Origin: a virus
Taxonomy: Duplodnaviria; Caudoviricetes
IMG/VR virus record: IMGVR_UViG_3300020577_009596
Coordinates: 1-64,000 of that record
Length of the DNA: 64,000 nt
Direction: 5' to 3' (one strand)
Shown in pieces: positions 1 through 64,000 of this stretch. The notes beneath the pieces are model-generated. The model made no database searches. It was not told the origin of the DNA and worked only from the letters and a program-made list of their open reading frames with translations. Every line of letters starts with the position of its first letter. Within the stretch, counting starts at the first letter, position 1. Made by a program: the position numbers and the translations under genes.

Positions 1-18
1 CGAGGACGACATGAACGG

Positions 19-279
19 TCACAACTTCTCCAAGTCTGCGAGGGCGGCGAGTATGTCGCCGTGACACTGCTTAGGACTACACCAGCATCCGAGAGTCCGT
101 CCTCTCAGCTCTGACAGACTCTCTAGGAGGTCCGGCTGACTCGTAAGCCACGAGCGATACGCATCTAGACACGCCTCTCGGCTGTCGAAGTCCTCGAGCT
201 TGAACGGATTACCCCACTTCGACGGTCTTCCTATGTAGACGTCGTAGGGAGCCTTCTTACAGTGAACAACCGTCGTCAT
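19..279 (-). CDS. DUF4326-family protein
   Basis: VYIGRPSKWGNPF and LRGRTLGCWCSPKQCHGD motifs typical of DUF4326. Confidence 0.85.
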   Translation of the reverse strand: MTTVVHCKKAPYDVYIGRPSKWGNPFKLEDFDSREACLDAYRSWLTSQPDLLESLSELRGRTLGCWCSPKQCHGDILAALADLEKL

Positions 280-1082
280 GACAACTTGACTTGGTTGGAA
301 TCCAGAGCGACGAATGTAGGAGCTAAATCTTCGCCCATGAACTGGTCGATGAGAGCGAGTCCGTCATAGCCGCGACGCTTAAGACCTTCACGAACTGCCG
401 GGATGTATACGAGGTCTTGAATGTTCTCGCCCTCGAATGGCGAATGGCCGGCGATCTCAGGGCAGGAGAACTCGTAGTCGCCTTCGGGGTAGACCTTGAA
501 GTTGATACCTTGGACCCCAGCCTCCCTAGCAATGTCGACCAGCTCTGCGGCTCCCTTCGCGTCGTTGAGACCGAGGTCGAGCGGGTTCTTGATTGAGACG
601 AATCCGCTATACATCCTCGCACCGGGCTGGTCTTCGACGAAAGTATTTGCCGACGACTTCTTTGTCGTGAGGAAGATGGGCGGCTCGTGGTCGTCTTTGT
701 AAGCTCCCCGATATACCTTTGCAGGATTGCCTCGCTTGTCGACGACCTTGGTCCCGGCGAGCCACTCCTGAACCTTTGACTTCTGCTTCGGCTCCCTCAC
801 CCCACCCTCCGGCGGCAGCGGCTTGCCCCGGCTCTCGCCCGACTCGACCGCCCGCCGCTCCTCGGGGCTGGCGTCGACGAGCACCTCCGCCGGGATGAAC
901 TCGCCGCCCTTGTACGTCTTGCCCTTGATCGTCACCCCGCCCTTAGGGGCGTGAGCGTAGAGGGTCGGCGAGACGGGGCGGCCGTACTGGTCCTGGACCT
1001 CAAGGACGGACTGGATCGGGGCGTCCCCGCGGCGGCTGCCGGAGACGAGCGGGGTCGAGAAGATGTCGTCGAGTACGGGCAT
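276..1082 (-). CDS. Polyvalent-protein-type ADP-ribosyltransferase-like (ART-PolyVal) effector with N-terminal HAPKGG tag
   Basis: WLAGTKVVDKRGNPAKVYRG...IFLT...IKNPLD...GYDG pattern; N-terminal AHAPKGG..GGEFIP segment shared with the portal fusion. Confidence 0.6.
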   Translation of the reverse strand: MPVLDDIFSTPLVSGSRRGDAPIQSVLEVQDQYGRPVSPTLYAHAPKGGVTIKGKTYKGGEFIPAEVLVDASPEERRAVESGESRGKPLPPEGGVREPKQKSKVQEWLAGTKVVDKRGNPAKVYRGAYKDDHEPPIFLTTKKSSANTFVEDQPGARMYSGFVSIKNPLDLGLNDAKGAAELVDIAREAGVQGINFKVYPEGDYEFSCPEIAGHSPFEGENIQDLVYIPAVREGLKRRGYDGLALIDQFMGEDLAPTFVALDSNQVKLS

Positions 1083-1096
1083 GAGTAAATCCTACC

Positions 1097-1420
1097 TTAC
1101 AGGGTCGGGACGACCGTCCTGACGACGTACCCGTCCTCGTTCCTCAGTATAGTCCCGTCGGAGGCCCTCACCTCGGCCATCACCAGACGACCGTTCACGA
1201 CGACGGCCTCCTCCGCCCCGGTGCGGCAGTGAGACACACGGTGGCCGTCCCCCTCGCTATGGACGTGGCCGAACCCGCAGAACGCGCACCTCTCAGTCTC
1301 GCTCCGCTCTCCGGGTCTCGTCAAGAGCAGGTAGGCCGTCCCGCCGACGACCTCGTACCGCGGGACTACCGCTCGGCGACGGGCCTCGTGCCTCTTGTCG
1401 AACTTCGCGTCAGTCGTCAT
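1097..1420 (-). CDS. Hypothetical protein, possible Zn-binding (CAFC...H.H...HC)
   Basis: ORF with GGAGG RBS and Cys/His cluster. Confidence 0.55.
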   Translation of the reverse strand: MTTDAKFDKRHEARRRAVVPRYEVVGGTAYLLLTRPGERSETERCAFCGFGHVHSEGDGHRVSHCRTGAEEAVVVNGRLVMAEVRASDGTILRNEDGYVVRTVVPTL

Positions 1421-1518
1421 CTCGAACCTCCGTCTCCTACTATACCGCGAAGCCGGGATAGGCGGGTTAGTCGAGTTTTCTAGGAATAGGGCTATCGCTC
1501 AGTCGCCGCGGTAGCTAA

Positions 1519-1601
1519 GATAGTCGAGTTAGGCGGGTCTCGACGGGGTACCCCCTACCCCTAGCCGGGTGAGTCGGATTAGCCGAGTCTCTACGAGGTA
1601 T
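1519..1601 (+). repeat. Left 83-bp imperfect inverted repeat built of 9-bp TAGNCGRGW units (extra triplet at about 1451-1476)
   Basis: Reverse complement of 2713-2795 matches 21 of the first 22 and 33 of the last 40 nt. Confidence 0.85.
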
Positions 1602-1604
1602 CCC

Positions 1605-2723
1605 ATGCCCCCGATCCGTAAGAAGATCTCCCCCAGCGTCGTAGTCGAAGTCCACCGATTCCTCTCTCGGTACATCGCCCTGAGCGAGACCGAGATCCGT
1701 GTCGCCTCCACCTGGGCTGTCGCAGCTTGGTGCTCTGAAGCGTGGAGCCGGTTCCCCCACCTCGCCGTGACCTCCCCCGAGAAGCGGTGTGGGAAGACCC
1801 GATTCCTCCAGCTCCTCGAGAAGGTCTGTCCTAGGCCCTTCCATACCGCTAGTATCTCACCGGCGGCGATGTACCGGATGATCGAGCAGGAGCGACCGAC
1901 CCTCCTCCTCGACGAGGCCCAGTCGATCAGCCGCCGCGGGTCAGAGTCCTCAGAGGTTCTACGAGAGATCCTCAACGCAGGGATCGACGCCGACTCTGTC
2001 GTCATACGGGTAGGCGGCTCAAACATGGACGAGATCAGAAAGTTCTCCGTCTACAGCCCGAAGGCGATCGCTCTCATCGGGAGTCTCGACGGAGTGCTCG
2101 CCGACCGCTGCCTCCCGATTCACCTCACTCGAAAGACGAAGGACGACAAGGTCGAGTTCTACAACCACCGCGTCGTCATCGAGGAGTCGAAAGGTCTCAA
2201 GGAGAGGCTTGAGAAATGGTCGACCGACAATCTCAAGAAGGTTCAGGAGGAGTACGACCGGACTGAGCCCTTCGAGATCGATAACGACCGCATGGCGGAC
2301 CTCCTCCGCCCCCTCCAGGCGATCCTCGCCGTCACGGAGCCGACTTCGATCGACCTACTGAGAAACTACGCTCAAGTCGCTGAGGAGAAGAACCGCCGGT
2401 CCGAGATGCTGTCTCCAGGGACCTTGGTACTTATCGCCTGTAAGGAGGCGTTCGAGGAGCGGGAGAGGGTCGTCAAGAAGATGGGGAAGCTGGTCGGTAG
2501 CGTCGAGCCCAACTTCCTTCCGACCGACACCCTTATCGAGTACCTCTGTAAGCGGACAGAGGAGCCGTGGTCTCGATGGTCTAAGGGGAACAACATCACC
2601 CCAGAGGCTCTCGCCAACCTCCTTCGCCCCTACGAGGTGAGGTCTGAGAGGAACCGGGATCAGTCGTCTCGGGGTTACTACCGACACCGGTTCGAGACCG
2701 CGTGGAACCGCTATACCCCGTAG
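1605..2723 (+). CDS. DUF3631-family replication-type P-loop NTPase
   Basis: SPEKRCGKT Walker A, LLLDEA Walker B, C-terminal EEPW...LANLLRPYEVRS...RGY...AWNRY; start moved to MPPIRKK (GAGG RBS). Confidence 0.8.
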   Translation: MPPIRKKISPSVVVEVHRFLSRYIALSETEIRVASTWAVAAWCSEAWSRFPHLAVTSPEKRCGKTRFLQLLEKVCPRPFHTASISPAAMYRMIEQERPTLLLDEAQSISRRGSESSEVLREILNAGIDADSVVIRVGGSNMDEIRKFSVYSPKAIALIGSLDGVLADRCLPIHLTRKTKDDKVEFYNHRVVIEESKGLKERLEKWSTDNLKKVQEEYDRTEPFEIDNDRMADLLRPLQAILAVTEPTSIDLLRNYAQVAEEKNRRSEMLSPGTLVLIACKEAFEERERVVKKMGKLVGSVEPNFLPTDTLIEYLCKRTEEPWSRWSKGNNITPEALANLLRPYEVRSERNRDQSSRGYYRHRFETAWNRYTP

Positions 2724-2795
2724 AGACTCGCCTATCCCAACTAACCCAGCTATCCGGGCGGGCGTACCCCTATAGACCCGCCTATCTCGACTATC
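2713..2795 (-). repeat. Right 83-bp imperfect inverted repeat (iteron-like 9-bp units)
   Basis: Mirror of 1519-1601; overlaps the last codons of the DUF3631 gene. Confidence 0.85.
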
Positions 2796-2807
2796 CCGGT
2801 TTCCCGG

Positions 2808-5800
2808 CTACTCCGCCAGCCCTATCCTCTTGAAGTAAGCGTAGCACCGGGGGAACTGACTCCGGAACGTCTCCATCCCGCCCTCGGTCCCGTACGCCAA
2901 CCTGCAAGCCTCCGCGAACCCCTCGACCTCGTCGGTGCGGGCGTAGTTGCTCAGCTGCCCCCGACCCATCTCCGCCCGCCACGCCTGGACGAACTCCGGG
3001 TCGCCACTCAGCTGGAAGTGCTTGCGATCGTCCGACTGGTCGAGAGCGTGACCGACCTCGTGAGCCAGGACGCCCCTCTGGTCCACGCTCGGACCGCCCG
3101 GCCCGGTCACCAGCTCGCCCGTCGCCGGGTCGTAGAAGCCGTAGCAGGTAGTCCACCGGTCCCTCGGCGGCGGGCTCGCCTCCCCGGCGTACCAGGCCTC
3201 CGTCACGGCCTCGGCGGTTGGAGCCTCTGTCAGCTTGGTCACCCGGCCGCTCAGACGCTCGTAGGCGGTCCGGGGGAGCCGCGAGAGGACCGAGGCAGTG
3301 ACGGGCGAGATCGGGTTGGGCGGGGCGAGAGAGGGCTCCTCGGACGGCTCGCTCTGGGTTGCGGGCCTTGATCCGACCATCAGCGGCTCCAAAGCCGGTC
3401 CGAACTCTTTCTGACCGTCGACGTAGGCGAGGAACGCCTCAGACAGGAACTCACCGTAGCTGGTCTTGGCATATCGACCCAACTTGTCGGCTAGATCGGC
3501 GTACTCCTCGGGGACCGGTCCGGCCAGTTCCTTGTTCGTAAGACCGGCGCGGTGCTGTAGAACGTGACCGAACTCGTGAATGATCGTGCTCTCGATCGGG
3601 TCTATGCCGGTCTTCGAGTGCCAGCCGGTCCTGTCCTTGAGAGTCTCGAACTTCTCCTTGGGGAGACCGAAGTGAACTCCCTTGCCGTCAGTCCGGAGAG
3701 CGATCGTGTCACCTTTGTCGATCACTACGAACTTGGGGTCCTTGCCGAGAGTGATCTGGAAGACCTTCTCGCCCTTCGCTTTGAGGTCCTTGGCCTCCTC
3801 CGCCGACACTTGCCGCTTGATTCCGGTCGTCGTCGAGGCCGTGTTAGTCCCTCCGGACTGCCAGACGACCTTGATCGAAGCCGGGTCAATATTGAATCGA
3901 CGGCAGAGATCGTTCAAAGTTCGTTCAACGACCGGAGCGACGGTCTTGTGGACTCGATCGGGAATCTTGACTGAGGTCTTCTCAGAAGCAGGCTCCCCTT
4001 CGACCCTCGCCCTCTCCTCCGGCGTCGCCCGGTCCATCACGTCCGACGGGATGAACTGCCCGCCCGTGAACTGCTTGCCGGCGACGGAGACTCCCCCCTT
4101 CGGAGCGTGAGCCGCGGCGTACTGGGTCTGCGGGACCGTCCCCGGTCCGGTCAGCCGGAGATAGGACTTCGCCTTCTCCGAGTCCGAGTACTCCAGCTCG
4201 TCCACGACCACCCTCAGGTCGAGCGGGGCCAGCAGCTTCGTATACTTTCGTCCCTCGCCCGCCCGCACATACGCCAACGTCGCGTGCGGCTCGTACTCGG
4301 AGTGCGTCGCCGTGTTCGGCAGCCCGCCCAGGATCGAGTTCATCGCCCGGATCTGGGGGCTCGTGACGTCCACCTTCACGACGTCGTAGTCCTTGCCCGA
4401 GTCCTCCCCGTAGAAGCAGCTGACCCCGCCCAGCGTCAGCTCGAACGGACCCTTCCCCCTCAGGGCCTGCTGTACATCGCCCATCGTCACCCCGCCGTGA
4501 AACCCGTAGCGGACTGTGACGTGGGGCTTCTCCTCCCGGCCGTCGTCGGCGAGGTCGCAGTCCCGGACGAGGGCGGCCCGACTCAGCAGCTCGATCGCCG
4601 CCTGACCCTGCAGCGGGACCATGACGCAGCCCAGCTTCTCGCCGTACCGGGTCGGGTCCTGGCCCCGGCTCAGCCTCGTGAACCCGATCTCGGTCTTGTC
4701 GAACTCGGGCAGGTAGGTGTTCGACCCGCCGGGGAAGTACGGGGCGGTTGCGGCTGGAGCGGGGGCCGCGTCGTACTGCTGTGCGGAGTTCTGGGTCGAG
4801 ATCTTTGCGGGGAAGTTCTTCAACGGCTCGGTCAGGGTCGAGTCTGCTGGCGAGAACTCACCGACGTACAGAGCCTTCTCGAAAGCCTGCTGAGCCGGTC
4901 GTTGAGGGAGGTTCTTGTAATCGCCTATCCCGTACTTGAACGGCGTCGGGTCGATGATGTCGCCATCCTCGGTCTCGACCCAGGCGTGAGGAGTCGGGCT
5001 CGCTCTCTTGCTCTCGTCGAACCACTTGTCGCCCGCCGGCTTGCCGTACAAGTTACCTACGACGTACTTCACTGACTCGCCAGCGGCCTTTCTCGTGAGA
5101 TACTCCCTCCGAGCGTTCTCATAGCACTCGTTCGGCAGACCGTCCTTGACGACGGGCTCCGTCAGCCTCTCGACGTCGTTCTCACTCCACTCCTCGACGG
5201 GCTTGTTGCCGTCAGTAGATTTAATTCGACCAGTCTTCGGTCCCTGCGATAGAGGTGAGGAGCCTCCTCCCTGTCCACTTCTGGTGAACTGACCGCCGCC
5301 GGGTCCCGAGCCCTTGTGCTCGTGGCCGCTCGCGTCCGTGACGTAGGGGACCGGCTGGCGTCCAGACGAGTTCTGGGTCGGTTGGGACTGCGACGACGGT
5401 TGCTTGACGACCTGCAGGACGACGTGCAGGACGTCGCCTCGCTGCTCGCTCCTGACCTTCTTGAACGTCGTGTCGCGAGCCAGTATGACCTCGTTACCCC
5501 TCTCTCCGTACGAGGTCGCCATCGTCCCCTCAGGGGCGAGGATCTCGATGGACGCCCGCGGACCGCTCGTCTTCTTGAAGTACCTGTCGTTGTCCTTGGC
5601 CGACGGCGAGACCGACGTGAACGCCGGGTCCGTGAACTCAAACCCGTCGGGTGCGTTCCTCAGAGACTCGATGAACTTGCCGCCGTCTGCCCCGTCCACG
5701 CCCTTGGACACCAAGGCGCGATGGAACTTACAGTTCGACGGGACGGGCCGCATGCAGGCGTCGAGCGACTCAACGACCCTGGCGTAGTACGGGTCGACCT

Positions 5801-7898
5801 TGCCGGACCTCAGTCCGGCATTCACCTCGCGTCCGTCCCTGTTGTACTTGCCGAGGTCGCTCGCCAGCTCGGCCTTCCTGACCAGCTCTGGGGGAGGGGG
5901 CTGCCAGCCGGGGGTCCAGCTCGGGTTGTGCACCCTCGGGAACTCCTCGTCGGTCAGTCGCGGTCCCGCGATCGACCCCAAGATCTCGGACGAGGACAGC
6001 TCCCGGTAGTCGCCGTCGTCGGTCTCTCGGCCGCCCGACGCCTCGTCGCCGGACCGAGCCTCGCGAGGGGCCGTCGGCTTGGGTCCGACCAAGTCGCCCG
6101 TCGACGAGGAGCCACTTTCGGGCGACTTGGTCGGGACGACCCTGCCGCTCTTGAGCTTGAACCACTTCCCAGACGGCCCCTGCCAGACCTCACCCTCCCG
6201 TCGCTGGCCGTAGGCGACCGGCTGCCGCGAGTTGAACGATGGCCCGAACCCGCTCGGAGACTGCGGCGAGGGCTGACCGACGGGAGGCCCGAACCCTCCG
6301 TCCGGACCAACCCGCGTCGGCTGGGCCTGCTGAGGCGCGGGCTGACCGGGCTGGGGCGTCCCCGGAGGGCCTCCCGGCGTCGGGGGAGCCCCTGGACCGC
6401 CCATCCCCATCGGTCCGGCGTTCGGGTCGGGCGGCGGCTGGACGACGTCGTCGCCCTCCTCGGGTCGCGAGTAGCCTGCGGCCTCCCGCAGCTCGTCGAC
6501 CTTGATCGGCACCTTGAGCTCGACCATCGTCTTGCCGCTGGCGACCTTCTTCTCGGCCTCGAGGTCAGGCAGCACGCTCTTGAACCGCACCGGGAACCGA
6601 GCCCACTTGAAGTTGTACTGCTTCAGGGGCTTGATCAGGTCGCGAGTGAGCACCTCGTCCAGGCGGTTGGTGTCGTAGACGAGGATCTCGTCCTTCGTCG
6701 CCTTCGCGAAGTTGGCCCGGCCCGAGCCGCCCAGCCCCGAGTCGTTGTCCGCGCCGGCACTCATGCTCTGGCCGACGATCAGCCGCTCGATGTGGCGGTC
6801 GAAGTACTCGCTGATGAGGTCGTGCAGGGCCTTGAGCCCCGCGTCGTTCATGCTCAGCTGCTCGACCGCGTTCCAGTTGCCCGCCGGGTTCCGGGGCACG
6901 ACGAACGCGGCCTTGCCGATGATCTTGTTGGCGTTGGCCTCCTGCTGCCTCTTGGCCTGGTCGTTCCCCCACGGGAAGTTGAAGATCATCATGTCCATCT
7001 GGCCGACGGACTGCATGTACGCGAGCATCCACGTCAGGGCGTCGGTGCGGATCAGGTAGTGCCAGTAGACGAGCCCGCGGAGGCCGAGGCCCTGGACCGA
7101 CCCGGCCAGCTCGCCCTCGAAGTAGTCCGCCTTCTCACGGATGTGCTGGTGGATCGCGAACCGGTTCCGCCACGTCGGCCGCTGCAGGACGAGGGCCATG
7201 CCGCCGCGGTCGGTCGAGCGGATGTCGCCCCACTGGCCTTGGGTCGCCCCGTTGGACGAGTACCAGCCCGCGGTCATGGCGTCCATGAGGATCGCCGGGA
7301 CGCCGTCGAAGGTGAACTGGATCGAGTCGCCGTGGACCGGGTCCCACCGCCGCAGGCTCCACAGGTCGTTCACGTCCGGGTTCCGCCAGTAGTTCCACTG
7401 GGTCCCGGCCCGGCCGAACCACACGCCGTCGAGGAGTGCTCGCTTGTAGGCGTCGAAGTCGGGGATCGCCTCCACGACCTTCGTCAGGGCGTCCCGCACG
7501 GCCCGCTGGTTGGGGTCGCGGTCGTCGTCCACGTCCAGCTGCCACCGGCGGTTGATCGTCGGGAGGATCCGCTCCTCGAGGAGACCCCGGATGAACGCGT
7601 CGCGACGCATCGCGCGGGCCTTGACCCACGAGTCCCGCATCGCCTCGTCGAACCGGTAGCTGTACGTCCGCGTCGCCGCGTTCAGCACCATGCTGAACTC
7701 TCGGGCGGGCGGGACGAGGTAGCCGTCTGGTCCTGTAAGAGGACTCCCATCTGGGAGCCGAAAGTCCTCGACCTTGAGGTTCTGGTTCGGCGGGACGACC
7801 TTGAACGCGGGCAGGTCCGGCATCGCCCGACCCCCGACCTGGACGGAGGAGGACGAGGAGACGCCGGACGAGCCGGAGGGGATGAACGGGAGCGGCAT
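2808..7898 (-). CDS. Portal protein (DUF935/Mu gp29-like) fused to ART, Cys-protease-like, 2H phosphoesterase and two zincin domains
   Basis: N-terminal ~490 aa portal-like (GLGLRGLVYW...LIVGQSMS...LTRDLIKPL); ART FHRA..FTSVS..NEVIL; C-H-D (ECYENA/PHAWV/IIDPT); HVT and HAT 2H motifs; HEFGH and HEVGH. Confidence 0.75.
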   Translation of the reverse strand: MPLPFIPSGSSGVSSSSSVQVGGRAMPDLPAFKVVPPNQNLKVEDFRLPDGSPLTGPDGYLVPPAREFSMVLNAATRTYSYRFDEAMRDSWVKARAMRRDAFIRGLLEERILPTINRRWQLDVDDDRDPNQRAVRDALTKVVEAIPDFDAYKRALLDGVWFGRAGTQWNYWRNPDVNDLWSLRRWDPVHGDSIQFTFDGVPAILMDAMTAGWYSSNGATQGQWGDIRSTDRGGMALVLQRPTWRNRFAIHQHIREKADYFEGELAGSVQGLGLRGLVYWHYLIRTDALTWMLAYMQSVGQMDMMIFNFPWGNDQAKRQQEANANKIIGKAAFVVPRNPAGNWNAVEQLSMNDAGLKALHDLISEYFDRHIERLIVGQSMSAGADNDSGLGGSGRANFAKATKDEILVYDTNRLDEVLTRDLIKPLKQYNFKWARFPVRFKSVLPDLEAEKKVASGKTMVELKVPIKVDELREAAGYSRPEEGDDVVQPPPDPNAGPMGMGGPGAPPTPGGPPGTPQPGQPAPQQAQPTRVGPDGGFGPPVGQPSPQSPSGFGPSFNSRQPVAYGQRREGEVWQGPSGKWFKLKSGRVVPTKSPESGSSSTGDLVGPKPTAPREARSGDEASGGRETDDGDYRELSSSEILGSIAGPRLTDEEFPRVHNPSWTPGWQPPPPELVRKAELASDLGKYNRDGREVNAGLRSGKVDPYYARVVESLDACMRPVPSNCKFHRALVSKGVDGADGGKFIESLRNAPDGFEFTDPAFTSVSPSAKDNDRYFKKTSGPRASIEILAPEGTMATSYGERGNEVILARDTTFKKVRSEQRGDVLHVVLQVVKQPSSQSQPTQNSSGRQPVPYVTDASGHEHKGSGPGGGQFTRSGQGGGSSPLSQGPKTGRIKSTDGNKPVEEWSENDVERLTEPVVKDGLPNECYENARREYLTRKAAGESVKYVVGNLYGKPAGDKWFDESKRASPTPHAWVETEDGDIIDPTPFKYGIGDYKNLPQRPAQQAFEKALYVGEFSPADSTLTEPLKNFPAKISTQNSAQQYDAAPAPAATAPYFPGGSNTYLPEFDKTEIGFTRLSRGQDPTRYGEKLGCVMVPLQGQAAIELLSRAALVRDCDLADDGREEKPHVTVRYGFHGGVTMGDVQQALRGKGPFELTLGGVSCFYGEDSGKDYDVVKVDVTSPQIRAMNSILGGLPNTATHSEYEPHATLAYVRAGEGRKYTKLLAPLDLRVVVDELEYSDSEKAKSYLRLTGPGTVPQTQYAAAHAPKGGVSVAGKQFTGGQFIPSDVMDRATPEERARVEGEPASEKTSVKIPDRVHKTVAPVVERTLNDLCRRFNIDPASIKVVWQSGGTNTASTTTGIKRQVSAEEAKDLKAKGEKVFQITLGKDPKFVVIDKGDTIALRTDGKGVHFGLPKEKFETLKDRTGWHSKTGIDPIESTIIHEFGHVLQHRAGLTNKELAGPVPEEYADLADKLGRYAKTSYGEFLSEAFLAYVDGQKEFGPALEPLMVGSRPATQSEPSEEPSLAPPNPISPVTASVLSRLPRTAYERLSGRVTKLTEAPTAEAVTEAWYAGEASPPPRDRWTTCYGFYDPATGELVTGPGGPSVDQRGVLAHEVGHALDQSDDRKHFQLSGDPEFVQAWRAEMGRGQLSNYARTDEVEGFAEACRLAYGTEGGMETFRSQFPRCYAYFKRIGLAE

Positions 7899-7942
7899 CG
7901 CGGTGCCCGGACGAGGAGCACCCTGGCATCAGACGGACTGAC

Positions 7943-8173
7943 TTACTTCTTCTTATTGGTCTCGGTCGGCTTCGACTCCTCGAGGCCCTTCAGGTGGGCG
8001 ACGACGGCTCGGAACAGGTCCGAAGCCCGGCCGAAGAAGAACACGGGGTTGGGGTGCCCCTGGAAGGCGTTGCGGCCGTTCTTGGCCATGGCCTCCTGGG
8101 CCATCCCGTCGGCCATCTCCTCGCACTGTTGGCGGAGGACGGCGGGGTCGGTGAGGTCGGGTCGCTCGTTCAA
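7943..8173 (-). CDS. Hypothetical protein
   Basis: ORF in a coupled minus-strand gene chain. Confidence 0.55.
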   Translation of the reverse strand: MNERPDLTDPAVLRQQCEEMADGMAQEAMAKNGRNAFQGHPNPVFFFGRASDLFRAVVAHLKGLEESKPTETNKKK

Positions 8174-8358
8174 CGGTCTTCTCCCTGAGGTTCATTCAGA
8201 CCGAGCCAGATCTTCTCGTTCTCGGTCAGGGGCTTGACTCCGACGCCGCTCCTCGCGTCTTTACGACGACTGAGGAACGACGAGAAGATTCTCAACTCGT
8301 CCCGATCTGACTCGGGGAGTTTCTTCTCTTCCATCAGCTTCTCGAGTTCAATACTCAT
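8170..8358 (-). CDS. Hypothetical protein
   Basis: Overlapping stop/start with neighbour. Confidence 0.5.
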   Translation of the reverse strand: MSIELEKLMEEKKLPESDRDELRIFSSFLSRRKDARSGVGVKPLTENEKIWLGLNEPQGEDR

Positions 8359-8367
8359 ACAGCGTAC

Positions 8368-8562
8368 TCACTCGTCTCGGGCACCAGCGACGAACTGGAG
8401 GCAATTGCCGCTGTTCAAGAGGGCGTTGACGATCTCCGTCGCCAGCTTGGGCGACAGGGTCGTCGGCTCGTTCTGGCGGTCGCCCGCGATCGTCGGGTCG
8501 CACAGCTTCCGCGCGAGCTCGATGTCGATCTGGGCCTGGCGTCCGATCTCTTCCTTCGTCAC
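8368..8562 (-). CDS. Hypothetical protein
   Basis: GTGA overlap with upstream gene. Confidence 0.5.
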   Translation of the reverse strand: MTKEEIGRQAQIDIELARKLCDPTIAGDRQNEPTTLSPKLATEIVNALLNSGNCLQFVAGARDE

Positions 8563-8939
8563 AGCTCGATCCCCTGGGCCTTGATGAAGTCCACGAACGC
8601 TCGCTCGGCATTCGACCCCGGCGTGAGCTCCTCGGCGACCTTGGCCAGCCCCTCGACCTGCTCCGCCTGTCGCCTATATCCTACGGCCTTCTCCCTCAGC
8701 CGAGCCGCGACGGTCTTGACCCCGCACTCGACGACGAGGTCGGAGGGCTTCTCGGCCACGACCTCCTCCTGAGGGTGGCACCGCGGGCACGGCACCGCCT
8801 TGACGAAGTCCGTCATGGGGTCCGGTCCGGCCCTCGGCCGGTTCTCCCAATCCTCCCACGCGGGCTTGGGGAACTGCGGGAGGTCAGCCACTCGGCCGCA
8901 CCCCTTGCACTGCGGGCAGTCCGGATCAGTCGGCATCAC
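8559..8939 (-). CDS. Zn-finger protein (CPQCKGCG...CPRC)
   Basis: DnaJ-type CxxCxGxG motif. Confidence 0.6.
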   Translation of the reverse strand: MMPTDPDCPQCKGCGRVADLPQFPKPAWEDWENRPRAGPDPMTDFVKAVPCPRCHPQEEVVAEKPSDLVVECGVKTVAARLREKAVGYRRQAEQVEGLAKVAEELTPGSNAERAFVDFIKAQGIEL

Positions 8940-8985
8940 AGCCTCGAGAGTCGTTGGTAGGCACGGACTTATCGTGAATCACTTC
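8936..8985 (-). pseudogene. Stranded original 3' end of gene 9602..10069 (EVIHDKSVP/YQRLSRL*, 1-nt deletion)
   Basis: Translates to a near-duplicate of the current C-terminus EVVLNKSVPYQRLSRL*. Confidence 0.85.
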
Positions 8986-9503
8986 AAATGCTTCCAGGTG
9001 GTGCGATTGAGTACAGCTGTAATAGCTCCGTACTTCACTCCAAACTTGTCAGCGAGATCGTATCGAGTCATGTCGCCTCGATAGTTTCGTATGAACTTGA
9101 CGTCCTCGTCAGTCAGTTTGGCGTTGCGGTGCCTCTCTCCTCTCGCCGACCTGTCTTTTGACTTCATGTCGTCGAAATTGTCTTGATGAGTTCCTAAGAA
9201 CAGATGGCCAGGGTTGACACATTCGCGGTTATCGCACTTGTGACAGACGACCAAGTTGTCTGGAAGATCGCCGCGATGATAACGGTACGACCATCTGTGA
9301 GCCTTCCAAGGTTTACCGGCGTCGCTTATGATTCCGTAGCCCCACTGCTTCACTCCAGTCCAGACCCAGCATCTCGTACCGAGAATCTGATGAATCGGTC
9401 CGTTCTTCTCGACGTGACTCCAAAACCGATGCTCGGCGGAGGTCCAGCGACTCTTAGTTACCTTGATGACTCCGCTCTTGACGAGCGTATACACGTCAGA
9501 CAT
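8979..9503 (-). CDS. HNH homing endonuclease (HNH_3 plus C-terminal HTH)
   Basis: RFWS..CWVWTG..YG..KAHR..VCHKCDNRECVNPGHLFLGT..DN. Confidence 0.9.
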   Translation of the reverse strand: MSDVYTLVKSGVIKVTKSRWTSAEHRFWSHVEKNGPIHQILGTRCWVWTGVKQWGYGIISDAGKPWKAHRWSYRYHRGDLPDNLVVCHKCDNRECVNPGHLFLGTHQDNFDDMKSKDRSARGERHRNAKLTDEDVKFIRNYRGDMTRYDLADKFGVKYGAITAVLNRTTWKHLK

Positions 9504-9598
9504 CAGTCGTCTCCCATAACGACTTCCCTGAGAGGTAGGCTGAGGACAGAACAGCAGGGAATACTGTCTCTTCGGTAGCGAGCCTAGTCCTCAACCTA
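9504..9598 (-). ncRNA. Candidate cis-regulatory three-way-junction RNA plus RBS-occluding hairpin (copy 1)
   Basis: P1 UAGGUUGAGGAC/GUCCUCAGCCUA, UA-P2-GAA-GA-P3-CU junction; same architecture at 52146-52205 and 58083-58126. Confidence 0.6.
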
Positions 9599-9601
9599 AT
9601 C

Positions 9602-10069
9602 TTATAGCCGCGAGAGTCTCTGATACGGAACTGATTTGTTTAGAACTACCTCTGGGTAGAGAACTTCGGAATACGGATGGGGAGACGTCTTCATCCGCTC
9701 GAAGACACTTCTTCCCAAGTCGTGAGAGTTGTAGTAGTACGCATACTCGCTGTCCTCGCCCCGGCCGCCCTTCCCCTTGAAGACGACCCGCAGCTCGCTC
9801 GCGCCGGAGGAGAACGGGTTGCTCGACCCGCCCTCCCCGTACCGACGTCCGAACTTCCGCTGGAGGCTGTTCTCGCGGGCGTCGACGTACATGAACCGGG
9901 CGATGTGGCTCGTCGGCGGAGCCGTCACCCACTCCTCGGTCGGGGGAGAGGGCGTCTCGTTGAACGGTCGGTCCGACGGGATGCCCTGCTCGAACCGCGG
10001 GGACCAGCCGGTCTCCTGTCGGGGCAGCACCTCGCTCGTCGGCCGGTCCCACGGGTGTCTCTCGCTCAT
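9602..10069 (-). CDS. Hypothetical protein (weakly KTSC-like), with AT-richer replacement C-terminus
   Basis: TSHIARF.Y...ELRVVFK...EYAYY..VFERM pattern. Confidence 0.55.
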   Translation of the reverse strand: MSERHPWDRPTSEVLPRQETGWSPRFEQGIPSDRPFNETPSPPTEEWVTAPPTSHIARFMYVDARENSLQRKFGRRYGEGGSSNPFSSGASELRVVFKGKGGRGEDSEYAYYYNSHDLGRSVFERMKTSPHPYSEVLYPEVVLNKSVPYQRLSRL

Positions 10070-10103
10070 CGCGTCCTCCTGCCCGAATTATAGGTCCGAC
10101 GAG

Positions 10104-10964
10104 TCACTTGCGACCCTTCCTCGGCAGGTCGCCCTGACTGAACTCGCGGATCATCGCGTCGAGGGACCTCTCGTCGGGCGTGTCGAAGTAGCCGACCAGA
10201 TACACTCTCCCGCCCGACCGGAACAGGATCGCTGGATCGCCCTCGACGCGAGGGGGCTCCTTGGACGCGACCCACCGGTCGGGACTCGGACACCACAACA
10301 GGCCGAACTCGTCCCGCTCACGCTCGAGCCGCCCCTCGATCCCACGGTCGAGCAGGTAGACCCCGAACATCCTGCTGAACGCCTTCGCCTTCCGCATCCG
10401 GTCGAACATCTCGGATGTGATCCCGTCCGGATACTTGGTAGTGACGTAGACGCGGGTCCGGGAGTAGTGGACTCCGCCGACCCGCACCGGAGGCAGGTCG
10501 TACCCGCTCCGCTGGTTTGCGGAGTAGACCGACTCACGGGCGTTCCAGCCGGTGGCCTCGGAGTAGCGGCTTTGCCAGTCTCTCAGATCGTCCCAGACCG
10601 TGACGTACTCGGGCAGCTGGACGACCGTCTCGGTCTTCTTGGGCACGTAGTCGTCGGAGACGAGTCCCCTCATCACGACCTGGTCCGGTCGGCTCTCGTC
10701 CCGGCCGACGAGATAGCTCAGACTCCTCTGAGCGAACGAGAGGTCGATCGAGGCGTAGCGGGTCATCATCCAGCGGTACTCGGCCGCCGCGACCAGCCGC
10801 TCGCGGAGCGAGTCGCACTCCTCGGCGTTGAGACCGATGTCGCGAGCCTTCGCGGTCACCTCGCCGATCCTTTCCTTGAGCTGGTCGACGATGCCGGCGA
10901 GGTCATCCTCGCGAGGCTTCTCCGTCTGGGCGTCGACTACCGTGCGGAACTCAGCTGTCGTCAT
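10104..10964 (-). CDS. Hypothetical protein
   Basis: 286-aa ORF with phage-like codon usage and GGAG RBS. Confidence 0.65.
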   Translation of the reverse strand: MTTAEFRTVVDAQTEKPREDDLAGIVDQLKERIGEVTAKARDIGLNAEECDSLRERLVAAAEYRWMMTRYASIDLSFAQRSLSYLVGRDESRPDQVVMRGLVSDDYVPKKTETVVQLPEYVTVWDDLRDWQSRYSEATGWNARESVYSANQRSGYDLPPVRVGGVHYSRTRVYVTTKYPDGITSEMFDRMRKAKAFSRMFGVYLLDRGIEGRLERERDEFGLLWCPSPDRWVASKEPPRVEGDPAILFRSGGRVYLVGYFDTPDERSLDAMIREFSQGDLPRKGRK

Positions 10965-11202
10965 GGCATTCTCCCTGGGTTGGTGCTTCGGTCAGGTTCT
11001 CCAGCGTCTCCTCCAGGATCTGGTCGAGCCACTGACGGACGCACTCGGTCCCGAACCGCCGGACGACGGCGCGGACCATGAGGTTGCACTCGCTCTCCAC
11101 GAGCGGGCGGACGTTGGGGGCGATCTTGAGGATCGTCCGGAGCCTCTTGGCGGAGTCGGCCATGCGGCAGTCGTCGAGGCTCCGGTACGGGGCGAAGGAC
11201 AT
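10951..11202 (-). CDS. Hypothetical protein
   Basis: Start MSFAPY after GGAG RBS and GGTTATACT motif. Confidence 0.55.
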   Translation of the reverse strand: MSFAPYRSLDDCRMADSAKRLRTILKIAPNVRPLVESECNLMVRAVVRRFGTECVRQWLDQILEETLENLTEAPTQGECHDDS

Positions 11203-11239
11203 AGTGCGGTCTCCCTGGTGAGGATTTAAGTATAACCTA

Positions 11240-13345
11240 TCAGTCCGGCTTGATGCCGAGGGCGATCTCCGTGTCGCGGATCGAGGTCGTCCTCGCGTCC
11301 TCGCTCTCCGGCACGTCCCTGAGGGCCGCATCGACCTCCTGAATGCTCAGCCGGTGGATCCGGCAGCAGGTGTCGTCGATCCCGAGGGCGAGCCACCAGC
11401 TGCCGTAGGCGAGGACCGCCCCGCCCGGCCACACGACGTACCGCTTGACGACCGTCTCGTCGATCGCCGGCAGGTCCGGCCAGATCAGCGGCGTCGGGGT
11501 CTGGCGGAGGACCCGGTACGGCGGTCGCCCCTCCGTGACGAGGCAGCCGACCGTGTAGACCGTCCCCTGAGGCCGCTTCAGGGCACCGTGGAAGAAGTAG
11601 TACAGGACCTCGCCGTCCCCGAGGTCGATCCGGACCGGAGCCGCCCCGCCGCGAATCACCCCGCCGGTCCAGGGGAGGGGGTTCGGAGTCGCGTGGGTCG
11701 TGACGTCGGGGATCTCGTCGGACGGGTGTGAGAAGTCCCCCGGCTCGATCACGACGTGGTACGGCTTCCAGGCGTACGACCACTTCAGCTGCCGCTCGTT
11801 CGGGTCCCAGAACGGGATCCAGTTCTTCTCGTACAGGTTCCCCGGCGGGCTCTTGAACACCTCCGTGTGCTCGATCCGCTGGAGGTCCTCGCTGAACACG
11901 ACGTAGCCGACCTGGACCAGCTTCGGGGGGTAGCCGTCGGGCAGGTTGAACATCGAGCACAGCCGCCGCTCGGAGTCCGGGGTCGGCCAGGGCATCGTGA
12001 ACAGGCGGGGGTCCTCTAGCCGCGGGGCCTCCGGGTGGTCCGAGCCGACCGAGCTGACGGGCTCGCAGACCCACTCGGGGTCGTCGTAGGTGATGTGCTG
12101 GACGTCGGGGAGGCCTCCCTTGCCCTCGAGGCTGACGGCGTCGATCCTCGCCCCCCACTGGGGTAGCGGGCTCTTGAGGTCCCACAGGGCGACCTTGCTG
12201 TGCCCCCAGCTGTCGCGGGTCGCGAGGATCATCCGGCCCCGGTAGACGCACAGGCTCGGGTTGAAGTGCCCCTCGGGGAGCGGCAGGCGGGGCCGGACGC
12301 GGTCGGCGGGGGCCATCTCGGCGCGGAGCTCGCACGTCTCGCACGGGGTGGCGACGGCCTGGCGTCCGACCGCGTCGTTGAACGTGACCGGCAGGGACTG
12401 GCGGCGGCTGAAGCAAGGGCGGTTGAGGCGTGCGCACTGGTCGAGGGGGATCGACCGGCTCCCGACCGACCCGACGATCTCGAGGCTCTCGCCGCGGTAG
12501 ATGCACGGGAACGGGTCGGTCAGCCGGAGGCTCGCCGCGAGGACGTCCGCCGACTGCTCGACCGGCCGCTGCTCCCTCTTGGCCTCGGTCTCGACGTACC
12601 TCGCCGCGGCAGACGAGTCCCGGTCGGGGCCGTCCGCCTCGCTCACGGTCGACGGTGCCCACTCCGGCGTGCCCGTGCCCTCGTGGTCGTAGGTCCGCTG
12701 CCGGACGAGCGAGGGGAGCACCGCGCACCAGTTCAGTAGACCCCTGCTCAGGACCCGCTCGTACAGCTGCTGGTCGACGTTCCGCTCGGCGAAGGCCATG
12801 TTGTCGAGCAGGACCGGCAGGGCGCGGCGGCGGACCATGTAGGCGTGCGTCCCCCACGGCCACTCGAGGCGGCACAGGCGGGAACCCGGCGGCCCGATCC
12901 GCTCCGTGATCTTGTTCCAGACCCGCGGACCCTCCGGCTCGGCCAGGCCGAGGAAGACGAAGTCCCAGTCGGGGTTGTATTGGTTGAGTTGGTGGGAGAC
13001 CTCGCTCTGGATCGCTCCGAGAGAGGCGTGAGGAATGTAGACGTCGTCCTCCAATACGATCCAGGCGTCAATCGAGGTAAGGGATGAGCACTTACCCCCG
13101 CCGTACTGGGGAGGAAGGTTCAAGAGATGGTTCCACAGCGTCCAGTGGCCGAGCAGGAGGCCGACGTGGCCTGGGCTGATCCGCCGCCCGGCGTCGTACT
13201 CCCGGACGGTCTCGAGCCCCCACGTCTTGCCGTGGACGCTCCTCCACCAGACGGGGTCGACTCCGACGGACCGGAGGTGGTCGAGGCAGAGCTGCTTGCG
13301 ACGAGGGAGCTCCTCGCAGCCGAGAACGTACACAGGTAGGGGCAC
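11240..13345 (-). CDS. Glycosyltransferase family 25 fused to GH130/GH43-like beta-propeller glycosidase
   Basis: GHVGLLLGH..IVLEDD..GTHAYMV (GT25); FNPS..LEDPRL..EKNWIPF..RGGA..VVWPGG..GIDD (propeller). Confidence 0.75.
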   Translation of the reverse strand: MPLPVYVLGCEELPRRKQLCLDHLRSVGVDPVWWRSVHGKTWGLETVREYDAGRRISPGHVGLLLGHWTLWNHLLNLPPQYGGGKCSSLTSIDAWIVLEDDVYIPHASLGAIQSEVSHQLNQYNPDWDFVFLGLAEPEGPRVWNKITERIGPPGSRLCRLEWPWGTHAYMVRRRALPVLLDNMAFAERNVDQQLYERVLSRGLLNWCAVLPSLVRQRTYDHEGTGTPEWAPSTVSEADGPDRDSSAAARYVETEAKREQRPVEQSADVLAASLRLTDPFPCIYRGESLEIVGSVGSRSIPLDQCARLNRPCFSRRQSLPVTFNDAVGRQAVATPCETCELRAEMAPADRVRPRLPLPEGHFNPSLCVYRGRMILATRDSWGHSKVALWDLKSPLPQWGARIDAVSLEGKGGLPDVQHITYDDPEWVCEPVSSVGSDHPEAPRLEDPRLFTMPWPTPDSERRLCSMFNLPDGYPPKLVQVGYVVFSEDLQRIEHTEVFKSPPGNLYEKNWIPFWDPNERQLKWSYAWKPYHVVIEPGDFSHPSDEIPDVTTHATPNPLPWTGGVIRGGAAPVRIDLGDGEVLYYFFHGALKRPQGTVYTVGCLVTEGRPPYRVLRQTPTPLIWPDLPAIDETVVKRYVVWPGGAVLAYGSWWLALGIDDTCCRIHRLSIQEVDAALRDVPESEDARTTSIRDTEIALGIKPD

Positions 13346-13378
13346 GGCGAGTTCCTGAGGGAAAGGGTTATATCTTAA

Positions 13379-14185
13379 CTACTCCGGCATCACGAACTCC
13401 ACCCCCGGCCAATCCTCGCACTCCCACAGGTTCAGCGGGTTGCCGCGGCATGAGCATGGGGCTAAGTATCCATGTGCTTCCGACTGGTAAGTGCCCCGCC
13501 CATCGCACACGTCGCACTTCACGCGGTCGAAGCGGTAGCCATTGATGATGAAGTAGTCATCGGAACCTCCAGCCCAATAGCCTTCCGGCCACGTCGTCAG
13601 CCGCACCGTCTCCAGCGGTTGGCAGGAGGCCACGAACGGGCGTTGCACCTTGCCGGTGCCTCTCTTCCCTGTTCCCGACACGCCGCCGCATCTTTTGCAT
13701 TCCGCCTCTGAGCAGTCTGCGTATGCGCCATGCCCGCCACATTCGTCGCACGCCACAGTCTGCCTCGAGCTCCAAAACAGCCCGGCGTGGTGACGCAGCC
13801 AGGATGACCAATCGAGCGTGACGGATCGCAAAAAACCCCGCCGCCAATCGTCCGGGGTCGCAACGTGAGCCGGAAAGGTGTAGTCGGGAACGCCATTCTT
13901 CGGCCAATGCCAGAGGATAAGACTCCGGCTAGTGAGGTACTCGCGACGGCGCAGAACGCACACGTCGCCACGGCAATGTGCAGTAAAGTGGCGTTGCTTG
14001 TTCTGAACCTTCTCACATCGGTTGCACATGAGATTGCGGCGTCTCGCCAACTCGCACTGCACGCGGATGAACTCAGCCCGCTCAGCCTCCCCCGCCTCAT
14101 CCAGCCAGTCGGCATAGATGAGCCGGGGAAGGTCTTCCCGTGGGTTCTCGATGATGGAGCGGAGCAAGGCGTCACTCTGGTTCAT
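13379..14185 (-). CDS. TIGR02996-domain protein with CxxCxGxG zinc fingers
   Basis: ALLRSIIENPREDLPRLIYADWLDEAG..RAEFIRVQCEL. Confidence 0.85.
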   Translation of the reverse strand: MNQSDALLRSIIENPREDLPRLIYADWLDEAGEAERAEFIRVQCELARRRNLMCNRCEKVQNKQRHFTAHCRGDVCVLRRREYLTSRSLILWHWPKNGVPDYTFPAHVATPDDWRRGFLRSVTLDWSSWLRHHAGLFWSSRQTVACDECGGHGAYADCSEAECKRCGGVSGTGKRGTGKVQRPFVASCQPLETVRLTTWPEGYWAGGSDDYFIINGYRFDRVKCDVCDGRGTYQSEAHGYLAPCSCRGNPLNLWECEDWPGVEFVMPE

Positions 14186-14362
14186 CGCTTCCTCCGTGCT
14201 TGCTTCGCTATTGCAACCAGGCACCAGTAGACCATGAGTCGTCGCCGGTTCATGTTCGATCCCGATTGGGGTAGAAAAACTCCACGATCTTGATGATCAG
14301 CATGGCGGCCATGACTACCACAACAAGACCGCCGCTTATGACAGCCAGTAAACTTTCATCGC

Positions 14363-14965
14363 TCATAGCGTCTCCCCCTCCATCGCCACCGCCTTCCGCA
14401 GTGCGTCCAACTCGGCCTCGTCCTCCGGGGAGAGGGGTAGGGGCCGCCAGTGAGTTGGATTCCATGTGATGTCCCGAGGGTGCAACTTGAAGACGATGAC
14501 TTCTTCCCACTGAAGAACGCCGTCAACACTTCCGCAGGAACGCTTGGACGGCTTCATCGCACCGAACACCGGAACGCCACACTTGTACGCCATGAACAGC
14601 GACCCGTCTTTCGGTGCCGTCTCGATCGGCCGCCACCGCTCGTCCACCTCCACGCGGGTCAGCAGGTTACGGAGCCGAGCGTTCTCGGTTTCGAGGGTGG
14701 CAATCGTTGCGTCAGATCGGCCTCTTTCGGAAGCCGCCGCCAACGACTCTTCCTTGAGCCGGGTGACTTCGGCGAGGGCCGCATCGTGTTCAGCCCGCAG
14801 TGCGGTGGCTTCCTCGGCGGCGGCGAGCAGGGCGACATAGGCTTCGCGAGATACATTCCCGAACCGATAGTGGTAGTGCCCCTCGCCCGTGTCCATCCAC
14901 GGCGTTGAGTCGCTTGTGGCTCGCAACTCCGCGATCCGCTCCGGTGTCAGCGCGGTGTCACTCAT
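14363..14965 (-). CDS. DUF551-like phage protein with coiled coil
   Basis: WRPIETAPKDG...PTHWRPLP. Confidence 0.7.
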   Translation of the reverse strand: MSDTALTPERIAELRATSDSTPWMDTGEGHYHYRFGNVSREAYVALLAAAEEATALRAEHDAALAEVTRLKEESLAAASERGRSDATIATLETENARLRNLLTRVEVDERWRPIETAPKDGSLFMAYKCGVPVFGAMKPSKRSCGSVDGVLQWEEVIVFKLHPRDITWNPTHWRPLPLSPEDEAELDALRKAVAMEGETL

Positions 14966-15240
14966 GACGTTCCTCCGTGTAGTTCGTTGAACAATGCCGT
15001 GTCGTTCGCGACGCACGCTTCCAACTCCGCCACCCGCTCACGCAGGCTCGCGATCTCCTCGGCTTGCCGCCGCACCTCGGCCACGAGAGCGAGGCATGTC
15101 TCGCGGTCGAATCGCACCACAGGCTTGATCCCGTGCTTAGCAAGCCACTTCGCGTCCGCCCCGCACGGCTGCTCTTCTGCCACTCGCTCCAACTCGCTCA
15201 GCGGGATCACGCGGCCGTCCGCCGTGATGGTGTCGCTCAC
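14962..15240 (-). CDS. Ead/Ea22-like protein
   Basis: FDRETCLALVAEVRR, shared with 22223..22831. Confidence 0.5.
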   Translation of the reverse strand: MSDTITADGRVIPLSELERVAEEQPCGADAKWLAKHGIKPVVRFDRETCLALVAEVRRQAEEIASLRERVAELEACVANDTALFNELHGGTS

Positions 15241-15430
15241 TTCATTGCCTCCATGAATGCAGAGACTCCGAGAAGAACACCCATCGCCAGAAACGTGGGC
15301 ACGAGTATCCACGACAGGATGCGAATCGACCGCCAAGAGTCATGAGTCGCGTCGTACAGATTCTTGGCAGCGGCAAGCCCGCATATCAGACTGCCGAAGG
15401 CGAACACGACGACATCAGGCTGTGTGGTCA

Positions 15431-15700
15431 CTACTCGCTCCTGTTGAGAATCGCTGCGGCAAGCGCGGCGGCCGTGACTGACTTGTGCCACTGAATGCGT
15501 CCGTCAAACTCGGCCCCGTCACGCATGAATGTTTGCTCTCTTGCCCGTCGCATATCAGCTTCGTCGCTACACACCTTCGCACACGCCTTCCTCTCAGCAC
15601 GCACAGCCGCGTCGATGGCCTGTCGCAGCCGGTCGCGAGCATCGTAATACAGGGCAGTCCGAATAACCCGCAGGTGCCGGTCCAGTTCGTCGTCGCTCAT
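15431..15700 (-). CDS. Hypothetical protein
   Basis: AVRAERKACAKVC...AAAILNR motif common in small phage proteins. Confidence 0.55.
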   Translation of the reverse strand: MSDDELDRHLRVIRTALYYDARDRLRQAIDAAVRAERKACAKVCSDEADMRRAREQTFMRDGAEFDGRIQWHKSVTAAALAAAILNRSE

Positions 15701-16185
15701 GATGCGTTGCCCTCTCCACGACTGATCGCAAGGTCTTCCAGAAACAACACAAACGACACTCGCAATTCGTCGTCTCGCGTGGTGCTTAGCAATTTCTCAG
15801 CAATCGCGATGCACTTCGCGGTTCGCTCAAGGTGCATGTTCCCACGATTGAGGCTGGACACCTCGAACAGCAGACCACGCAAGGCTTGCAGTTCATCCCA
15901 CCTGTCCTCCGGCCAGTTCAGCGTCACCTTCATCTCAGCACCCTCCACAGCACCCACGCCGCCAACCCGATCCCACAACACCACGCGGCGGCGATGACCG
16001 TGGCGAGCGTGTATAGCCGTTTCATGATGCCCGCCTGACTTCAGACGCTGAGCCATCTCATACGCTTCATCCAGCGGCCACGACGCAAGGCAAGACGGCG
16101 GATGCCACCAACCGCGAAGGTTTTGCAGCCATCCGCCTTCGATCAGGTACAGGACCTTTTCTTCGCCCGTGATAGTCGCCATCAC
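15697..16185 (-). CDS. Hypothetical protein (may be two merged small ORFs)
   Basis: ORF downstream of GGTTATACT motif; internal RBS and ATG near 15933. Confidence 0.4.
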   Translation of the reverse strand: MMATITGEEKVLYLIEGGWLQNLRGWWHPPSCLASWPLDEAYEMAQRLKSGGHHETAIHARHGHRRRVVLWDRVGGVGAVEGAEMKVTLNWPEDRWDELQALRGLLFEVSSLNRGNMHLERTAKCIAIAEKLLSTTRDDELRVSFVLFLEDLAISRGEGNAS

Positions 16186-16233
16186 TTCACCTCCGTCAGT
16201 GGCTGCATACGCGGCATCCAGTTTAAGTATAAC

Positions 16234-18231
16234 CTAATCGTCCCGCCCGACCACCTGCGGGCTCCAGTCGGGGACGCGGTGGTGGCTGAGGAGGAAGGCG
16301 TCCGCGTCGTCGGGGCTGCGTCGGAGCCGCTTCTTGACCTCGTCCTTGCTCTCGACGAACCGGCAGCCGTTCCCGCGGACCTCGTAGAACGGGGTGAGCA
16401 GCTGGATCTTCATCCGGTCGAGGACCTCCGGCGGGAGGCGGCTGAGGTCGATCAGGCCCGCCGCGCCGAGGGCCGCCCCCTCGCACCAGATCTCGGACCG
16501 CGTGTTGTAGTACATCGGCATCCCGGTCGGGCTGATCATGCCGGACGAGGAGCCGACCGTCACCATCCGCCAGCCCTCGAACTCGTCGCGGTGCGAGTGG
16601 ATCCCGATCCCGTAGCCGCCGTCGCCCTCGAGCACGACCACGACCTCCTCCGGCCTCAGCTTGGGCGCGCCGGGGAACGTCGCCCACGAGTCGTAGAGGG
16701 AGGCGTACTCCCGGCACAGCTCCTTCAGCCGACCCGCGCTGCGGCCGGGGCTCCAGCCGTTGTGGGCCTCGTGGTGGAGGCTGACCGGCCCGCTCCGGAC
16801 GTGGAACACGGTGTCGTCGTCGCCGTAGCCGCTCGCGTCGACTCCGATCGTGACGCCATGCCGCTGCAGCCAGCACGAGACCAGCTGCTGCCGGGGGTCG
16901 GGTCGGGGCGTGACGCAGACCGTCCAGACGTCCTCGCCCCAGACCGTGTCGATCCCGCCCGTCGGCCGGACGCCCATGCACGCCGCTAGGAACCACGGGC
17001 CGGGTCGCCACCACTTGCCGCCTCCGACGACGCCAGATCCGTCGCAGTCCGGACATCGCTGATCCGCCACCGGACCGGTCGTCCCGCTCGACTCAGTACC
17101 GTCTCCAGATGGTCCCTCGCCTCCCCCTCGCTGTAGAAGTATCGGCGGTGAGACAGCCTGCCCTCGTTCCACATCAGACGGAAGACCGGCTGCTCGCTCC
17201 TCTCCTCCCAACCGATCACCGTCCCGCCACTCTCTGCGACTGACTTCAGCTTCTCCTCCAGACGCTCCCGTGTCCCCTCCGGTCCGGTCCCCCAGACCGT
17301 GAGATGGTCCTCCGCGTTCCTGTACCTCAGACGGAATTGACTCATCTCTCGCTCCTCTGCACTTCGGACACGGCCGCGCGGGGGGCCACTCGACGTCTCG
17401 CGGCTTGACGTCGGCGGGGTCTACGGGCGTACAGCGGGAGTGGACCCACTGGTCGACCTGGTGGACGGAGACTGCGTTGGGGACGACGGGCGGCAGGCCG
17501 TCCAGCTCGGCTCGGATGTTCGGGTGATTGAGGGCGGAGAGGCTGATCACGTCCCACTTCGGGTTCCCGTCGCGGTCGGTCGCGAGGTCCTCGAGGTAGC
17601 TCTGCGTGCTCGTCGTGTACGGGTTGCCGATGGCGAGCCAGGCGTGGTCCTGGCCGGGAATGTACATCGTGTCGGTCGCGTTCCAGTAGACCGCGTCCAC
17701 GCCCTCGGCCTCGTCGAAGACGAACAGCATGTTCGGGCGGTGACGACCGTGGAACCCCTCGCGGCTCGCCGCCGTGATGCCCTCCGCCCAGTGGTCCGGG
17801 TGGTCGTACAGCTTGGGGGCCTTGGGCATCAGGAACGTCGGGAGCGGGACCCTCGCCCGCATGATCAGGAGGCGGACCTCCGTCCACAGCACCGTCTCGA
17901 CGTGGGCGCGGGTCGGGGCCGTCGTCACCGCCACGCCGGGGTCCCGCGTGTAGAACCACCAGACGATCGCGCAGGCTGCGACGAACGACTTCCCCAGCGA
18001 GTGACCAGAGTTCACCTTGACCCGCCGCCCCTTGGCGAGCTGGGACAGCACCCTCTCCTGGTCCGGGGTCAGCGTGACGCCGAGGACGTCCCGGCAGAAG
18101 CCGACGGGGTCGTACCGGTACTTGGTCAGGTCGGGGAGGTCCTGCCCCGCCGGTCCCTCCAGGACGGCGAGGATCCGCCTCTTGGGGTAGAGGCGGCGGA
18201 GGTGCTTGGCGAGTCTCTCGGCGGGCGTCAT
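16234..18231 (-). CDS. terL: Terminase large subunit with in-frame insertion
   Basis: SGHSLGKS Walker A, VFDEAEGV Walker B, AIGNP coupling motif, IGVDASGYGDD and RSPDDADA nuclease motifs. Confidence 0.9.
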   Translation of the reverse strand: MTPAERLAKHLRRLYPKRRILAVLEGPAGQDLPDLTKYRYDPVGFCRDVLGVTLTPDQERVLSQLAKGRRVKVNSGHSLGKSFVAACAIVWWFYTRDPGVAVTTAPTRAHVETVLWTEVRLLIMRARVPLPTFLMPKAPKLYDHPDHWAEGITAASREGFHGRHRPNMLFVFDEAEGVDAVYWNATDTMYIPGQDHAWLAIGNPYTTSTQSYLEDLATDRDGNPKWDVISLSALNHPNIRAELDGLPPVVPNAVSVHQVDQWVHSRCTPVDPADVKPRDVEWPPARPCPKCRGARDESIPSEVQERGGPSHGLGDRTGGDTGASGGEAEVSRREWRDGDRLGGEERAAGLPSDVERGQAVSPPILLQRGGGEGPSGDGTESSGTTGPVADQRCPDCDGSGVVGGGKWWRPGPWFLAACMGVRPTGGIDTVWGEDVWTVCVTPRPDPRQQLVSCWLQRHGVTIGVDASGYGDDDTVFHVRSGPVSLHHEAHNGWSPGRSAGRLKELCREYASLYDSWATFPGAPKLRPEEVVVVLEGDGGYGIGIHSHRDEFEGWRMVTVGSSSGMISPTGMPMYYNTRSEIWCEGAALGAAGLIDLSRLPPEVLDRMKIQLLTPFYEVRGNGCRFVESKDEVKKRLRRSPDDADAFLLSHHRVPDWSPQVVGRDD
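16986..17345 (-). CDS. Putative nested gene inside the terL insertion
   Basis: AGGAG RBS 7 nt before ATG; protein-like composition while the terL frame here is low-complexity. Confidence 0.5.
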   Translation of the reverse strand: MSQFRLRYRNAEDHLTVWGTGPEGTRERLEEKLKSVAESGGTVIGWEERSEQPVFRLMWNEGRLSHRRYFYSEGEARDHLETVLSRAGRPVRWRISDVRTATDLASSEAASGGDPARGS

Positions 18232-18249
18232 ACCGCTAGTCTAGCGGTT

Positions 18250-18459
18250 CTAGAAGATCATCCAATCGATCGGATCGTCCTCCGAGGTGATCGTCGCGAC
18301 GAGGTACTCCTTGAGGATCTCCTCACTGATCATCTGCCAGCCCTCGCAAGACTCGTCCCCGCACCGACACGGGAACGCTCGCCTCCCAGTCGCGTGGAGC
18401 TGCTCGACGGTCTTCCCAGACCGTTCGGCGTAGCCCTGCTCGAACTCGTCAAGCGTCAT
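18250..18459 (-). CDS. Hypothetical Cys-rich protein
   Basis: EFEQGYAERSG...PCRCGDESCEGWQM. Confidence 0.6.
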   Translation of the reverse strand: MTLDEFEQGYAERSGKTVEQLHATGRRAFPCRCGDESCEGWQMISEEILKEYLVATITSEDDPIDWMIF

Positions 18460-18854
18460 CCTCGTCCCCCGCCCTCGTCACGGACCCACTTGAGGCTCGG
18501 GACGTAACGCCCGCGTCCGGTCGCCGCTCGCTGGAGGAGGCCGTCTCGGACCATCCTCTTGACGATGCCCGCGACGGTCTGGTTGGTCACTCCGAGGCGG
18601 CGAGCGATCTGTCTCTGGTCGGCCCCCTGGCCGAGCATGGCTACGACGACCGACCGGCTCTTGGCGTCGGGTGAGCCCTTGACCACCGACCGCCAGCCCT
18701 CGCGGGACATCAGGCACTCGACCGCGTGCGGGCTCCGGGACGTCCCGAACCGCTCGCCGACCTCCTCGGCGACCTCCTCGCGAGAGTAGCCGAGCGAGAC
18801 CAGCTCACGGACCGCCTCCCGCTCCGCCTCCGTCCAGGACGGCCCCCGAGACAT
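18456..18854 (-). CDS. Double-HTH DNA-binding protein
   Basis: WTEAE..GYSREEVAEE (Myb/GcrA-like) and QRQIARRLGVTNQTV. Confidence 0.7.
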   Translation of the reverse strand: MSRGPSWTEAEREAVRELVSLGYSREEVAEEVGERFGTSRSPHAVECLMSREGWRSVVKGSPDAKSRSVVVAMLGQGADQRQIARRLGVTNQTVAGIVKRMVRDGLLQRAATGRGRYVPSLKWVRDEGGGRG

Positions 18855-18861
18855 CGGCACC

Positions 18862-19506
18862 TCACCCCACCGTCGTCGTGTAGTAGCCGGACGTCCGACC
18901 CACCCATCCCGACTGCAGCATCCGCTCGAAGTCGTAGCTGTACCGGTCGAGGTACTCCCCGGCCCGCTTGGCGAGGGCCAGCTCACCCCTGAGGTGGTCC
19001 TGCTGCGTCGTCAGGTTCTCGACGTGGGTGCGAGCCGCCGAGCCGACCAGGTTCTCGCCCTCTCCGACCCTGAGCCTGCCCGTCGCCTCCGCGTAGAACG
19101 CGAGGACCCTCTCGATCTTCTTGAGCGTCTTCTCCCGCTGGCCCCTGGCGTCCCGGAGCCACTCCCTCATGTGCCGGACGACGTCGACCGACTGGGCTCG
19201 CTGCCCCTGCTCGACGAGCTGGTCCACGACCTGGCTCAGGCACGCGCTGAGGACGGGGACGAGGTCCGCGTCGGGGTGCTGGGTCGCCCGCGGCTGACTC
19301 GCGTCGCCCGTCTCGTCGTACCGGCGTCGGCGGTCCGGGTCGCGAAGGAGGTCGTACGCCCGCTGGACCGCCTCGAACCGGGCCGCGGCCTCGGGGTCGC
19401 CGGGGTTCCGGTCGGGGTGGCTCGCCATCGCCAGCCGACGATACGCTTTGGTGATCGTTTTGAGCGAGGCGTTGCGGCGGACCTCGAGGGTCTCGTACGG
19501 ATTCAT
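18862..19506 (-). CDS. J-domain (DnaJ-like) protein
   Basis: NPYETLEV...KAYRRLA..HPDRNPGD..RRRYD. Confidence 0.9.
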   Translation of the reverse strand: MNPYETLEVRRNASLKTITKAYRRLAMASHPDRNPGDPEAAARFEAVQRAYDLLRDPDRRRRYDETGDASQPRATQHPDADLVPVLSACLSQVVDQLVEQGQRAQSVDVVRHMREWLRDARGQREKTLKKIERVLAFYAEATGRLRVGEGENLVGSAARTHVENLTTQQDHLRGELALAKRAGEYLDRYSYDFERMLQSGWVGRTSGYYTTTVG

Positions 19507-19520
19507 GTGAGGAGTATAAC

Positions 19521-20189
19521 CTATTCGGTCAGCGGGTCGGGGACGAGACGACGCTGCAGGCGACGGACGGCCTGGTTGATCAGCTGCCGGATCCGCTCCG
19601 AGCTGACCCCGAGGCGGTCGCCGATCTGCCTGTAGGTGAGCCGGTCGTGGAAGGACTGACGCACGGCCTCGTACTCGCGAGGAGGCAGGACCGACCGTAC
19701 TCGCTCCCACAGGTCTGAGTCCGGCCTCCTCCGGTCGGGCTCGTCTCCGACCGTGGTCGGGTCGGGGAAGGAGTCGAGCAGACCGTCGGTCTCGCGGCCG
19801 TGGGCGTACGACGTCTCGTAGTTGACGTAAGGGAGCGGCCTCGCTCGAGCGTCCGCCTCGCCCGGAATAAACTTCTCCCTCGGGAACCGTCTCCGCAGAG
19901 GCCCGAGTCGCTGGTCCTCCTCGTGGATCAGGTCCCGGATGCGGTTCTCGGACCACCACCTCGCGTAGGTGCTGAACTTGATCCCGCGACGGACGTCGAA
20001 CAGCCGGACCGCCTCGACGAACCCGAGACAGGCCGCCGCGAACACGTCGTCGTACGGGATGCGGCGGTTCCGTCGGTGCCACTTCCCGGCGATGATGTGG
20101 AGGAGCGGCCAGTTCGTCCGCACCTCGCGGTCGAGGTCCTCGGGAGTCAGGCGGTGCTCTACCGGAACGTCGGGCAGCTTCTCAGCCAT
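19521..20189 (-). CDS. Sigma-70 family sigma factor
   Basis: AVRLFDVRRGIKFSTYARWW (region 2); TYRQIGDRLGVSSERIRQ (region 4). Confidence 0.9.
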   Translation of the reverse strand: MAEKLPDVPVEHRLTPEDLDREVRTNWPLLHIIAGKWHRRNRRIPYDDVFAAACLGFVEAVRLFDVRRGIKFSTYARWWSENRIRDLIHEEDQRLGPLRRRFPREKFIPGEADARARPLPYVNYETSYAHGRETDGLLDSFPDPTTVGDEPDRRRPDSDLWERVRSVLPPREYEAVRQSFHDRLTYRQIGDRLGVSSERIRQLINQAVRRLQRRLVPDPLTE

Positions 20190-20781
20190 CGGCGAACTCC
20201 GCGAGGGCGGGCCGCAGCTTCTCGACGGCCGACTGGTGGAGCAGCCACGCCCGCTCCTTGGAGACGCCCATCGCCCGGCCCGCGGCCGAGAACGGCATCC
20301 CCTCGAGGTAGACCCGGCGGAGGATCCAGTACTCCCGGTGGCTCAGCACCCGCTCGGCGACCGACCAGACCTCCTCCGCCTCCCGCTCCGTCAGGGCCGG
20401 ACAGTCCACGGCCAGCACGTCCGGCTCGTCGCTCCCGTCCGGGACGAGGCCGTCCTCGACCAGCGAGTAGGTCCGCCCGTCCCGCCCGAGACGCCTCTGG
20501 TAGTTGACGAGCGCGTTGTGGACCGCCCGGCCGAGGTACGCCCCGAACGAGTAGGGTCGGCCGGACGCGGGGTTGATCTTGCGGGGGTCGTAGCCGCGGG
20601 CCGCCGCGACCAGGGCCTCGAACCCGGCGAGGTCGAGCTCCCGACGATTACGGACGAGGGCGTTGTGTCTCCTGCAGAACTTGGAGACGAGCTTGCGGAC
20701 GAGGGCGTTGTGCCTGCGGTACAGGTCCTCGACCCGGTCCCGCTGCTCGGCGGTGAGGGGTCGCGGGGCGGCGACGGGCAT
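20182..20781 (-). CDS. Sigma-70 family sigma factor (second paralogue)
   Basis: ALVAAARGYDP...SFGAY; FSAAGRAMGVSKERAW. Confidence 0.85.
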   Translation of the reverse strand: MPVAAPRPLTAEQRDRVEDLYRRHNALVRKLVSKFCRRHNALVRNRRELDLAGFEALVAAARGYDPRKINPASGRPYSFGAYLGRAVHNALVNYQRRLGRDGRTYSLVEDGLVPDGSDEPDVLAVDCPALTEREAEEVWSVAERVLSHREYWILRRVYLEGMPFSAAGRAMGVSKERAWLLHQSAVEKLRPALAEFADG

Positions 20782-20811
20782 GGCGACGGGTCCCTGGAGT
20801 TGGTCGATCGG

Positions 20812-22191
20812 TCACCGACGGCAGGCTGCGAGCGACTCCCGCATCCTGCGGATCCCCGGACCGAACCGGCCGCCGAGGAAGTCGCCCTCCGGCACGGCGT
20901 TCATCGGTCCCTGGATCCGACCGTCGGGGTTCTTCGGGTAGCTGTACGGCATCTGGTTCGCCGCGGTCCGCTCCTGAAGGTGCTGCCGGAGCCACAGCTG
21001 GCGGAGCGTGTCGTTGAGCGATGAGCTGGGGTCGATCGGTCCGGGACGCTCGGCGAACGAGTCGTATGTGTCCAGCGGCTGGGGCTGACCGGCCAGGGGC
21101 GGGATCTCGCCGGTCGGCTGGCCCATGAACGACGGGCAGTAGGGGGACGGCGGGCGGCAGCTGGCGAGGGCCTCCCTCATGCCGGCACACGGGTCGGTCA
21201 TGACGTCGCGGGGCAGGGCCGGAGGGATCGTGTCGCCGGGATACTCGACCCTCGGGAGCGGAGAAGCCGCCTCGTACCGCGAGTTCTGGGTCGGCGACTG
21301 GAGACTCTTCGAGTGCCGGGCAGCCAGCATGTCAATCGCGTCCGCTCTCTTCTCGACTCTGGTAGCCACTCGGTTCCCCTCGGGGTCCAATACTACCCAG
21401 CCCTCCTTCTGAGTTATCTGGTTGGCTCCGTTGACGGTCTTGAATCCCGTGTATCTCTCCTTGACCAGTCTGCCGATCGGCTTCCCGTCGTGCGACACAT
21501 CGAATCCACCGTCCCCCGCGGGGGTCAGCTTGGAGGACGCGGCGATCGCCATCGGGGACTTCGGGTCCTTGAGCATCTTGAGTCGGTCCTGCTCCTTCAC
21601 AAGCGGGGCGATGATTTTCATCCTCGCCTTGACCACCTTTGCCGAGTTGCCCTTGCCGTCGTTGACGATCTGCATGATCCTTTGATTGATAGCCTCGATC
21701 TGCGAGTCCACAGAACCGGAGGAGTCTCCAGTATGCGGCGTGGAAGCGGACGACCCTTGACCCTTACCGTTGTCTGACGACCCGCCAGAGCCGCTTCCGC
21801 TCGTGAACTGACCACCGCCCGGTCCTGACTCCTTGTGCTCGTGGCCTGACGAGTCGGTCACGTACATCTGAGGACCCCCGCAAGCCGCGAGCGTCTCCCG
21901 CATTCCGGCACAGGGGTCCGGCGGGGCGGCGAAGTTGGCCTCGATCGCCCGGCCCTCCGGGTACGAGCCGACGCTGTATTGCGGGCTCTGAGGCGGGGTG
22001 CCGACGTTGCCGCCCTCGAACGGGTTCTCGCCGTAGGGGGCCGGGGGCTGCGGGGGGTGACGGTCGATCGGGTTGCACCGGTTGAGTGCCCGCGTCAGCC
22101 GCTTCATCTGGAAGGCGGAGGCGAGGTCCCCGGCGACGGCGGAGGCCTCGGACAGGTGCATCTTGGCTGCGTTCAGGTGGGCGTCGGACAC
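20812..22191 (-). CDS. Pro-rich repeat protein carrying a GHEHK-tag/TQNS cargo module
   Basis: Three MRE(T/A/S)LA(A/S)C repeats; YVTDSSGHEHKESGPGGGQFT and SPTQNSRY shared with the portal fusion. Confidence 0.7.
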   Translation of the reverse strand: MSDAHLNAAKMHLSEASAVAGDLASAFQMKRLTRALNRCNPIDRHPPQPPAPYGENPFEGGNVGTPPQSPQYSVGSYPEGRAIEANFAAPPDPCAGMRETLAACGGPQMYVTDSSGHEHKESGPGGGQFTSGSGSGGSSDNGKGQGSSASTPHTGDSSGSVDSQIEAINQRIMQIVNDGKGNSAKVVKARMKIIAPLVKEQDRLKMLKDPKSPMAIAASSKLTPAGDGGFDVSHDGKPIGRLVKERYTGFKTVNGANQITQKEGWVVLDPEGNRVATRVEKRADAIDMLAARHSKSLQSPTQNSRYEAASPLPRVEYPGDTIPPALPRDVMTDPCAGMREALASCRPPSPYCPSFMGQPTGEIPPLAGQPQPLDTYDSFAERPGPIDPSSSLNDTLRQLWLRQHLQERTAANQMPYSYPKNPDGRIQGPMNAVPEGDFLGGRFGPGIRRMRESLAACRR

Positions 22192-22222
22192 GGCTGGGCT
22201 CCTCGCTGGGGGTACGCCTATC

Positions 22223-22831
22223 CTAACCCTCGCCGGACGGTCGGGCTAGGGCGGCTCCTTTCAAAGCGGCAAGTTCGGCTTCGAGTGTCGCGATGCACGG
22301 GTGCGTTTCCTCGGCGTCTTCCTTGCGATACTCGGGCCTCAACTTGATTTCGTAATCGTCTCGCAGGTCGTGGATGGTGCCGCAGTGACAGCACTTGACG
22401 CAATCAATATCGACGCCCGTGAGGTCGTTTGTGTCGCCGTTGCTCCACATGATCCTCTTTCCGCACGCGGTGCATCGCCATTCGCACCATGTATTGCCGT
22501 CGGGATGCTGGATATGAGCCTGCTTCTCTTGCATCCGGTTCACCCACGCCTTGAGCATGTCGTGCTCGGTCATGCTCTGGAGCCGCTTCACCTCAGCCTC
22601 CAACGCCGCCACGCGGTCAGCCGCGTCCAGCAACGCAAGGCACGTCTCACGGTCGAACGCGGCGATGTAAGCAGCGTCCTCGTCAGGAAGCCCCTCGCAC
22701 AAATACAGGTTCAGCGGCATCAACCACGACTCGTACTCGTCGGCGATGTCTCGCCGCAACTGAATGTGTCGCGGTCCCGGCGTCGCCGCCTCCGCAATCC
22801 GCCGCAACTCCGCACGTCGCTCCTCGTTCAT
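22223..22831 (-). CDS. Ead/Ea22-like protein with Zn-ribbon
   Basis: ELRRIAEAATPGP...DAAYIAAFDRETCLALLD; CTAC/CCHC. Confidence 0.65.
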   Translation of the reverse strand: MNEERRAELRRIAEAATPGPRHIQLRRDIADEYESWLMPLNLYLCEGLPDEDAAYIAAFDRETCLALLDAADRVAALEAEVKRLQSMTEHDMLKAWVNRMQEKQAHIQHPDGNTWCEWRCTACGKRIMWSNGDTNDLTGVDIDCVKCCHCGTIHDLRDDYEIKLRPEYRKEDAEETHPCIATLEAELAALKGAALARPSGEG

Positions 22832-23217
22832 CGCGTCACCTCGTTCAAGAACTCCTCGACAGCCCGAATCGCCGCCTCGACCTCGGGGGTGAACTCCTCC
22901 TTGGCCTCGACGATCCTGGTCTGGAGCACTCGCAGGCTGCCCCCTGAGACCGCCTCGACCCGCACCGCGACCGGCATCTCGACCAGAGGCTTGACCTCCT
23001 CGCCACCCTTGTCGTGACGGGTCTCGTGGGCCAGCCTCCAACGACCGTCGACCTTCGCGAGGCCGATCGAGAACGTCCTCCACCCTTCATACCGGTATGA
23101 CACCCAGACGTCGTGAGGCGGCCTCATCGCCTTGAGCCTCGCCTCCGCCAGAGCGATCGCCTGGTTCAGGGCGTCGAACCGCCTCGCCAGGGTCGCGTCG
23201 ATCTCCTTCTTAGTCAC
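22828..23217 (-). CDS. Hypothetical protein (paralogue-like to 58134..58469)
   Basis: GLAKVDGRWRL..KPLVE versus GYRRVGSRWRI..RPLSD. Confidence 0.55.
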   Translation of the reverse strand: MTKKEIDATLARRFDALNQAIALAEARLKAMRPPHDVWVSYRYEGWRTFSIGLAKVDGRWRLAHETRHDKGGEEVKPLVEMPVAVRVEAVSGGSLRVLQTRIVEAKEEFTPEVEAAIRAVEEFLNEVTR

Positions 23218-23432
23218 GACCCGTCCCTCCCGTTCACGCCGAAGTTGACCGGCTCGTGCCTCTTGTTGACGTGAGCCTTGCAGCCCTCGGTCGGGCACAG
23301 GAGGTAGCCCACGGAGCACGGCCGGTCGTCGTAGGTCAGCTCCTCCGGCTCGACCTCGATCACGCAACCACAGACGTGACACTCGAGAGTCAGGGTCCGC
23401 GGCTTGACCTTGCCGTTCTTGATGATCTTCAC
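23214..23432 (-). CDS. Small Zn-ribbon protein
   Basis: MKIIKNG...CHVCGC...CPTEGC. Confidence 0.6.
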   Translation of the reverse strand: MKIIKNGKVKPRTLTLECHVCGCVIEVEPEELTYDDRPCSVGYLLCPTEGCKAHVNKRHEPVNFGVNGRDGS

Positions 23433-23578
23433 GACTTCCTCCTCCAGTACCACTTCTTCTCGAGCGTGACCGCGTCGACCAGCTCGGTCAGGCCTCAGCC
23501 CGCGAACGTACATGAGGTCGGCCTGGCTCAGCCGTCCGGAGCGGAACAGGGCCAGGACCTCGGGTCGGGCTCGACGTC

Positions 23579-24436
23579 TCATCTCTGCGACTCCTCTGCC
23601 CTCGGGCTCGATAGTAACTCTCGCCGCTCGGCCTCCCGACGGAGGACGTAGGCGGCCCCGACCCGCCACCCCGGCGTCCGTTCGCACATCGCGACGGCGT
23701 TGAGCAGGTGGCCGTCCCCCATCTCGCTGACGAACGTCCGGCGGCCGTCGCGGCACTCCCACCGGGCGTCGAGAAGGACGTCGTCGGGGAGGTACCCGGC
23801 CTCGACCCGCTCCTCGACGGAGTCCCACGCCCCCGTCAGGACGATCCGGGTCACGGGGTGCAGGCGGCAGACCTCGCGGACCCAGAGGTCGTCGTCGAGG
23901 ATGATCACCCCGAGAGTCGAGACCAGCCCTCGAGAGACGATCGCCCTCAGGCCCGGCCGGTACTCCAACCCGACGTCGGTCACGTCCAGCTGCTCGGGGA
24001 CCGCCTCGCGGACGACCTCGCCCTCCCGCCACAGCTGCCTCGTCCGCTCCCGCAGCTCCCTCCGGCGGACGCGGTCCCGACTGCTCTTGAGGCCGTCCTT
24101 GATCACCCGGCCCTCGACCTCGAGGATTCTCGGCGACGCGGTCAGGACCTCGATCGTGAGGGTCCGGCCGCTGTCGTAGTGGACGTCGACCTCCTCGCCC
24201 GCCTCGACCCGTCGCTTGGTCCGGAACCGGATCAGGTGGCCGACCTTACTCTCAGGACGCCAGCGGAGGTCCAGAGCCCTCGCCTGGGGCAGCCGGGCCA
24301 TCTCGACCTGAGCCCGCACGAACTCGGCGTAGAGAGCTCGGCCCCCGTCCTCGTGCCAGTCGGCCCAGATCAGCCGAGGGGTGTCGTCGCTCGGGGCCTC
24401 GCGGATCGCGGCGAGGAGGGCGGCTCGGTCGGTCAC
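23579..24436 (-). CDS. TIGR02996-domain protein
   Basis: DRAALLAAIREAPSDDTPRLIWADWHEDGG..AEFVRAQVE. Confidence 0.85.
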   Translation of the reverse strand: MTDRAALLAAIREAPSDDTPRLIWADWHEDGGRALYAEFVRAQVEMARLPQARALDLRWRPESKVGHLIRFRTKRRVEAGEEVDVHYDSGRTLTIEVLTASPRILEVEGRVIKDGLKSSRDRVRRRELRERTRQLWREGEVVREAVPEQLDVTDVGLEYRPGLRAIVSRGLVSTLGVIILDDDLWVREVCRLHPVTRIVLTGAWDSVEERVEAGYLPDDVLLDARWECRDGRRTFVSEMGDGHLLNAVAMCERTPGWRVGAAYVLRREAERRELLSSPRAEESQR

Positions 24437-24605
24437 GACGCCCTCCTCTGGCCGTGGATCCGGCCCTCGTGAGTCACGAACATGGGGCGGGGCGGTCGGC
24501 CCCGGTAGAACGACTTGACGAGCAGGACCAGCCCCTCGTCGACGTGGTCGACCCGCCAGCCGTGGTCCTGGGCGCGGCGGATGACCTCGAGCAGCCTCGC
24601 GTTCA

Positions 24606-24890
24606 TCACTTGCCTCCCGTCTTGCGGCGAGTCCCGACCGGGACCATCTTTGATCGGGCGTCGGTTCCGGTCTCGTTGCGGCTCGTCTCGGCGAGGGCGG
24701 CGATCCCCTCCTCGGTCGGGACGTAGACCTGATCAAGGCCCTCGGCCTTCAGCGAGGCGTACCCGAGACGGCACAGCCCCTGAAGGGCGACGTGATAGCG
24801 ACCCCCGAGGCTGACCTTGCTCTTCGGCACCCGGCCGTGAGCGATCAGGATCCCGAGGAAGTTCGACTCCGTGACGTTCATCTTCGGCAT
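24606..24890 (-). CDS. Hypothetical, winged-helix-like
   Basis: LQGLCRLGY...YVPTEEG; follows promoter repeat. Confidence 0.55.
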   Translation of the reverse strand: MPKMNVTESNFLGILIAHGRVPKSKVSLGGRYHVALQGLCRLGYASLKAEGLDQVYVPTEEGIAALAETSRNETGTDARSKMVPVGTRRKTGGK

Positions 24891-24905
24891 GGCGTTCTCC
24901 CGTTC

Positions 24906-24946
24906 AGGTAATAAGAGTATAACCTATGAACAGCGAGAAGTAAAGC
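24906..24946 (-). promoter_or_regulatory. Phage early-type promoter repeat (TTTACT-N17-TATACT)
   Basis: GCTTTACTTC...GGTTATACTCTTA on the minus strand. Confidence 0.75.
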
Positions 24947-24953
24947 GGAATCC

Positions 24954-25154
24954 TCAAGAATCCTCGAGGTCCTCCGGAGAGTACAGCCAGTCCACGGCGT
25001 CGACCGTCCTCTGCAGGTCGGCCAGCTGCCGCTCAAGGTCCGCCTGACGGGCGAGGAGGTCTCGGTTGCCGCCCTCCCGCCCGACCCCGTACCCGTAGAG
25101 GTAACCCGCGAGCCACGCGGCGGCCCCGACCCCGAAGACCCAGTACCAGCTCAT
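24954..25154 (-). CDS. Small membrane protein
   Basis: N-terminal TM helix plus coiled coil. Confidence 0.55.
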   Translation of the reverse strand: MSWYWVFGVGAAAWLAGYLYGYGVGREGGNRDLLARQADLERQLADLQRTVDAVDWLYSPEDLEDS

Positions 25155-25217
25155 CGCTTGGCCTCCCTCGCAGCCTTGAGGTTTGCGCCGCGGCTGAGGC
25201 GACGATCTAGTTATACC

Positions 25218-25445
25218 TTAACTCCCGGCGGCGACCTTCTTCGCCTCGAGCATGGCGTCGGCTTGCCGATAGCAGTCCTCGGCCATCCGCTCCCAAGACG
25301 TGGATCCGGATCGTGCAGAGAGTCCCGCCAACGCCTGTCCTGCGAACCAGTCGCGGAGAGTCATGCCGTACTCGTACCCTGAGAGAGTATCGCCTTGATC
25401 GTTTCGGTCGATCTGTCTTGGAAATGCATACCCGCCGTCGTCCAT
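25218..25445 (-). CDS. Conserved phage protein (GGPAFP...GMTLRDWFA type)
   Basis: GGYAFP...GMTLRDWFAGQAL...YRQADAML. Confidence 0.75.
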   Translation of the reverse strand: MDDGGYAFPRQIDRNDQGDTLSGYEYGMTLRDWFAGQALAGLSARSGSTSWERMAEDCYRQADAMLEAKKVAAGS

Positions 25446-25523
25446 GTCCTTCTCCTCGGTTTGAGTCGGGAAGCCCTACCTTTCACGACCCGACGACGTA
25501 TATTAACCGCTTAAGGAGGCCCT

Positions 25524-25749
25524 ATGCGACCCAAGTCCCCGTATCCGCCGCGACGCTGCCGCCTACAAGTCCTCTTGACTGAGGAGGAGTCCGTGGCGTT
25601 CGAGAAGAAGTGCCGTGAGGAGAACACGAGCCGGGTTCGCGGACCGAACCGTACGAGGCGTTCTCGATGAACTCGGAGTCATCCGCCGTCAGGAGCGGTT
25701 CGAGGGAAAGGGAGGGATCAAGGCCCACTACTGGACCTTACCCGACTAG
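25524..25749 (+). pseudogene. Internally deleted RHH + Rep/ATPase cassette remnant
   Basis: RHH-like start RLQVLLTEEESVAFEKKC joined out of frame to a wHTH-like tail GFADRTVRGVLDELGV...HYWTLPD*. Confidence 0.55.
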
Positions 25750-25817
25750 CCTCTAAGCCGGTAAGCCTCTAATGATTTCAGGAGTTTTACTTACCGGCTT
25801 AGAGGCTTATCGGCTGA
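25748..25817. repeat. Iteron-like 8-bp units in an 18-bp inverted repeat around an AT-rich spacer
   Basis: AGCCTCTAAGCCGGTAAG (25748-25765) / CTTACCGGCTTAGAGGCT (25790-25807). Confidence 0.8.
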
Positions 25818-25947
25818 CGATAATCGCAGAAGTGCTAGGACGACTTCACTTCCGGTCAGTCACGTCCCCTCCTCGCGTCACGGGCGACCGGGGCAGTACC
25901 AGCCTGCCGTCTCGCCCCTGTTTCCGTTGGACGAATCGGGCTCGTCT

Positions 25948-26235
25948 TCACTCGTCGTCATAACCGGTCGCCTTCTGGATCTCCTCGACGCTCCAGTTCT
26001 TCAGCACCGTCCTGAAGGTCGACTGGGCGATCTCCCTCGCCGCCGCCCGCTTCTCAGCCAGCACCCTCTCGGCCTGCTTGATCTCCTTGAGGGCGGTGGC
26101 GTGCTTGGCGACGACCACTCGTAGGCCGTTCTCGGGGAGGTCGAGCAGTCGCTTCATCAGCTCGCCGGAGAACTCCGGGTCGCCGAGAGTGCTGCCGAAC
26201 TCCATCAGCCCTTTGGGAAGGTCCTTATCGGTCAT
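25948..26235 (-). CDS. Hypothetical protein
   Basis: ORF directly downstream of promoter repeat. Confidence 0.6.
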   Translation of the reverse strand: MTDKDLPKGLMEFGSTLGDPEFSGELMKRLLDLPENGLRVVVAKHATALKEIKQAERVLAEKRAAAREIAQSTFRTVLKNWSVEEIQKATGYDDE

Positions 26236-26250
26236 GGCTAACTCCGGGTC

Positions 26251-26314
26251 AGGTAATAAGAGTATAACCTATTCCGAGAGGAAGTAAAGCCCGGCCGGAG
26301 GATTTTGTTCAAGA
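26251..26314 (-). promoter_or_regulatory. Phage early-type promoter repeat
   Basis: TCTTGAACAAAA...GCTTTACTTC-N-GGTTATACTCTTA, 16-nt spacer. Confidence 0.8.
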
Positions 26315-26318
26315 AAGT

Positions 26319-26630
26319 TCAGGAGGTGAGGAGGGGGCAGGTCCAGCCCGGTCGGGTCAGGCCCCAGTAGGTCGTGCCGCCCACGGTCCCGGTCGCCGCC
26401 AGGCCAAGAGTCACCAGCTCGCCCAGGACGGTCCGGAGCGTCGCCAGGTCCACCCCGTTCGGGTAGGTCGCCGAGGGCACGACCCGGAAGTACCCCGCCC
26501 AGGTCGTGGCGACGCCCACCTGGCCCTGGATCGCGTCGAGGGTCGCGCAACGCTGGTTCCCCACCGCGCCGGTGAGGGCGGACAGGGCGGCCTGCTGCCG
26601 GTACGTCAGCTCGCCTTGGCTCTCAGGCAT
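26319..26630 (-). CDS. Hypothetical, winged-helix-like
   Basis: LGELVTLGLA...YWGLT; coupled to terS. Confidence 0.5.
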   Translation of the reverse strand: MPESQGELTYRQQAALSALTGAVGNQRCATLDAIQGQVGVATTWAGYFRVVPSATYPNGVDLATLRTVLGELVTLGLAATGTVGGTTYWGLTRPGWTCPLLTS

Positions 26631-27316
26631 CACTTGGTCTCCTTGCTCCCCTTGCGGGCCATCGCCTCCCGGACCTCGGCCCGGACGTCCTCGGGGAGCA
26701 TCGCCATCAGGGCCTCGAGCGGGGTGATCTCCGTCTCCAGCCCCAGGTGCTTCATCAGCTTGCCGAGGGCCGCGTTCTTGTCCCACAGCTTGTACCGCAG
26801 GACCGACTCCTCCGTGGTGACCCCCGTCTCCTTGTCCGTGTAGGTCCTCACCCGGCTCACGTCGACCCCGGCGATGGCCTTGCGGACCTCGACCGGGACG
26901 TCCCTCAGCTTGCGGATGTTCCCCTCGTCGTCCTGCAGCTCCTCGGGGTCCACGAAGGCGATGCGGCCGATCTCCTTGAGCACCCGGTCGGCCGTGATCT
27001 TGGTCCGCTCGCACTGGGCCTTGACATACGCCTGTATCTCGGCCTTGACCTTATCCTTCTTTAACAAGTTGCAGGCCGCCACCCCCATGGCCCCGTATGA
27101 TGTACCGCCGTACACCTTCCGGTACGCCCGGAGGCCGTTCCGATGCACGAGGAACTCGTTGACGAACAGCCTCTCCTGGACCGTCAACGGGTCCTCCTCG
27201 GGGGGAGGCGTCGCGATCGCGGTCTCGAGGGGCGGGCGGTCCTTGGTGCCCTTCTTCCGCCCGTCGGCCCTCGGATCACGCCCGCCCCTGCCCTTGTCCC
27301 TCTTGTCCTTCGCCAC
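26630..27316 (-). CDS. terS: Terminase small subunit
   Basis: LTVQERLFVNEFL..NGLRAY..NLLKK..ITADRVLKEI.RIAF.D..KLWDKNAAL. Confidence 0.9.
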   Translation of the reverse strand: MAKDKRDKGRGGRDPRADGRKKGTKDRPPLETAIATPPPEEDPLTVQERLFVNEFLVHRNGLRAYRKVYGGTSYGAMGVAACNLLKKDKVKAEIQAYVKAQCERTKITADRVLKEIGRIAFVDPEELQDDEGNIRKLRDVPVEVRKAIAGVDVSRVRTYTDKETGVTTEESVLRYKLWDKNAALGKLMKHLGLETEITPLEALMAMLPEDVRAEVREAMARKGSKETK

Positions 27317-27361
27317 GTCACACCCGCGTCAGGCACCCCTGGCTGAGGTCCTCGGCGACGG

Positions 27362-27565
27362 TCACTCACCCTCGGCGACCACTCTCCACTTGCGGGGAGC
27401 CCCGTACTCCCGGATCCACTCCCTCGCCCCCTCCAGACTGTCGAAGGAGGCCGTCGACTCGTCCATCAGCACCACGTCCCGCCACCAGGTCCACCACAGG
27501 AACCTGTCGAGGTGCTGGACGACGAACCGGCGGCCGTCGGTGACGATCCTGAACTCTCGAGCCAT
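27362..27565 (-). CDS. Hypothetical protein
   Basis: FRIV..F.VQ..FLWW.W pattern, RBS. Confidence 0.55.
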   Translation of the reverse strand: MAREFRIVTDGRRFVVQHLDRFLWWTWWRDVVLMDESTASFDSLEGAREWIREYGAPRKWRVVAEGE

Positions 27566-27575
27566 AGTCTCCCCC

Positions 27576-27788
27576 TCATCCCTTCAGACAGAACTTGTCG
27601 ACGCCCCTCCGGTCCGGCTGCTCCGTCAGGGTCCAACCCTCGGCGAGCATCCTCCCGACCTGGCTCAGCGTCTCCTCGACCATCTCGCGGTCGTCGGAAT
27701 CGTGGAGCAGGATCGTCCACTTGAGGTCGCCCCGCTCCAGCCTCCACCGCAGGTCGAGACCGAGCCTCACTCGCAACCAAGTCCACAT
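27576..27788 (-). CDS. Hypothetical protein
   Basis: ORF with GGAGG RBS. Confidence 0.5.
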   Translation of the reverse strand: MWTWLRVRLGLDLRWRLERGDLKWTILLHDSDDREMVEETLSQVGRMLAEGWTLTEQPDRRGVDKFCLKG

Positions 27789-27947
27789 CGCCCGGCCTCC
27801 TCACTCGAGTATCCACTTCCGGAAGATCACGACCCCGACCGCGGCGACCGTCGCTCCCCGAGTCGCACCACCGGGCCGCCGTTCGCGGTGCCACCCCGGT
27901 CACCCGAGCGACCGCGCCCGTCGTCAGAGGCTTGGGAGTCGTCTCGG

Positions 27948-28244
27948 TCACTTGAGCACCCTCGCGAGGTTGGCGACCCAGCCCCTGTAAGCCGTCACCG
28001 CGTTCTCGAGCGTCAGCTCCCGACGCCCCTGCCCGTCGTCCTCCAGCTCGCCGATCTCGCCGCCGTTCTCGCTCTCCCACACGCAGCACTCGCCGACTCT
28101 GAGCCACGACGTGTCGTTCGCGTAGCCGACCTCGACCGGCGGGGGCGTTCCGTCAGTCTCGTAGAACTGCGGGAGCCAGTCCCTCAGCTGGGAGGCGACC
28201 TCGTGGAGGCGGGAGTCCGGAGGCATGCTCAGAGCGTCGTGCAT
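27948..28244 (-). CDS. Hypothetical protein
   Basis: Coupled TGATG start. Confidence 0.55.
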   Translation of the reverse strand: MHDALSMPPDSRLHEVASQLRDWLPQFYETDGTPPPVEVGYANDTSWLRVGECCVWESENGGEIGELEDDGQGRRELTLENAVTAYRGWVANLARVLK

Positions 28245-29251
28245 CACCCGACCTCCTTGTTGCCGACGAACTTCTCGTCGTTGCCCAAGAACTTGTTCCC
28301 GTTCGCCTGGTAGTACCGGTTCTCCTCGCTCCACACCGGCCGGATCAGCTCCAGCACCTGGCCCGGAGGCACCGGCGGGAACGAGTCGTGGCGGAGCGTG
28401 AACACGAACATCCGCAGCATCGGGTCGTCGTGGACCTCGAGGATCTCCGCGTCCTCGGGGATGTCTCCCGTGACGTACCGACAGCCCTTGGTCAGGAACT
28501 CCAGCACCCGGCCCCGGTCGACGCCGAACGCCTTGAGACGACGCTGTCGGGACTCGAGGTATCTCCTCGCCACTTGCTCTCCCTGCTCGAAGGCCTCGCG
28601 AGCCTCAGCGAGGACCCTCCGCACCCTCCTGTCGGTCTCCGTCTCGCTCTGAGTGAGAGTCGTCAGCCCTGTCATCTCGACGTGCCTCGCCGCCCGGTAC
28701 GTCCCTCTCCGCGAGTCCGGCTCCGAGACCTCGACGAGCATCTCGCCCCGCCTCAACGCACAGGCGTCGATCCGTCCCCGGCTCCACTCGGTGATCGGGA
28801 CGAGGGTCGGCTCGTCGCCCGGCTCGTCTGGCGGCATCTCGCGGACGACCCTCACCGCCAGGACCTGACTGCCGTGCCGGACCTTGCTCCGGACGAACGA
28901 CTCGACGACCCGCTCGCTGGTCAGGTCGATCCGGCCGTCCTCGCCCCTCGCGTCGCGGAACTCGACCCCGTACAGGAGCCTACCAGGCATGACGACCGGC
29001 CTCGACGAGCACCGGATCGACTCGAGCGGGGCCTTCGAGTTCGCGATCTGCTCGTAGCTCATCGTGACGACCGGGACCCGCTCCCCCTCCGCCGTCGCGA
29101 CGCACATACCCTCAGCCGCAGCCTCCTGCCAAGAGGTCAGGAACCCCTGACTCTCGAGGCGTCGGTCTAGGTCCTCGCCCCGGCACGGCCCGCACAGGCC
29201 CTCCGTGAGGTCGGCCTCTCCGGTCGGCAGCTGACATCTCGAGCAGATCAT
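28244..29251 (-). CDS. Hypothetical protein with N-terminal CxxC...CxxC
   Basis: Start MICSRC after GGAGG RBS; the longer ORF-track start is spurious. Confidence 0.6.
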   Translation of the reverse strand: MICSRCQLPTGEADLTEGLCGPCRGEDLDRRLESQGFLTSWQEAAAEGMCVATAEGERVPVVTMSYEQIANSKAPLESIRCSSRPVVMPGRLLYGVEFRDARGEDGRIDLTSERVVESFVRSKVRHGSQVLAVRVVREMPPDEPGDEPTLVPITEWSRGRIDACALRRGEMLVEVSEPDSRRGTYRAARHVEMTGLTTLTQSETETDRRVRRVLAEAREAFEQGEQVARRYLESRQRRLKAFGVDRGRVLEFLTKGCRYVTGDIPEDAEILEVHDDPMLRMFVFTLRHDSFPPVPPGQVLELIRPVWSEENRYYQANGNKFLGNDEKFVGNKEVG

Positions 29252-29271
29252 CTCTCGCCCTCCTATAAGAG

Positions 29272-29619
29272 TTATACCCGCCTCCGGCCCCGCCGGTAGA
29301 GCGGGACGAGGCCCTTGCGGTGCTGGGACTTGGTCTTGCGCTGGCTCTCGAACCAGTCGAGAGGGAGCACGCTGACGATCGTCGTGAACGAGACCCCCAC
29401 CTCGGGGACGTCCCTCACCGCCACGATCATCACCGTCGTCCCCTCGACGACCGCGGTCTTGTCGACCATCTCGGTCTGACTGACCTGCTTGCGGATCCAC
29501 GCCGGGGCGGGCGAGCTCCGGCGGAACATCGCCACGACCTCCTCGGTCATCGACCGCGGCCCGAACCGCTCGCGGTACCGCTGGAGGGCGTGGTCGGACA
29601 CCTTGACGACCTGCTGCAT
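29272..29619 (-). CDS. Hypothetical (SDHALQRYRER, RelE-like fold)
   Basis: Motif common in phage RelE-like small proteins. Confidence 0.5.
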   Translation of the reverse strand: MQQVVKVSDHALQRYRERFGPRSMTEEVVAMFRRSSPAPAWIRKQVSQTEMVDKTAVVEGTTVMIVAVRDVPEVGVSFTTIVSVLPLDWFESQRKTKSQHRKGLVPLYRRGRRRV

Positions 29620-29640
29620 GGGAGAGACTCCGAGTCACGG

Positions 29641-30423
29641 TCACGGGATCAAGATTCCGCCGCCCCCGCCCGTGAGTCCCGTCCCGCCGAGGACGTCGCT
29701 CGGCAGGTAGACCATCGAGCCGAAGTCCCACGTCACCAGTCCGAGCTGCTGGACCGGGCAGGTGATCGTCAGGGACGACCCGGAGAGCGGCCAGTTCGGC
29801 AGGTTCACGCTCCTGGCGTACAGCGTGCCGTGGTTCGCGACGCTGCCCTGGGACCCGCTGACTGACGAGACCGGTGCCTGCACGAGGGCGAGGAACCCCG
29901 GCACGGACTCGACGGTCCCGTAGTTGAGCAGGATCGCGGGCGACGACGAGCTCTGCAGGGTGAGCACGTCCGTCATCCGCATCGTACCGCTGTTCGTCAC
30001 CATCAGGCTGTCGATCGTGACGGTGCCGACTCCCCACGTCGTGCCGGAGTCGATCGTGATCGAGCCGTTCGAGCCGGTCTTGGTGTAACGCTCCGTGCTC
30101 CCGACCCAGACCCCGCCGCTGAACGTCAGGGTCGACGCCACCGCGAACTGCATGCCCCGCGGCACGCCCGAGGCGATCGTCACCGGGCTGTTCACCAGCA
30201 GCCACGTCGTCAGTCCCTGGTTGTCCAGTGCCCCGACCTGCACGGTATGGTCCGCGGTCACGTCGCCTGTCCCGAGCGGGAAGGTCACGTCCGCTCCGCT
30301 CGCAGGGACCACGCCTCCGACCCACTTGGTCGCGTCCGACCAGTTGCCGCTGCTGCCGCCCCAAGTCGCCGGGACGTCCCGCTCCTCGAGGCTCTCCACC
30401 GCCAGTCGCATCCTCTTCATCAC
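29641..30423 (-). CDS. Planctomycete-type secreted beta-helix protein
   Basis: N-terminal RLAVESLEERDVPA motif, WGGSSGNWSDATKW autotransporter-like repeat. Confidence 0.75.
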   Translation of the reverse strand: MMKRMRLAVESLEERDVPATWGGSSGNWSDATKWVGGVVPASGADVTFPLGTGDVTADHTVQVGALDNQGLTTWLLVNSPVTIASGVPRGMQFAVASTLTFSGGVWVGSTERYTKTGSNGSITIDSGTTWGVGTVTIDSLMVTNSGTMRMTDVLTLQSSSSPAILLNYGTVESVPGFLALVQAPVSSVSGSQGSVANHGTLYARSVNLPNWPLSGSSLTITCPVQQLGLVTWDFGSMVYLPSDVLGGTGLTGGGGGILIP

Positions 30424-30770
30424 GATCTCCCTGGGTTGATAGGCCGTCCGTATCCTACCGCGGAGGTCACCACCTGACGTGGAGGCGGCACCATCGTCCG
30501 TCGACGAAGTACAGGCCCCGGAGCAGGTGGCCGTGCGTCGGGTGGGGCTCCAGCGTCCGGAGGTACCGGAGCTGCTGGCACAGGCTCGTCCACGGGTCTC
30601 CTCGCATCGCTCGCCTCCTCTACACGACTCGCTGGAAGTAGACCCGGCGCGAGCCGTACGCGGACATCGTCCGGTCGACGTACCGCCAGACGGCGTCAGG
30701 GTCTGAGAACCGACGGGTCCAGGGCGGGATCGGGTCCCCGTCGATCGAGAGCGAGTAGGTCACGGCCACC

Positions 30771-31223
30771 TCACTTGACGAAGATGTGCATGTACCGTCG
30801 GCCGTCCGCCCCGTAAGCGACCGCGGCCCCGGCTCGAGCGTAGCCGTCGTACGTGCAGCAGGACGCCCATCCCCAGCTCGGGTCCAACGCCCCGCACCCC
30901 GCAGCCGAGGCCGACGAGCCCGGAGGCAGGAAGCTGAAGTCGTTCTTGGTGTGTCCCGCGATCCGGAGAGACGCCCGGAAGGACGCGGCCCGCTCGGCGG
31001 CGAGGGTCAGCCCCTCGTCCCTCAGGTACGGCCTCAGCCCCCGAGCGGCGCGGGCCGCGTTAACCTCGGACAGGGCGTCGCCGGAGGGTGCCGGAGTGGT
31101 CGCCCCGACGTACTCGACGGCTCGAGGGGCCTCGCAGGAGGCGACGCGGCGGGACCGGCGGCCGAGGGCCGGGGAGTCGCCCGCGACGAGCGAGAGGGCG
31201 ACGAGGGCGGTCAGGAGACGCAT
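30771..31223 (-). CDS. Secreted CAP/SCP-domain protein
   Basis: Signal peptide; VNAARAARGLRP..DEGLTLAA...GH. Confidence 0.7.
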   Translation of the reverse strand: MRLLTALVALSLVAGDSPALGRRSRRVASCEAPRAVEYVGATTPAPSGDALSEVNAARAARGLRPYLRDEGLTLAAERAASFRASLRIAGHTKNDFSFLPPGSSASAAGCGALDPSWGWASCCTYDGYARAGAAVAYGADGRRYMHIFVK

Positions 31224-31262
31224 GGGGAGTCCTCATAGGAAGACGAGTTGGTCGGTTAAGAC

Positions 31263-31598
31263 TCACTTACCGATCTTTTCTCTGAGCACGTCCGCCTCGA
31301 GTCGCGACCGAGCGGCAGCCTTCTCAGCCATCATCCACACAGCGACCTGCGCACCGACTTTGGTCCTGTAGACGTGGCCGCGACCGACAGGAGTGCTATC
31401 GTTGATCGTGAGCCCGTCGTGAGATGGATACCGAAACCACAGGTCTGGCTGACCCGGATTGGCGTCACGCTTGATGACCTCGGCTTGCCACACGTCACCG
31501 TACCCGGTCTGGCTTGTGAGCCAGAACTTATCGCCCACTTCTGGGCGAAAATCTGCGGGTAGTGGAGCAAATAGAAACAGAACGATCGACGCGACCAT
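31263..31598 (-). CDS. Hypothetical protein
   Basis: ORF with hydrophobic N-terminus. Confidence 0.45.
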   Translation of the reverse strand: MVASIVLFLFAPLPADFRPEVGDKFWLTSQTGYGDVWQAEVIKRDANPGQPDLWFRYPSHDGLTINDSTPVGRGHVYRTKVGAQVAVWMMAEKAAARSRLEADVLREKIGK

Positions 31599-31700
31599 CC
31601 GATTCACCTCTCTACTTAGGGAGACGGGGTCGGAGCCGCCCACCGACTGGGAGACCCCGACCCCGAGGGAAGGGCGACCGTCAGACTGGGATCACCTCCT

Positions 31701-31970
31701 TCAACGGGTGAAGAATCGGAATCGGGTCGACGTGGAGGTCCGGCAGCTCCCCGACGAGCATCCGGACGCGAGGGCGGTCGGTGCCGCGACCGGGGCTGCC
31801 GTCTTGGGCTCGGCCTTCGGCGCGGGGGTCTTGGGGGCCGGCGCCGGCGAGGTCTGAACCGTCACGACCTTATTCGTCGTCACGCTCCGAGACCGGCTCG
31901 CGAGGCGGCACTTGGCGTCGGCTGCGGTCCCGGTCAGGAGCACTGTGGCCAGGGTCAGGATCGTCTTCAT
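31701..31970 (-). CDS. Small secreted Cys-motif peptide
   Basis: Signal peptide; C-terminal SGCSSGSC...RFRFFTR. Confidence 0.65.
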   Translation of the reverse strand: MKTILTLATVLLTGTAADAKCRLASRSRSVTTNKVVTVQTSPAPAPKTPAPKAEPKTAAPVAAPTALASGCSSGSCRTSTSTRFRFFTR

Positions 31971-32137
31971 CGTCTTCTCCTCCAGAGGGTACAGGGTGTC
32001 CCGTCAGCCGTGACGGGAAGCGATCTGCGTCTCTCCGCTGATCAGTACGCCACGTCTACATTCTCGGCAGGCGGGAGCTCCGAACTCGCCGTCTCACCGA
32101 CTTGGCTCCGGGACGTTCCGGAGTGCTCTCACGTGAG

Positions 32138-32437
32138 TCAGGCCGCCACCGCCGCGAGGGCCTTGAACTCCTTCCGCTCCTGGCCCTCCATCTTGACGAG
32201 GCCGTTGGTCTCGACGTGACCGACCATCTTCTCGACGATCAGTCGGCGGAGCGGCTTGCCCTTGAGCTGCTCTCGTGCCGAGTTCAGGAGGGAGACCGAG
32301 TCCTTCTGCTTGTCTCCGGTCAGCGTCAGGTTCTTCGACACCTTGTTGAACAGGCTGTCCAGCAACTTCTTCAGCAGCTCCCCGAGGAGCGGTCCGAAGA
32401 TCTTCATCAGCTCGGCGATGATCGCAACCCAGGTCAT
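32138..32437 (-). CDS. Amphipathic small protein (possible lysis accessory)
   Basis: N-terminal amphipathic helix. Confidence 0.55.
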   Translation of the reverse strand: MTWVAIIAELMKIFGPLLGELLKKLLDSLFNKVSKNLTLTGDKQKDSVSLLNSAREQLKGKPLRRLIVEKMVGHVETNGLVKMEGQERKEFKALAAVAA

Positions 32438-32479
32438 CTGATCTCCTCGTTGTGGTTGGGCGACGAGACTATCCTACCC

Positions 32480-32959
32480 TCACCAGCGGCGGAAGAACCC
32501 GCGGGAGTAGGTCACGCGGCCGGAGGAGCACTGGCCGCTCGCACAGCCGCTAGTGGTGCCAGGACTGGCCGCAGCGGGGACAGGAGTGGACGTGACCTCC
32601 GGGGACGTACCCGCGGACGACCCAGGTCCCGCTCCCGGCGGCTGAGGTGTGCCCGCACCGAGGGCAGGTATGGTCTGCGTGGTAGCCGAACGGAGTTTTC
32701 CCGCTTGCGTCGGGGTACCTCCGGACCCCAGCCCGCAGGCGCGGCACTCGCACTCGCCCTTGTAGCAGAGACAGTCCCCCGTCCTCGCGCAGCCGCAGCT
32801 GGTCCGGACGACGGGGGTCGGCTTGGCGGGCTGGGGGGCGGTGGACGCCTCGCGGAGTCGACGGGCGCGGCTCAGCTCGAGGAGGACGGCCGGGTCCGGC
32901 GGCTCGGCGAGGGCCGCAGACGGGACGAGGAGGGCGAGGGCGGTCAGCAGTCGACGCAT
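32480..32959 (-). CDS. Secreted Cys-rich protein with candidate -1 frameshift
   Basis: Signal peptide, CGC..CLC..CECRAC, in-frame G GGA AAA at 32696-32702. Confidence 0.65.
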   Translation of the reverse strand: MRRLLTALALLVPSAALAEPPDPAVLLELSRARRLREASTAPQPAKPTPVVRTSCGCARTGDCLCYKGECECRACGLGSGGTPTQAGKLRSATTQTIPALGAGTPQPPGAGPGSSAGTSPEVTSTPVPAAASPGTTSGCASGQCSSGRVTYSRGFFRRW

Positions 32960-33037
32960 GGCGAGACCCCGTGCGGGTCCCCCTGGCACCCTCTATAGTA
33001 GCGTCTCCGACCCCGATCTGGAAAAGTTTCAGACTCC

Positions 33038-33073
33038 GGCTTTACTTCTCCCGATTAAGGGTTATACTCTTAG
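33038..33073 (+). promoter_or_regulatory. Phage early-type promoter repeat
   Basis: GCTTTACTTCTCCCGATTAAGGGTTATACTCTTA, identical core to the copies near 63.1 and 63.8 kb. Confidence 0.85.
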
Positions 33074-33107
33074 GTAGTACGAGCGACACCTGACCAGGAG
33101 ACGAGCC

Positions 33108-33347
33108 ATGAACGCGAACATCAAAGCCGCCGAACTCAAGACCCGCCTGTTCAACCTGATCGCGGAATACAAGACGCTTCAACTCGCCGTGAACGTGGCG
33201 GAAGCCGACTTCGACGCGAAGCTCGAGGCTGGCCAGCAGATTGACGCGACGGCGGCGGCTCTGGCGAACGTCTACGAGAACCTCGGCGACCTGTTCCACG
33301 ACGCGGCCCGCGATCCGAAGGACCAGTCGTTCGCATTCTCAATCTGA
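33108..33347 (+). CDS. Hypothetical early protein
   Basis: AGGAG RBS, first gene after promoter. Confidence 0.6.
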   Translation: MNANIKAAELKTRLFNLIAEYKTLQLAVNVAEADFDAKLEAGQQIDATAAALANVYENLGDLFHDAARDPKDQSFAFSI

Positions 33348-33428
33348 GGCCGAAACCGGGTCCGCCCGGTCCACCCGTGAGGCGGGTGCTGATGAGGCCG
33401 AATCACCCCGAACAAACTGGAGACGACA

Positions 33429-33613
33429 TGACGACGACGAGTATCAAGATTCGTGTCGAGAAGTGCATTGACTCGGATGAATGGGTCTGGTCGCTATTGG
33501 ACGAGTACAACGGCGTCCGCCGAGACGGTTACTCGGCAACCGAAGCCCAAGCATACCGAGACGCAAAGCAAGCCCGTCAGGAAGAGATGGAATGGCTGAA
33601 CTCGGATAACTGA
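33429..33613 (+). CDS. Hypothetical early protein
   Basis: GGAG RBS; WVWSL...GYSATEAQA. Confidence 0.55.
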
Positions 33614-33668
33614 TCCGCCTCATTTCACGCCGCCGGCAACGCGCCGGTGGCATTACAAGGAGCGAAAC

Positions 33669-33866
33669 GTGACCAAGAAGGCATCCACCATCAGAAACAT
33701 CAAGGTTCACGGCGCAGACCGGCGTGCGGTCTTCACGCCCGCCCACGGCGGGTACGAGTATGCCGTAAGCGGCCCCGTTTCGACCATCGAAGGATGGGTT
33801 CAGGGCGACATCAAGGACGCAGTGGCCGAAGCTGTCAAACACGCCGAAGAGAAAATCCCGAAGTGA
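33669..33866 (+). CDS. Hypothetical early protein
   Basis: AAGGAG RBS. Confidence 0.55.
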   Translation: MTKKASTIRNIKVHGADRRAVFTPAHGGYEYAVSGPVSTIEGWVQGDIKDAVAEAVKHAEEKIPK

Positions 33867-34204
33867 TCCCCGTGCCGTCAGCGACCGCGCCCCGGTGCAA
33901 CGCCGGGGCATTGTGGACGAACACCCAACCGGAGAACGACGATGCCGAAACTTGTAGCCCTTGACTCTGGCGAACGTCTGGAATGCGGCAAGGAGACGAA
34001 CGACGGCGTGTGGACCGACGCCGGTCTCATCCCGTGGGAATGGGTGGATGGGTTCTTCTGCTGGCACTGCGTGACCGGCCGCTATATGTTCGTCCCGAAG
34101 TGATTCCCCTTTACCCGCTTCACAGAGGCCAAGGAAGCGGGTAAGGCGTACTCCCGAATCTACGTCGGGAGTCGGTCGTCGCTGATAATAGATCCCAGAT
34201 CTCA

Positions 34205-35179
34205 TCAGACGTACCAGCTGAAGACGTCCTGCACCTCCGGCTGCACAACCACTCCGCCCTCGAGGTGGCTCAGGGCGAACACCTCCGCGTCGTAGCCGAA
34301 CATCCGCTTGAAGTCGTCCTCGAGCACGAACGTCGAGTTGACGGTCTGGTCCGGCAGGGTCGGGTAGACCGACCGGGGCCAGTTGTTGCCGACCTTGTAC
34401 ATCGGCCCTAGGACCGCGTCGTCGACCACGCCCGTGCAGTACTGCTGGTGGCCACCGCTGCTGTCCCACTTGCCGACGACGTACCGCTTGCCGCCCGCCC
34501 CGGCCACGATCCGGCCGTTGCCGATGTACCGCGAGCAGGCGACCGTCAGCGGACTCCCGTTGGCGAGGGCGGCGCGGGCCTGGACGACGTCCCGGACCTC
34601 CTGACCCGACCCGAGCGGACGCGGCAGGGCCTCGTCGTCGTACGAGGCGACCAGCTGCGAGCCGCCGTCCGACCAGTCCAGCTCCTGTTTGCTCGTCAGC
34701 ACGAGGCCGTCGTCGGCCTTGAATCCGGGCACGCCCTGGGCGACCGCCTCCCGAGCGTCCGGCACGCCGTACCGCTTGAGGGCCTGGAAGAACGTCGAGC
34801 CGAGGCTCCCCTCGCCCCGGCCGCGGAACCCGGCGATGAACCGGCTCCGGCCGTAAGGGTGAGGCCACCACGGGAGGAACGCCCGCGTCGCACCCTTGGT
34901 GAGGAGTCGCTGGACGCATATCAGGGTGAAGAGGGCGTTGCCGCCTCCCGCCCCGACGCAGCTCCCCGTCAGCTGGTGGAACCGGTCGAAGGCGAGGCCG
35001 ACGTCGGCCACCACGTCCGGGTGCGACCAGCCCATGTCGAGCTGGATGTTCAGCGGCCCCGTCGGGATGTCCGACGCGCCGAGGGCGAACTTTGGCATCG
35101 CAGCCATCGCCGCGTCGTGGGCGTCCGACTGCTCCTTGGTGCGGTCCTTGGGCTCGATCCAGCCGAGGTTCGGGTTCAT
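34205..35179 (-). CDS. Papain-like (C1-type) cysteine peptidase
   Basis: QLTGSCVG catalytic Cys, GGHQQY His, VGNNW Asn. Confidence 0.7.
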   Translation of the reverse strand: MNPNLGWIEPKDRTKEQSDAHDAAMAAMPKFALGASDIPTGPLNIQLDMGWSHPDVVADVGLAFDRFHQLTGSCVGAGGGNALFTLICVQRLLTKGATRAFLPWWPHPYGRSRFIAGFRGRGEGSLGSTFFQALKRYGVPDAREAVAQGVPGFKADDGLVLTSKQELDWSDGGSQLVASYDDEALPRPLGSGQEVRDVVQARAALANGSPLTVACSRYIGNGRIVAGAGGKRYVVGKWDSSGGHQQYCTGVVDDAVLGPMYKVGNNWPRSVYPTLPDQTVNSTFVLEDDFKRMFGYDAEVFALSHLEGGVVVQPEVQDVFSWYV

Positions 35180-35285
35180 AAGAGGCTCCTGATCAGGCGG
35201 TTGAGGTAGAGGACGACGATCGTCATCGACGCCGCAGCGAGTGCCGCGACGTAGACGATCAGCAGCAGGTGCTTGACCCGACGGA

Positions 35286-35999
35286 TCACTTGGCGAGGGC
35301 CTCCAGCGCGGAGGCCACCGCCCCGAACTCGGCCGCGGCCAGCTTCCGGTCGAGGACGGTCTTGCGGTCGGTCGGGATGCGGCCGTCGAGGTGCTTGGCG
35401 ATCACGAGCCGGACCCCTTGCAGGTCGGTCTGGCCCATCAGCTTGGCGTTGGTCGTCGAGACGTCGGTGAATACGTCGGCCCAGGTCGACCCCGGCTTGT
35501 ACTCGGCGAGGTACTCGGGGGACGCCGTCGCCCGCCAGAGCTGGGCCAGCTTCTTAGCGAGCACCGCCTTGGCCAGCGGCTCGGTCGAGTCCCGGTCGTA
35601 GGCGGCCTTGACGTCCGAGTTGAGGGTCGACGCCGGTCCGGGCGGTCCGACCGACCCCGTGATCGTCACCGTCACGTCCGCGAGGGCCACGTCGTCGCCG
35701 CTCGGGGCGAGGGCCGTCAGCGAGTAGGTCCCCGGCAACGCCCAGACGCCCAGACTCTTGCCGTCCGGGGACAAGGGGACCGCGTCGACCCCCGCCGGGA
35801 ACCGCCACGTGACCTTCTTCGCGGTCGTCTTCACCGTCACGACGCACTTCTTGCCGACGTCCGCGGTCACGGGCTGGACGGCCTCGATCGTCACCAGAGC
35901 GGCGACCGGCGGCACGTCGGACTTCGGGATCGGGTCGGCCCCGCGGGCGAGGGCCACCACGGTCAGGGCCGTGGCGACCGCCAGATACAGCTTCCTCAC
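35286..35999 (-). CDS. Secreted protein with Ig-like N-terminal region
   Basis: Signal peptide, PGTYSL motif, Pro linker. Confidence 0.6.
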   Translation of the reverse strand: MRKLYLAVATALTVVALARGADPIPKSDVPPVAALVTIEAVQPVTADVGKKCVVTVKTTAKKVTWRFPAGVDAVPLSPDGKSLGVWALPGTYSLTALAPSGDDVALADVTVTITGSVGPPGPASTLNSDVKAAYDRDSTEPLAKAVLAKKLAQLWRATASPEYLAEYKPGSTWADVFTDVSTTNAKLMGQTDLQGVRLVIAKHLDGRIPTDRKTVLDRKLAAAEFGAVASALEALAK

Positions 36000-36126
36000 T
36001 GACTCTCTCCCTGGTCTGGGCCGCCCTAACTCGTTGCCGGGCGGCGGGTTACGGAAACTTTGAGAAAATACCCGGAATGCGCGGCGTGTTCCGGGTCCGT
36101 TTTACGTTGAGAAGGGGTGCCGGAGG

Positions 36127-36540
36127 TCACTCCGCGGTCCACTCCCACCGCTCCCCCGCGGGCTTGGTCGGGTCCCAGGTCGGGTAGCACTTGACGAGCG
36201 GCTTGGTCGAGTTCTTGAGGAAGTCCAGGTACGACTTCACGAACGGGTCGGAGCAGTTGCACGGGTCGGGGTCGGCCGGAGGCGGCGGAGGGGGCGGGGG
36301 TCCGACCGGCGGGTCCGTCGGGGGAGGCCCGATCGGAGGCGGCGGTGGCGGGACGAGGGGCGGGTCCTCGCCGATCACCACCGAGGAGTCCAGCGGGGCC
36401 GCGGGTGCGGGCTCGGCCTTCGCCGCGTTCGCGATCAGGGTGACCTGGTCGACCAGCTCCCGCAGGACGGGCTCGAGCAGGTGCTGCTTGGGCTTGGTGG
36501 GTACTCTCTTCTTCACTGGCTTCTGAGGTGTCTTCGCCAT
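36127..36540 (-). CDS. Pro-rich hypothetical protein
   Basis: Poly-Pro linker, AAGGAG upstream. Confidence 0.55.
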   Translation of the reverse strand: MAKTPQKPVKKRVPTKPKQHLLEPVLRELVDQVTLIANAAKAEPAPAAPLDSSVVIGEDPPLVPPPPPPIGPPPTDPPVGPPPPPPPPADPDPCNCSDPFVKSYLDFLKNSTKPLVKCYPTWDPTKPAGERWEWTAE

Positions 36541-36955
36541 GGCGTTCTTCGCTCGCTCCTTGATGACGGTACTGGTCAGCCTGGCCTGTCTCGGCTGCGG
36601 TCCGGGGAGGCCGACCGGTTCCCCCCGGATCCATCGCGTGTCGCTCTCCGAGCTGGTGCGGGCCTATCGTACCTCTGGCTCCGAGCGGCGGTACGACGGC
36701 CTCACGATCCAGGTCCACGTCCCCTCGGGCGGCTGGGTCCGTCACGACGACCGGGTCGAGGCCCACCGGATCTTCGAGCACCGGCCGTACTGCGTACACC
36801 TGAGGTGCGACGCTCGCAGGCTCGACCCCTCGTCCGGCCTCGTCGTCACCGGCGTCTGCCGCGGCGTCGTCCGCGACGGGGAGGCCCGCGGGTCCGGGAT
36901 CGACTGGTACCTCGTCGTCGACGAGTGCCGGGTCACTGAGCTGCCCGACGACTGA
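36539..36955 (+). CDS. OB-fold (tRNA_anti-like) lipoprotein
   Basis: Lipobox LACLGC; VSLSELVRAY..RRYDG.TIQV..VTGVC. Confidence 0.55.
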   Translation: MAFFARSLMTVLVSLACLGCGPGRPTGSPRIHRVSLSELVRAYRTSGSERRYDGLTIQVHVPSGGWVRHDDRVEAHRIFEHRPYCVHLRCDARRLDPSSGLVVTGVCRGVVRDGEARGSGIDWYLVVDECRVTELPDD

Positions 36956-36956
36956 C

Positions 36957-37379
36957 CTACTTCTTCTCCCACCGGTCGATCGCCCGCTCGAGCCGTCCGA
37001 TCCCGTCGAGGACGGCCTTGTTCTGCTCGCGGGCCTTGCTCCGCTCCTCGCGGTACATGGACCGGTCCATCTCGCGCTGGTCCTCGTTCGACCGGATCCA
37101 CTCGTTCTGCATCTCCCGCTGGGACTGCGGGTGGACCCAGACGACCCCGTACACGAGGGCACCCACGACCCCGAGGAGGCCGAGGAGCATCAGGGTCTGG
37201 AGCGGGACCCCGCCCATCACCCGGAGCAGCCCCCCGGACTCCCGGAGTACCGAGGGGACCACTCCGTTGGGCGGGGCCTCCTGCTGCTGTTGCTGGAACG
37301 GCGGCACGTACTGGGGCGTCGTCGGCTGAGGGTACTGTGGGGGACGTTCGGTCGTCGGTGCGGGGGCGGTGTCGGGCAT
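36957..37379 (-). CDS. Single-TM protein with coiled coil (holin-like)
   Basis: LMLLGLLGVVGALVYGVVW TM segment. Confidence 0.5.
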   Translation of the reverse strand: MPDTAPAPTTERPPQYPQPTTPQYVPPFQQQQQEAPPNGVVPSVLRESGGLLRVMGGVPLQTLMLLGLLGVVGALVYGVVWVHPQSQREMQNEWIRSNEDQREMDRSMYREERSKAREQNKAVLDGIGRLERAIDRWEKK

Positions 37380-37437
37380 GAGCGGTGTCCGGCAGAGTCC
37401 CCCTGGCTTCCGACTATCTTACGGTACGGCCTCCCGC

Positions 37438-38304
37438 CTAGTAGTTCGTCCACACGCATTCCGTCATGATCCGCTTCTTCTTCCCGCCCGCCGCGTGGTT
37501 GTGGATGGCCTTCTCGTGACGCCTCCAACCGAACCGCGCGGCGTAGGAGTCGTAAAGATCGCTGCGATAGCCGCTGAGAAGGAATCGTCCTTGGAGCGAG
37601 CCTCCGGATTCCCGCGACGACACAAGTGCATTGAGCAGAGCTGCGTGCTCACCTTCCGTCATCTCGTGCTCGTATTCGCCCGTGGTCGGGTCGAGGTAGA
37701 ACAGCGTTCGCGGGCCGTCCTGCGAGCGGATCACTTCAAGAGCCGGTCGGTTCAGGATCAGGACCCTCCTCATCCGGGCGTGAACCTCAGGCAGTCCCTC
37801 GACGCAGCTCAGCCACGCGGACACCTCGGCGTTCATCCCGCGGCGAACTCGCGTCTTCGTGACCGCGGTGAACTCCTTCATCCTCCCGGCGTAGGACTGA
37901 CGGCACCGGACGAAGAATGTGGCCGCTCTGTGAACCGTCTCCCCGTAGCCGTCCGCTCGAAGTATCGAATTGACGGTCGCCTCGTCGTACTCGGCTTGGC
38001 TGAACGGTATCGCGTCGACCAGTCTCTTGAACTGGTTGAACCCCTCGGTAGACTGGAGAGTTCTCCAGAAGTCAGTCAGCCCGCCGTTCAAGTCGTTGGC
38101 GACCTCGCTGATCCCCTCCGGGTCGTTCTGGAGGAGGACGCTGCCACCGCCGAAGTACGGTTCGACGTAGTGGAGGTATCCGTCCGAGTCGCCCCGCGGA
38201 GGCATCAGCGAGATGATCCACTCGGTGAGGTAGTGTTTGCCGCCATGCCACTTGAGCGGCGGCGAGACGGGTCGGTACGGAGCCTTCTTGACGAACGGCG
38301 GCAT
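37438..38304 (-). CDS. DNA adenine methyltransferase (Dam/D12 type) with damaged DPPY motif
   Basis: LKWHGGK, YVEPYFGGGSV, EVANDL; motif IV reads FYLDPTTGEY. Confidence 0.8.
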   Translation of the reverse strand: MPPFVKKAPYRPVSPPLKWHGGKHYLTEWIISLMPPRGDSDGYLHYVEPYFGGGSVLLQNDPEGISEVANDLNGGLTDFWRTLQSTEGFNQFKRLVDAIPFSQAEYDEATVNSILRADGYGETVHRAATFFVRCRQSYAGRMKEFTAVTKTRVRRGMNAEVSAWLSCVEGLPEVHARMRRVLILNRPALEVIRSQDGPRTLFYLDPTTGEYEHEMTEGEHAALLNALVSSRESGGSLQGRFLLSGYRSDLYDSYAARFGWRRHEKAIHNHAAGGKKKRIMTECVWTNY

Positions 38305-38885
38305 CACTCCCCCTTGACCTGCTCTTCCAGCTTGGCTCCGCACGCACAGGTCGGGACCCCGACCTCGCTCACCCACTTGCGGCTCGTCGAGCAGCGGAAC
38401 CCGCAGTCGCAGACAAGCGTGACTCCGGTCGGCTGCCGCTTGGCCTCGACCGTCTTGAGCTGCATGACCTCGTGCGGGTACTTCCCGAGCCTCCCGACGA
38501 TCCGCTTGAGGGACTCCTCGAGCCGCTCTCCGGGCATCACCGAGGTCGGCTTGCCCCGCGTCAGCCCGACGTGACGACAGACCTTGACGAAGCCCCGGCC
38601 GTGAGCCGCCTCGACCCCGGCCGCGACGTGGGCCAGCTCGTGACAGACGACCCCGGCGACCTGGATCGGGTCGGCGATGAGGGGCGTGATGAAGATCTCG
38701 TTGAGTCCGGCCGTCGAGGACTCGAGGGCGTGGCACTCACCGAGCACCTGACGCTTGCCCGGACGACCGCGGCTGATCGGCCACCCGACCGTCAGGCGGA
38801 ACGGCTTGAGGGCGAACCCCTTGAATAGGGGCGTCACCTCGGTCGACAGGTCGGTCAGCCACTGCTCGCGGTTCATCGTCGCCAC
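38304..38885 (-). CDS. SprT-like zinc metalloprotease
   Basis: NREQWL, VCHELAH, HGRGF, CDCG...CACG. Confidence 0.8.
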   Translation of the reverse strand: MATMNREQWLTDLSTEVTPLFKGFALKPFRLTVGWPISRGRPGKRQVLGECHALESSTAGLNEIFITPLIADPIQVAGVVCHELAHVAAGVEAAHGRGFVKVCRHVGLTRGKPTSVMPGERLEESLKRIVGRLGKYPHEVMQLKTVEAKRQPTGVTLVCDCGFRCSTSRKWVSEVGVPTCACGAKLEEQVKGE

Positions 38886-39256
38886 GTCAATCCCTCCCTC
38901 CTCGCCTTCCTGCCCAGCGGCTTCTCGTCCCCCGGCGTATACACCCGTCCGAGGAGGACCCAGTTCGGGTCAGTCTCCATGCTCTTCAGATCGCTCCACC
39001 CGCCGTCCTCGAACGTGACCCGGTCCTCACGACGGTTGACCGACTTGACTACGTCGACCGCGGCGTAGCCTCTGTGCGCCTTCCTCCCGGTCCTCTTGTC
39101 AGCTCGGCGAGGAGGCTGCCAGTTCGCGACATACATCCACGTGTCGCCGACGCAGACCCTCGCTCGGAGATTGAGAAGGGTCTGAGCGACTCGCAGGTCG
39201 TTCACGACCCTCTCGTGAGCGTCGACCAGCTCTTTGACAGCCTTTACTAGGTTCAT
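38873..39256 (-). CDS. Hypothetical protein
   Basis: ORF downstream of GTTATACT motif. Confidence 0.55.
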   Translation of the reverse strand: MNLVKAVKELVDAHERVVNDLRVAQTLLNLRARVCVGDTWMYVANWQPPRRADKRTGRKAHRGYAAVDVVKSVNRREDRVTFEDGGWSDLKSMETDPNWVLLGRVYTPGDEKPLGRKARREGLTWRR

Positions 39257-39270
39257 GGGTTCTAGTATAA

Positions 39271-39534
39271 CTACTTGGCCTCCTCGTCCGGAGTCGCGTC
39301 GAACCGCTCCTTGGACGCCTCGACGTACCGGCCCCGCTCGTCGTCCCAGACGTAGTAGGTCGTCGGGACCGCGTACTTGCGGAGCCACGTCGCCGGTCGC
39401 TTCTTGTCGTACAGACGGTACTCGACCCTGACGTCGGGCCTCGGCTCCTGCCGGGGCTTGCCGAGGAGGATCGAGACGACCATGATCAGGGCCACAAACC
39501 CCGCGGCCGTCAGCACCTTACCGATCTCAGTCAT
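39271..39534 (-). CDS. Small membrane protein
   Basis: N-terminal TM helix, GGAGG RBS. Confidence 0.55.
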   Translation of the reverse strand: MTEIGKVLTAAGFVALIMVVSILLGKPRQEPRPDVRVEYRLYDKKRPATWLRKYAVPTTYYVWDDERGRYVEASKERFDATPDEEAK

Positions 39535-39728
39535 GACTCGTCGACCTCCTCAACAGTACTCCTCGACCTCCATACCTCGCTTGATCAAGATCTAACTGAT
39601 CTCGCGAATAGCGTCACATGCGTGACAGTCGCAACGCTTGGCCTCGTCCCATCCCCGCCACTTCAAAGCCTTGATGAGGCGGTGGTCGATCTTCTTACGG
39701 TCCTCAGGGGTCAGTCTCTCGTCGTCGA

Positions 39729-41984
39729 TCATGACTTGTCGACCTCCTCCAGGAGGCGGCGGACCCGGTCGGTGAGCACCCACCTCGGCCGCTCGCCCAG
39801 CCCGCTCGCGGTCGTGCTCGGCTCGGTCACGTCCGCCGCCCCGATCTTCTTGAGAAACCGGAGCAGGTCCCGGCAGCGGCCGTCCGAGCTGACCGACGGG
39901 GTCACGGCGGTGAGATACTTGACCTGCTTGCCGAGGAGCCCCGACGGGTCCTCCTTGCTCTTTCGAATGAGGCTCCGGGCGAGGTCGAGCGTGACCCCCG
40001 CCGCGGTGTCGAGGGCGACCTTGCGGACCCGCCGCATCACCTCCTCGTCGACCTCCGTCTTGTTGAGGACGACCGCGAGGCAGTGGGCGAGGCGGGTGAT
40101 CTGGATCGCGAGGCGGGCCGGCATCTCGCGGTTGGCGACCTCCTCCTGCAGCGCACTGGGCCGGGCACGCATGAACGAGACGAGCCGGGCGAGCTGCCCG
40201 CACCTGCGGAGCCGGTCCTCGGGGAACGTCACCCGCGAGGCGAGATCCTTGGCGTTGGTCCGCAGGTAGCCGACGTACCCGCCCGTCAGCTGCATCATCT
40301 CGACCATGTCCGGGTCGTGCTGGCTCTCCAGCGTCCCGTCGGCCTCGAAGGACATGTTGCGGTGGGCGCGGTTGACGACCCGCCAGACGATCTCGTCCTC
40401 GAGGTCCTCGTCGATCCCCGACATGATCGTGCACTTGAGGAACCGCTCGCCCAGCTCGGACTGGTCCATCTGCCGGAGGGAGTCGGTCCCGCACAGGATC
40501 CACACCATCCGGATGCCGGTGTAGTCCCGGCTCGTCATGTTCCGGGCGGAGGTGCGGCTGGAGCCGTCGTAGATGTCGCGGGCCTGGCTGAGGATCCGGC
40601 CGAGGTCGTCGGCCTTGAGGAGCGTGTCGCCGTCCTTGGTGACCAACGCCATGTCGTACAGCTTCTTGACGAGCGAGTGGTCCTCGGTCCCGTCGGCGTC
40701 GGTCTGGTAGTTGCTGTGGAACCCCTTGAACGTGCTCACCGCCTTGACGAACTTGCGGTTGATCGAGAGGGCCTCGCACAGCACAGTCTTTCCTGTCGAC
40801 GGCGGCGAGATGATCATGGGCCAGATCGGGTCGCCGAGCAGCTTGGTCGACGCGATCGAGGCCAGCATGACGGAGAACGCCACGTCGAGCCCGTCCGTCC
40901 ACCGCATCGCCTTCCGGCAGGCCGTCACGAGGCTCCTCCAGTTGTCGCACGGCTTGCAGTGGATCTCGACGTCGCCCTCCGCCGCGGGGGTCTCGCCGTC
41001 CGGGAGCCGCTCGCCAGGAACGAACGCGGACGGAACCGGCTTGACCCGCTCGAGCAGGCCGCCGAGGATCCGTACCCGGTCGGCCGCGTCGGTCCCGTCC
41101 CGCAGGGCGTCCCGGAGGTCGTAGCCGGAGGGCACGTCGGGGTCGAACCCGAGGTCGCCCCAGCGGAGGTAGCGGACCTCCCGTGGGCACTCGTCCGCGG
41201 CCCCGAGGATGCCGACCGCCCGCTTCATCGCCGCGAACCCGGACGGCTCGATCGTCCGCCCCTCGTGCTCGCGGGGGTGGTCCGAGTCGAACATCAGGCT
41301 CACCCGCTTGCCGCCGAGGAGCGGAGCCCACCGCTTCAAGGGCTCGCCCACCGACCCGCAGCCGGGGATCGCCATCACGTTCACCTGCCGGGCCAGCGTC
41401 GACCCGCTCGTCGTGTACGCGAGGCCGTCCGAGTCCCTCCGGGCGTTGCCCATCGCCTCCTGCAGGGCCATCCCGTCCCACGGCCCCTCGACGACCCAGA
41501 CCTCCTGCCGCTTGGCGTCCCACGCCGACCGGTGGAAGCCGTGGCCGAGGGTCGGGGTCGGGTAGAGCGTGCCCTTGCCGGTGACCCGGTCGCGGACGTA
41601 CTTGTAGAGCTGGACCAGCTTCCCCTCGGCGTTGTAGCCTGGGAGCAGCGGGGTTTGGGTCCGGTCGAACCGCACGCCCCACTCGCGGAGCGTCTCCCAC
41701 CGCAGCAGCCCGCGGCCCTCGGCGAGCGTCCGGTACAGGGACTCGTCCTGGCTCGCCCCCTCCCACACGGCGCGGACGAACGTGGTCGCGTTCCCGGCTC
41801 CCTTCTCATTTCCCGTCCCGCAGACGAAGCACTTGAATATCCCGGTCTTGACCTCGACCCGGAGCTTCTTGGCCTTCCCGCAGAACGGGCACTCGCCGGT
41901 CGCCCACTCCGCGTCCCCTTCGTGCTCGAGTCGGACTCCGTGGAACGTGTAGGGCTTGAGCATCTTGGGCACTTCCGTCGTCAT
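39729..41984 (-). CDS. Primase-helicase (Zn finger + TOPRIM + P-loop ATPase)
   Basis: CPFC..CFVC, VVEGPWD, MFDSD, GYDLRD, SPPSTGKT. Confidence 0.85.
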   Translation of the reverse strand: MTTEVPKMLKPYTFHGVRLEHEGDAEWATGECPFCGKAKKLRVEVKTGIFKCFVCGTGNEKGAGNATTFVRAVWEGASQDESLYRTLAEGRGLLRWETLREWGVRFDRTQTPLLPGYNAEGKLVQLYKYVRDRVTGKGTLYPTPTLGHGFHRSAWDAKRQEVWVVEGPWDGMALQEAMGNARRDSDGLAYTTSGSTLARQVNVMAIPGCGSVGEPLKRWAPLLGGKRVSLMFDSDHPREHEGRTIEPSGFAAMKRAVGILGAADECPREVRYLRWGDLGFDPDVPSGYDLRDALRDGTDAADRVRILGGLLERVKPVPSAFVPGERLPDGETPAAEGDVEIHCKPCDNWRSLVTACRKAMRWTDGLDVAFSVMLASIASTKLLGDPIWPMIISPPSTGKTVLCEALSINRKFVKAVSTFKGFHSNYQTDADGTEDHSLVKKLYDMALVTKDGDTLLKADDLGRILSQARDIYDGSSRTSARNMTSRDYTGIRMVWILCGTDSLRQMDQSELGERFLKCTIMSGIDEDLEDEIVWRVVNRAHRNMSFEADGTLESQHDPDMVEMMQLTGGYVGYLRTNAKDLASRVTFPEDRLRRCGQLARLVSFMRARPSALQEEVANREMPARLAIQITRLAHCLAVVLNKTEVDEEVMRRVRKVALDTAAGVTLDLARSLIRKSKEDPSGLLGKQVKYLTAVTPSVSSDGRCRDLLRFLKKIGAADVTEPSTTASGLGERPRWVLTDRVRRLLEEVDKS

Positions 41985-42011
41985 CAGCTAGCCTTTCGCG
42001 TAGTGAGTTCG

Positions 42012-44549
42012 TCACGCCGTAGCAGTCGCTATTCTCAAGAGGTCCGTCAGTGAATCACGAACTCGGTCCGCTGTCCAAGCTACCTCTGCCAGCCGCCGAC
42101 GTTGGGCAGATGCGAGTGAACGTAGACCGATCTCACCCAGTCGTTCTACCGCCGACCGGTCGCTCGCCTTGAGATATGGGTCACCGAGGCAGGCAGCCTC
42201 AGCCGGGTCCGCATTCAGTACACAGCCCGCGTCTGCAGCCATCAAGTACCGTACTCGCCACCATCCGCTCCCGGCGTGAGGGTGCGCCGGGCTGATCACC
42301 CCCCACGCTCGTTCGTAGACGGTGAACAGTTCTGACTCTGGGAGCCGAGGCTGCGCGTTCTCACCGGCAGGGCCGATACCGCCCTCGCTGTGGTCTGAGT
42401 TGCCGTAACCTTCGACCGGCCACGTCGACGCAGTGAGCGGCTTACGGAGTAACGACGCCTGTACCCATCGCTTCTCCTTACTGCCCGCGTAAGTCCTGTC
42501 GTACCTCAACGCGAATGGCGTCGGATCTACGCTGACGACGACGTCCGACGGGATCCCGAGGAGTGAGACATCACCGTCACCGAGGACCGGGACCAGTACC
42601 GATCTCTGCCATCTCTCGGTCATACTGATGACGGTCTCGTGAACGATCGTCTTCGTTCTCTGATCGATGTCAGATCCGCGTAGTCTGAACAGTCTCTCCG
42701 CTGACCTGGCGCACGTCTGTAGTCCTGATATCAATTCGCCGACTTGCCAGTCGTCGATAGCGACTACTGCGTCGGATCGTTGCGACAACGCCCACGCCGC
42801 GCCGTGAAAGTAGTTCGACGTGATCGAGTTCGGCTTGTTAAGACACGCGACGACAGCGTCATAGGCTGACAGGTCTTCTCCGGGCGTCACGGCTCGCCAG
42901 TCCACCGCATAGCCCATCGACTCGAACGCGGCGGCCCAGCAAGACGCTGCGGTGACGATCTTGAGCTGAGTCTTCTTCGATCCGACTTGCATCGGCGTCG
43001 AGCCGGTCAGTAGCAGGGTCGGCTTCCCGTAACCGTCGAACCGCCTTATCGTTGCGGTCCCCAGCGTCTCGCGCGGTTGGGGCGTCCTCGTCACGACTTT
43101 CTTCGGCCACGGCGGGACGTCGGCCGTCCCGGCCTCTACGAGTTTCTTGTAGTTGTAGTAGACGTCGTTTACGCGAGTGGTACGACCTTCCCAGTTTGCG
43201 TGGACTAGTTCTACCAGTCGCTCGGGCGAGTACTGACCAGTCATCCATAGACGTCGGATGAACTCGCCAGACCCTTCGCGGATCTTCGGGCGCTCCGGGT
43301 CGCCGTCGTCCCGAACCGTAGGAGACGAGACGATCGGCTCAGGGTCCGACCGCCGCGAGGTCTTCGTGGGCCGTCGACTATCTCGCTGAGCGACCGCGAT
43401 GGACGTCTCGAGGCAACTATCCAGAGTCGACGAAGAATCGGAGTCGGCGTAGCTGGCCGTCAGGTCGATCGCGTCCAGTCCAGGGCGTCTCAGATCGACT
43501 ACCGTGACGGTCTGGCCATAGTCTACTGAGGACGCTGCCATCGCGGCCCGTACGGACGTCGCGAGCCACTCACCGACGTTTGGCATGACCGCCCGCGCGA
43601 GTAGTGACGCGTGACCTCCCGGCGACCCTTCGAGCCAGAAGTCTTGAGGGTATCCGCACAAGGCTCGCATCTCACGCGTCCCTACGAACCTGTCCTGTTC
43701 AGGGTGCGCGTAGAAGTTACCGATGAACGCTCCCATCGTCTCGTCGTGACGGAGCCGTCGGCAGTTGAAACTCGGACGGCCCGACACCTTTCCTTGGGCA
43801 TTCCGCGTCGGGTTCTCGACCGTCCTGTCAAACACGTCAGAGAGACGTTCGCCGGGTCGGCACTGAGGTATCCACTGAGACGGGTTCGCCCTACCTTTGG
43901 ACGACTTCCCGCACTCGTACTCGCCTGGATCGTCTCCGACTGACGCGAGGACCTCGCCTACCGACGGCGGGTCTGCGAAGTCGAAGTCGAATCGTAAGTC
44001 CAGTTCTGGGCGATAAGCCACGAAGAAGAATCGTTTACGGGACTGAGGGAGCCCAGTCCACTTGGCGTCGATCAGTAAGTGAACGACCGAGTAGCCGTTC
44101 GCGGTAGCTTTCAGGGTGAAGGCGTCGACGACTTCCCTCCCTTTGGTGTAAGCCTGGCATACCGACTCGAGAGCAAACACCTTCGGCCGAACGACATCGA
44201 ACACTCGGAACGCCCGATACCAGCAACCGAGACGCGGGTCTTCCCTCCACGCTTCCGGCCCCCGCGTCGTACTGATCCCCGCGCTACTAAAGATGGCACA
44301 CGGCGGGTTCGACACGAGCAAGTCGGTCCGTCCCGCAAACTCCTCGGGAGACCAGTTCTCGCTTCCCACCCTGACGTCGAGGTCGGGCCAATTCGCCTTG
44401 GCCGTCGCGACCCCATAGTCGGTGTCCTCGAGATGAGCGAGGACGTCGAACCCCGCCGCCTTGACCCCGACGGTGAACCCCCCGGCGAAGATGTGAACTC
44501 CCAAGGCGGTGGGGCGTCTCTCCACAGACTTCTTCACGAACGGCGGCAT
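42012..44549 (-). CDS. C5-cytosine DNA methyltransferase fused to a BGT-like GT-B glycosyltransferase
   Basis: FAGGF, SNPPC, ESV, QSRKRFF, GYPQDF, AVMP; C-terminal LLLTG...AIDDWQ...GWWRVRYLMAADAG. Confidence 0.75.
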   Translation of the reverse strand: MPPFVKKSVERRPTALGVHIFAGGFTVGVKAAGFDVLAHLEDTDYGVATAKANWPDLDVRVGSENWSPEEFAGRTDLLVSNPPCAIFSSAGISTTRGPEAWREDPRLGCWYRAFRVFDVVRPKVFALESVCQAYTKGREVVDAFTLKATANGYSVVHLLIDAKWTGLPQSRKRFFFVAYRPELDLRFDFDFADPPSVGEVLASVGDDPGEYECGKSSKGRANPSQWIPQCRPGERLSDVFDRTVENPTRNAQGKVSGRPSFNCRRLRHDETMGAFIGNFYAHPEQDRFVGTREMRALCGYPQDFWLEGSPGGHASLLARAVMPNVGEWLATSVRAAMAASSVDYGQTVTVVDLRRPGLDAIDLTASYADSDSSSTLDSCLETSIAVAQRDSRRPTKTSRRSDPEPIVSSPTVRDDGDPERPKIREGSGEFIRRLWMTGQYSPERLVELVHANWEGRTTRVNDVYYNYKKLVEAGTADVPPWPKKVVTRTPQPRETLGTATIRRFDGYGKPTLLLTGSTPMQVGSKKTQLKIVTAASCWAAAFESMGYAVDWRAVTPGEDLSAYDAVVACLNKPNSITSNYFHGAAWALSQRSDAVVAIDDWQVGELISGLQTCARSAERLFRLRGSDIDQRTKTIVHETVISMTERWQRSVLVPVLGDGDVSLLGIPSDVVVSVDPTPFALRYDRTYAGSKEKRWVQASLLRKPLTASTWPVEGYGNSDHSEGGIGPAGENAQPRLPESELFTVYERAWGVISPAHPHAGSGWWRVRYLMAADAGCVLNADPAEAACLGDPYLKASDRSAVERLGEIGLRSLASAQRRRLAEVAWTADRVRDSLTDLLRIATATA

Positions 44550-45028
44550 GCGGTCCCTCCCAGGACTGTCTCGGACAAGAGGTCTCTCAGAGCGGCGACC
44601 CGACGCGGGTCGTTCCACCAGCGGTTCAGGCCTGACGGGTGGGGCACCGGGACTACCGGGCGGCCCAGAGCCGGGGCGTGGACGGTCCGACCGTAGACCT
44701 CGGCGAGGGGGTTCCCCCTCCGCACCGCGCTCACGGCCGCGAGGGCGAGCCCTCCCGCGACGTACACGACCGGCCTCTCGGCGACGACGTCGACCAGTCT
44801 CGTCGCGACGCGAGCCGCGAGGTCCGCGTCCCACGGGTCGCCCTGAGACCCCGGCGGGTGGACGTTCAGACGGTCGCAGGCGTCGAGACTGAGGCCGATC
44901 CTGGCCAGCTTGACGCCGTCGGCCTCGTCGAACGCTCCGTCCCCGACGCACGCGGTCGCCCACTCGAGGGCGTCCCACTCCCTCGCCGACGGGCGGTTCC
45001 GCCTCTCGCCGATCAGGAGCGGTCTCAC
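44534..45028 (-). CDS. Uracil-DNA-glycosylase-superfamily protein
   Basis: LLIGE, RLNV, VPHPSGLNRWWN. Confidence 0.7.
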   Translation of the reverse strand: MRPLLIGERRNRPSAREWDALEWATACVGDGAFDEADGVKLARIGLSLDACDRLNVHPPGSQGDPWDADLAARVATRLVDVVAERPVVYVAGGLALAAVSAVRRGNPLAEVYGRTVHAPALGRPVVPVPHPSGLNRWWNDPRRVAALRDLLSETVLGGTACRRS

Positions 45029-45489
45029 AGCCTCTCCCTCCAGCTCGCGACGACGACTCCGGCCCGCCTCAGCACGTCGAGGCCCTCGGGCAGCCGGTAC
45101 TCGTCCCGGTACAGGACGGCGGCGACCGACCCGCTGTTGACGATCGCCCCCGCACACTGCTCGCAGGGCGACGCGGTGACGATCAGGACGAGGTCGGTCC
45201 CCGGCAGTCGCGGCTTGCTCAGCGCGGACGCCTCGCCGTGGCAGCACCCGCATAGCCCCGGCGAGTCGCGACGGCAGCCGTCGTTCGGCAGACCGGCGGG
45301 GGGGCCGTTGTACCCCACCGCGGCGACCGACGACAGGTCCGAGGTCACGGCCACGCAGCCGACCTGAAGTCGCCTGCAGGTCGACAGGGCCGCGAGGCTC
45401 TCGGCCAGCCCGGCGAACGCCCGCAGCTTGGCCCTCAGCCGGTCGTCTCCGGGAGTCCTCCCCGACAGGTAGTCGAGCGTCCTGCTCAC
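45025..45489 (-). CDS. dCMP deaminase-like
   Basis: STC.RLQVGC..GYNG..HGEASA..SPCEQCA. Confidence 0.85.
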   Translation of the reverse strand: MSRTLDYLSGRTPGDDRLRAKLRAFAGLAESLAALSTCRRLQVGCVAVTSDLSSVAAVGYNGPPAGLPNDGCRRDSPGLCGCCHGEASALSKPRLPGTDLVLIVTASPCEQCAGAIVNSGSVAAVLYRDEYRLPEGLDVLRRAGVVVASWRERL

Positions 45490-45827
45490 GGCGAGCCCTC
45501 CTCGACCTTCACTCCCGACTTGGCGGCGAGGTCCTTGACGAGCGCGTCGCCGAGGATCGCGTAGTTGGCCAGGTCGACGAACCGGCCGTGGATCGACTCG
45601 GAGGACACCTTGCCGTCCTTGCTGTACCGCATGATCGCCGTCACGTGCTTCATCATCAGCACCATCCAGGCCTGGAACGGCGTGCAGCCGCTCGCCTGGG
45701 ACAGCTCGTAGTAGTTCCGCATCGCGTCGTCCGTGCCCGCGCTGTAGTCCGCGTTCTTGGCGGCAGTGACGGCCCGCATCTCCTCGGTGAACGCGAGGAC
45801 GTGGGCGGCGTAGTCCGGGTGGGTCAT
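45486..45827 (-). CDS. Nucleotide-modification-associated alpha-helical protein (DUF1599-like)
   Basis: AKNADYS..RNY...ESI..RFVDLANYA. Confidence 0.65.
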   Translation of the reverse strand: MTHPDYAAHVLAFTEEMRAVTAAKNADYSAGTDDAMRNYYELSQASGCTPFQAWMVLMMKHVTAIMRYSKDGKVSSESIHGRFVDLANYAILGDALVKDLAAKSGVKVEEGSP

Positions 45828-46219
45828 CGCGGGAACACCTCCGAGAGCAGGCCGACGTTGTCGGCGTGAGTGGGGGCGACCCAGCCCTCGGGCTTGACGA
45901 GGTCGGGGTGTCCGAACCGGCTGGGACGCTTGGGGTTCGAGCCCGCCATCTTACTCGAGTTCGCGGCCATGACGCGGGACCAGGCCTCGCCGACGTCGAC
46001 TCCGTAGAGGTCGAGCGTGCCGACCGCCACGACGCACAGGTCAATCAGGGCGTCCACGGCGTCACAGGCCGTCGTCGCGGCCTCGAGCTCCCCCAGCTCC
46101 TCCCTGAGGAACGCGACCCGAAACCGGAGGAAGTCGGCCAGGAGGGCCGGATCCATCCCCGAGACGGTGATCCCGAACCTCTCGTGCATGAGGTGTAAGT
46201 CCTTGTGCCAGCTCGTCAT
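45824..46219 (-). CDS. MazG/PRA-PH-like nucleotide pyrophosphohydrolase
   Basis: FLREELGEL..DALIDLCVV..VMAANSSK..DLVKPEGW. Confidence 0.8.
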   Translation of the reverse strand: MTSWHKDLHLMHERFGITVSGMDPALLADFLRFRVAFLREELGELEAATTACDAVDALIDLCVVAVGTLDLYGVDVGEAWSRVMAANSSKMAGSNPKRPSRFGHPDLVKPEGWVAPTHADNVGLLSEVFPR

Positions 46220-46262
46220 GAGGCCAGACCTCCGTGAACTTCAGAGAAAATTGATCCAGTGC

Positions 46263-46303
46263 GCTGTACTTCAACGAGTCACAGGTTATAGTATTATAAC
46301 CTG
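46263..46303. promoter_or_regulatory. Bidirectional promoter (palindromic -10 boxes)
   Basis: CAGGTTATA-GTAT-TATAACCTG; TGTACT-N16-TATAGT on plus, TATAAT on minus. Confidence 0.7.
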
Positions 46304-46366
46304 AGGCGAACGGGCGACCCGACCGGCCCGCCGCCCCCCACAGACCAGGTCGGCCAGGAGACCGAA

Positions 46367-46867
46367 ATGAGCCAGGAGACCGAGACCGCCCAAGCCACCG
46401 TGACTGACAAGGCCGCAGCCGCCGGGATGACCGTCAAGGACGGAGTGCTCCACGGCAAGAACGGTACCCCGATCGGCAAGGTTGCGACCGAGTCGTCCAA
46501 GAAGACCGACCCGACGCCGAAGACGACCTCGCCCAAGCAGTCGTCGCCCAAGCCAAAGACTTCCAAGAAGACTCCCGCCGTCACGGCGAAAGTCCGTAGC
46601 GTCGGCGACACGGACATGAGCCCGACCCAACGACGCCTCGCGGTGATCAAGGCGATGCGGAAGATCGGCGCGGTGTCCGCGACTACGGCCGCGACCGCAG
46701 ACCTCCTCGCCGAGAAATCCGGTCTCACTCGATTCGACGTCTACGGGCAGTTGTATCACGCGAATCCCCTGCAGAAGAACGGGTTCGTCAAGCAGGTCCA
46801 GGTCGAGGGCGTCCGCGGGCTGTCCTACCACCTGACCGCCAAGGGCCAGAAGTCCGACCCGGAATGA
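46367..46867 (+). CDS. Winged-helix protein with K/T/S-rich N-terminus
   Basis: TADLLAEKSGLTRFDV...LQKNGFV...YHLTAKG. Confidence 0.7.
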   Translation: MSQETETAQATVTDKAAAAGMTVKDGVLHGKNGTPIGKVATESSKKTDPTPKTTSPKQSSPKPKTSKKTPAVTAKVRSVGDTDMSPTQRRLAVIKAMRKIGAVSATTAATADLLAEKSGLTRFDVYGQLYHANPLQKNGFVKQVQVEGVRGLSYHLTAKGQKSDPE

Positions 46868-46927
46868 CCCGACCGGACGCCGACTCACCGACCTCCCTCC
46901 AGGGAGGTCCCTCTCGAGGAAACCGCA

Positions 46928-47128
46928 ATGACGACTCTCACGACCGACCTCGCCGAGGAGTTCTCCGTCTGGAGCGGCGGGCACGAGTTCGACGAGGTCC
47001 CTCCCGACGAGCGGGAGTGGTTCGCCGACGGGCGGTCCGAGGAGGACGTCCGCGCGGTGTTCGCCGACCAGCCCGAGGACGTCCTCGAGGGGCTCGTCCT
47101 ACGGCTGGCGGTTGGCGACGAACAGTGA
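46928..47128 (+). CDS. Small acidic protein
   Basis: GAGG RBS; D/E-rich. Confidence 0.5.
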   Translation: MTTLTTDLAEEFSVWSGGHEFDEVPPDEREWFADGRSEEDVRAVFADQPEDVLEGLVLRLAVGDEQ

Positions 47129-47800
47129 CCAGGTCCTCGGGAACAGTCCCGACAGGATCCGGCCCACGGCGTCCGCATAGCAGCGGATCTCCCACTGGGC
47201 CTTCTCGTCCATCCGCAGGGTCAGGAAGGCGAGCCAGTTCCGCAGGTTCGCCGACGCCCTCATCCGCGAGTACCGACCCATGTTGACCGCGAGGCGGGCG
47301 ACCTCCTTCGGGACGCCTCGCCTCAGCCCGCTCTGGTACGTCTCCTCTGCCCTCCGATACAAGTCCGCCAGCTCGGCCAGCCACTCGCGAGCCGACCCCT
47401 CCGTGACCGCCTCCGACCCCCTGACCGCGCCCGCCTGCCGGTTCGTCCCGTGGACGGACAGGCACCGCTCGACCGTCGGCTCGTAGTTCACGTCCGGAAT
47501 CGGCGTGTACCGCCCGCTGAGCTCGTTGTAGCTCTGCGTTCGGTGGCGGTGCCACTCGCGGAAGACGACGATCGGGGCCTGGACCTCGATCACCGCCCCG
47601 GCCATCTCGAACGGCGTCGCGTGTCGGTTCCGGTAGAGGTACTCGAGCAGGCCCGCGTCGCCCCTGGGGTGCCCCTCGTAGGGCTCCCACGACACGAATC
47701 CGGACTCAGTCGACATCCTCGCCGCCTCGATCACTCGCTCGTCGCTGCCCCAGCTCTCGACGAGCTCGACGTAGCCGTGGTCCAGAATCTGCTCCCTCAC
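47099..47800 (-). CDS. thyX: Flavin-dependent thymidylate synthase
   Basis: HATPFE, EWHRHRTQSYNELSGRY, AQWEIR. Confidence 0.95.
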   Translation of the reverse strand: MREQILDHGYVELVESWGSDERVIEAARMSTESGFVSWEPYEGHPRGDAGLLEYLYRNRHATPFEMAGAVIEVQAPIVVFREWHRHRTQSYNELSGRYTPIPDVNYEPTVERCLSVHGTNRQAGAVRGSEAVTEGSAREWLAELADLYRRAEETYQSGLRRGVPKEVARLAVNMGRYSRMRASANLRNWLAFLTLRMDEKAQWEIRCYADAVGRILSGLFPRTWSLFVANRQP

Positions 47801-48807
47801 CGCTGCCTCCTCTCGAGCCACGCTGTCGCTGCCGCACGCCAGTCGTCGGCCATGATCTGAGCAGCGAACTCTGCCGCGAGATCGGACAAACCGTCCCGCC
47901 ACGCCCGATGGGCTAGTAGCGTCGGCTGAGCCACGTCTTGTAGGAACGGCTCATCGAACCTCTCCGGCGGTAGTCTCGCGTGGGAGTAAATCTCGACGAG
48001 TCGCAGTAGCTCCTGATCGAACGTCCTCGACTCGCGAACGAGCGGGACAGTCGCAGGATACGGCTGGTTAGCTGGGCCGGTATCCTCCCACGCCAGCCAC
48101 CTCTCTGGATCGAAGTTGTTCAGGTAAACGTGCAGATTGTTCGAGACCTGCCAGTACCGACCGACTCCGATTCCAAGTTGAGCCGCAACGTACTCCTGGA
48201 GGAAGCTGAAGGTGCAGTAGTCCTCTCCCAGGGTCCCCCAGATCAAGTCGTTCGATCGGTTGAAGACTGTGGCGTCGAGCAGACCCTCGTCGTTGACCGC
48301 AAGCAGGACGCTTAGGTTACAGCACACGTCTTTAGATGAGTCGACCTTAGCCAGGTCGTTCTCAACGTCCCACATCTGAAGTACGGCGCGGCGAGATTCC
48401 GGCTTGTCGTGAAGATGTCTTACCAGGATGTTCAATTGATCGACGAAGCGGTCCTCAGTATGAGACGCCAGCGCAGTCCGCCACCGCCTGCCGTACGAGC
48501 CGTTCGACGTGACCCCGTCGTCAGAGAACGAGGCGTACCGCTTAACATAGCGAGCGGGTGCAGCGACGTCGTCGCGTCCAGCCAAGAGCCAGAGCGAGTG
48601 ATAGAGGTGAAACATGGGGTTGGCGTCTCGTTTCGCATTGAGTAAGACCCTTTCGCGAGGGTGACTGTACTCAATGATCACCGGCTCAGTGACTTGAATG
48701 ACTCTCCCTGCTCGAGAATCAGACTCTCTGGTTGGATACTCTTTTGAATAAAACCCTCTCACAACCCCACTGAATGCGTCATTGATGTTTCGGAACTTGA
48801 GATGCAC
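47797..48807 (-). CDS. Thymidylate-synthase-superfamily pyrimidine hydroxymethylase (predicted dCMP-type)
   Basis: RDANP, SDDG..YG.RW, SRRAV, KDVCCN, NRSNDLIWGTLGED, NLHVY. Confidence 0.75.
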   Translation of the reverse strand: MHLKFRNINDAFSGVVRGFYSKEYPTRESDSRAGRVIQVTEPVIIEYSHPRERVLLNAKRDANPMFHLYHSLWLLAGRDDVAAPARYVKRYASFSDDGVTSNGSYGRRWRTALASHTEDRFVDQLNILVRHLHDKPESRRAVLQMWDVENDLAKVDSSKDVCCNLSVLLAVNDEGLLDATVFNRSNDLIWGTLGEDYCTFSFLQEYVAAQLGIGVGRYWQVSNNLHVYLNNFDPERWLAWEDTGPANQPYPATVPLVRESRTFDQELLRLVEIYSHARLPPERFDEPFLQDVAQPTLLAHRAWRDGLSDLAAEFAAQIMADDWRAAATAWLERRQR

Positions 48808-49423
48808 GTTCGCTCCTCTTCTTAGCAGACTCACTGAGTTTTCGACGGTGCTCAGCCGAGCAAGCCTTACCTTTTCTAGGTGGATTTGTCACGTTCCTGA
48901 CGGCAGCTCGCTCAGCAGACTTCTTACGACACAACTCGCTAGGCTTACGCCCTCTCAACGACTCACTGATCAACTTCTTCGTCTCTTCTGAGAGTGAGGA
49001 TCCTCGGCGTATAGTATTACCCTTCATTCTCTCTGACCTACGGGATCTCTCGTCGTCCGACACTTTACGGTTCTTCGCTGCTTCGCTTATCCGACGTAGT
49101 CCGTCCTCAGTATGCATGCCTTTAAACCCGCCGACGCCGGTCGCCGTATTGAACTTCGGCTTGAGAAGAGCTATCAGCTCTCGCTCTCTAGTTTGAGCTT
49201 GTTCGTCAGTATCAAACGGTTCGATCGACCATTCGATCGCATACCTGTCAGTTTCGAGTATCGCAACGAGACCGGGCGGTCTACCAGACCATGATGACTT
49301 GCCTGTAGGACGACCGCGGTTCCCGCGACCCTTACCTACCCATAGAACGTCTTCACCGATTCGCCACACGTACACGTACGGCTGCTTAGGGTCTTCGAGA
49401 GGTCTCTTTCTAGGCGTCGGCAT
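48779..49423 (-). CDS. GIY-YIG homing endonuclease with NUMOD3 repeats
   Basis: YVY..WVGKG...E.ELI..FN; HTED/SEETKKLIS repeats. Confidence 0.8.
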   Translation of the reverse strand: MPTPRKRPLEDPKQPYVYVWRIGEDVLWVGKGRGNRGRPTGKSSWSGRPPGLVAILETDRYAIEWSIEPFDTDEQAQTRERELIALLKPKFNTATGVGGFKGMHTEDGLRRISEAAKNRKVSDDERSRRSERMKGNTIRRGSSLSEETKKLISESLRGRKPSELCRKKSAERAAVRNVTNPPRKGKACSAEHRRKLSESAKKRSERASQVPKHQ

Positions 49424-49477
49424 AGTTAAACCTCTAGCCACCTCTATAGTAACCAGAAAGTTTAACTGAAACCAATT

Positions 49478-51577
49478 TTATAGCTTGAGTCTCCGGTGCT
49501 CGTCTCGGTCCCAGCTCGTCGGGCAGTACCCGACCGACACACGCAGCGGGACCCCGACGTCCTCGCCGCTCCGCTCCATGAGACGCTGGAGGCGGCGGGC
49601 CTTGGGAAGGTTCCGACGACCGCCCGCGGGCATCTGGAAGACGATCTCGTCGTGGACCTGGAGCGCGATCGTCGCGTCGAACCCGTCCCGACGCCACTCG
49701 CTCAGCTGCTCCTCGCAGCGGATCATGGCCTTGCTCGTACACCACATCGCGGTGGACTGGACGTGGTAGTTCAGGGGGAGCGTAGGGCTTATCCTACCCC
49801 ACTCCGACCGCGAGCACATCACGGGGTAGCCCCTGGCGGACCCGATCGACCGGTCGGGGATCGTCTCGACGTACCCGTGCCGGTTGGCGAACGAGACCCA
49901 CCGGTCCATCAGGGCGAACAGCTTGGTCAGTCGTCCGCGGATCAGGCCGTACGCTCCCGGCTTGTGGGCGGTGGTGTCGAACTTCTTCTCCATGCAGCCG
50001 TAAATCAGGGCGAACCCGGCGTTCTTACACCACTTGTACCAGGTCGACTCGTACCGTCGCTTGAACTCCCCGCGCTGGTCGGCCAGCGGCCAGAACAGGT
50101 CGGGATACATCGCGCTCGCGTTGAGCAGGTGGTACGAGCCGAAGTACGGCGGGTCGTCGGGCCGCTCGAACAGCTCGATCATCGCCTCCTCCTCCGACTC
50201 GTAGCCGGGGATCCGGAGCTCGATGTTCTCGTAGTCCATCGGCCACCACTCGTATCCCGGCGGCGGCCCGAACCCGTAGCGGAGGTTGAACCCCTCCTTC
50301 TTGCTGATGTTCTGCTCGTTCGGGTTCGAGCTGCTGAACCGCAGCGTACCCGTCCCGGTCGCGTTCAGGTTTGGATTGAGACGACAGGTATCCCCGTCGT
50401 TGAGAGGAACCCAGAACCGCCGGTACCCTTCCATGTACTGGACGGCCGTGTCCCGGCTCCGCTTGTCTCCTATTGCCTTTACGAAGTCGAGCTGCGGTCC
50501 TTCAGTCAGAGTCTCGACATAGGTCTGCATAGCCTCCTTGTTCAGGCTCGGCGACCCGCTGTCGGTCCTCGCCGCGATCGGGAGGGCGAGGTACTGCCGA
50601 CCCTTCCCGAGCGTACCGGGGACCTTCTTCCCCCGCTCGTCCCGCAGCGAGTCGCCGAAGCAGAAGTGGAGGAGACTGTCGTTGTTGCCGGACTTCGGGA
50701 GGTCGAGGTCGTACCCGAGCGAGGCCGCGATCTCCCGGCAGCGGTCACCCAGGTCGGCCCCCTCCCGCGAGTACCGGACGACCATCTCCTCGAGACGGCT
50801 CCGGCTCAGCGTGACGCCCCGCCGCTCCATCCCGAACACGACCGGTAGCAGCCTCCGCCGCTCCTGATAGATCTCCCAGAGGCCCCGCTCCCTCAGCCTC
50901 CGCTCCATGACCGGCCAGAGCATGACCGTCGACTCGGAGTCCTCGTTCGCGTACTGGGCCGTCACCGTCCGGTACGGGTGGTCCATCGGCAGCTTGTGGC
51001 GGTTCGCGTAGGCACGGGGCAGCCAGGTGTCCAGCTTCCACGGGCTCTCGTCCTCGCCGCCCTTCGCCCGCTTGGCCTTGTTCGCCTTGCAGGAGGGCAT
51101 GTCGGCCCGGCCCTCCTTGGCGAGAGCCCAGGTCGGGTGCTCCCGGCGGACCCTCCCCCGGACCTCGACGACGACGTCCCGCATCCGCTTCTCGGACGGC
51201 TCTATGTCGATCCCGAGATAAAACAGGACCATATCGGTCAAATTGTGAGGTTGATTACTAGCTAACAGATGTCCAGCTAGTAAGGTGTCCTCTACCTTCT
51301 CCCAATATGTGTCTATGTTAACCAGATCCCACAACCCTATCGAGTCGAGAGCGTGAGTATCGAAGCCGATGTTTTGACCTACGATTCGTTCTTGCTTTGT
51401 CAGCAAATCAGCAATCTTGACTAGGTCTTCTTGAGGGATATTCGGGGTTCGGGTGATCGGATTTACCGGCCAATCCCAAAACACAGGGTCTTTACCGTAC
51501 TCACATGTCGTCACGAGGAACGGCCTCGCCCCATGCCTCCAGTCAGACCCCGTAGTTTCACAGTCCAAAGCCATCAT
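49478..51577 (-). CDS. DNA polymerase family A with 3'-5' exonuclease
   Basis: LDCETTG, QNIGFD, TGTLRFSSSNPNEQN, DYENIELR, KNAGFALIYG, VHDEI. Confidence 0.95.
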   Translation of the reverse strand: MMALDCETTGSDWRHGARPFLVTTCEYGKDPVFWDWPVNPITRTPNIPQEDLVKIADLLTKQERIVGQNIGFDTHALDSIGLWDLVNIDTYWEKVEDTLLAGHLLASNQPHNLTDMVLFYLGIDIEPSEKRMRDVVVEVRGRVRREHPTWALAKEGRADMPSCKANKAKRAKGGEDESPWKLDTWLPRAYANRHKLPMDHPYRTVTAQYANEDSESTVMLWPVMERRLRERGLWEIYQERRRLLPVVFGMERRGVTLSRSRLEEMVVRYSREGADLGDRCREIAASLGYDLDLPKSGNNDSLLHFCFGDSLRDERGKKVPGTLGKGRQYLALPIAARTDSGSPSLNKEAMQTYVETLTEGPQLDFVKAIGDKRSRDTAVQYMEGYRRFWVPLNDGDTCRLNPNLNATGTGTLRFSSSNPNEQNISKKEGFNLRYGFGPPPGYEWWPMDYENIELRIPGYESEEEAMIELFERPDDPPYFGSYHLLNASAMYPDLFWPLADQRGEFKRRYESTWYKWCKNAGFALIYGCMEKKFDTTAHKPGAYGLIRGRLTKLFALMDRWVSFANRHGYVETIPDRSIGSARGYPVMCSRSEWGRISPTLPLNYHVQSTAMWCTSKAMIRCEEQLSEWRRDGFDATIALQVHDEIVFQMPAGGRRNLPKARRLQRLMERSGEDVGVPLRVSVGYCPTSWDRDEHRRLKL

Positions 51578-52116
51578 AGAAGATTCCTCCAAGTCCTTTT
51601 CTTGACAGCGTCTGCTAAAGCATGTTCAGAGACTTTGGGCTTAGTTACGGCGTAGATACGCGAAATAGACCATCCTTTCGAGTACAAGAATCTAGCTATT
51701 TTGACTTGTTCCTCGGTCATCCTCGCGTTGCCGTTCGCCGCCCCAGGACAAGGAGTACCCGTACCGGCTCTACTTTGACGTCCCTTTGACACCATGTCGT
51801 CAGAATTATCTTGGACCGTACCTTGGAATAAGTGATCCGGTCTCACGCAGCGGGGGGTGTCGCATTTATGAAGAACGAACAGCCCCGACTTGATGACATT
51901 CCCGGTTAGTTCGTAGGCTATCCTATGTGCTTTCTTTTCCCTGAAATGTCCGTAGCCGTTGACGGTGGCTGCGATCCACACCCAGCACTTACCGTGAACC
52001 GGATGGATTGGACCGTTCTCCTTATCTACTCTCATCCAGAACAGTCGCTCAACGTCAGTACCGCGATTGTTGGAGTGCTTCGAGAACTCTCCACGAACGT
52101 AGACACCCTTCGGCAT
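51574..52116 (-). CDS. HNH homing endonuclease
   Basis: CWVW..GYG..KAHR..LHKCDTPRCVRPDHL..DN. Confidence 0.9.
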   Translation of the reverse strand: MPKGVYVRGEFSKHSNNRGTDVERLFWMRVDKENGPIHPVHGKCWVWIAATVNGYGHFREKKAHRIAYELTGNVIKSGLFVLHKCDTPRCVRPDHLFQGTVQDNSDDMVSKGRQSRAGTGTPCPGAANGNARMTEEQVKIARFLYSKGWSISRIYAVTKPKVSEHALADAVKKRTWRNLL

Positions 52117-52205
52117 GACTCCGCTCCTTCAGCGGTCCTTAAGAGTTGGTGACGGCAGGCGAGTAAGGTTCTCGCTCTTCGACTGGCCGGTCTAGCCGTC
52201 ACCAA
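52117..52205 (-). ncRNA. Candidate three-way-junction RNA plus RBS hairpin (copy 2)
   Basis: P1 UUGGUGACGGC/GCCGUCACCAA, UA-GAC..GUC-GAA-GA-GCGAG..CUCGC-CU. Confidence 0.65.
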
Positions 52206-52221
52206 TATCATAGCGTACTCG

Positions 52222-52398
52222 TCACGCCTTGCCCTCGAGATTCCGCTCTCCGGTCCCGCCGCACCTCTTGCACTTCGTATTGTTCGGCGTCCGCCCCAGC
52301 CCGTCGCAGGTCGGGCACGGCCAGAGCGGGAGCTTCCTCTCGGCCTCGGGCTTCGGCTCGGGGGACGGCTTGGGAGGGAAGTGACGGAACGGGGGCAT
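52222..52398 (-). CDS. Small DnaJ-type zinc-finger protein
   Basis: MPPFRHF...CPTCDGLG...CKRCGGTG. Confidence 0.6.
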   Translation of the reverse strand: MPPFRHFPPKPSPEPKPEAERKLPLWPCPTCDGLGRTPNNTKCKRCGGTGERNLEGKA

Positions 52399-52555
52399 AG
52401 CGTACCCGACGTGAGTTGAGAGGCGTCTGACGCAGGCTGGTAAGTACTTTCGAGGTCTAGAACTCCCGCCAGTTCCTGCGTCAGACATGGGTAGGGCGTC
52501 CGTGCCCCGAGGACTCCTGTCAGCCGTCCGTGAACGTGTGAGCCATCGCCCGGAT

Positions 52556-53689
52556 TCACGCCGGGACCGACAGCTCGCTGAACTTGATGCCCTTCACGAC
52601 CGCCTTGGTGTCCGACCGCTTGGCCGTCACCGTCTCCGTCTTGGCGTCGACGCCGGTGATCTCGACCTCGACGGCCTTCTTCAACGGCTTCTTGGTCTTG
52701 GGGTCGACCGGGAACCACTCGTACACGTCGCCCTTCGCCGGGACCGGGGGAGCCTCCTCCGCGGCCTCCCCGCCACCCTCTCCGGACTGCCGGGCCTCGA
52801 TCAGGTCGGCCGCCGCCCCGAAGTTGGGGGTCGCGCCCCACTCCTCCTCGCTGATGCCGAGGGCGAGGGCGATGTCCTGGAGCTTCTGGACCGCGCCGTC
52901 ATCGCCGTTCTCGGCCATCGTCGCCAGCTCGCGGACGTCGTCGGGCAGCTCGGCCGCCTCGGGCTCGGGGGCGGGTGCCGGAGCGGGCTTGGACGCCGGA
53001 GGCTTCGCGGGGGACTTCGCCGCCGGGGGCGGAGCGGGCTTGGTCGGAGGGGCCTTGCCGGTGTCGTCGGTCGTGCCGGGGGTCGGACCCTCGGGCGGCG
53101 GCTCGTACCCCTCCATCCCGCGGGTGCCGTACCAGTTCTCCCAGACGCGGGGGTTCGGGTACTGGGGCGTCGGCTCGCTCTGGCTCGTCTCGAACTTGAA
53201 GTGCGGGGCCGCTTCCTGCAGCATCGCCGCGATCCCCTCCAGGGCCGCAGCCCCCTGCTCGAACTCCGAGTTGGGGACGCCGAACCGCTTCATCTCGTTC
53301 TCGATCCGCTCGATGTTGGCCTCCATCGAGGTGATCTCGCCCTTGGCGTTCTTCGTGTCGATCACCGGGATCATGATCGAGGTCTGGAGCCCCTTGACCG
53401 TGATCTTGCGTCCGTCCTTGTCGACGATGTGGTCGGGCTCGACCACCACCCCGACCGCCCGGAAGTAGTACTCGCCGACGGCCGAGGAGCCGTCGACCTT
53501 CTTCATGTTCGAGCCCTCCTTGTAGGTCTCGAACGCCATCGTCACCAGCCGGGCCACGCCGTTCTTGATCCCGCCGGGGATCTGCTGGAAGCCGTACGAC
53601 ACCTCCTTCCCGCTGGCCTGCTTCGCCGCCGCGTCGAGCCGCGAGCCGTACTTCTTGAACAGTCCACCGCCGCCGGTCTGCGTCGCCAT
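52556..53689 (-). CDS. Putative ssDNA-binding/replication protein
   Basis: Position between AAA ATPase and PolA; OB-like N-terminus, Pro/Ala linker, acidic region. Confidence 0.5.
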   Translation of the reverse strand: MATQTGGGGLFKKYGSRLDAAAKQASGKEVSYGFQQIPGGIKNGVARLVTMAFETYKEGSNMKKVDGSSAVGEYYFRAVGVVVEPDHIVDKDGRKITVKGLQTSIMIPVIDTKNAKGEITSMEANIERIENEMKRFGVPNSEFEQGAAALEGIAAMLQEAAPHFKFETSQSEPTPQYPNPRVWENWYGTRGMEGYEPPPEGPTPGTTDDTGKAPPTKPAPPPAAKSPAKPPASKPAPAPAPEPEAAELPDDVRELATMAENGDDGAVQKLQDIALALGISEEEWGATPNFGAAADLIEARQSGEGGGEAAEEAPPVPAKGDVYEWFPVDPKTKKPLKKAVEVEITGVDAKTETVTAKRSDTKAVVKGIKFSELSVPA

Positions 53690-53746
53690 TCGTCGCCTCC
53701 TCACTCAGGTGATTGGATAGATAGTTATACCGTTACCCCGGCCCCG

Positions 53747-53992
53747 TCAGCTCGGGGTGAGGTTGACGATCTTGCGGATCTCGTAGCCGTACTCCCTCAT
53801 CTCCTCCTCGTCGTACAGCCCGACGGCCGTCGGCGAGTAGTCTCCGTCCTTCTTGAGCACCGCCTCGGTCGCCTCGACCCGACCCACCGCCTTGCCAACG
53901 GCAAGGCCGTTGCGGTCCGCGTTGAGGACGACCGTCGCCTCCGGGGGGAGCGTCCGGAGACGCTCGATCAGCTCGATGACGGTCACGGTCAC
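53747..53992 (-). CDS. Hypothetical (MTV.ELIE.L..LPPE family)
   Basis: Same N-terminal motif as 55495..55875. Confidence 0.6.
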   Translation of the reverse strand: MTVTVIELIERLRTLPPEATVVLNADRNGLAVGKAVGRVEATEAVLKKDGDYSPTAVGLYDEEEMREYGYEIRKIVNLTPS

Positions 53993-54084
53993 TCCCCGTA
54001 CACGAGGCCCTTGATCTTGTCGTACGACGGGTCCTCGACGTACTCCGGCAGCTCGCTCCCCTTGGGGATCCGGAACTTCGTCAG
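53989..54084 (-). pseudogene. Stranded original 3' end of the AAA ATPase gene
   Basis: [31 protein letters not shown] versus current LTKFRLPKGIELPEYLEDPSYEKVMNLVTG*. Confidence 0.9.
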
Positions 54085-54623
54085 TCCTTGACATGCTTCC
54101 ACTGCTTCCTCTTACCAATATTGGCAACTTGAACTCGAGATATCCCGAACTTCTCAGCTAGCTTCTCAGCGGTTCCCGGTTTGTTAGGAGCCTTTCCAAC
54201 TCTGAAGTGCTTACGAATGTACCTGACATCGTCTTCCGTAAGCCTAGCCAGATTGTGTTCAATTCCCTTCTTACCGCGAGATCCGTAGTTGAATCTTCCT
54301 TTCTTGATACAGTCGTGAATATTGTCTCGGTAGGTCCCTAGAAATAAATGCTTGGGATTAACGCAGGCCGGATTATCACAGGTATGACATACGAGCAGCT
54401 TCCTGCTTCGGCTCCGGTCTTCCAGCTCTGGTCGAGTTCCGTAATGAAGTATCCAGCTGTAGACCGGAGCGTAATAGACCCTTTTGTTAACCGAAATGTA
54501 TCCTCTTTTGTTGGTGGCTTCGGTCGGCTTCCACCACCAACAACCTTTGGTTTTCCTCACTCGAGCCCAGAATCGAACTTCTGGAGGAACTGTCTTGTCG
54601 TGGTCCTTGAAAGTAATCTTCAT
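54081..54623 (-). CDS. HNH homing endonuclease
   Basis: [32 protein letters not shown]. Confidence 0.9.
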
Positions 54624-54671
54624 CCCTAGCCTCCTTTTAAGACGCTACGATGAAGTTTACTATAAACTTCG

Positions 54672-55541
54672 TCACCCAGTTACGAGATTCATTACCTTTT
54701 CGTATGAAGGGTCTTCGAGATACTCAGGTAACTCGATCCCTTTTGGAAGCCTGAATTTCGTCAGGAAGGTGTCGTGCGGGGCGGTCCGGAGACAGTACAC
54801 CACGCCGGGCACCCGCTCCTGCGACCGCATCTCCTTACCCCCGATCGTCCGGACCCGCTCCTCCGTCCGACCCTTCTTGAACATCTGGACCACGAAGTCG
54901 CACGCCGGGGCGAGCCACCCCGCGACGGACGGGCTCAGTGCCGCGCCGACCGTCGGCCGGAGCAGGTCCGGGTCGCCGCCGTCCTCCCGGCCTCCGAACG
55001 TCCGCTGCTGGGCGACGATCACGACGTTCGCGTCGAGGTTGAGGAGGGCGCGGAACAGGGTCTTGAGCTGCAACGCCTGCTGGCCGTACTGCTGCTGGCT
55101 CGCCATCCCCCAGCCCTTCTGGGCCGGGATCTCGTCGAGTCCGAGGATCTCCTTCAGGGCGTCGTCGGCCAGCCCGCTGGCGTGGTCGAGCACGACCGTC
55201 TGGAACTTGCCCGTCTGCCGGACGTGCTCGCACAGCTCCTTGACCTCGTTCGTCTGCCGGAGGACGACCTTCGTGATCTTCCCCCGCTCGGAGTGGGGGA
55301 CCGACTGGAGCTCGCCGGGACGCATGCTCCCGCTGCTCACGATCCACAGCACTGGGCCGGGGAACGTCGAGGCGAACACGGTCTTGCCGCTTCCGCTCTC
55401 GCCGTACACCAGCATCTTCATCGGGCCGACCGAGTCCTCGACGGGCTCGAGACGGCTGAGCACCGGGCCGTCCATCGACGGTCGCGGGCGGGTCTCAGTC
55501 TTGGTCACGACCGGGGCCGTGGCCCTCTTCAGCGGGGGCAT
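54672..55541 (-). CDS. AAA_24/Sak4-like ATPase
   Basis: LVYGESGSGKT, TVVLD, VVIVA. Confidence 0.8.
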   Translation of the reverse strand: MPPLKRATAPVVTKTETRPRPSMDGPVLSRLEPVEDSVGPMKMLVYGESGSGKTVFASTFPGPVLWIVSSGSMRPGELQSVPHSERGKITKVVLRQTNEVKELCEHVRQTGKFQTVVLDHASGLADDALKEILGLDEIPAQKGWGMASQQQYGQQALQLKTLFRALLNLDANVVIVAQQRTFGGREDGGDPDLLRPTVGAALSPSVAGWLAPACDFVVQMFKKGRTEERVRTIGGKEMRSQERVPGVVYCLRTAPHDTFLTKFRLPKGIELPEYLEDPSYEKVMNLVTG

Positions 55542-55875
55542 TCAGCTCCTCCTTGGGTTCTGGGTCCTTGTGGGCTCGGATCATCATCGGCCGCCAGTTC
55601 TGACAGCCACAGGACTCGGAGTAGACCTGCAGCTTCTCCTTGCCGCAGTACTGGCACCGCCACATGACGGGCTTCGGCTCTGCGGCCCTCTGGGCGGGCG
55701 TCGGCTCGACCTCGTACTCGCTATCTCCAATACGCAGCTCGACGTGCTCGACGCCGTTCCACTCTTTGACGACGTCCACCTGAGGAGTCCATAGTCCCCA
55801 CTCACAGTCGTCAACCGCTACTCCCATCTCAGGCGGTAGGGTCTTCAGCTTCTCGATCAGCTCTGCTACGGTCAT
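55495..55875 (-). CDS. Hypothetical protein with Zn-ribbon
   Basis: MTVAELIEKLKTLPPE; CQYC..CGC. Confidence 0.6.
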   Translation of the reverse strand: MTVAELIEKLKTLPPEMGVAVDDCEWGLWTPQVDVVKEWNGVEHVELRIGDSEYEVEPTPAQRAAEPKPVMWRCQYCGKEKLQVYSESCGCQNWRPMMIRAHKDPEPKEELNAPAEEGHGPGRDQD

Positions 55876-56092
55876 CTTCGACCTCCGGGTTAGGGTTGCT
55901 TCGGCTTGGGTGGAATCAGTCCGTCCTCGGACAGCTTCTTGTGGAGCCAGTAGTACAGGCCGACCAGCTCGTCCTCTCCGAGGATCATCTCGAGGTGGTC
56001 GTCCGAGTCGTACAGGGTCGCGTCGGCGAACCCGCCGCCCTCGGCCTGAGACGTGAACGACCCTCTCAGGTCGCCTCCGATCACCTCGTAGG

Positions 56093-57385
56093 TCACGACT
56101 TCAGCTCCCCGAACAGCTCGGCCGACCGGACCAGGCCCGCGGTCGAGCCGTTGTCGACATACTCGTCCATGTCGGAGGCCCCGTACTCGTCGATGGTGTT
56201 CGCCGCACCGAACGGGTGCCGCCAATGTAGGCGGTTGTCGTGAAGGTCCCACGGCGAGCAGTCTCGGACTAGACACGCCTTGATCATGTCGTACCAGTCG
56301 CACATCTGCTCGAGGATCGGGTCGAGGCACTCGCGGCGGAACCGCTCGACGTCCCCCGGCCGGACCTCCGCCCGCCATCGGCGGAAGAAGTAGTTCTCGT
56401 CCTCGCGGACCTCCCACTCGGGGCCGGTCGCGTTGCGGATCACCTCGGCGAGGCGGGCCTGGAACTCGGCGTCGGTCTCCGGCGGCTTGGCCCCGACCCG
56501 GCAGGCCCCCTCGCACTTCGGGCAGACCGTCTCGACCTTCGTCCGCTTGTCGGTGAACCGGCCGGTCGCGTCGCACTTGGAGCACTTCGCCCCCTGCGTG
56601 CCCTTCCCCTGCGTGATGCTGCCCTTGCCGCCGCTGAGCGGACGCCGGACGACGTTGTAGCGGACGCCTTTGATGTTTCCTCCGCCAGCGAGGATATGAG
56701 GCTCAAGTATCTCTCTCGCAGCTACCCACTCTGGGGACGGGTCGGACTCTCCTCCGCAACAGCTGAGAGCGACAAGATACATCATCGTCTGCAGGTCCCA
56801 CGTCAGGTTCCGCTGGATCTCGACCTCGTCGACGTCCCCCTTCGTCTTGGTCTCGAACAGATAGACTCCCGCCTCTCGGCCGGTCCCGACTAGGTCGACC
56901 GCGTCGAACTTGCCTCGCAGCCGGACGACGCGACCGGACGGCAGCCGGTACGGGACGTCGAACGGGTACTCCTGTAGGAGCGGCGTCCGCTCGACGACCT
57001 CGGGGTGCTCCCGCCACCACTCGACGTAGATCGGGAACTGGGTCTTGCAGACGCCGTACCAGTGAGTGATCTCGGGCGACTGGAACGGATACTTCTTGAT
57101 CAGGTCGCGGCAGAAGTCCAGCAGCTTGGGCTGCCAGTCCCTGCCCGCGGCGAGGGCCTCCTCACAAGTATGCCACATATCTCCGTACGACATACGGAAG
57201 TGGAACTTGTCGTGAGGTTTCCACCCTTCTATGTACTTGACTCGAAATCTCTCTCGACAAGAAAGCCACGATTTTATGGCTGATTGAGTTACTCCTGAGT
57301 TAGGACCTTCCCCACAAGGGCCTCCCCACAGAGGGCGTTTCTCCTTAGGCTTGACCTTTGCCAGTATCTCTCTCAGCTTGCTCAT
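56093..57385 (-). CDS. PD-(D/E)XK (RecB/Cas4-like) exonuclease with inserted zinc finger
   Basis: QSAI..W.SC, RGKFD, FETKT, QTMMY; CSKC..CPKC insert. Confidence 0.85.
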   Translation of the reverse strand: MSKLREILAKVKPKEKRPLWGGPCGEGPNSGVTQSAIKSWLSCRERFRVKYIEGWKPHDKFHFRMSYGDMWHTCEEALAAGRDWQPKLLDFCRDLIKKYPFQSPEITHWYGVCKTQFPIYVEWWREHPEVVERTPLLQEYPFDVPYRLPSGRVVRLRGKFDAVDLVGTGREAGVYLFETKTKGDVDEVEIQRNLTWDLQTMMYLVALSCCGGESDPSPEWVAAREILEPHILAGGGNIKGVRYNVVRRPLSGGKGSITQGKGTQGAKCSKCDATGRFTDKRTKVETVCPKCEGACRVGAKPPETDAEFQARLAEVIRNATGPEWEVREDENYFFRRWRAEVRPGDVERFRRECLDPILEQMCDWYDMIKACLVRDCSPWDLHDNRLHWRHPFGAANTIDEYGASDMDEYVDNGSTAGLVRSAELFGELKS

Positions 57386-58043
57386 TCTGCTTCCTCAGAA
57401 ATTTAAGTCTTGCTTCTCTCATTTTGTTACGAGATGCTTCTGATCTTTTGCCGCATGCGTTCTTGTTACCTTTCGACTTCTCCGCTAGTATCGCCTTAGT
57501 CTGCTCAGAATGAGACCTACCCGTCAAGGCAATACTCAGATTTCTCTTGAAAGTATCGGTGTAGCCAATAGCTTGTCTCGCTGCTCTGGCTCTTTGTAAC
57601 GCTTCAGCTTGTCTTACGCTCAGCTTCCCTTTCCTTATCGCTGATAGCCTTGCTACGAGTTCTGGAGGTTGCTTTCTGCCTCTGAGTTTTTCTGAAACTG
57701 TCTTACAGAACTCTTCTGTAGGTTTTCTCCCTAAAGCACTTCCTGCCGTAGGGCAGATATTATAACCTTTAACCGTTGCTTCCGTTTTGTCTATCCAGAA
57801 CTGCTCACGAGAAATACAACTCGAAGGAGAACAGTATTCTAGGACAGAGAACTCAAATACCGGACCATATTTGTTCCACGCAGCCTGAAGATGTCTGTTA
57901 TGATGGTGTCCTCCTCTAAGGGTTTGAAAGTGAGACCTTTTCCGGTGCTTGAGAGACTTAGCGGCCGACCCGATATAGAATTTACCGTTCAGAACATTTC
58001 TGATGATGTAGACGCCGGTATTGAAATGCTTAAACGGTGGCAC
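57345..58043 (-). CDS. GIY-YIG homing endonuclease with NUMOD3
   Basis: GVYIIRN..FYIGS..R...H..N.HLQAAWNKYG..REQFWI..GYNI. Confidence 0.9.
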   Translation of the reverse strand: MPPFKHFNTGVYIIRNVLNGKFYIGSAAKSLKHRKRSHFQTLRGGHHHNRHLQAAWNKYGPVFEFSVLEYCSPSSCISREQFWIDKTEATVKGYNICPTAGSALGRKPTEEFCKTVSEKLRGRKQPPELVARLSAIRKGKLSVRQAEALQRARAARQAIGYTDTFKRNLSIALTGRSHSEQTKAILAEKSKGNKNACGKRSEASRNKMREARLKFLRKQNEQAERDTGKGQA

Positions 58044-58132
58044 CGAGGTCACTCCGCTAGTGACTCCGCGAGTAAGAAGGTTGTGGCAACCGGCGCGGGA
58101 CCGGCTTTCGGGTGCCCCCTAGCCACGCTTCT
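58044..58132 (-). ncRNA. Candidate three-way-junction RNA plus RBS hairpin (copy 3)
   Basis: GUGGC-UA-GGG GGCA CCC-GAA-AG CCGG..CCGG UU-GCCAC. Confidence 0.55.
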
Positions 58133-58133
58133 A

Positions 58134-58469
58134 CTATACGCCCTCCTTCGTGAGGCTCGAGGCTGCGTCGACGATGGCTTGAAGTACGGCATCGAGGTGT
58201 CGATGGGCGACCAGCTTCTCCTCCCTCGACAGGTCTGACAGGGGCCGATACTCGGGACTCTCCCCGAACTTGACGATACGCCACCGGCTCCCGACCCTTC
58301 GGTACCCGAACGATCCGTCGTCCCCCGCGTCGACTCTTGCGTTGACCCCGACCCCCATCTCGGTCAGGCGGTCCTCGACCCCCCGAACCTCGGCGGCGAT
58401 CTGATCGCACCTCAAGTTGAGGTCCCCGATCGTATTCTGGAGACGGGTGAACAGCTCTTCTCTGCCCAT
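58134..58469 (-). CDS. Hypothetical protein
   Basis: Resembles 22828..23217. Confidence 0.55.
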   Translation of the reverse strand: MGREELFTRLQNTIGDLNLRCDQIAAEVRGVEDRLTEMGVGVNARVDAGDDGSFGYRRVGSRWRIVKFGESPEYRPLSDLSREEKLVAHRHLDAVLQAIVDAASSLTKEGV

Positions 58470-58514
58470 GACTTGAAGCCCTCTTCGGCTCGGTGTAGGA
58501 CTAGTATAACCCCG

Positions 58515-58709
58515 TCACTTCGAGGCGGCGAGGTCCCTCAGCCGCTCGGCGAGGTCCTCCTCCGACAGCAGCTCCTGACGGATGATCGAGGTGTCGGACG
58601 GGGCGTCGATCCCCAGTCGGACCTTCCCCCTCTCAGTCGTCACGACCTGGATCCGGACTCCCCGGCCGACCCAGATCACCTCGTTCACCTTACGGCTCAG
58701 CACCAGCAT
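58515..58709 (-). CDS. csrA: Carbon storage regulator (RNA-binding)
   Basis: MLVLSRKVNE...VRLGIDAP...I.RQEL. Confidence 0.9.
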   Translation of the reverse strand: MLVLSRKVNEVIWVGRGVRIQVVTTERGKVRLGIDAPSDTSIIRQELLSEEDLAERLRDLAASK

Positions 58710-58726
58710 GACAGACCCTCCTCTGG

Positions 58727-59296
58727 TCAGTTCGATCCCAGGACGTGCTCCTCGACCGCGTTGCGGACCTGGACCACCGCACGCTGGAACATCAGCCCCT
58801 GCTGGGCGATGTTGGCCCGGCCGATCGCGGCGGGGTGGACGGTGTGGATCGTCGGGACCTCGCGGTGCAGCTCGATCCGGACGTACCGGCCCGTCATCAG
58901 GTGGTGCTGGGCGACCTCGCCTAGGCAGACGATCAGCTTTGGGTCGCACAGCTCGACGATCGCTCGGAGCCGGGGCGAGCACTTCTGGACCGCGACGTCG
59001 TCGGGCTTGGTCACCTTGCGGCCGTCCTCGCCGACCGGGCAGCAGCCCACGACGTTCGCGATCGCCCAGCGTACCCCCTCCGGGACCGCCTCGGCGATGA
59101 TGTCGTCCTGCAGCTTGCCCGCGGGTCCGATCATCGGGATGCCGAACACGTCCTCGCTGTGTCCGGGAGCCTCGCCGACGAACAGCACGTCGCACGGGAC
59201 GGACCCGCGGACCATGCACACGTTCTTGCGGCCCTCGGCGAGGTGGCAACGCTGGCAGTCTCGCCAGTCTGAGTAGAGCTGCTGGAGCGGGGTCAT
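58727..59296 (-). CDS. Uracil-DNA glycosylase family 4
   Basis: CQRCHL, FVGEAPG..ED..G.P..GPAG, HPAA. Confidence 0.9.
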   Translation of the reverse strand: MTPLQQLYSDWRDCQRCHLAEGRKNVCMVRGSVPCDVLFVGEAPGHSEDVFGIPMIGPAGKLQDDIIAEAVPEGVRWAIANVVGCCPVGEDGRKVTKPDDVAVQKCSPRLRAIVELCDPKLIVCLGEVAQHHLMTGRYVRIELHREVPTIHTVHPAAIGRANIAQQGLMFQRAVVQVRNAVEEHVLGSN

Positions 59297-59371
59297 CTTC
59301 GACCCTCCCGTGAGGTGAGTGTCGGGGAGTCGGCAGTCCTCCCCTTGCGTGCCAGACGTCTAGATCATACC

Positions 59372-59752
59372 CTACCGGCCGGGCGACCTCCTCCGGCTCC
59401 GCTTCACCCGCTCGAACGCCCGCAGGTACCTCACGATCGCCTCGGCGCGGTCGAGGGTAAGCCAGCGACGGATGAACCTGTTGCAGAAGTTGTGGATGAC
59501 CCCCCGGACGTGAAGCCGTCGCTCCTCGGGAGGCATGACGCGGACTTTGATCGTCTTGCCGTTCTTCGCCTTCCGGCTCTTCCGGGCGCGGAAGCCCTTG
59601 ACGTGCTCGTGGTCGACGACGAGGGGCCGGTCCTCGAACGGCTTGCCGCAGATGACGCAGGTGCAGTCGCAGGCCCGACACATCTCGACCCAGTCAGCCT
59701 CGGTCAGGCCGTAGCTGCGGAGCGTCCCGAGGCTGGGCGGCTTGGGCGTCAC
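59372..59752 (-). CDS. Endonuclease VII-like resolvase
   Basis: YGLT..CVIC..LVVDH.H..VRG.I.N.CN. Confidence 0.8.
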   Translation of the reverse strand: MTPKPPSLGTLRSYGLTEADWVEMCRACDCTCVICGKPFEDRPLVVDHEHVKGFRARKSRKAKNGKTIKVRVMPPEERRLHVRGVIHNFCNRFIRRWLTLDRAEAIVRYLRAFERVKRSRRRSPGR

Positions 59753-59828
59753 TCGGGTCGTCCTCGGGGTCAGAGGCCGGGACGGGGGTCGTCCGCAGGA
59801 CCTCCTCGGTCGTCAGCGTCTGCCTCCC

Positions 59829-60074
59829 TCACTTCCGCTCCATCGTGATCGTGAGGCCGGACTCCCGCACCTCGACGCTGAGGTGGATCGGGTAGCCGAG
59901 CCGGGAGATGCGGTTGCGGATCATCTGCGCCATGCCGTGGGGCTGGCACGAGAAGTCCCTCCCCCGCTGGAGCGTGAGGGTCCGGGTCCGCGTCGAGCCC
60001 TCGATCAGGGACGACGGGATCCACCGCTGCCATGGGTACTTCTGCGGCTTGCCGCGTGTGGGGGCGGTCTTCAT
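59829..60074 (-). CDS. Small basic DNA-binding-like protein
   Basis: RGKPQKYPW motif. Confidence 0.55.
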   Translation of the reverse strand: MKTAPTRGKPQKYPWQRWIPSSLIEGSTRTRTLTLQRGRDFSCQPHGMAQMIRNRISRLGYPIHLSVEVRESGLTITMERK

Positions 60075-60318
60075 GCCTCTACTATAACCCTTATTCGGCT
60101 CGAGCGGTAGTCGTTTTCCCTCTGAGAGCGAGGAAGGTCGAGTACTGCTTCCTCGTCACGATCTTCCCGACGGTCCTAAGTCTCCCGCCGGAGGGTGGAA
60201 CCGGAAGCAACTCATGGCGATCGGAGTCGAGTGGAGAGACGTGAGGCGCGGATGGCTGTCTACCGGCCTCGATCAGGCGACGAGTCAGGACTAACGGTTC
60301 CATCGTTACCCTCCGACC

Positions 60319-60342
60319 TCACCCGTATTATAATACGGGTGA
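60319..60342. promoter_or_regulatory. Perfect 24-bp palindrome containing TATAAT on both strands
   Basis: TCACCCGTATTATAATACGGGTGA. Confidence 0.8.
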
Positions 60343-60354
60343 AGGGAGGTCCAT

Positions 60355-60558
60355 ATGGACGAGCCGGAGATCGTGACCACAGTCGCCGCGCGGGAGGGGG
60401 TCCACCCCGAGACCGTCAAGCGGTGGATCAAGGAGGGCCTCGAGGTCGACGGGGTCGTCGTGCTCCTCGCCCACGTCAGGGTCGGGAGGAGGTACGCCGT
60501 CAGGCCGTCGCAGCTGAGGCAGTTCTACGAGAGGACTGAGGGAGTCCGTCAGAAGTGA
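60355..60558 (+). CDS. Excisionase/MerR-like HTH protein
   Basis: VAAREGVHPETVKRWIKEG...RVGRRY. Confidence 0.8.
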   Translation: MDEPEIVTTVAAREGVHPETVKRWIKEGLEVDGVVVLLAHVRVGRRYAVRPSQLRQFYERTEGVRQK

Positions 60559-60639
60559 GACCGTGAGGGAGTACCGGCTCCCTCACGGTCAGACGCCAGG
60601 GAGCCCGACGCCAGGGAACACCCCACCTGTAGGAGTAGC

Positions 60640-61782
60640 ATGCCCCCGTTCCGTGATTTTACCCCGAGTCTGGCGAGGGAGCCGGACCTCATCGGGGCGA
60701 TCAGTCGCGACGTCGCCGCCCGCGGACTCGTCGGTGAGGAGGACGCCGGTCTGCTGGTCTACCTCGCGTACTCGTCGAGGAAGCTGAGGCACCCCCTCTC
60801 CGTGATCATCCGCGGGCCGTCGGGCTCCGGCAAGGACCAGATCCAACGGATACCGGCGTTTCTGATGCCGCCGAAGTCGATCGTCAACGCGATGCTGCTG
60901 ACCCCGAGAGCTCTCCTCCACGGTAAGAACGGCTGGTTGAGGAACAAGATCATCCTCGGAGGGGAGCGACGGCACGAGCAGGACGACGCCCAGCGAGACC
61001 GAACCCTCGTCCTCAGGATGCTTCTCAGCGAGGGGTACGTCACCCAGAGGTCAGTCGCGGACGGTCAGGCGGTCGTCCAGCGGCAGGACGGACCCGTCTC
61101 GTACTCCGAGACGACGACCCAGAAGTCGGTGTTCCAGGAGGACCTCAACCGCTGCCTGACCGTCCGGACCGACCCGTCTGAGGACCTGACCGGGCGAGTC
61201 GTCGACGCGGTGTTCTCCGAGAAGCTGCCAGGCGAGCGGGGGCAGGACAGTCACGTCTGGCTCGAGAAGACCCATCACGAGTTCCAGGAGTGGCTCAAGC
61301 CGGTCGACGTCCGGATCCCCTACGGGGCGAGACTCGCGAAGCTGCTCCCCAAGAGCAAGATCGACGTCAGGCGAGTCGCCAAGCACCTCCGGTCCCTCAT
61401 CGAGGCGGTCGCCTACGTCCAGCAGGGATCGAGGGAGAGGGACTCGAGCGGGTGCGTACTGGCGACCCTCGACGACTACGCGGTCGCCCGTCGGCTGATC
61501 TCGCGGACGTTCCGAGAGCTACTCGACGGGGACTACAGCGAGAGGGACGACGAGCTCAAGGACCTCCCGGAGCAGTTCACGACGACCGAGGCCAGGGACT
61601 CGGGGCTGATCGGAGTCGCCGGGGCGGTCGACAGGAACCAGGCGAACAAGTGGACCGACCGGCTCGTGGCGGCTGGCCTGATCGTCAAGGTCGGGACCGG
61701 CCCGAGGGGCGTCCACGTCTGGAGGAAGACCCAGAAGCGGCTCGAAGACCTCGTATTACCCGCGGTCGAGGACCTCTCGTAG
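60640..61782 (+). CDS. Rep/primase-associated P-loop ATPase with C-terminal wHTH
   Basis: LVGEE..LLVYLAYSSRKL..PLSVIIRGPSGSGKD; EDLNR. Confidence 0.7.
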   Translation: MPPFRDFTPSLAREPDLIGAISRDVAARGLVGEEDAGLLVYLAYSSRKLRHPLSVIIRGPSGSGKDQIQRIPAFLMPPKSIVNAMLLTPRALLHGKNGWLRNKIILGGERRHEQDDAQRDRTLVLRMLLSEGYVTQRSVADGQAVVQRQDGPVSYSETTTQKSVFQEDLNRCLTVRTDPSEDLTGRVVDAVFSEKLPGERGQDSHVWLEKTHHEFQEWLKPVDVRIPYGARLAKLLPKSKIDVRRVAKHLRSLIEAVAYVQQGSRERDSSGCVLATLDDYAVARRLISRTFRELLDGDYSERDDELKDLPEQFTTTEARDSGLIGVAGAVDRNQANKWTDRLVAAGLIVKVGTGPRGVHVWRKTQKRLEDLVLPAVEDLS

Positions 61783-61784
61783 GC

Positions 61785-62076
61785 CAGCGTATCCAGCGTA
61801 TCACAGCGTATCACCCTCCGATACGCTGAAAACCTTAGAAATCCTAGCGTCTAAGCACTTTTCGGGGTCCAGCGTATCAGCGTATCGGAAAACGCCCCCG
61901 AGGGTCCTCTTAACGTATTTCTGGAAGAAGAATACTAATAAGAGGGGTACGCTGGGCCGGAGACGCGTCCCCCGATACACTGATACGCTGAGGCCGTTTT
62001 CGGACGTAAGTCCTTACCTCTAAACGGGTTACGCAGCGTATCGGCCTCCCTACGCTGCGATACGCTGGATACGCTG
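61785..62076. repeat. Origin-like iteron array (CAGCGTATC/GATACGCTG) in symmetric arrangement
   Basis: About 12 copies arranged FFFR-FF-RR-FRRR with AT-rich spacers. Confidence 0.85.
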
Positions 62077-62083
62077 AGAGGAA

Positions 62084-62140
62084 TCTTGAACAAAATCTCG
62101 GGACCGGCTTTACTTCCCCGGATTATAGGTTATACTCTTA
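62084..62140 (+). promoter_or_regulatory. Phage early-type promoter repeat
   Basis: TCTTGAACAAAA..TTTACT-N16-TATACT. Confidence 0.85.
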
Positions 62141-62173
62141 GTACCTGACCGAGACCCGAACCGGAGACCTGAG

Positions 62174-62392
62174 ATGTCAAAGCGAACGATCAGCGGTAAG
62201 ACGATCCGGTTCAGCGACTGGAAGGCTCGCGTCCTGGCCGAAGCCGACCGCGTGAACCTCTGCGAAGAGGCCCGCGAGCTGGCCAACGAGGCGATGTTGC
62301 GGGACGGGTTCGAGAAGAACGAGACGCCCGCCTACTTCGTTTTCACCGTCCAGAACCTTTACCACGGCGAGTTGGACCTTCCGGTCCGCTGA
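62174..62392 (+). CDS. Hypothetical early protein
   Basis: GGAG RBS after promoter. Confidence 0.6.
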   Translation: MSKRTISGKTIRFSDWKARVLAEADRVNLCEEARELANEAMLRDGFEKNETPAYFVFTVQNLYHGELDLPVR

Positions 62393-62414
62393 ACCCCCTA
62401 CCGAGGAGCCGACG

Positions 62415-62726
62415 ATGGCCGCGACCTGCTCAGCCCGCCGCGAGTATTCGACCCGCGAGTTCACCTGGCACCCCAGCACGAGCACCTTCACCGCCTTCGC
62501 CTCAGACCTGCCCCGGTTCGACCCCGAGCAGGTCTATCCGGACGCCCTCGACGAGGGGATCTGCCTCGTGAGTCACGTCACGGGTCGCAAGGCGTGGTTC
62601 GTCCTCGAGCGGGCTCACGTCAACCGTGAGAACGAGCTGACCCACTGGACGTTCGTCCCCACGGCCGAGGCCCTCCGGGTCGACCGCCGACTGACAGGCG
62701 TCCGCGTCGAGGCGTTCAACGACTGA
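62415..62726 (+). CDS. Hypothetical early protein
   Basis: GAGGAG RBS. Confidence 0.6.
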   Translation: MAATCSARREYSTREFTWHPSTSTFTAFASDLPRFDPEQVYPDALDEGICLVSHVTGRKAWFVLERAHVNRENELTHWTFVPTAEALRVDRRLTGVRVEAFND

Positions 62727-62755
62727 CTTCCCCCTAACCCCTAAGGAGACCCGAC

Positions 62756-63073
62756 ATGTCCACGATCTCAATCGACTACGCGAAGGACGGCAGCGGCCCG
62801 AGCATGACCTACCGCTCGGCGACTAAGGCGGAGGACGAGCCCTGCGGCCTCTACCGGGTGACGATCCTCGTCCCGCGGGTCGGCGACCTTTCGGTGTTCG
62901 ACGTGCAGACCCGATACGTCGTCGCCGCGAGCGAGCGGAGGGCGATCGACGCGGGCCGGTGCGCAGCCGGGGTCGCGAGCTACGACATCCCGCAGGACGT
63001 TTGCAGCCGGGTCGTCGCCTCCGCCGTCCGCGTCCCGCTGACCGTCGCCGGTTGGGGGCGGACCCAGTTCTGA
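62756..63073 (+). CDS. Hypothetical early protein
   Basis: AAGGAG RBS. Confidence 0.55.
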   Translation: MSTISIDYAKDGSGPSMTYRSATKAEDEPCGLYRVTILVPRVGDLSVFDVQTRYVVAASERRAIDAGRCAAGVASYDIPQDVCSRVVASAVRVPLTVAGWGRTQF

Positions 63074-63077
63074 GGAT

Positions 63078-63142
63078 TCTTGAACAAAACCTTCAGGACC
63101 GGCTTTACTTCTCCCGATTAAGGGTTATACTCTTAATACCCT
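63078..63142 (+). promoter_or_regulatory. Phage early-type promoter repeat
   Basis: Near-identical to 63781-63844. Confidence 0.85.
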
Positions 63143-63169
63143 GACCGACAACCCCAAACGGAGACAGCC

Positions 63170-63508
63170 ATGACCGCTACCAAGACCAGCCCCGCCCAAC
63201 TCGCCGCCGACTTCGCCGCCAAGTGCCGCCAGTACGGTTGGAAGTGGACAATCAAGGGTGACACCTGCGTGGAGGTCAGTACGACCTTCGCCCCCGGCGA
63301 CAACGACGCCTACGTCCTCGCGGACAGTATCAGCTACGACCTGCTGGCCCTCGTTCCGCTCAAGGGCGGCTCGATCTGGGGCACGGACGGAGGCTCGGTC
63401 GGCGGGTACGTCGGTCTGCGAGGCGGGTACTATCGTCTGAACAAGTCCGGCACCGGCGGCAAGCGGTTCCTCGCCGAGCTGAAGAAGTTTGAAGGGAGCA
63501 AGGGATGA
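63170..63508 (+). CDS. Hypothetical early protein
   Basis: GGAG RBS; GSIWGTDGGSVGG. Confidence 0.6.
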   Translation: MTATKTSPAQLAADFAAKCRQYGWKWTIKGDTCVEVSTTFAPGDNDAYVLADSISYDLLALVPLKGGSIWGTDGGSVGGYVGLRGGYYRLNKSGTGGKRFLAELKKFEGSKG

Positions 63509-63786
63509 AGGATCCCGCCTATATGTCCTCGGCCGAGATCAACCGCGAGCTGGACCGCCTTCGGGTCCAGTCGTCAGCCTTCTGCGAAGAGATGATCGCT
63601 GCCGGTCGCGGGTACGAGAAGTACACGGACTGGAAGGATAAGACCGACGAGCTGTCCCGCCGCGGCCGAGCCGTCTACGACCGGACGTCCGCCCTCCAGG
63701 TCGAGATTCACGTCCGGTACGGAGACCGCGCTCCGAATCCGCTTCCGACCGGGCGAAAGCACGGACCTCGTAAGGCAGAATCTTGA
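63505..63786 (+). CDS. Hypothetical early protein
   Basis: ATGA coupling. Confidence 0.6.
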   Translation: MKDPAYMSSAEINRELDRLRVQSSAFCEEMIAAGRGYEKYTDWKDKTDELSRRGRAVYDRTSALQVEIHVRYGDRAPNPLPTGRKHGPRKAES

Positions 63787-63844
63787 ACAAAACCTACCCG
63801 GCTGCTTTACTTCTCCCGATTAAGGGTTATACTCTTAATACCCT
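63781..63844 (+). promoter_or_regulatory. Phage early-type promoter repeat
   Basis: TCTTGAACAAAA..GCTTTACTTCTCCCGATTAAGGGTTATACTCTTAATACCCT. Confidence 0.85.
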
Positions 63845-63857
63845 AACGGAGCCGACC

Positions 63858-64000
63858 ATGATCACGAAGACCTTCCTCCTCGCCGGTGACGCCATCTTCA
63901 CGGTCCGGGAGCCCGACGGCTCGCACCACACCTACCGGCTGGAGAAGGTCGAGGCGAGCGACCGCTGGCCCGAGGCGTGGTTCTGCAAGGTCCTGACCGG
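63858..64000 (+). CDS. Partial CDS running off the window (FLLAGDAIFT...VLTG)
   Basis: GGAG RBS, open to the window end. Confidence 0.6.
   Translation, partial: MITKTFLLAGDAIFTVREPDGSHHTYRLEKVEASDRWPEAWFCKVLT

Follow-up and report, generated by a model that had tools for sequence, protein, structure and literature searches.

What does a single phage polypeptide that joins a C5-cytosine methyltransferase (MTase) fold to a sugar transferase resembling T4 BGT do to DNA? The gene that raises this question lies in a 64,000-nucleotide window (the whole stretch of DNA that was analyzed) from the record of an uncultivated high-GC, PolA-type phage, which is 101,556 bp long and 82% complete. An unusual C5-MTase-like enzyme and a T4-BGT-like sugar transferase are encoded as one polypeptide, with the following parts.

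42012..44549, minus strand: MTase-GT fusion gene, 845 aa, with a C5-MTase-like domain, linker, HTH-like module and GT-B glycosyltransferase (GT)
43515..44549, minus strand: C5-cytosine MTase-fold domain, aa 1-345 (PF00145 match and AlphaFold model)
44298-44300, minus strand: codon of the catalytic C84 (motif IV Pro-Cys)
43593-43595, minus strand: codon of R319, at the HhaI N304 position (motif X)
43134..43271, minus strand: three-helix HTH-like module, aa 427-472 (AF2 secondary structure)
42015..43025, minus strand: GT-B glycosyltransferase domain, aa ~509-845 (AF2, VIA, Foldseek, phrog_14998)
42750-42752, minus strand: codon of D600 in the invariant DDWQ (family alignment)

The fusion gene starts with the ATG at 44549, which is preceded by a GGGAGGG ribosome-binding site, and its homologs also open with MP(P/K). 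A longer GTG open reading frame extending to 44978 was rejected because it runs out of frame through the gene upstream. The GC3 of the fusion gene is 0.72, versus ~0.9 in the adjacent genes. Approximately 30 metagenomic phage homologs have the same architecture at 40-62% identity, and there are also split versions in which the MTase-like and GT genes are adjacent (the P0210 contig with P0039, and L017, whose GT gene matches the GT family by hhalign at E 5e-68). An earlier note, made from the sequence, had described a small helical middle domain, and the AF2 model indeed places three helices at aa 427-472, with a disordered linker (aa ~390-411) ahead of them. This three-helix module is C-terminal in some homologs and replaced by a UDG domain in others. 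Its Atlas leads were weak and of winged-helix type (FUR, ArsR, PadR and YonJ_N, at TM 0.5-0.62), and it probably helps the protein to grip DNA.

The same note had called the C-terminal half GT-B-like and BGT-like, a description borne out by both Foldseek and VIA. The AF2 model of this domain (pLDDT 91) has a GT-B fold, and T4 BGT ranked first of 48,161 chains in VIA (Z 17.2, rmsd 4.2 Å, 285 of 333 residues aligned), with PimA (16.4) a near-tie. In Foldseek, SenB and BGT were both found at E 1e-6, with TM 0.58-0.62. BLASTP of the GT family against T4 BGT gave E 0.14 in the wrong register, which is not significant, and neither is the hhalign probability of 3.9%. A PDB sequence search with the domain returned chance matches only, and Pfam, searched up to E 10, contained nothing that matched the domain or 37 members of its family, PF09198 included. 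The family comprises 550 representative clusters and has no Pfam model. Within it, the GSGWWRVRY segment is conserved and D599/D600 and R765/R767 are invariant. When T4 BGT was added with MAFFT --add, the resulting heuristic alignment was collinear and placed D600 on the catalytic D100, which follows beta-4, and R767 on R269, a candidate for the diphosphate-binding Arg at the start of a C-domain helix. Of the two motif parallels with BGT that had been drawn from the sequence, the one involving DDWQ would be matched in this alignment through D600, and RVRY falls ~2 positions off register from R269-VWE. Homology to BGT is tentatively suggested by these two lines of evidence, the fold rank and the heuristic alignment. 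By analogy with BGT, D600 is likely to be the general base of an inverting reaction.

Since the GT-B fold is common to many enzymes that do not act on DNA, with PimA, glycogen synthase and SenB all within ~1 Z unit of BGT, the domain might instead attach its sugar to proteins, lipids or small molecules. We regard this as very improbable, as a DNA base-flipping enzyme and an HTH-like module share the polypeptide with the GT, its gene lies inside a nucleotide/replication module, and four phage groups that are unrelated to one another combine a member of the GT family with a gp42-type enzyme.

The genes around the fusion resemble a T4-style module for making hmC before replication:

39729..41984, minus strand: primase/helicase, immediately downstream of the fusion gene (phrog_239, DnaG zinc ribbon)
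44534..45028, minus strand: divergent UDG-superfamily protein, 164 aa, GTG start at 45028 (PF03167, 23.4 bits, just under cut-off)
45486..45827, minus strand: DUF1599-like small protein (weak PF07659 match, phrog_6802)
45824..46219, minus strand: MazG-like all-alpha NTP pyrophosphohydrolase (PF01503 E 1.8e-6, phrog_671)
47099..47902, minus strand: ThyX, flavin-dependent thymidylate synthase (PF02511 E 8e-40), which keeps the dTMP supply
47797..48834, minus strand: ThyA homolog of gp42 / MilA type, predicted dCMP hydroxymethylase (5hm-dCMP synthase; active-site signature, PDB match)
49478..51592, minus strand: family A DNA polymerase (PF00476, PF01612) of the replication/nucleotide module

The ThyA homolog had been proposed as the supplier of pre-made hmC, and its active site agrees with this role. 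At the positions of E. coli ThyA L143 and N177 it has Asp, and D169 is kept, which is the signature of T4 gp42 according to published criteria for dCMP hydroxymethylases (PMC13326640); its closest PDB match is the CMP hydroxymethylase MilA. The ThyA homologs of L008, L004, DSL-LC01, Forza and Aeromonas phage 25 have the same signature, and a canonical ThyA used as a control has Leu and Asn at the L143 and N177 positions. Assignment as an Xp12-type dCMP methylase was rejected because of the Asp at the L143 position, and assignment as a 5hoC synthase because D169 is kept and the diagnostic D169N is absent. The predicted base is therefore 5hmC rather than 5hoC. The MazG-like protein, for which the nearest solved structures are DR2231 (dUTPase-like) and MazZ, is presumed to be the dCTP-clearing step. 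A search of the whole 101,556-bp record for TET/JBP (PF12851) gave no match, which extends to all 101.5 kb the absence first noticed in the window. No dNMP kinase for 5hm-dCMP was recognized in the 82%-complete record; kinase-like genes are present in the related clusters L009, L010, L017 and L018. The primase/helicase neighbor recurs in L004 and the P0007 contig.

This linkage is conserved. All ten of the neighborhoods that we inspected, whether the MTase-like and GT genes were fused or split, contain a Thymidylat_synt (ThyA) homolog and a PRA-PH/MazG gene. Since the GT domain is found inside this gp42-type/MazG module, it most likely glycosylates 5hmC in DNA. Cultured phages also encode unfused members of the GT family: Forza and GMA2, which infect Gordonia, DSL-LC01, and the Aeromonas phages 25 and Aes012. 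Aeromonas phage 25 has a GT family member and gp42 without any C5-MTase, indicating that the sugar step is independent of the product of the MTase-like domain.

Aeromonas phage 25 bears on a further idea, raised in the earlier note, that the polypeptide performs a new coupled reaction. The N-terminal domain could make a handle on DNA, for example by hydroxymethylating cytosine after replication, which the fused GT would then glycosylate in a two-step, TET-independent route. Fusions often join consecutive steps and the record lacks a TET gene, both of which would suit such a route. However, a gp42-type dCMP hydroxymethylase and MazG are already present in every neighborhood, such that hmC would be made before replication, and the GT family works with gp42 in a phage that has no C5-MTase. 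We found no direct support for coupling and give the idea very little weight.

Two further neighbors travel with the fusion. The end of the UDG-like gene overlaps the start of the MTase-GT gene by 16 nt, and in L008 and L004 the gene that directly precedes MTase-GT encodes a protein 39-43% identical to its product. Its motif A reads GERRN in place of GEAPG, and HPSG is kept. Some relatives carry a UDG domain in the same polypeptide, either between the MTase and the GT or joined to the MTase alone. Copies of the DUF1599-like gene, 61-71% identical, adjoin MTase-GT in L004 and L008. This protein has no relative in the PDB, and a search of the DUF1599 literature was uninformative. Judged from sequence, the UDG-like and DUF1599-like proteins are conserved accessories of MTase-GT. 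A predicted complex of the UDG-like protein with the MTase and GT domains scored 0.00, which we counted neither way. A separate canonical UDG is encoded at 58727-59296.

Could the MTase-like domain and its UDG-like partner work on something other than phage hmC? Their substrate might be host DNA that carries no modification, or they might serve in the repair of deaminated bases, for example by conversion of C to U followed by uracil excision, leaving the GT alone to protect phage DNA. This would make sense of the conserved position of the UDG-like gene directly upstream, of the fusions of UDG to the MTase-like domain with or without a GT, and of the altered cofactor pocket described below. Nevertheless, the scheme is purely inferential, the UDG-like protein in the window has lost the GEAPG motif, and the canonical UDG is encoded separately. 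We consider it highly improbable.

What, then, is the N-terminal domain? The match to PF00145 spans aa 22-332 (E 1.4e-24) and scores 87.6 bits, well above the cut-off of 22, and the AlphaFold model (pLDDT 89) matches HaeIII, HhaI, DNMT1 and CmoX in Foldseek. The C-terminal half of the MTase domain, searched alone, had no match in the PDB. The earlier note had read a full Dcm motif set in this domain. The catalytic residues are indeed kept: the Pro-Cys of motif IV (C84), the Glu of motif VI (E128) and Q169/R171/R173 of motif VIII. However, motif I FxGxG is replaced by FAGGF, PCQ by PCA, ENV by ESV and motif X GN(A/S)V by ARAV, and the score with the stricter NCBIfam dcm model TIGR00675, 64.8 bits, is under the cut-off of 100.65. 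In an alignment of 26 fused forms, NPPCA, ESV, QxRxR and R319 are invariant, C84, E128, R171 and R173 included, and 120 standalone relatives show the same N-domain signature. Such conservation points to purifying selection on the active site. The Glu of motif II that binds ribose, E41, does not vary either, nor does N81 of NPPC within the clade. We conclude that the domain is a predicted, catalytically intact enzyme of a distinct clade (FAGGF / NPPCA / ESV / AR(G/A)V) and not an ordinary Dcm.

Two of the departures fall at the positions of HhaI Q82 and N304, the pocket residues that line the transferred group (PMC3526304). The Q82 position is Ala (A85) throughout the clade. The N304 position is Arg (R319) in the fused forms and, among the 120 relatives, Arg in 106, Gln in 13 and Lys in one. 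In M.HhaI, Q82A lowers methylation ~16-fold (PMC3526304). The changes at these two positions argue against simple methyl transfer and suggest that the transferred group may exceed methyl in size. That the domain methylates unmodified cytosine, which the earlier note had put forward as a possibility, is not established, since both pocket residues are replaced clade-wide.

One enzyme known to transfer a larger group offers a specific precedent. SpCmoX of Synechococcus phage S-B43 (PDB 8YF3; PMC12783734) has a C5-MTase fold, and a DNA C5-carboxymethyltransferase of this kind would use carboxy-SAM (Cx-SAM) to make 5-carboxymethylcytosine from residual cytosine, with the GT handling 5hmC or esterifying the carboxylate. 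The two proteins align over their full length (BLASTP E 1e-15), in each of them a small residue comes after PPC, and R319, which replaces the motif X Asn, aligns with R350, the carboxymethyl-binding residue of SpCmoX. Both positions that differ from HhaI lie in the transferred-group pocket (PMC3526304), and engineered MTases gain Cx-SAM activity when Asn is changed to Lys or Arg at structurally equivalent positions. Nonetheless, the clade signature differs from that of SpCmoX (FAGGF versus GGGG, NPPCA versus SPPCS, ESV versus ENV), CmoX is not the closest structure to the N-terminal domain, and Gln rather than Arg occupies the R319 position in 13 of the 120 relatives. In addition, CmoA is encoded alongside in 76% of candidate contigs (PMC12783734), but no CmoA (TIGR00740) was found in our 82%-complete record or in DSL-LC01 and Forza, whose genomes are complete, with S-B43 as positive control at E 2.5e-34, although the host could supply Cx-SAM. 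The gene upstream of SpCmoX was rejected as a CmoA because it is an Asn-synthase-like ligase. In L010, a class-I MTase gene precedes the fusion, and its similarity to CmoB and UbiG is only generic. On balance, carboxymethylation is an unlikely activity for the domain.

It is also conceivable that the domain acts without SAM on 5hmC or its glycoside. Cys84 would add to C6, and the 5-CH2-OH would be exchanged with another nucleophile or removed, leading to a further, undescribed hypermodification of the cytosine. Liutkeviciute and Klimasauskas reportedly found that C5-MTases can carry out such reactions on 5hmC in vitro. The linkage of the clade to the hmC module in all ten neighborhoods would suit this chemistry, as would the change of residues beside C5 to smaller or basic ones. 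Motif I is also altered, and in the more distant MTase-like relatives of DSL-LC01 and Forza it lies outside the PF00145 match, which begins only at profile position ~50. On the other side, we identified no candidate gene for supplying the nucleophile, the invariant E41 suggests that a nucleoside cofactor is still bound, and it would be awkward for two domains of one polypeptide to compete for the same base. We find this reading somewhat more doubtful still than carboxymethylation.

A broader proposal, which we hold tentatively, is that the N-terminal domain is not a methyltransferase and belongs to a widespread phage clade, with hundreds of metagenomic members and always tied to a dCMP hydroxymethylase and MazG, that carries out an undescribed reaction on DNA cytosines. 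Together with the fused GT, this would yield a cytosine hypermodification not yet seen in virion DNA. In one candidate reaction, a cofactor that is not derived from CmoA would donate a larger, anionic group; the other is Cys-mediated activation of 5hmC.

Our preferred reading, which we give roughly an even chance, is that MTase-GT is a three-domain DNA-modifying enzyme of a T4-like, pre-replicative 5hmC pathway, in which the GT glycosylates hmC and the N-terminal domain alkylates leftover cytosine. The gp42-type ThyA homolog would make 5hm-dCMP, the MazG-like enzyme would shrink the competing dCTP pool, and the phage PolA would build hmC into DNA. The C-terminal domain would then flip out 5hmC and add a sugar from a host NDP-sugar. 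The N-terminal domain would attack cytosine C6 via Cys84 and most likely alkylate those cytosines that escaped replacement, such that every cytosine position would be modified. We infer the acceptor, the donors and this division of labor from the observed folds, conserved residues and gene linkage. Several points count against the scheme: if dCTP removal is efficient, little plain cytosine would be left for a C5-transferase; the substitutions at the HhaI Q82 and N304 positions speak against simple methyl transfer; the closest solved relatives of the MazG-like protein are a dUTPase-like enzyme and MazZ; no dNMP kinase for 5hm-dCMP was recognized in the record; and the likeness to BGT is one of fold rank and heuristic alignment. 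The earlier note envisioned DNA with both mC and glycosylated pre-made hmC. A mixed product of glycosylated pre-made hmC and alkylated leftover cytosine is still plausible, although that the alkyl group is methyl is not established.

How does this pathway compare with those already known? As in the T4 glucosyl-hmC pathway (gp42, gp56 dCTPase and BGT, CAZy GT63), there is a gp42-signature ThyA homolog, an NTP pyrophosphatase and a GT-B enzyme for which BGT is the best structural match, with D600 placed at BGT D100 by the heuristic alignment. Unlike in T4, the GT has no detectable sequence similarity to BGT or PF09198 and shares its polypeptide with a C5-MTase-fold domain and an HTH-like module, a MazG-like protein is the pyrophosphatase, UDG-like and DUF1599-like partners are present, and the phage is of the high-GC, PolA type and not one of the Straboviridae. 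SpCmoX resembles the N-terminal domain, which differs, besides its signature motifs, in having no CmoA or CmoY partner and in its constant linkage to the hmC module. Phage clusters for post-replicative cytosine hypermodification that contain an MTase, a TET (5mYOX) and a GT (PMC8256090; bioRxiv 10.1101/2023.12.21.572611) likewise combine a C5-MTase-family enzyme with a DNA glycosyltransferase. A further likeness is that GT-B-like enzymes were found there mainly in association with thymidylate-synthase homologs (bioRxiv 10.1101/2023.12.21.572611). Here, in contrast, there is no TET/JBP, hmC would come from a nucleotide-level enzyme, and MTase and GT are one polypeptide; the words "fusion" and "fused" are absent from the text of that preprint. 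Finally, the 5-hydroxycytosine pathways of RB69, DLP3 and RL38J1 also use a ThyA homolog, a dCTPase and GT-B DNA glycosyltransferases (PMC13326640), but the D169N of their 5ho-dCMP synthases is absent here and the Asp is kept. As a likeness to RL38J1 (PMC13326640), a UDP-galactopyranose mutase adjoins the GT relative in DSL-LC01.

Hypermodifications of phage DNA decide whether it is cut by restriction enzymes, CRISPR nucleases and modification-dependent defenses, and both epigenetic sequencing and DNA labeling can draw enzymes from them. The GT-B family described here, which Pfam does not model, is likely to be the DNA hmC glycosyltransferase of many non-T4 phages, with cultured examples in Gordonia phages, DSL-LC01 and Aeromonas T4-like phages. 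The fusion and the conserved linkage place an atypical C5-MTase-fold clade in the same pathway. Exactly the two pocket positions that engineers mutate so that MTases transfer something bigger than methyl are naturally substituted in this clade, which makes it a promising place to look for new chemistry of cofactor or substrate.

As for the phage itself, an attempt to assign its host found no WhiB and no tRNA, and its PolA shares only 24% identity with the enzymes of actinophages. The open reading frame at 38304..38885, whose product does not start with MPPFVKK, encodes a SprT-like protein with an HELAH motif.

The mechanism best supported for the locus is a T4-like pathway with different components, in which 5-hydroxymethylcytosine (hmC) would be made at the nucleotide level, incorporated into DNA by PolA and then glycosylated on DNA by the GT-B domain of the MTase-GT fusion. 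The genes of the neighborhood all lie on the same strand.

Genes of the fusion neighborhood, from upstream to downstream
49478-51592, minus strand, PolA
48779-49441, minus strand, NUMOD3/HNH-type homing endonuclease of low GC (0.525), between the ThyA homologue and PolA
47797-48834, minus strand, ThyA homologue; best solved relative, MilA CMP hydroxymethylase
47099-47902, minus strand, ThyX
45824-46219, minus strand, MazG-like pyrophosphohydrolase
45486-45827, minus strand, DUF1599-like protein
44534-45028, minus strand, divergent UDG-like protein
42012-44549, minus strand, MTase-GT fusion
39729-41984, minus strand, primase/helicase

At the diagnostic positions of E. coli ThyA, the ThyA homologue has Asp at N177, which denotes cytosine specificity, and Asp at L143, which denotes a hydroxymethyl rather than a methyl product; it also keeps D169, where 5-hydroxy-dCMP synthases have Asn (PMC13326640). 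T4 gp42, the dCMP hydroxymethylase, has the same three residues. These gp42-type residues recur in ThyA homologues beside the glycosyltransferase (GT) family in two metagenomic loci (L004 and L008) and in phages DSL-LC01, Forza and Aeromonas phage 25, while a canonical ThyA that Aeromonas phage 25 also encodes, an internal control, has Leu and Asn at L143 and N177.

The C-terminal domain (residues ~510-845) has no Pfam model, and its sole profile match is phrog_14998, of unknown function. A full HMMER scan placed it in a family of 550 representative clusters; most are free-standing proteins, 320-360 residues long. An AlphaFold2 model built from 37 relatives (pLDDT 91.2) has a GT-B fold. When this model was compared with 48,161 chains using VIA-align, T4 β-glucosyltransferase (BGT) ranked first (Z 17.2, rmsd 4.2 Å, 285 residues; model 27-357 over BGT 1-351), with PimA (16.4), glycogen synthases (16.1-16.3), SenB (15.9) and T4 α-GT (15.8) within ~1.5 Z of it. 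The best Foldseek matches were SenB and BGT (E ~1e-6, TM up to 0.62). Sequence methods gave no connection between the family and T4 BGT; homology to BGT is suggested at the level of the fold. The earlier note had described this half as GT-B-like, as both structural searches bear out, and had drawn parallels to BGT motifs that prove positionally reasonable: when BGT is added to the family alignment it is collinear end to end, D600 of the invariant DDWQ falls on catalytic D100, and the invariant GSGWWRVRY...D segment aligns with the BGT R269-VWETMASD helix, at most two positions from the proposed register. One metagenomic homologue (P0003, 867 residues) lacks an MTase domain and contains two tandem GT domains and a small HTH-like module; it may add two sugars.

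The N-terminal domain (residues 1-345; PF00145, E 1.4e-24) was modeled from 26 homologues (pLDDT 88.9) and matched C5 DNA methyltransferases in Foldseek, including HaeIII (target TM 0.74), HhaI (0.70), DNMT1/MET1 and the phage S-B43 carboxymethyltransferase CmoX (0.65). The catalytic apparatus is intact: N81-P-P-C84-A85, E128-S-V, Q169/R171/R173, E41 and R319 are invariant in 26 fused homologues. The domain nonetheless differs from Dcm, scoring below the cut-off of the NCBIfam dcm model: motif I is FAGGF, Ala replaces the Gln of PCQ, ESV stands in place of ENV, and R319 replaces the Asn of motif X GN(A/S)V, as read from HMMER alignments to HaeIII and DNMT1 and a BLASTP alignment to SpCmoX. Among standalone relatives, the closest 120, with identities of 39-62%, carry this signature too: position 81 is N in 120, position 85 is A in 118 and S in 2, position 129 is S in 120, and position 319 is R in 106, Q in 13 and K in 1. 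Its retention marks a distinct, well-populated clade, not a decayed domain.

We inspected 10 neighborhoods of this clade: the window, six contigs with fused homologues (P0022, P0007, P0006, P0017, P0009 and P0032) and three with standalone MTase-like proteins (P0242, P0269 and P0210). In all 10, a Thymidylat_synt homologue lies within 10 kb, as does a PRA-PH/MazG gene; many also contain dCMP deaminase and PolA. The MTase-like and GT pair also exists in split form: downstream of the MTase-like gene of P0210 comes a 349-residue gene, the same length as the standalone GT P0039, whose own contig equals that of P0210 in length, and the order in locus L017 is MTase-like, MazG, GT (hhalign E 5e-68 to the GT family). 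Other architectures include MTase-UDG-GT, MTase-UDG, GT-GT tandems and intein-bearing forms, and UDG-like and DUF1599-like proteins recur beside the fusion (39-71% identity). Because Aeromonas phage 25 has a GT and a gp42-type enzyme and no C5-MTase, the sugar step is independent of any MTase-like product. This counter-example, together with the gp42-type gene in the window, makes it unlikely that the fusion carries out the TET-independent coupled reaction between its domains that the earlier note had considered.

What, then, does the N-terminal domain do? It is a predicted active enzyme that attacks cytosine C6 as a member of the hmC pathway, and the simplest reading is that it alkylates residual cytosine, leaving no cytosine bare. 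Its two changed pocket positions are equivalent to HhaI Q82 and N304, which border the pocket that accommodates the transferred group and where smaller residues reduce methyl transfer and allow larger groups (PMC3526304). Given that these changes are conserved and that linkage to the hmC module is obligatory, two less ordinary readings stay alive: transfer of a large group, CmoX-like or otherwise, and a reaction on 5hmC itself. CmoX also has Arg at the N304 position, where it binds the carboxymethyl group of Cx-SAM (PMC12783734), and engineered MTases gain Cx-SAM activity through Lys or Arg at equivalent positions (PMC13288465). However, the other motifs of the clade do not match those of CmoX, and no gene for the Cx-SAM synthase CmoA was found in this record (an estimated 82% complete) or in DSL-LC01 and Forza, whose genomes are complete, although the S-B43 control was detected; both points argue against a CmoX assignment. 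In the more distant MTase-like proteins of DSL-LC01 and Forza, which occur together with standalone GT relatives, Lys occupies the N304 position, and the PF00145 match starts only at profile position ~50, leaving motif I uncovered. In four relatives (L010 9283-10011, L017 9330-10004, the P0006 contig and DSL-LC01 16518-17030), the C5-MTase-like gene directly follows a small class-I SAM-MTase-fold gene, and the two overlap in L010 and L017. No CmoA is recognizable among these small genes and the window has no equivalent, but they could make or modify a cofactor.

Between the two catalytic domains, a disordered linker rich in Ser, Asp, Pro and Arg (residues ~390-411) precedes a three-helix domain (427-472) in the AlphaFold2 model. 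This module is C-terminal in some homologues and replaced by a family-4 UDG domain in others; the Atlas offers only weak winged-helix candidates for it, and it may be a DNA-binding helper.

The record yielded no NDP-sugar gene. GT relatives adjoin UDP-galactopyranose mutase in DSL-LC01 (11995-14131) and UDP-glucose dehydrogenase in the P0022 contig (L004 17120-18040), so the sugar probably differs between phages. Outside the window, at 100370-101170 of the record (minus strand), lies a possible GT-A (Glycos_transf_2) gene (22 bits, just below the Pfam cut-off) that could encode a second sugar-adding enzyme.

We found no description of the fusion or of this GT family in the literature. A preprint on phage DNA glycosyltransferases associates GT-B-like enzymes with thymidylate-synthase homologues, and the words "fusion" and "fused" are absent from its text (10.1101/2023.12.21.572611).

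The minus-strand ORF spans 42012..44978, but its initial 143 codons, rich in Arg, read through the upstream gene out of frame. The start is the ATG at 44549, preceded by GGGAGGG and overlapped by 16 nt by the end of the UDG-like gene; the 845-residue product begins MPPFVKK, as its homologues likewise begin. GC3 is 0.72 in the fusion gene and 0.68 in the ThyA homologue, compared with ~0.9 in their neighbors (MazG, DUF1599-like, ThyX and primase, 0.89-0.97), hinting that these two genes arrived separately or more recently. The module also attracts selfish elements, given the NUMOD3 gene and the LAGLIDADG/intein domains of three fusion homologues (P0004, P0012 and P0033).

The window, the first 64 kb of the 101,556-bp record, has ~65% GC and neither a WhiB gene nor a tRNA was found in it. 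Proteins of the record have only distant kin in cultured phages (PolA shares ~24% identity with actinophage enzymes). A second, canonical UDG gene (58727-59296, minus strand; PF03167 E 2.9e-18, GEAPG motif) is 14 kb away from the divergent gene beside the fusion, and the two proteins presumably have different roles. Finally, an ORF at 38304-38885 (minus strand), whose product does not open with MPPFVKK, encodes a SprT-like protein carrying a HELAH zinc motif and, at its C-terminus, a Cys-rich segment.
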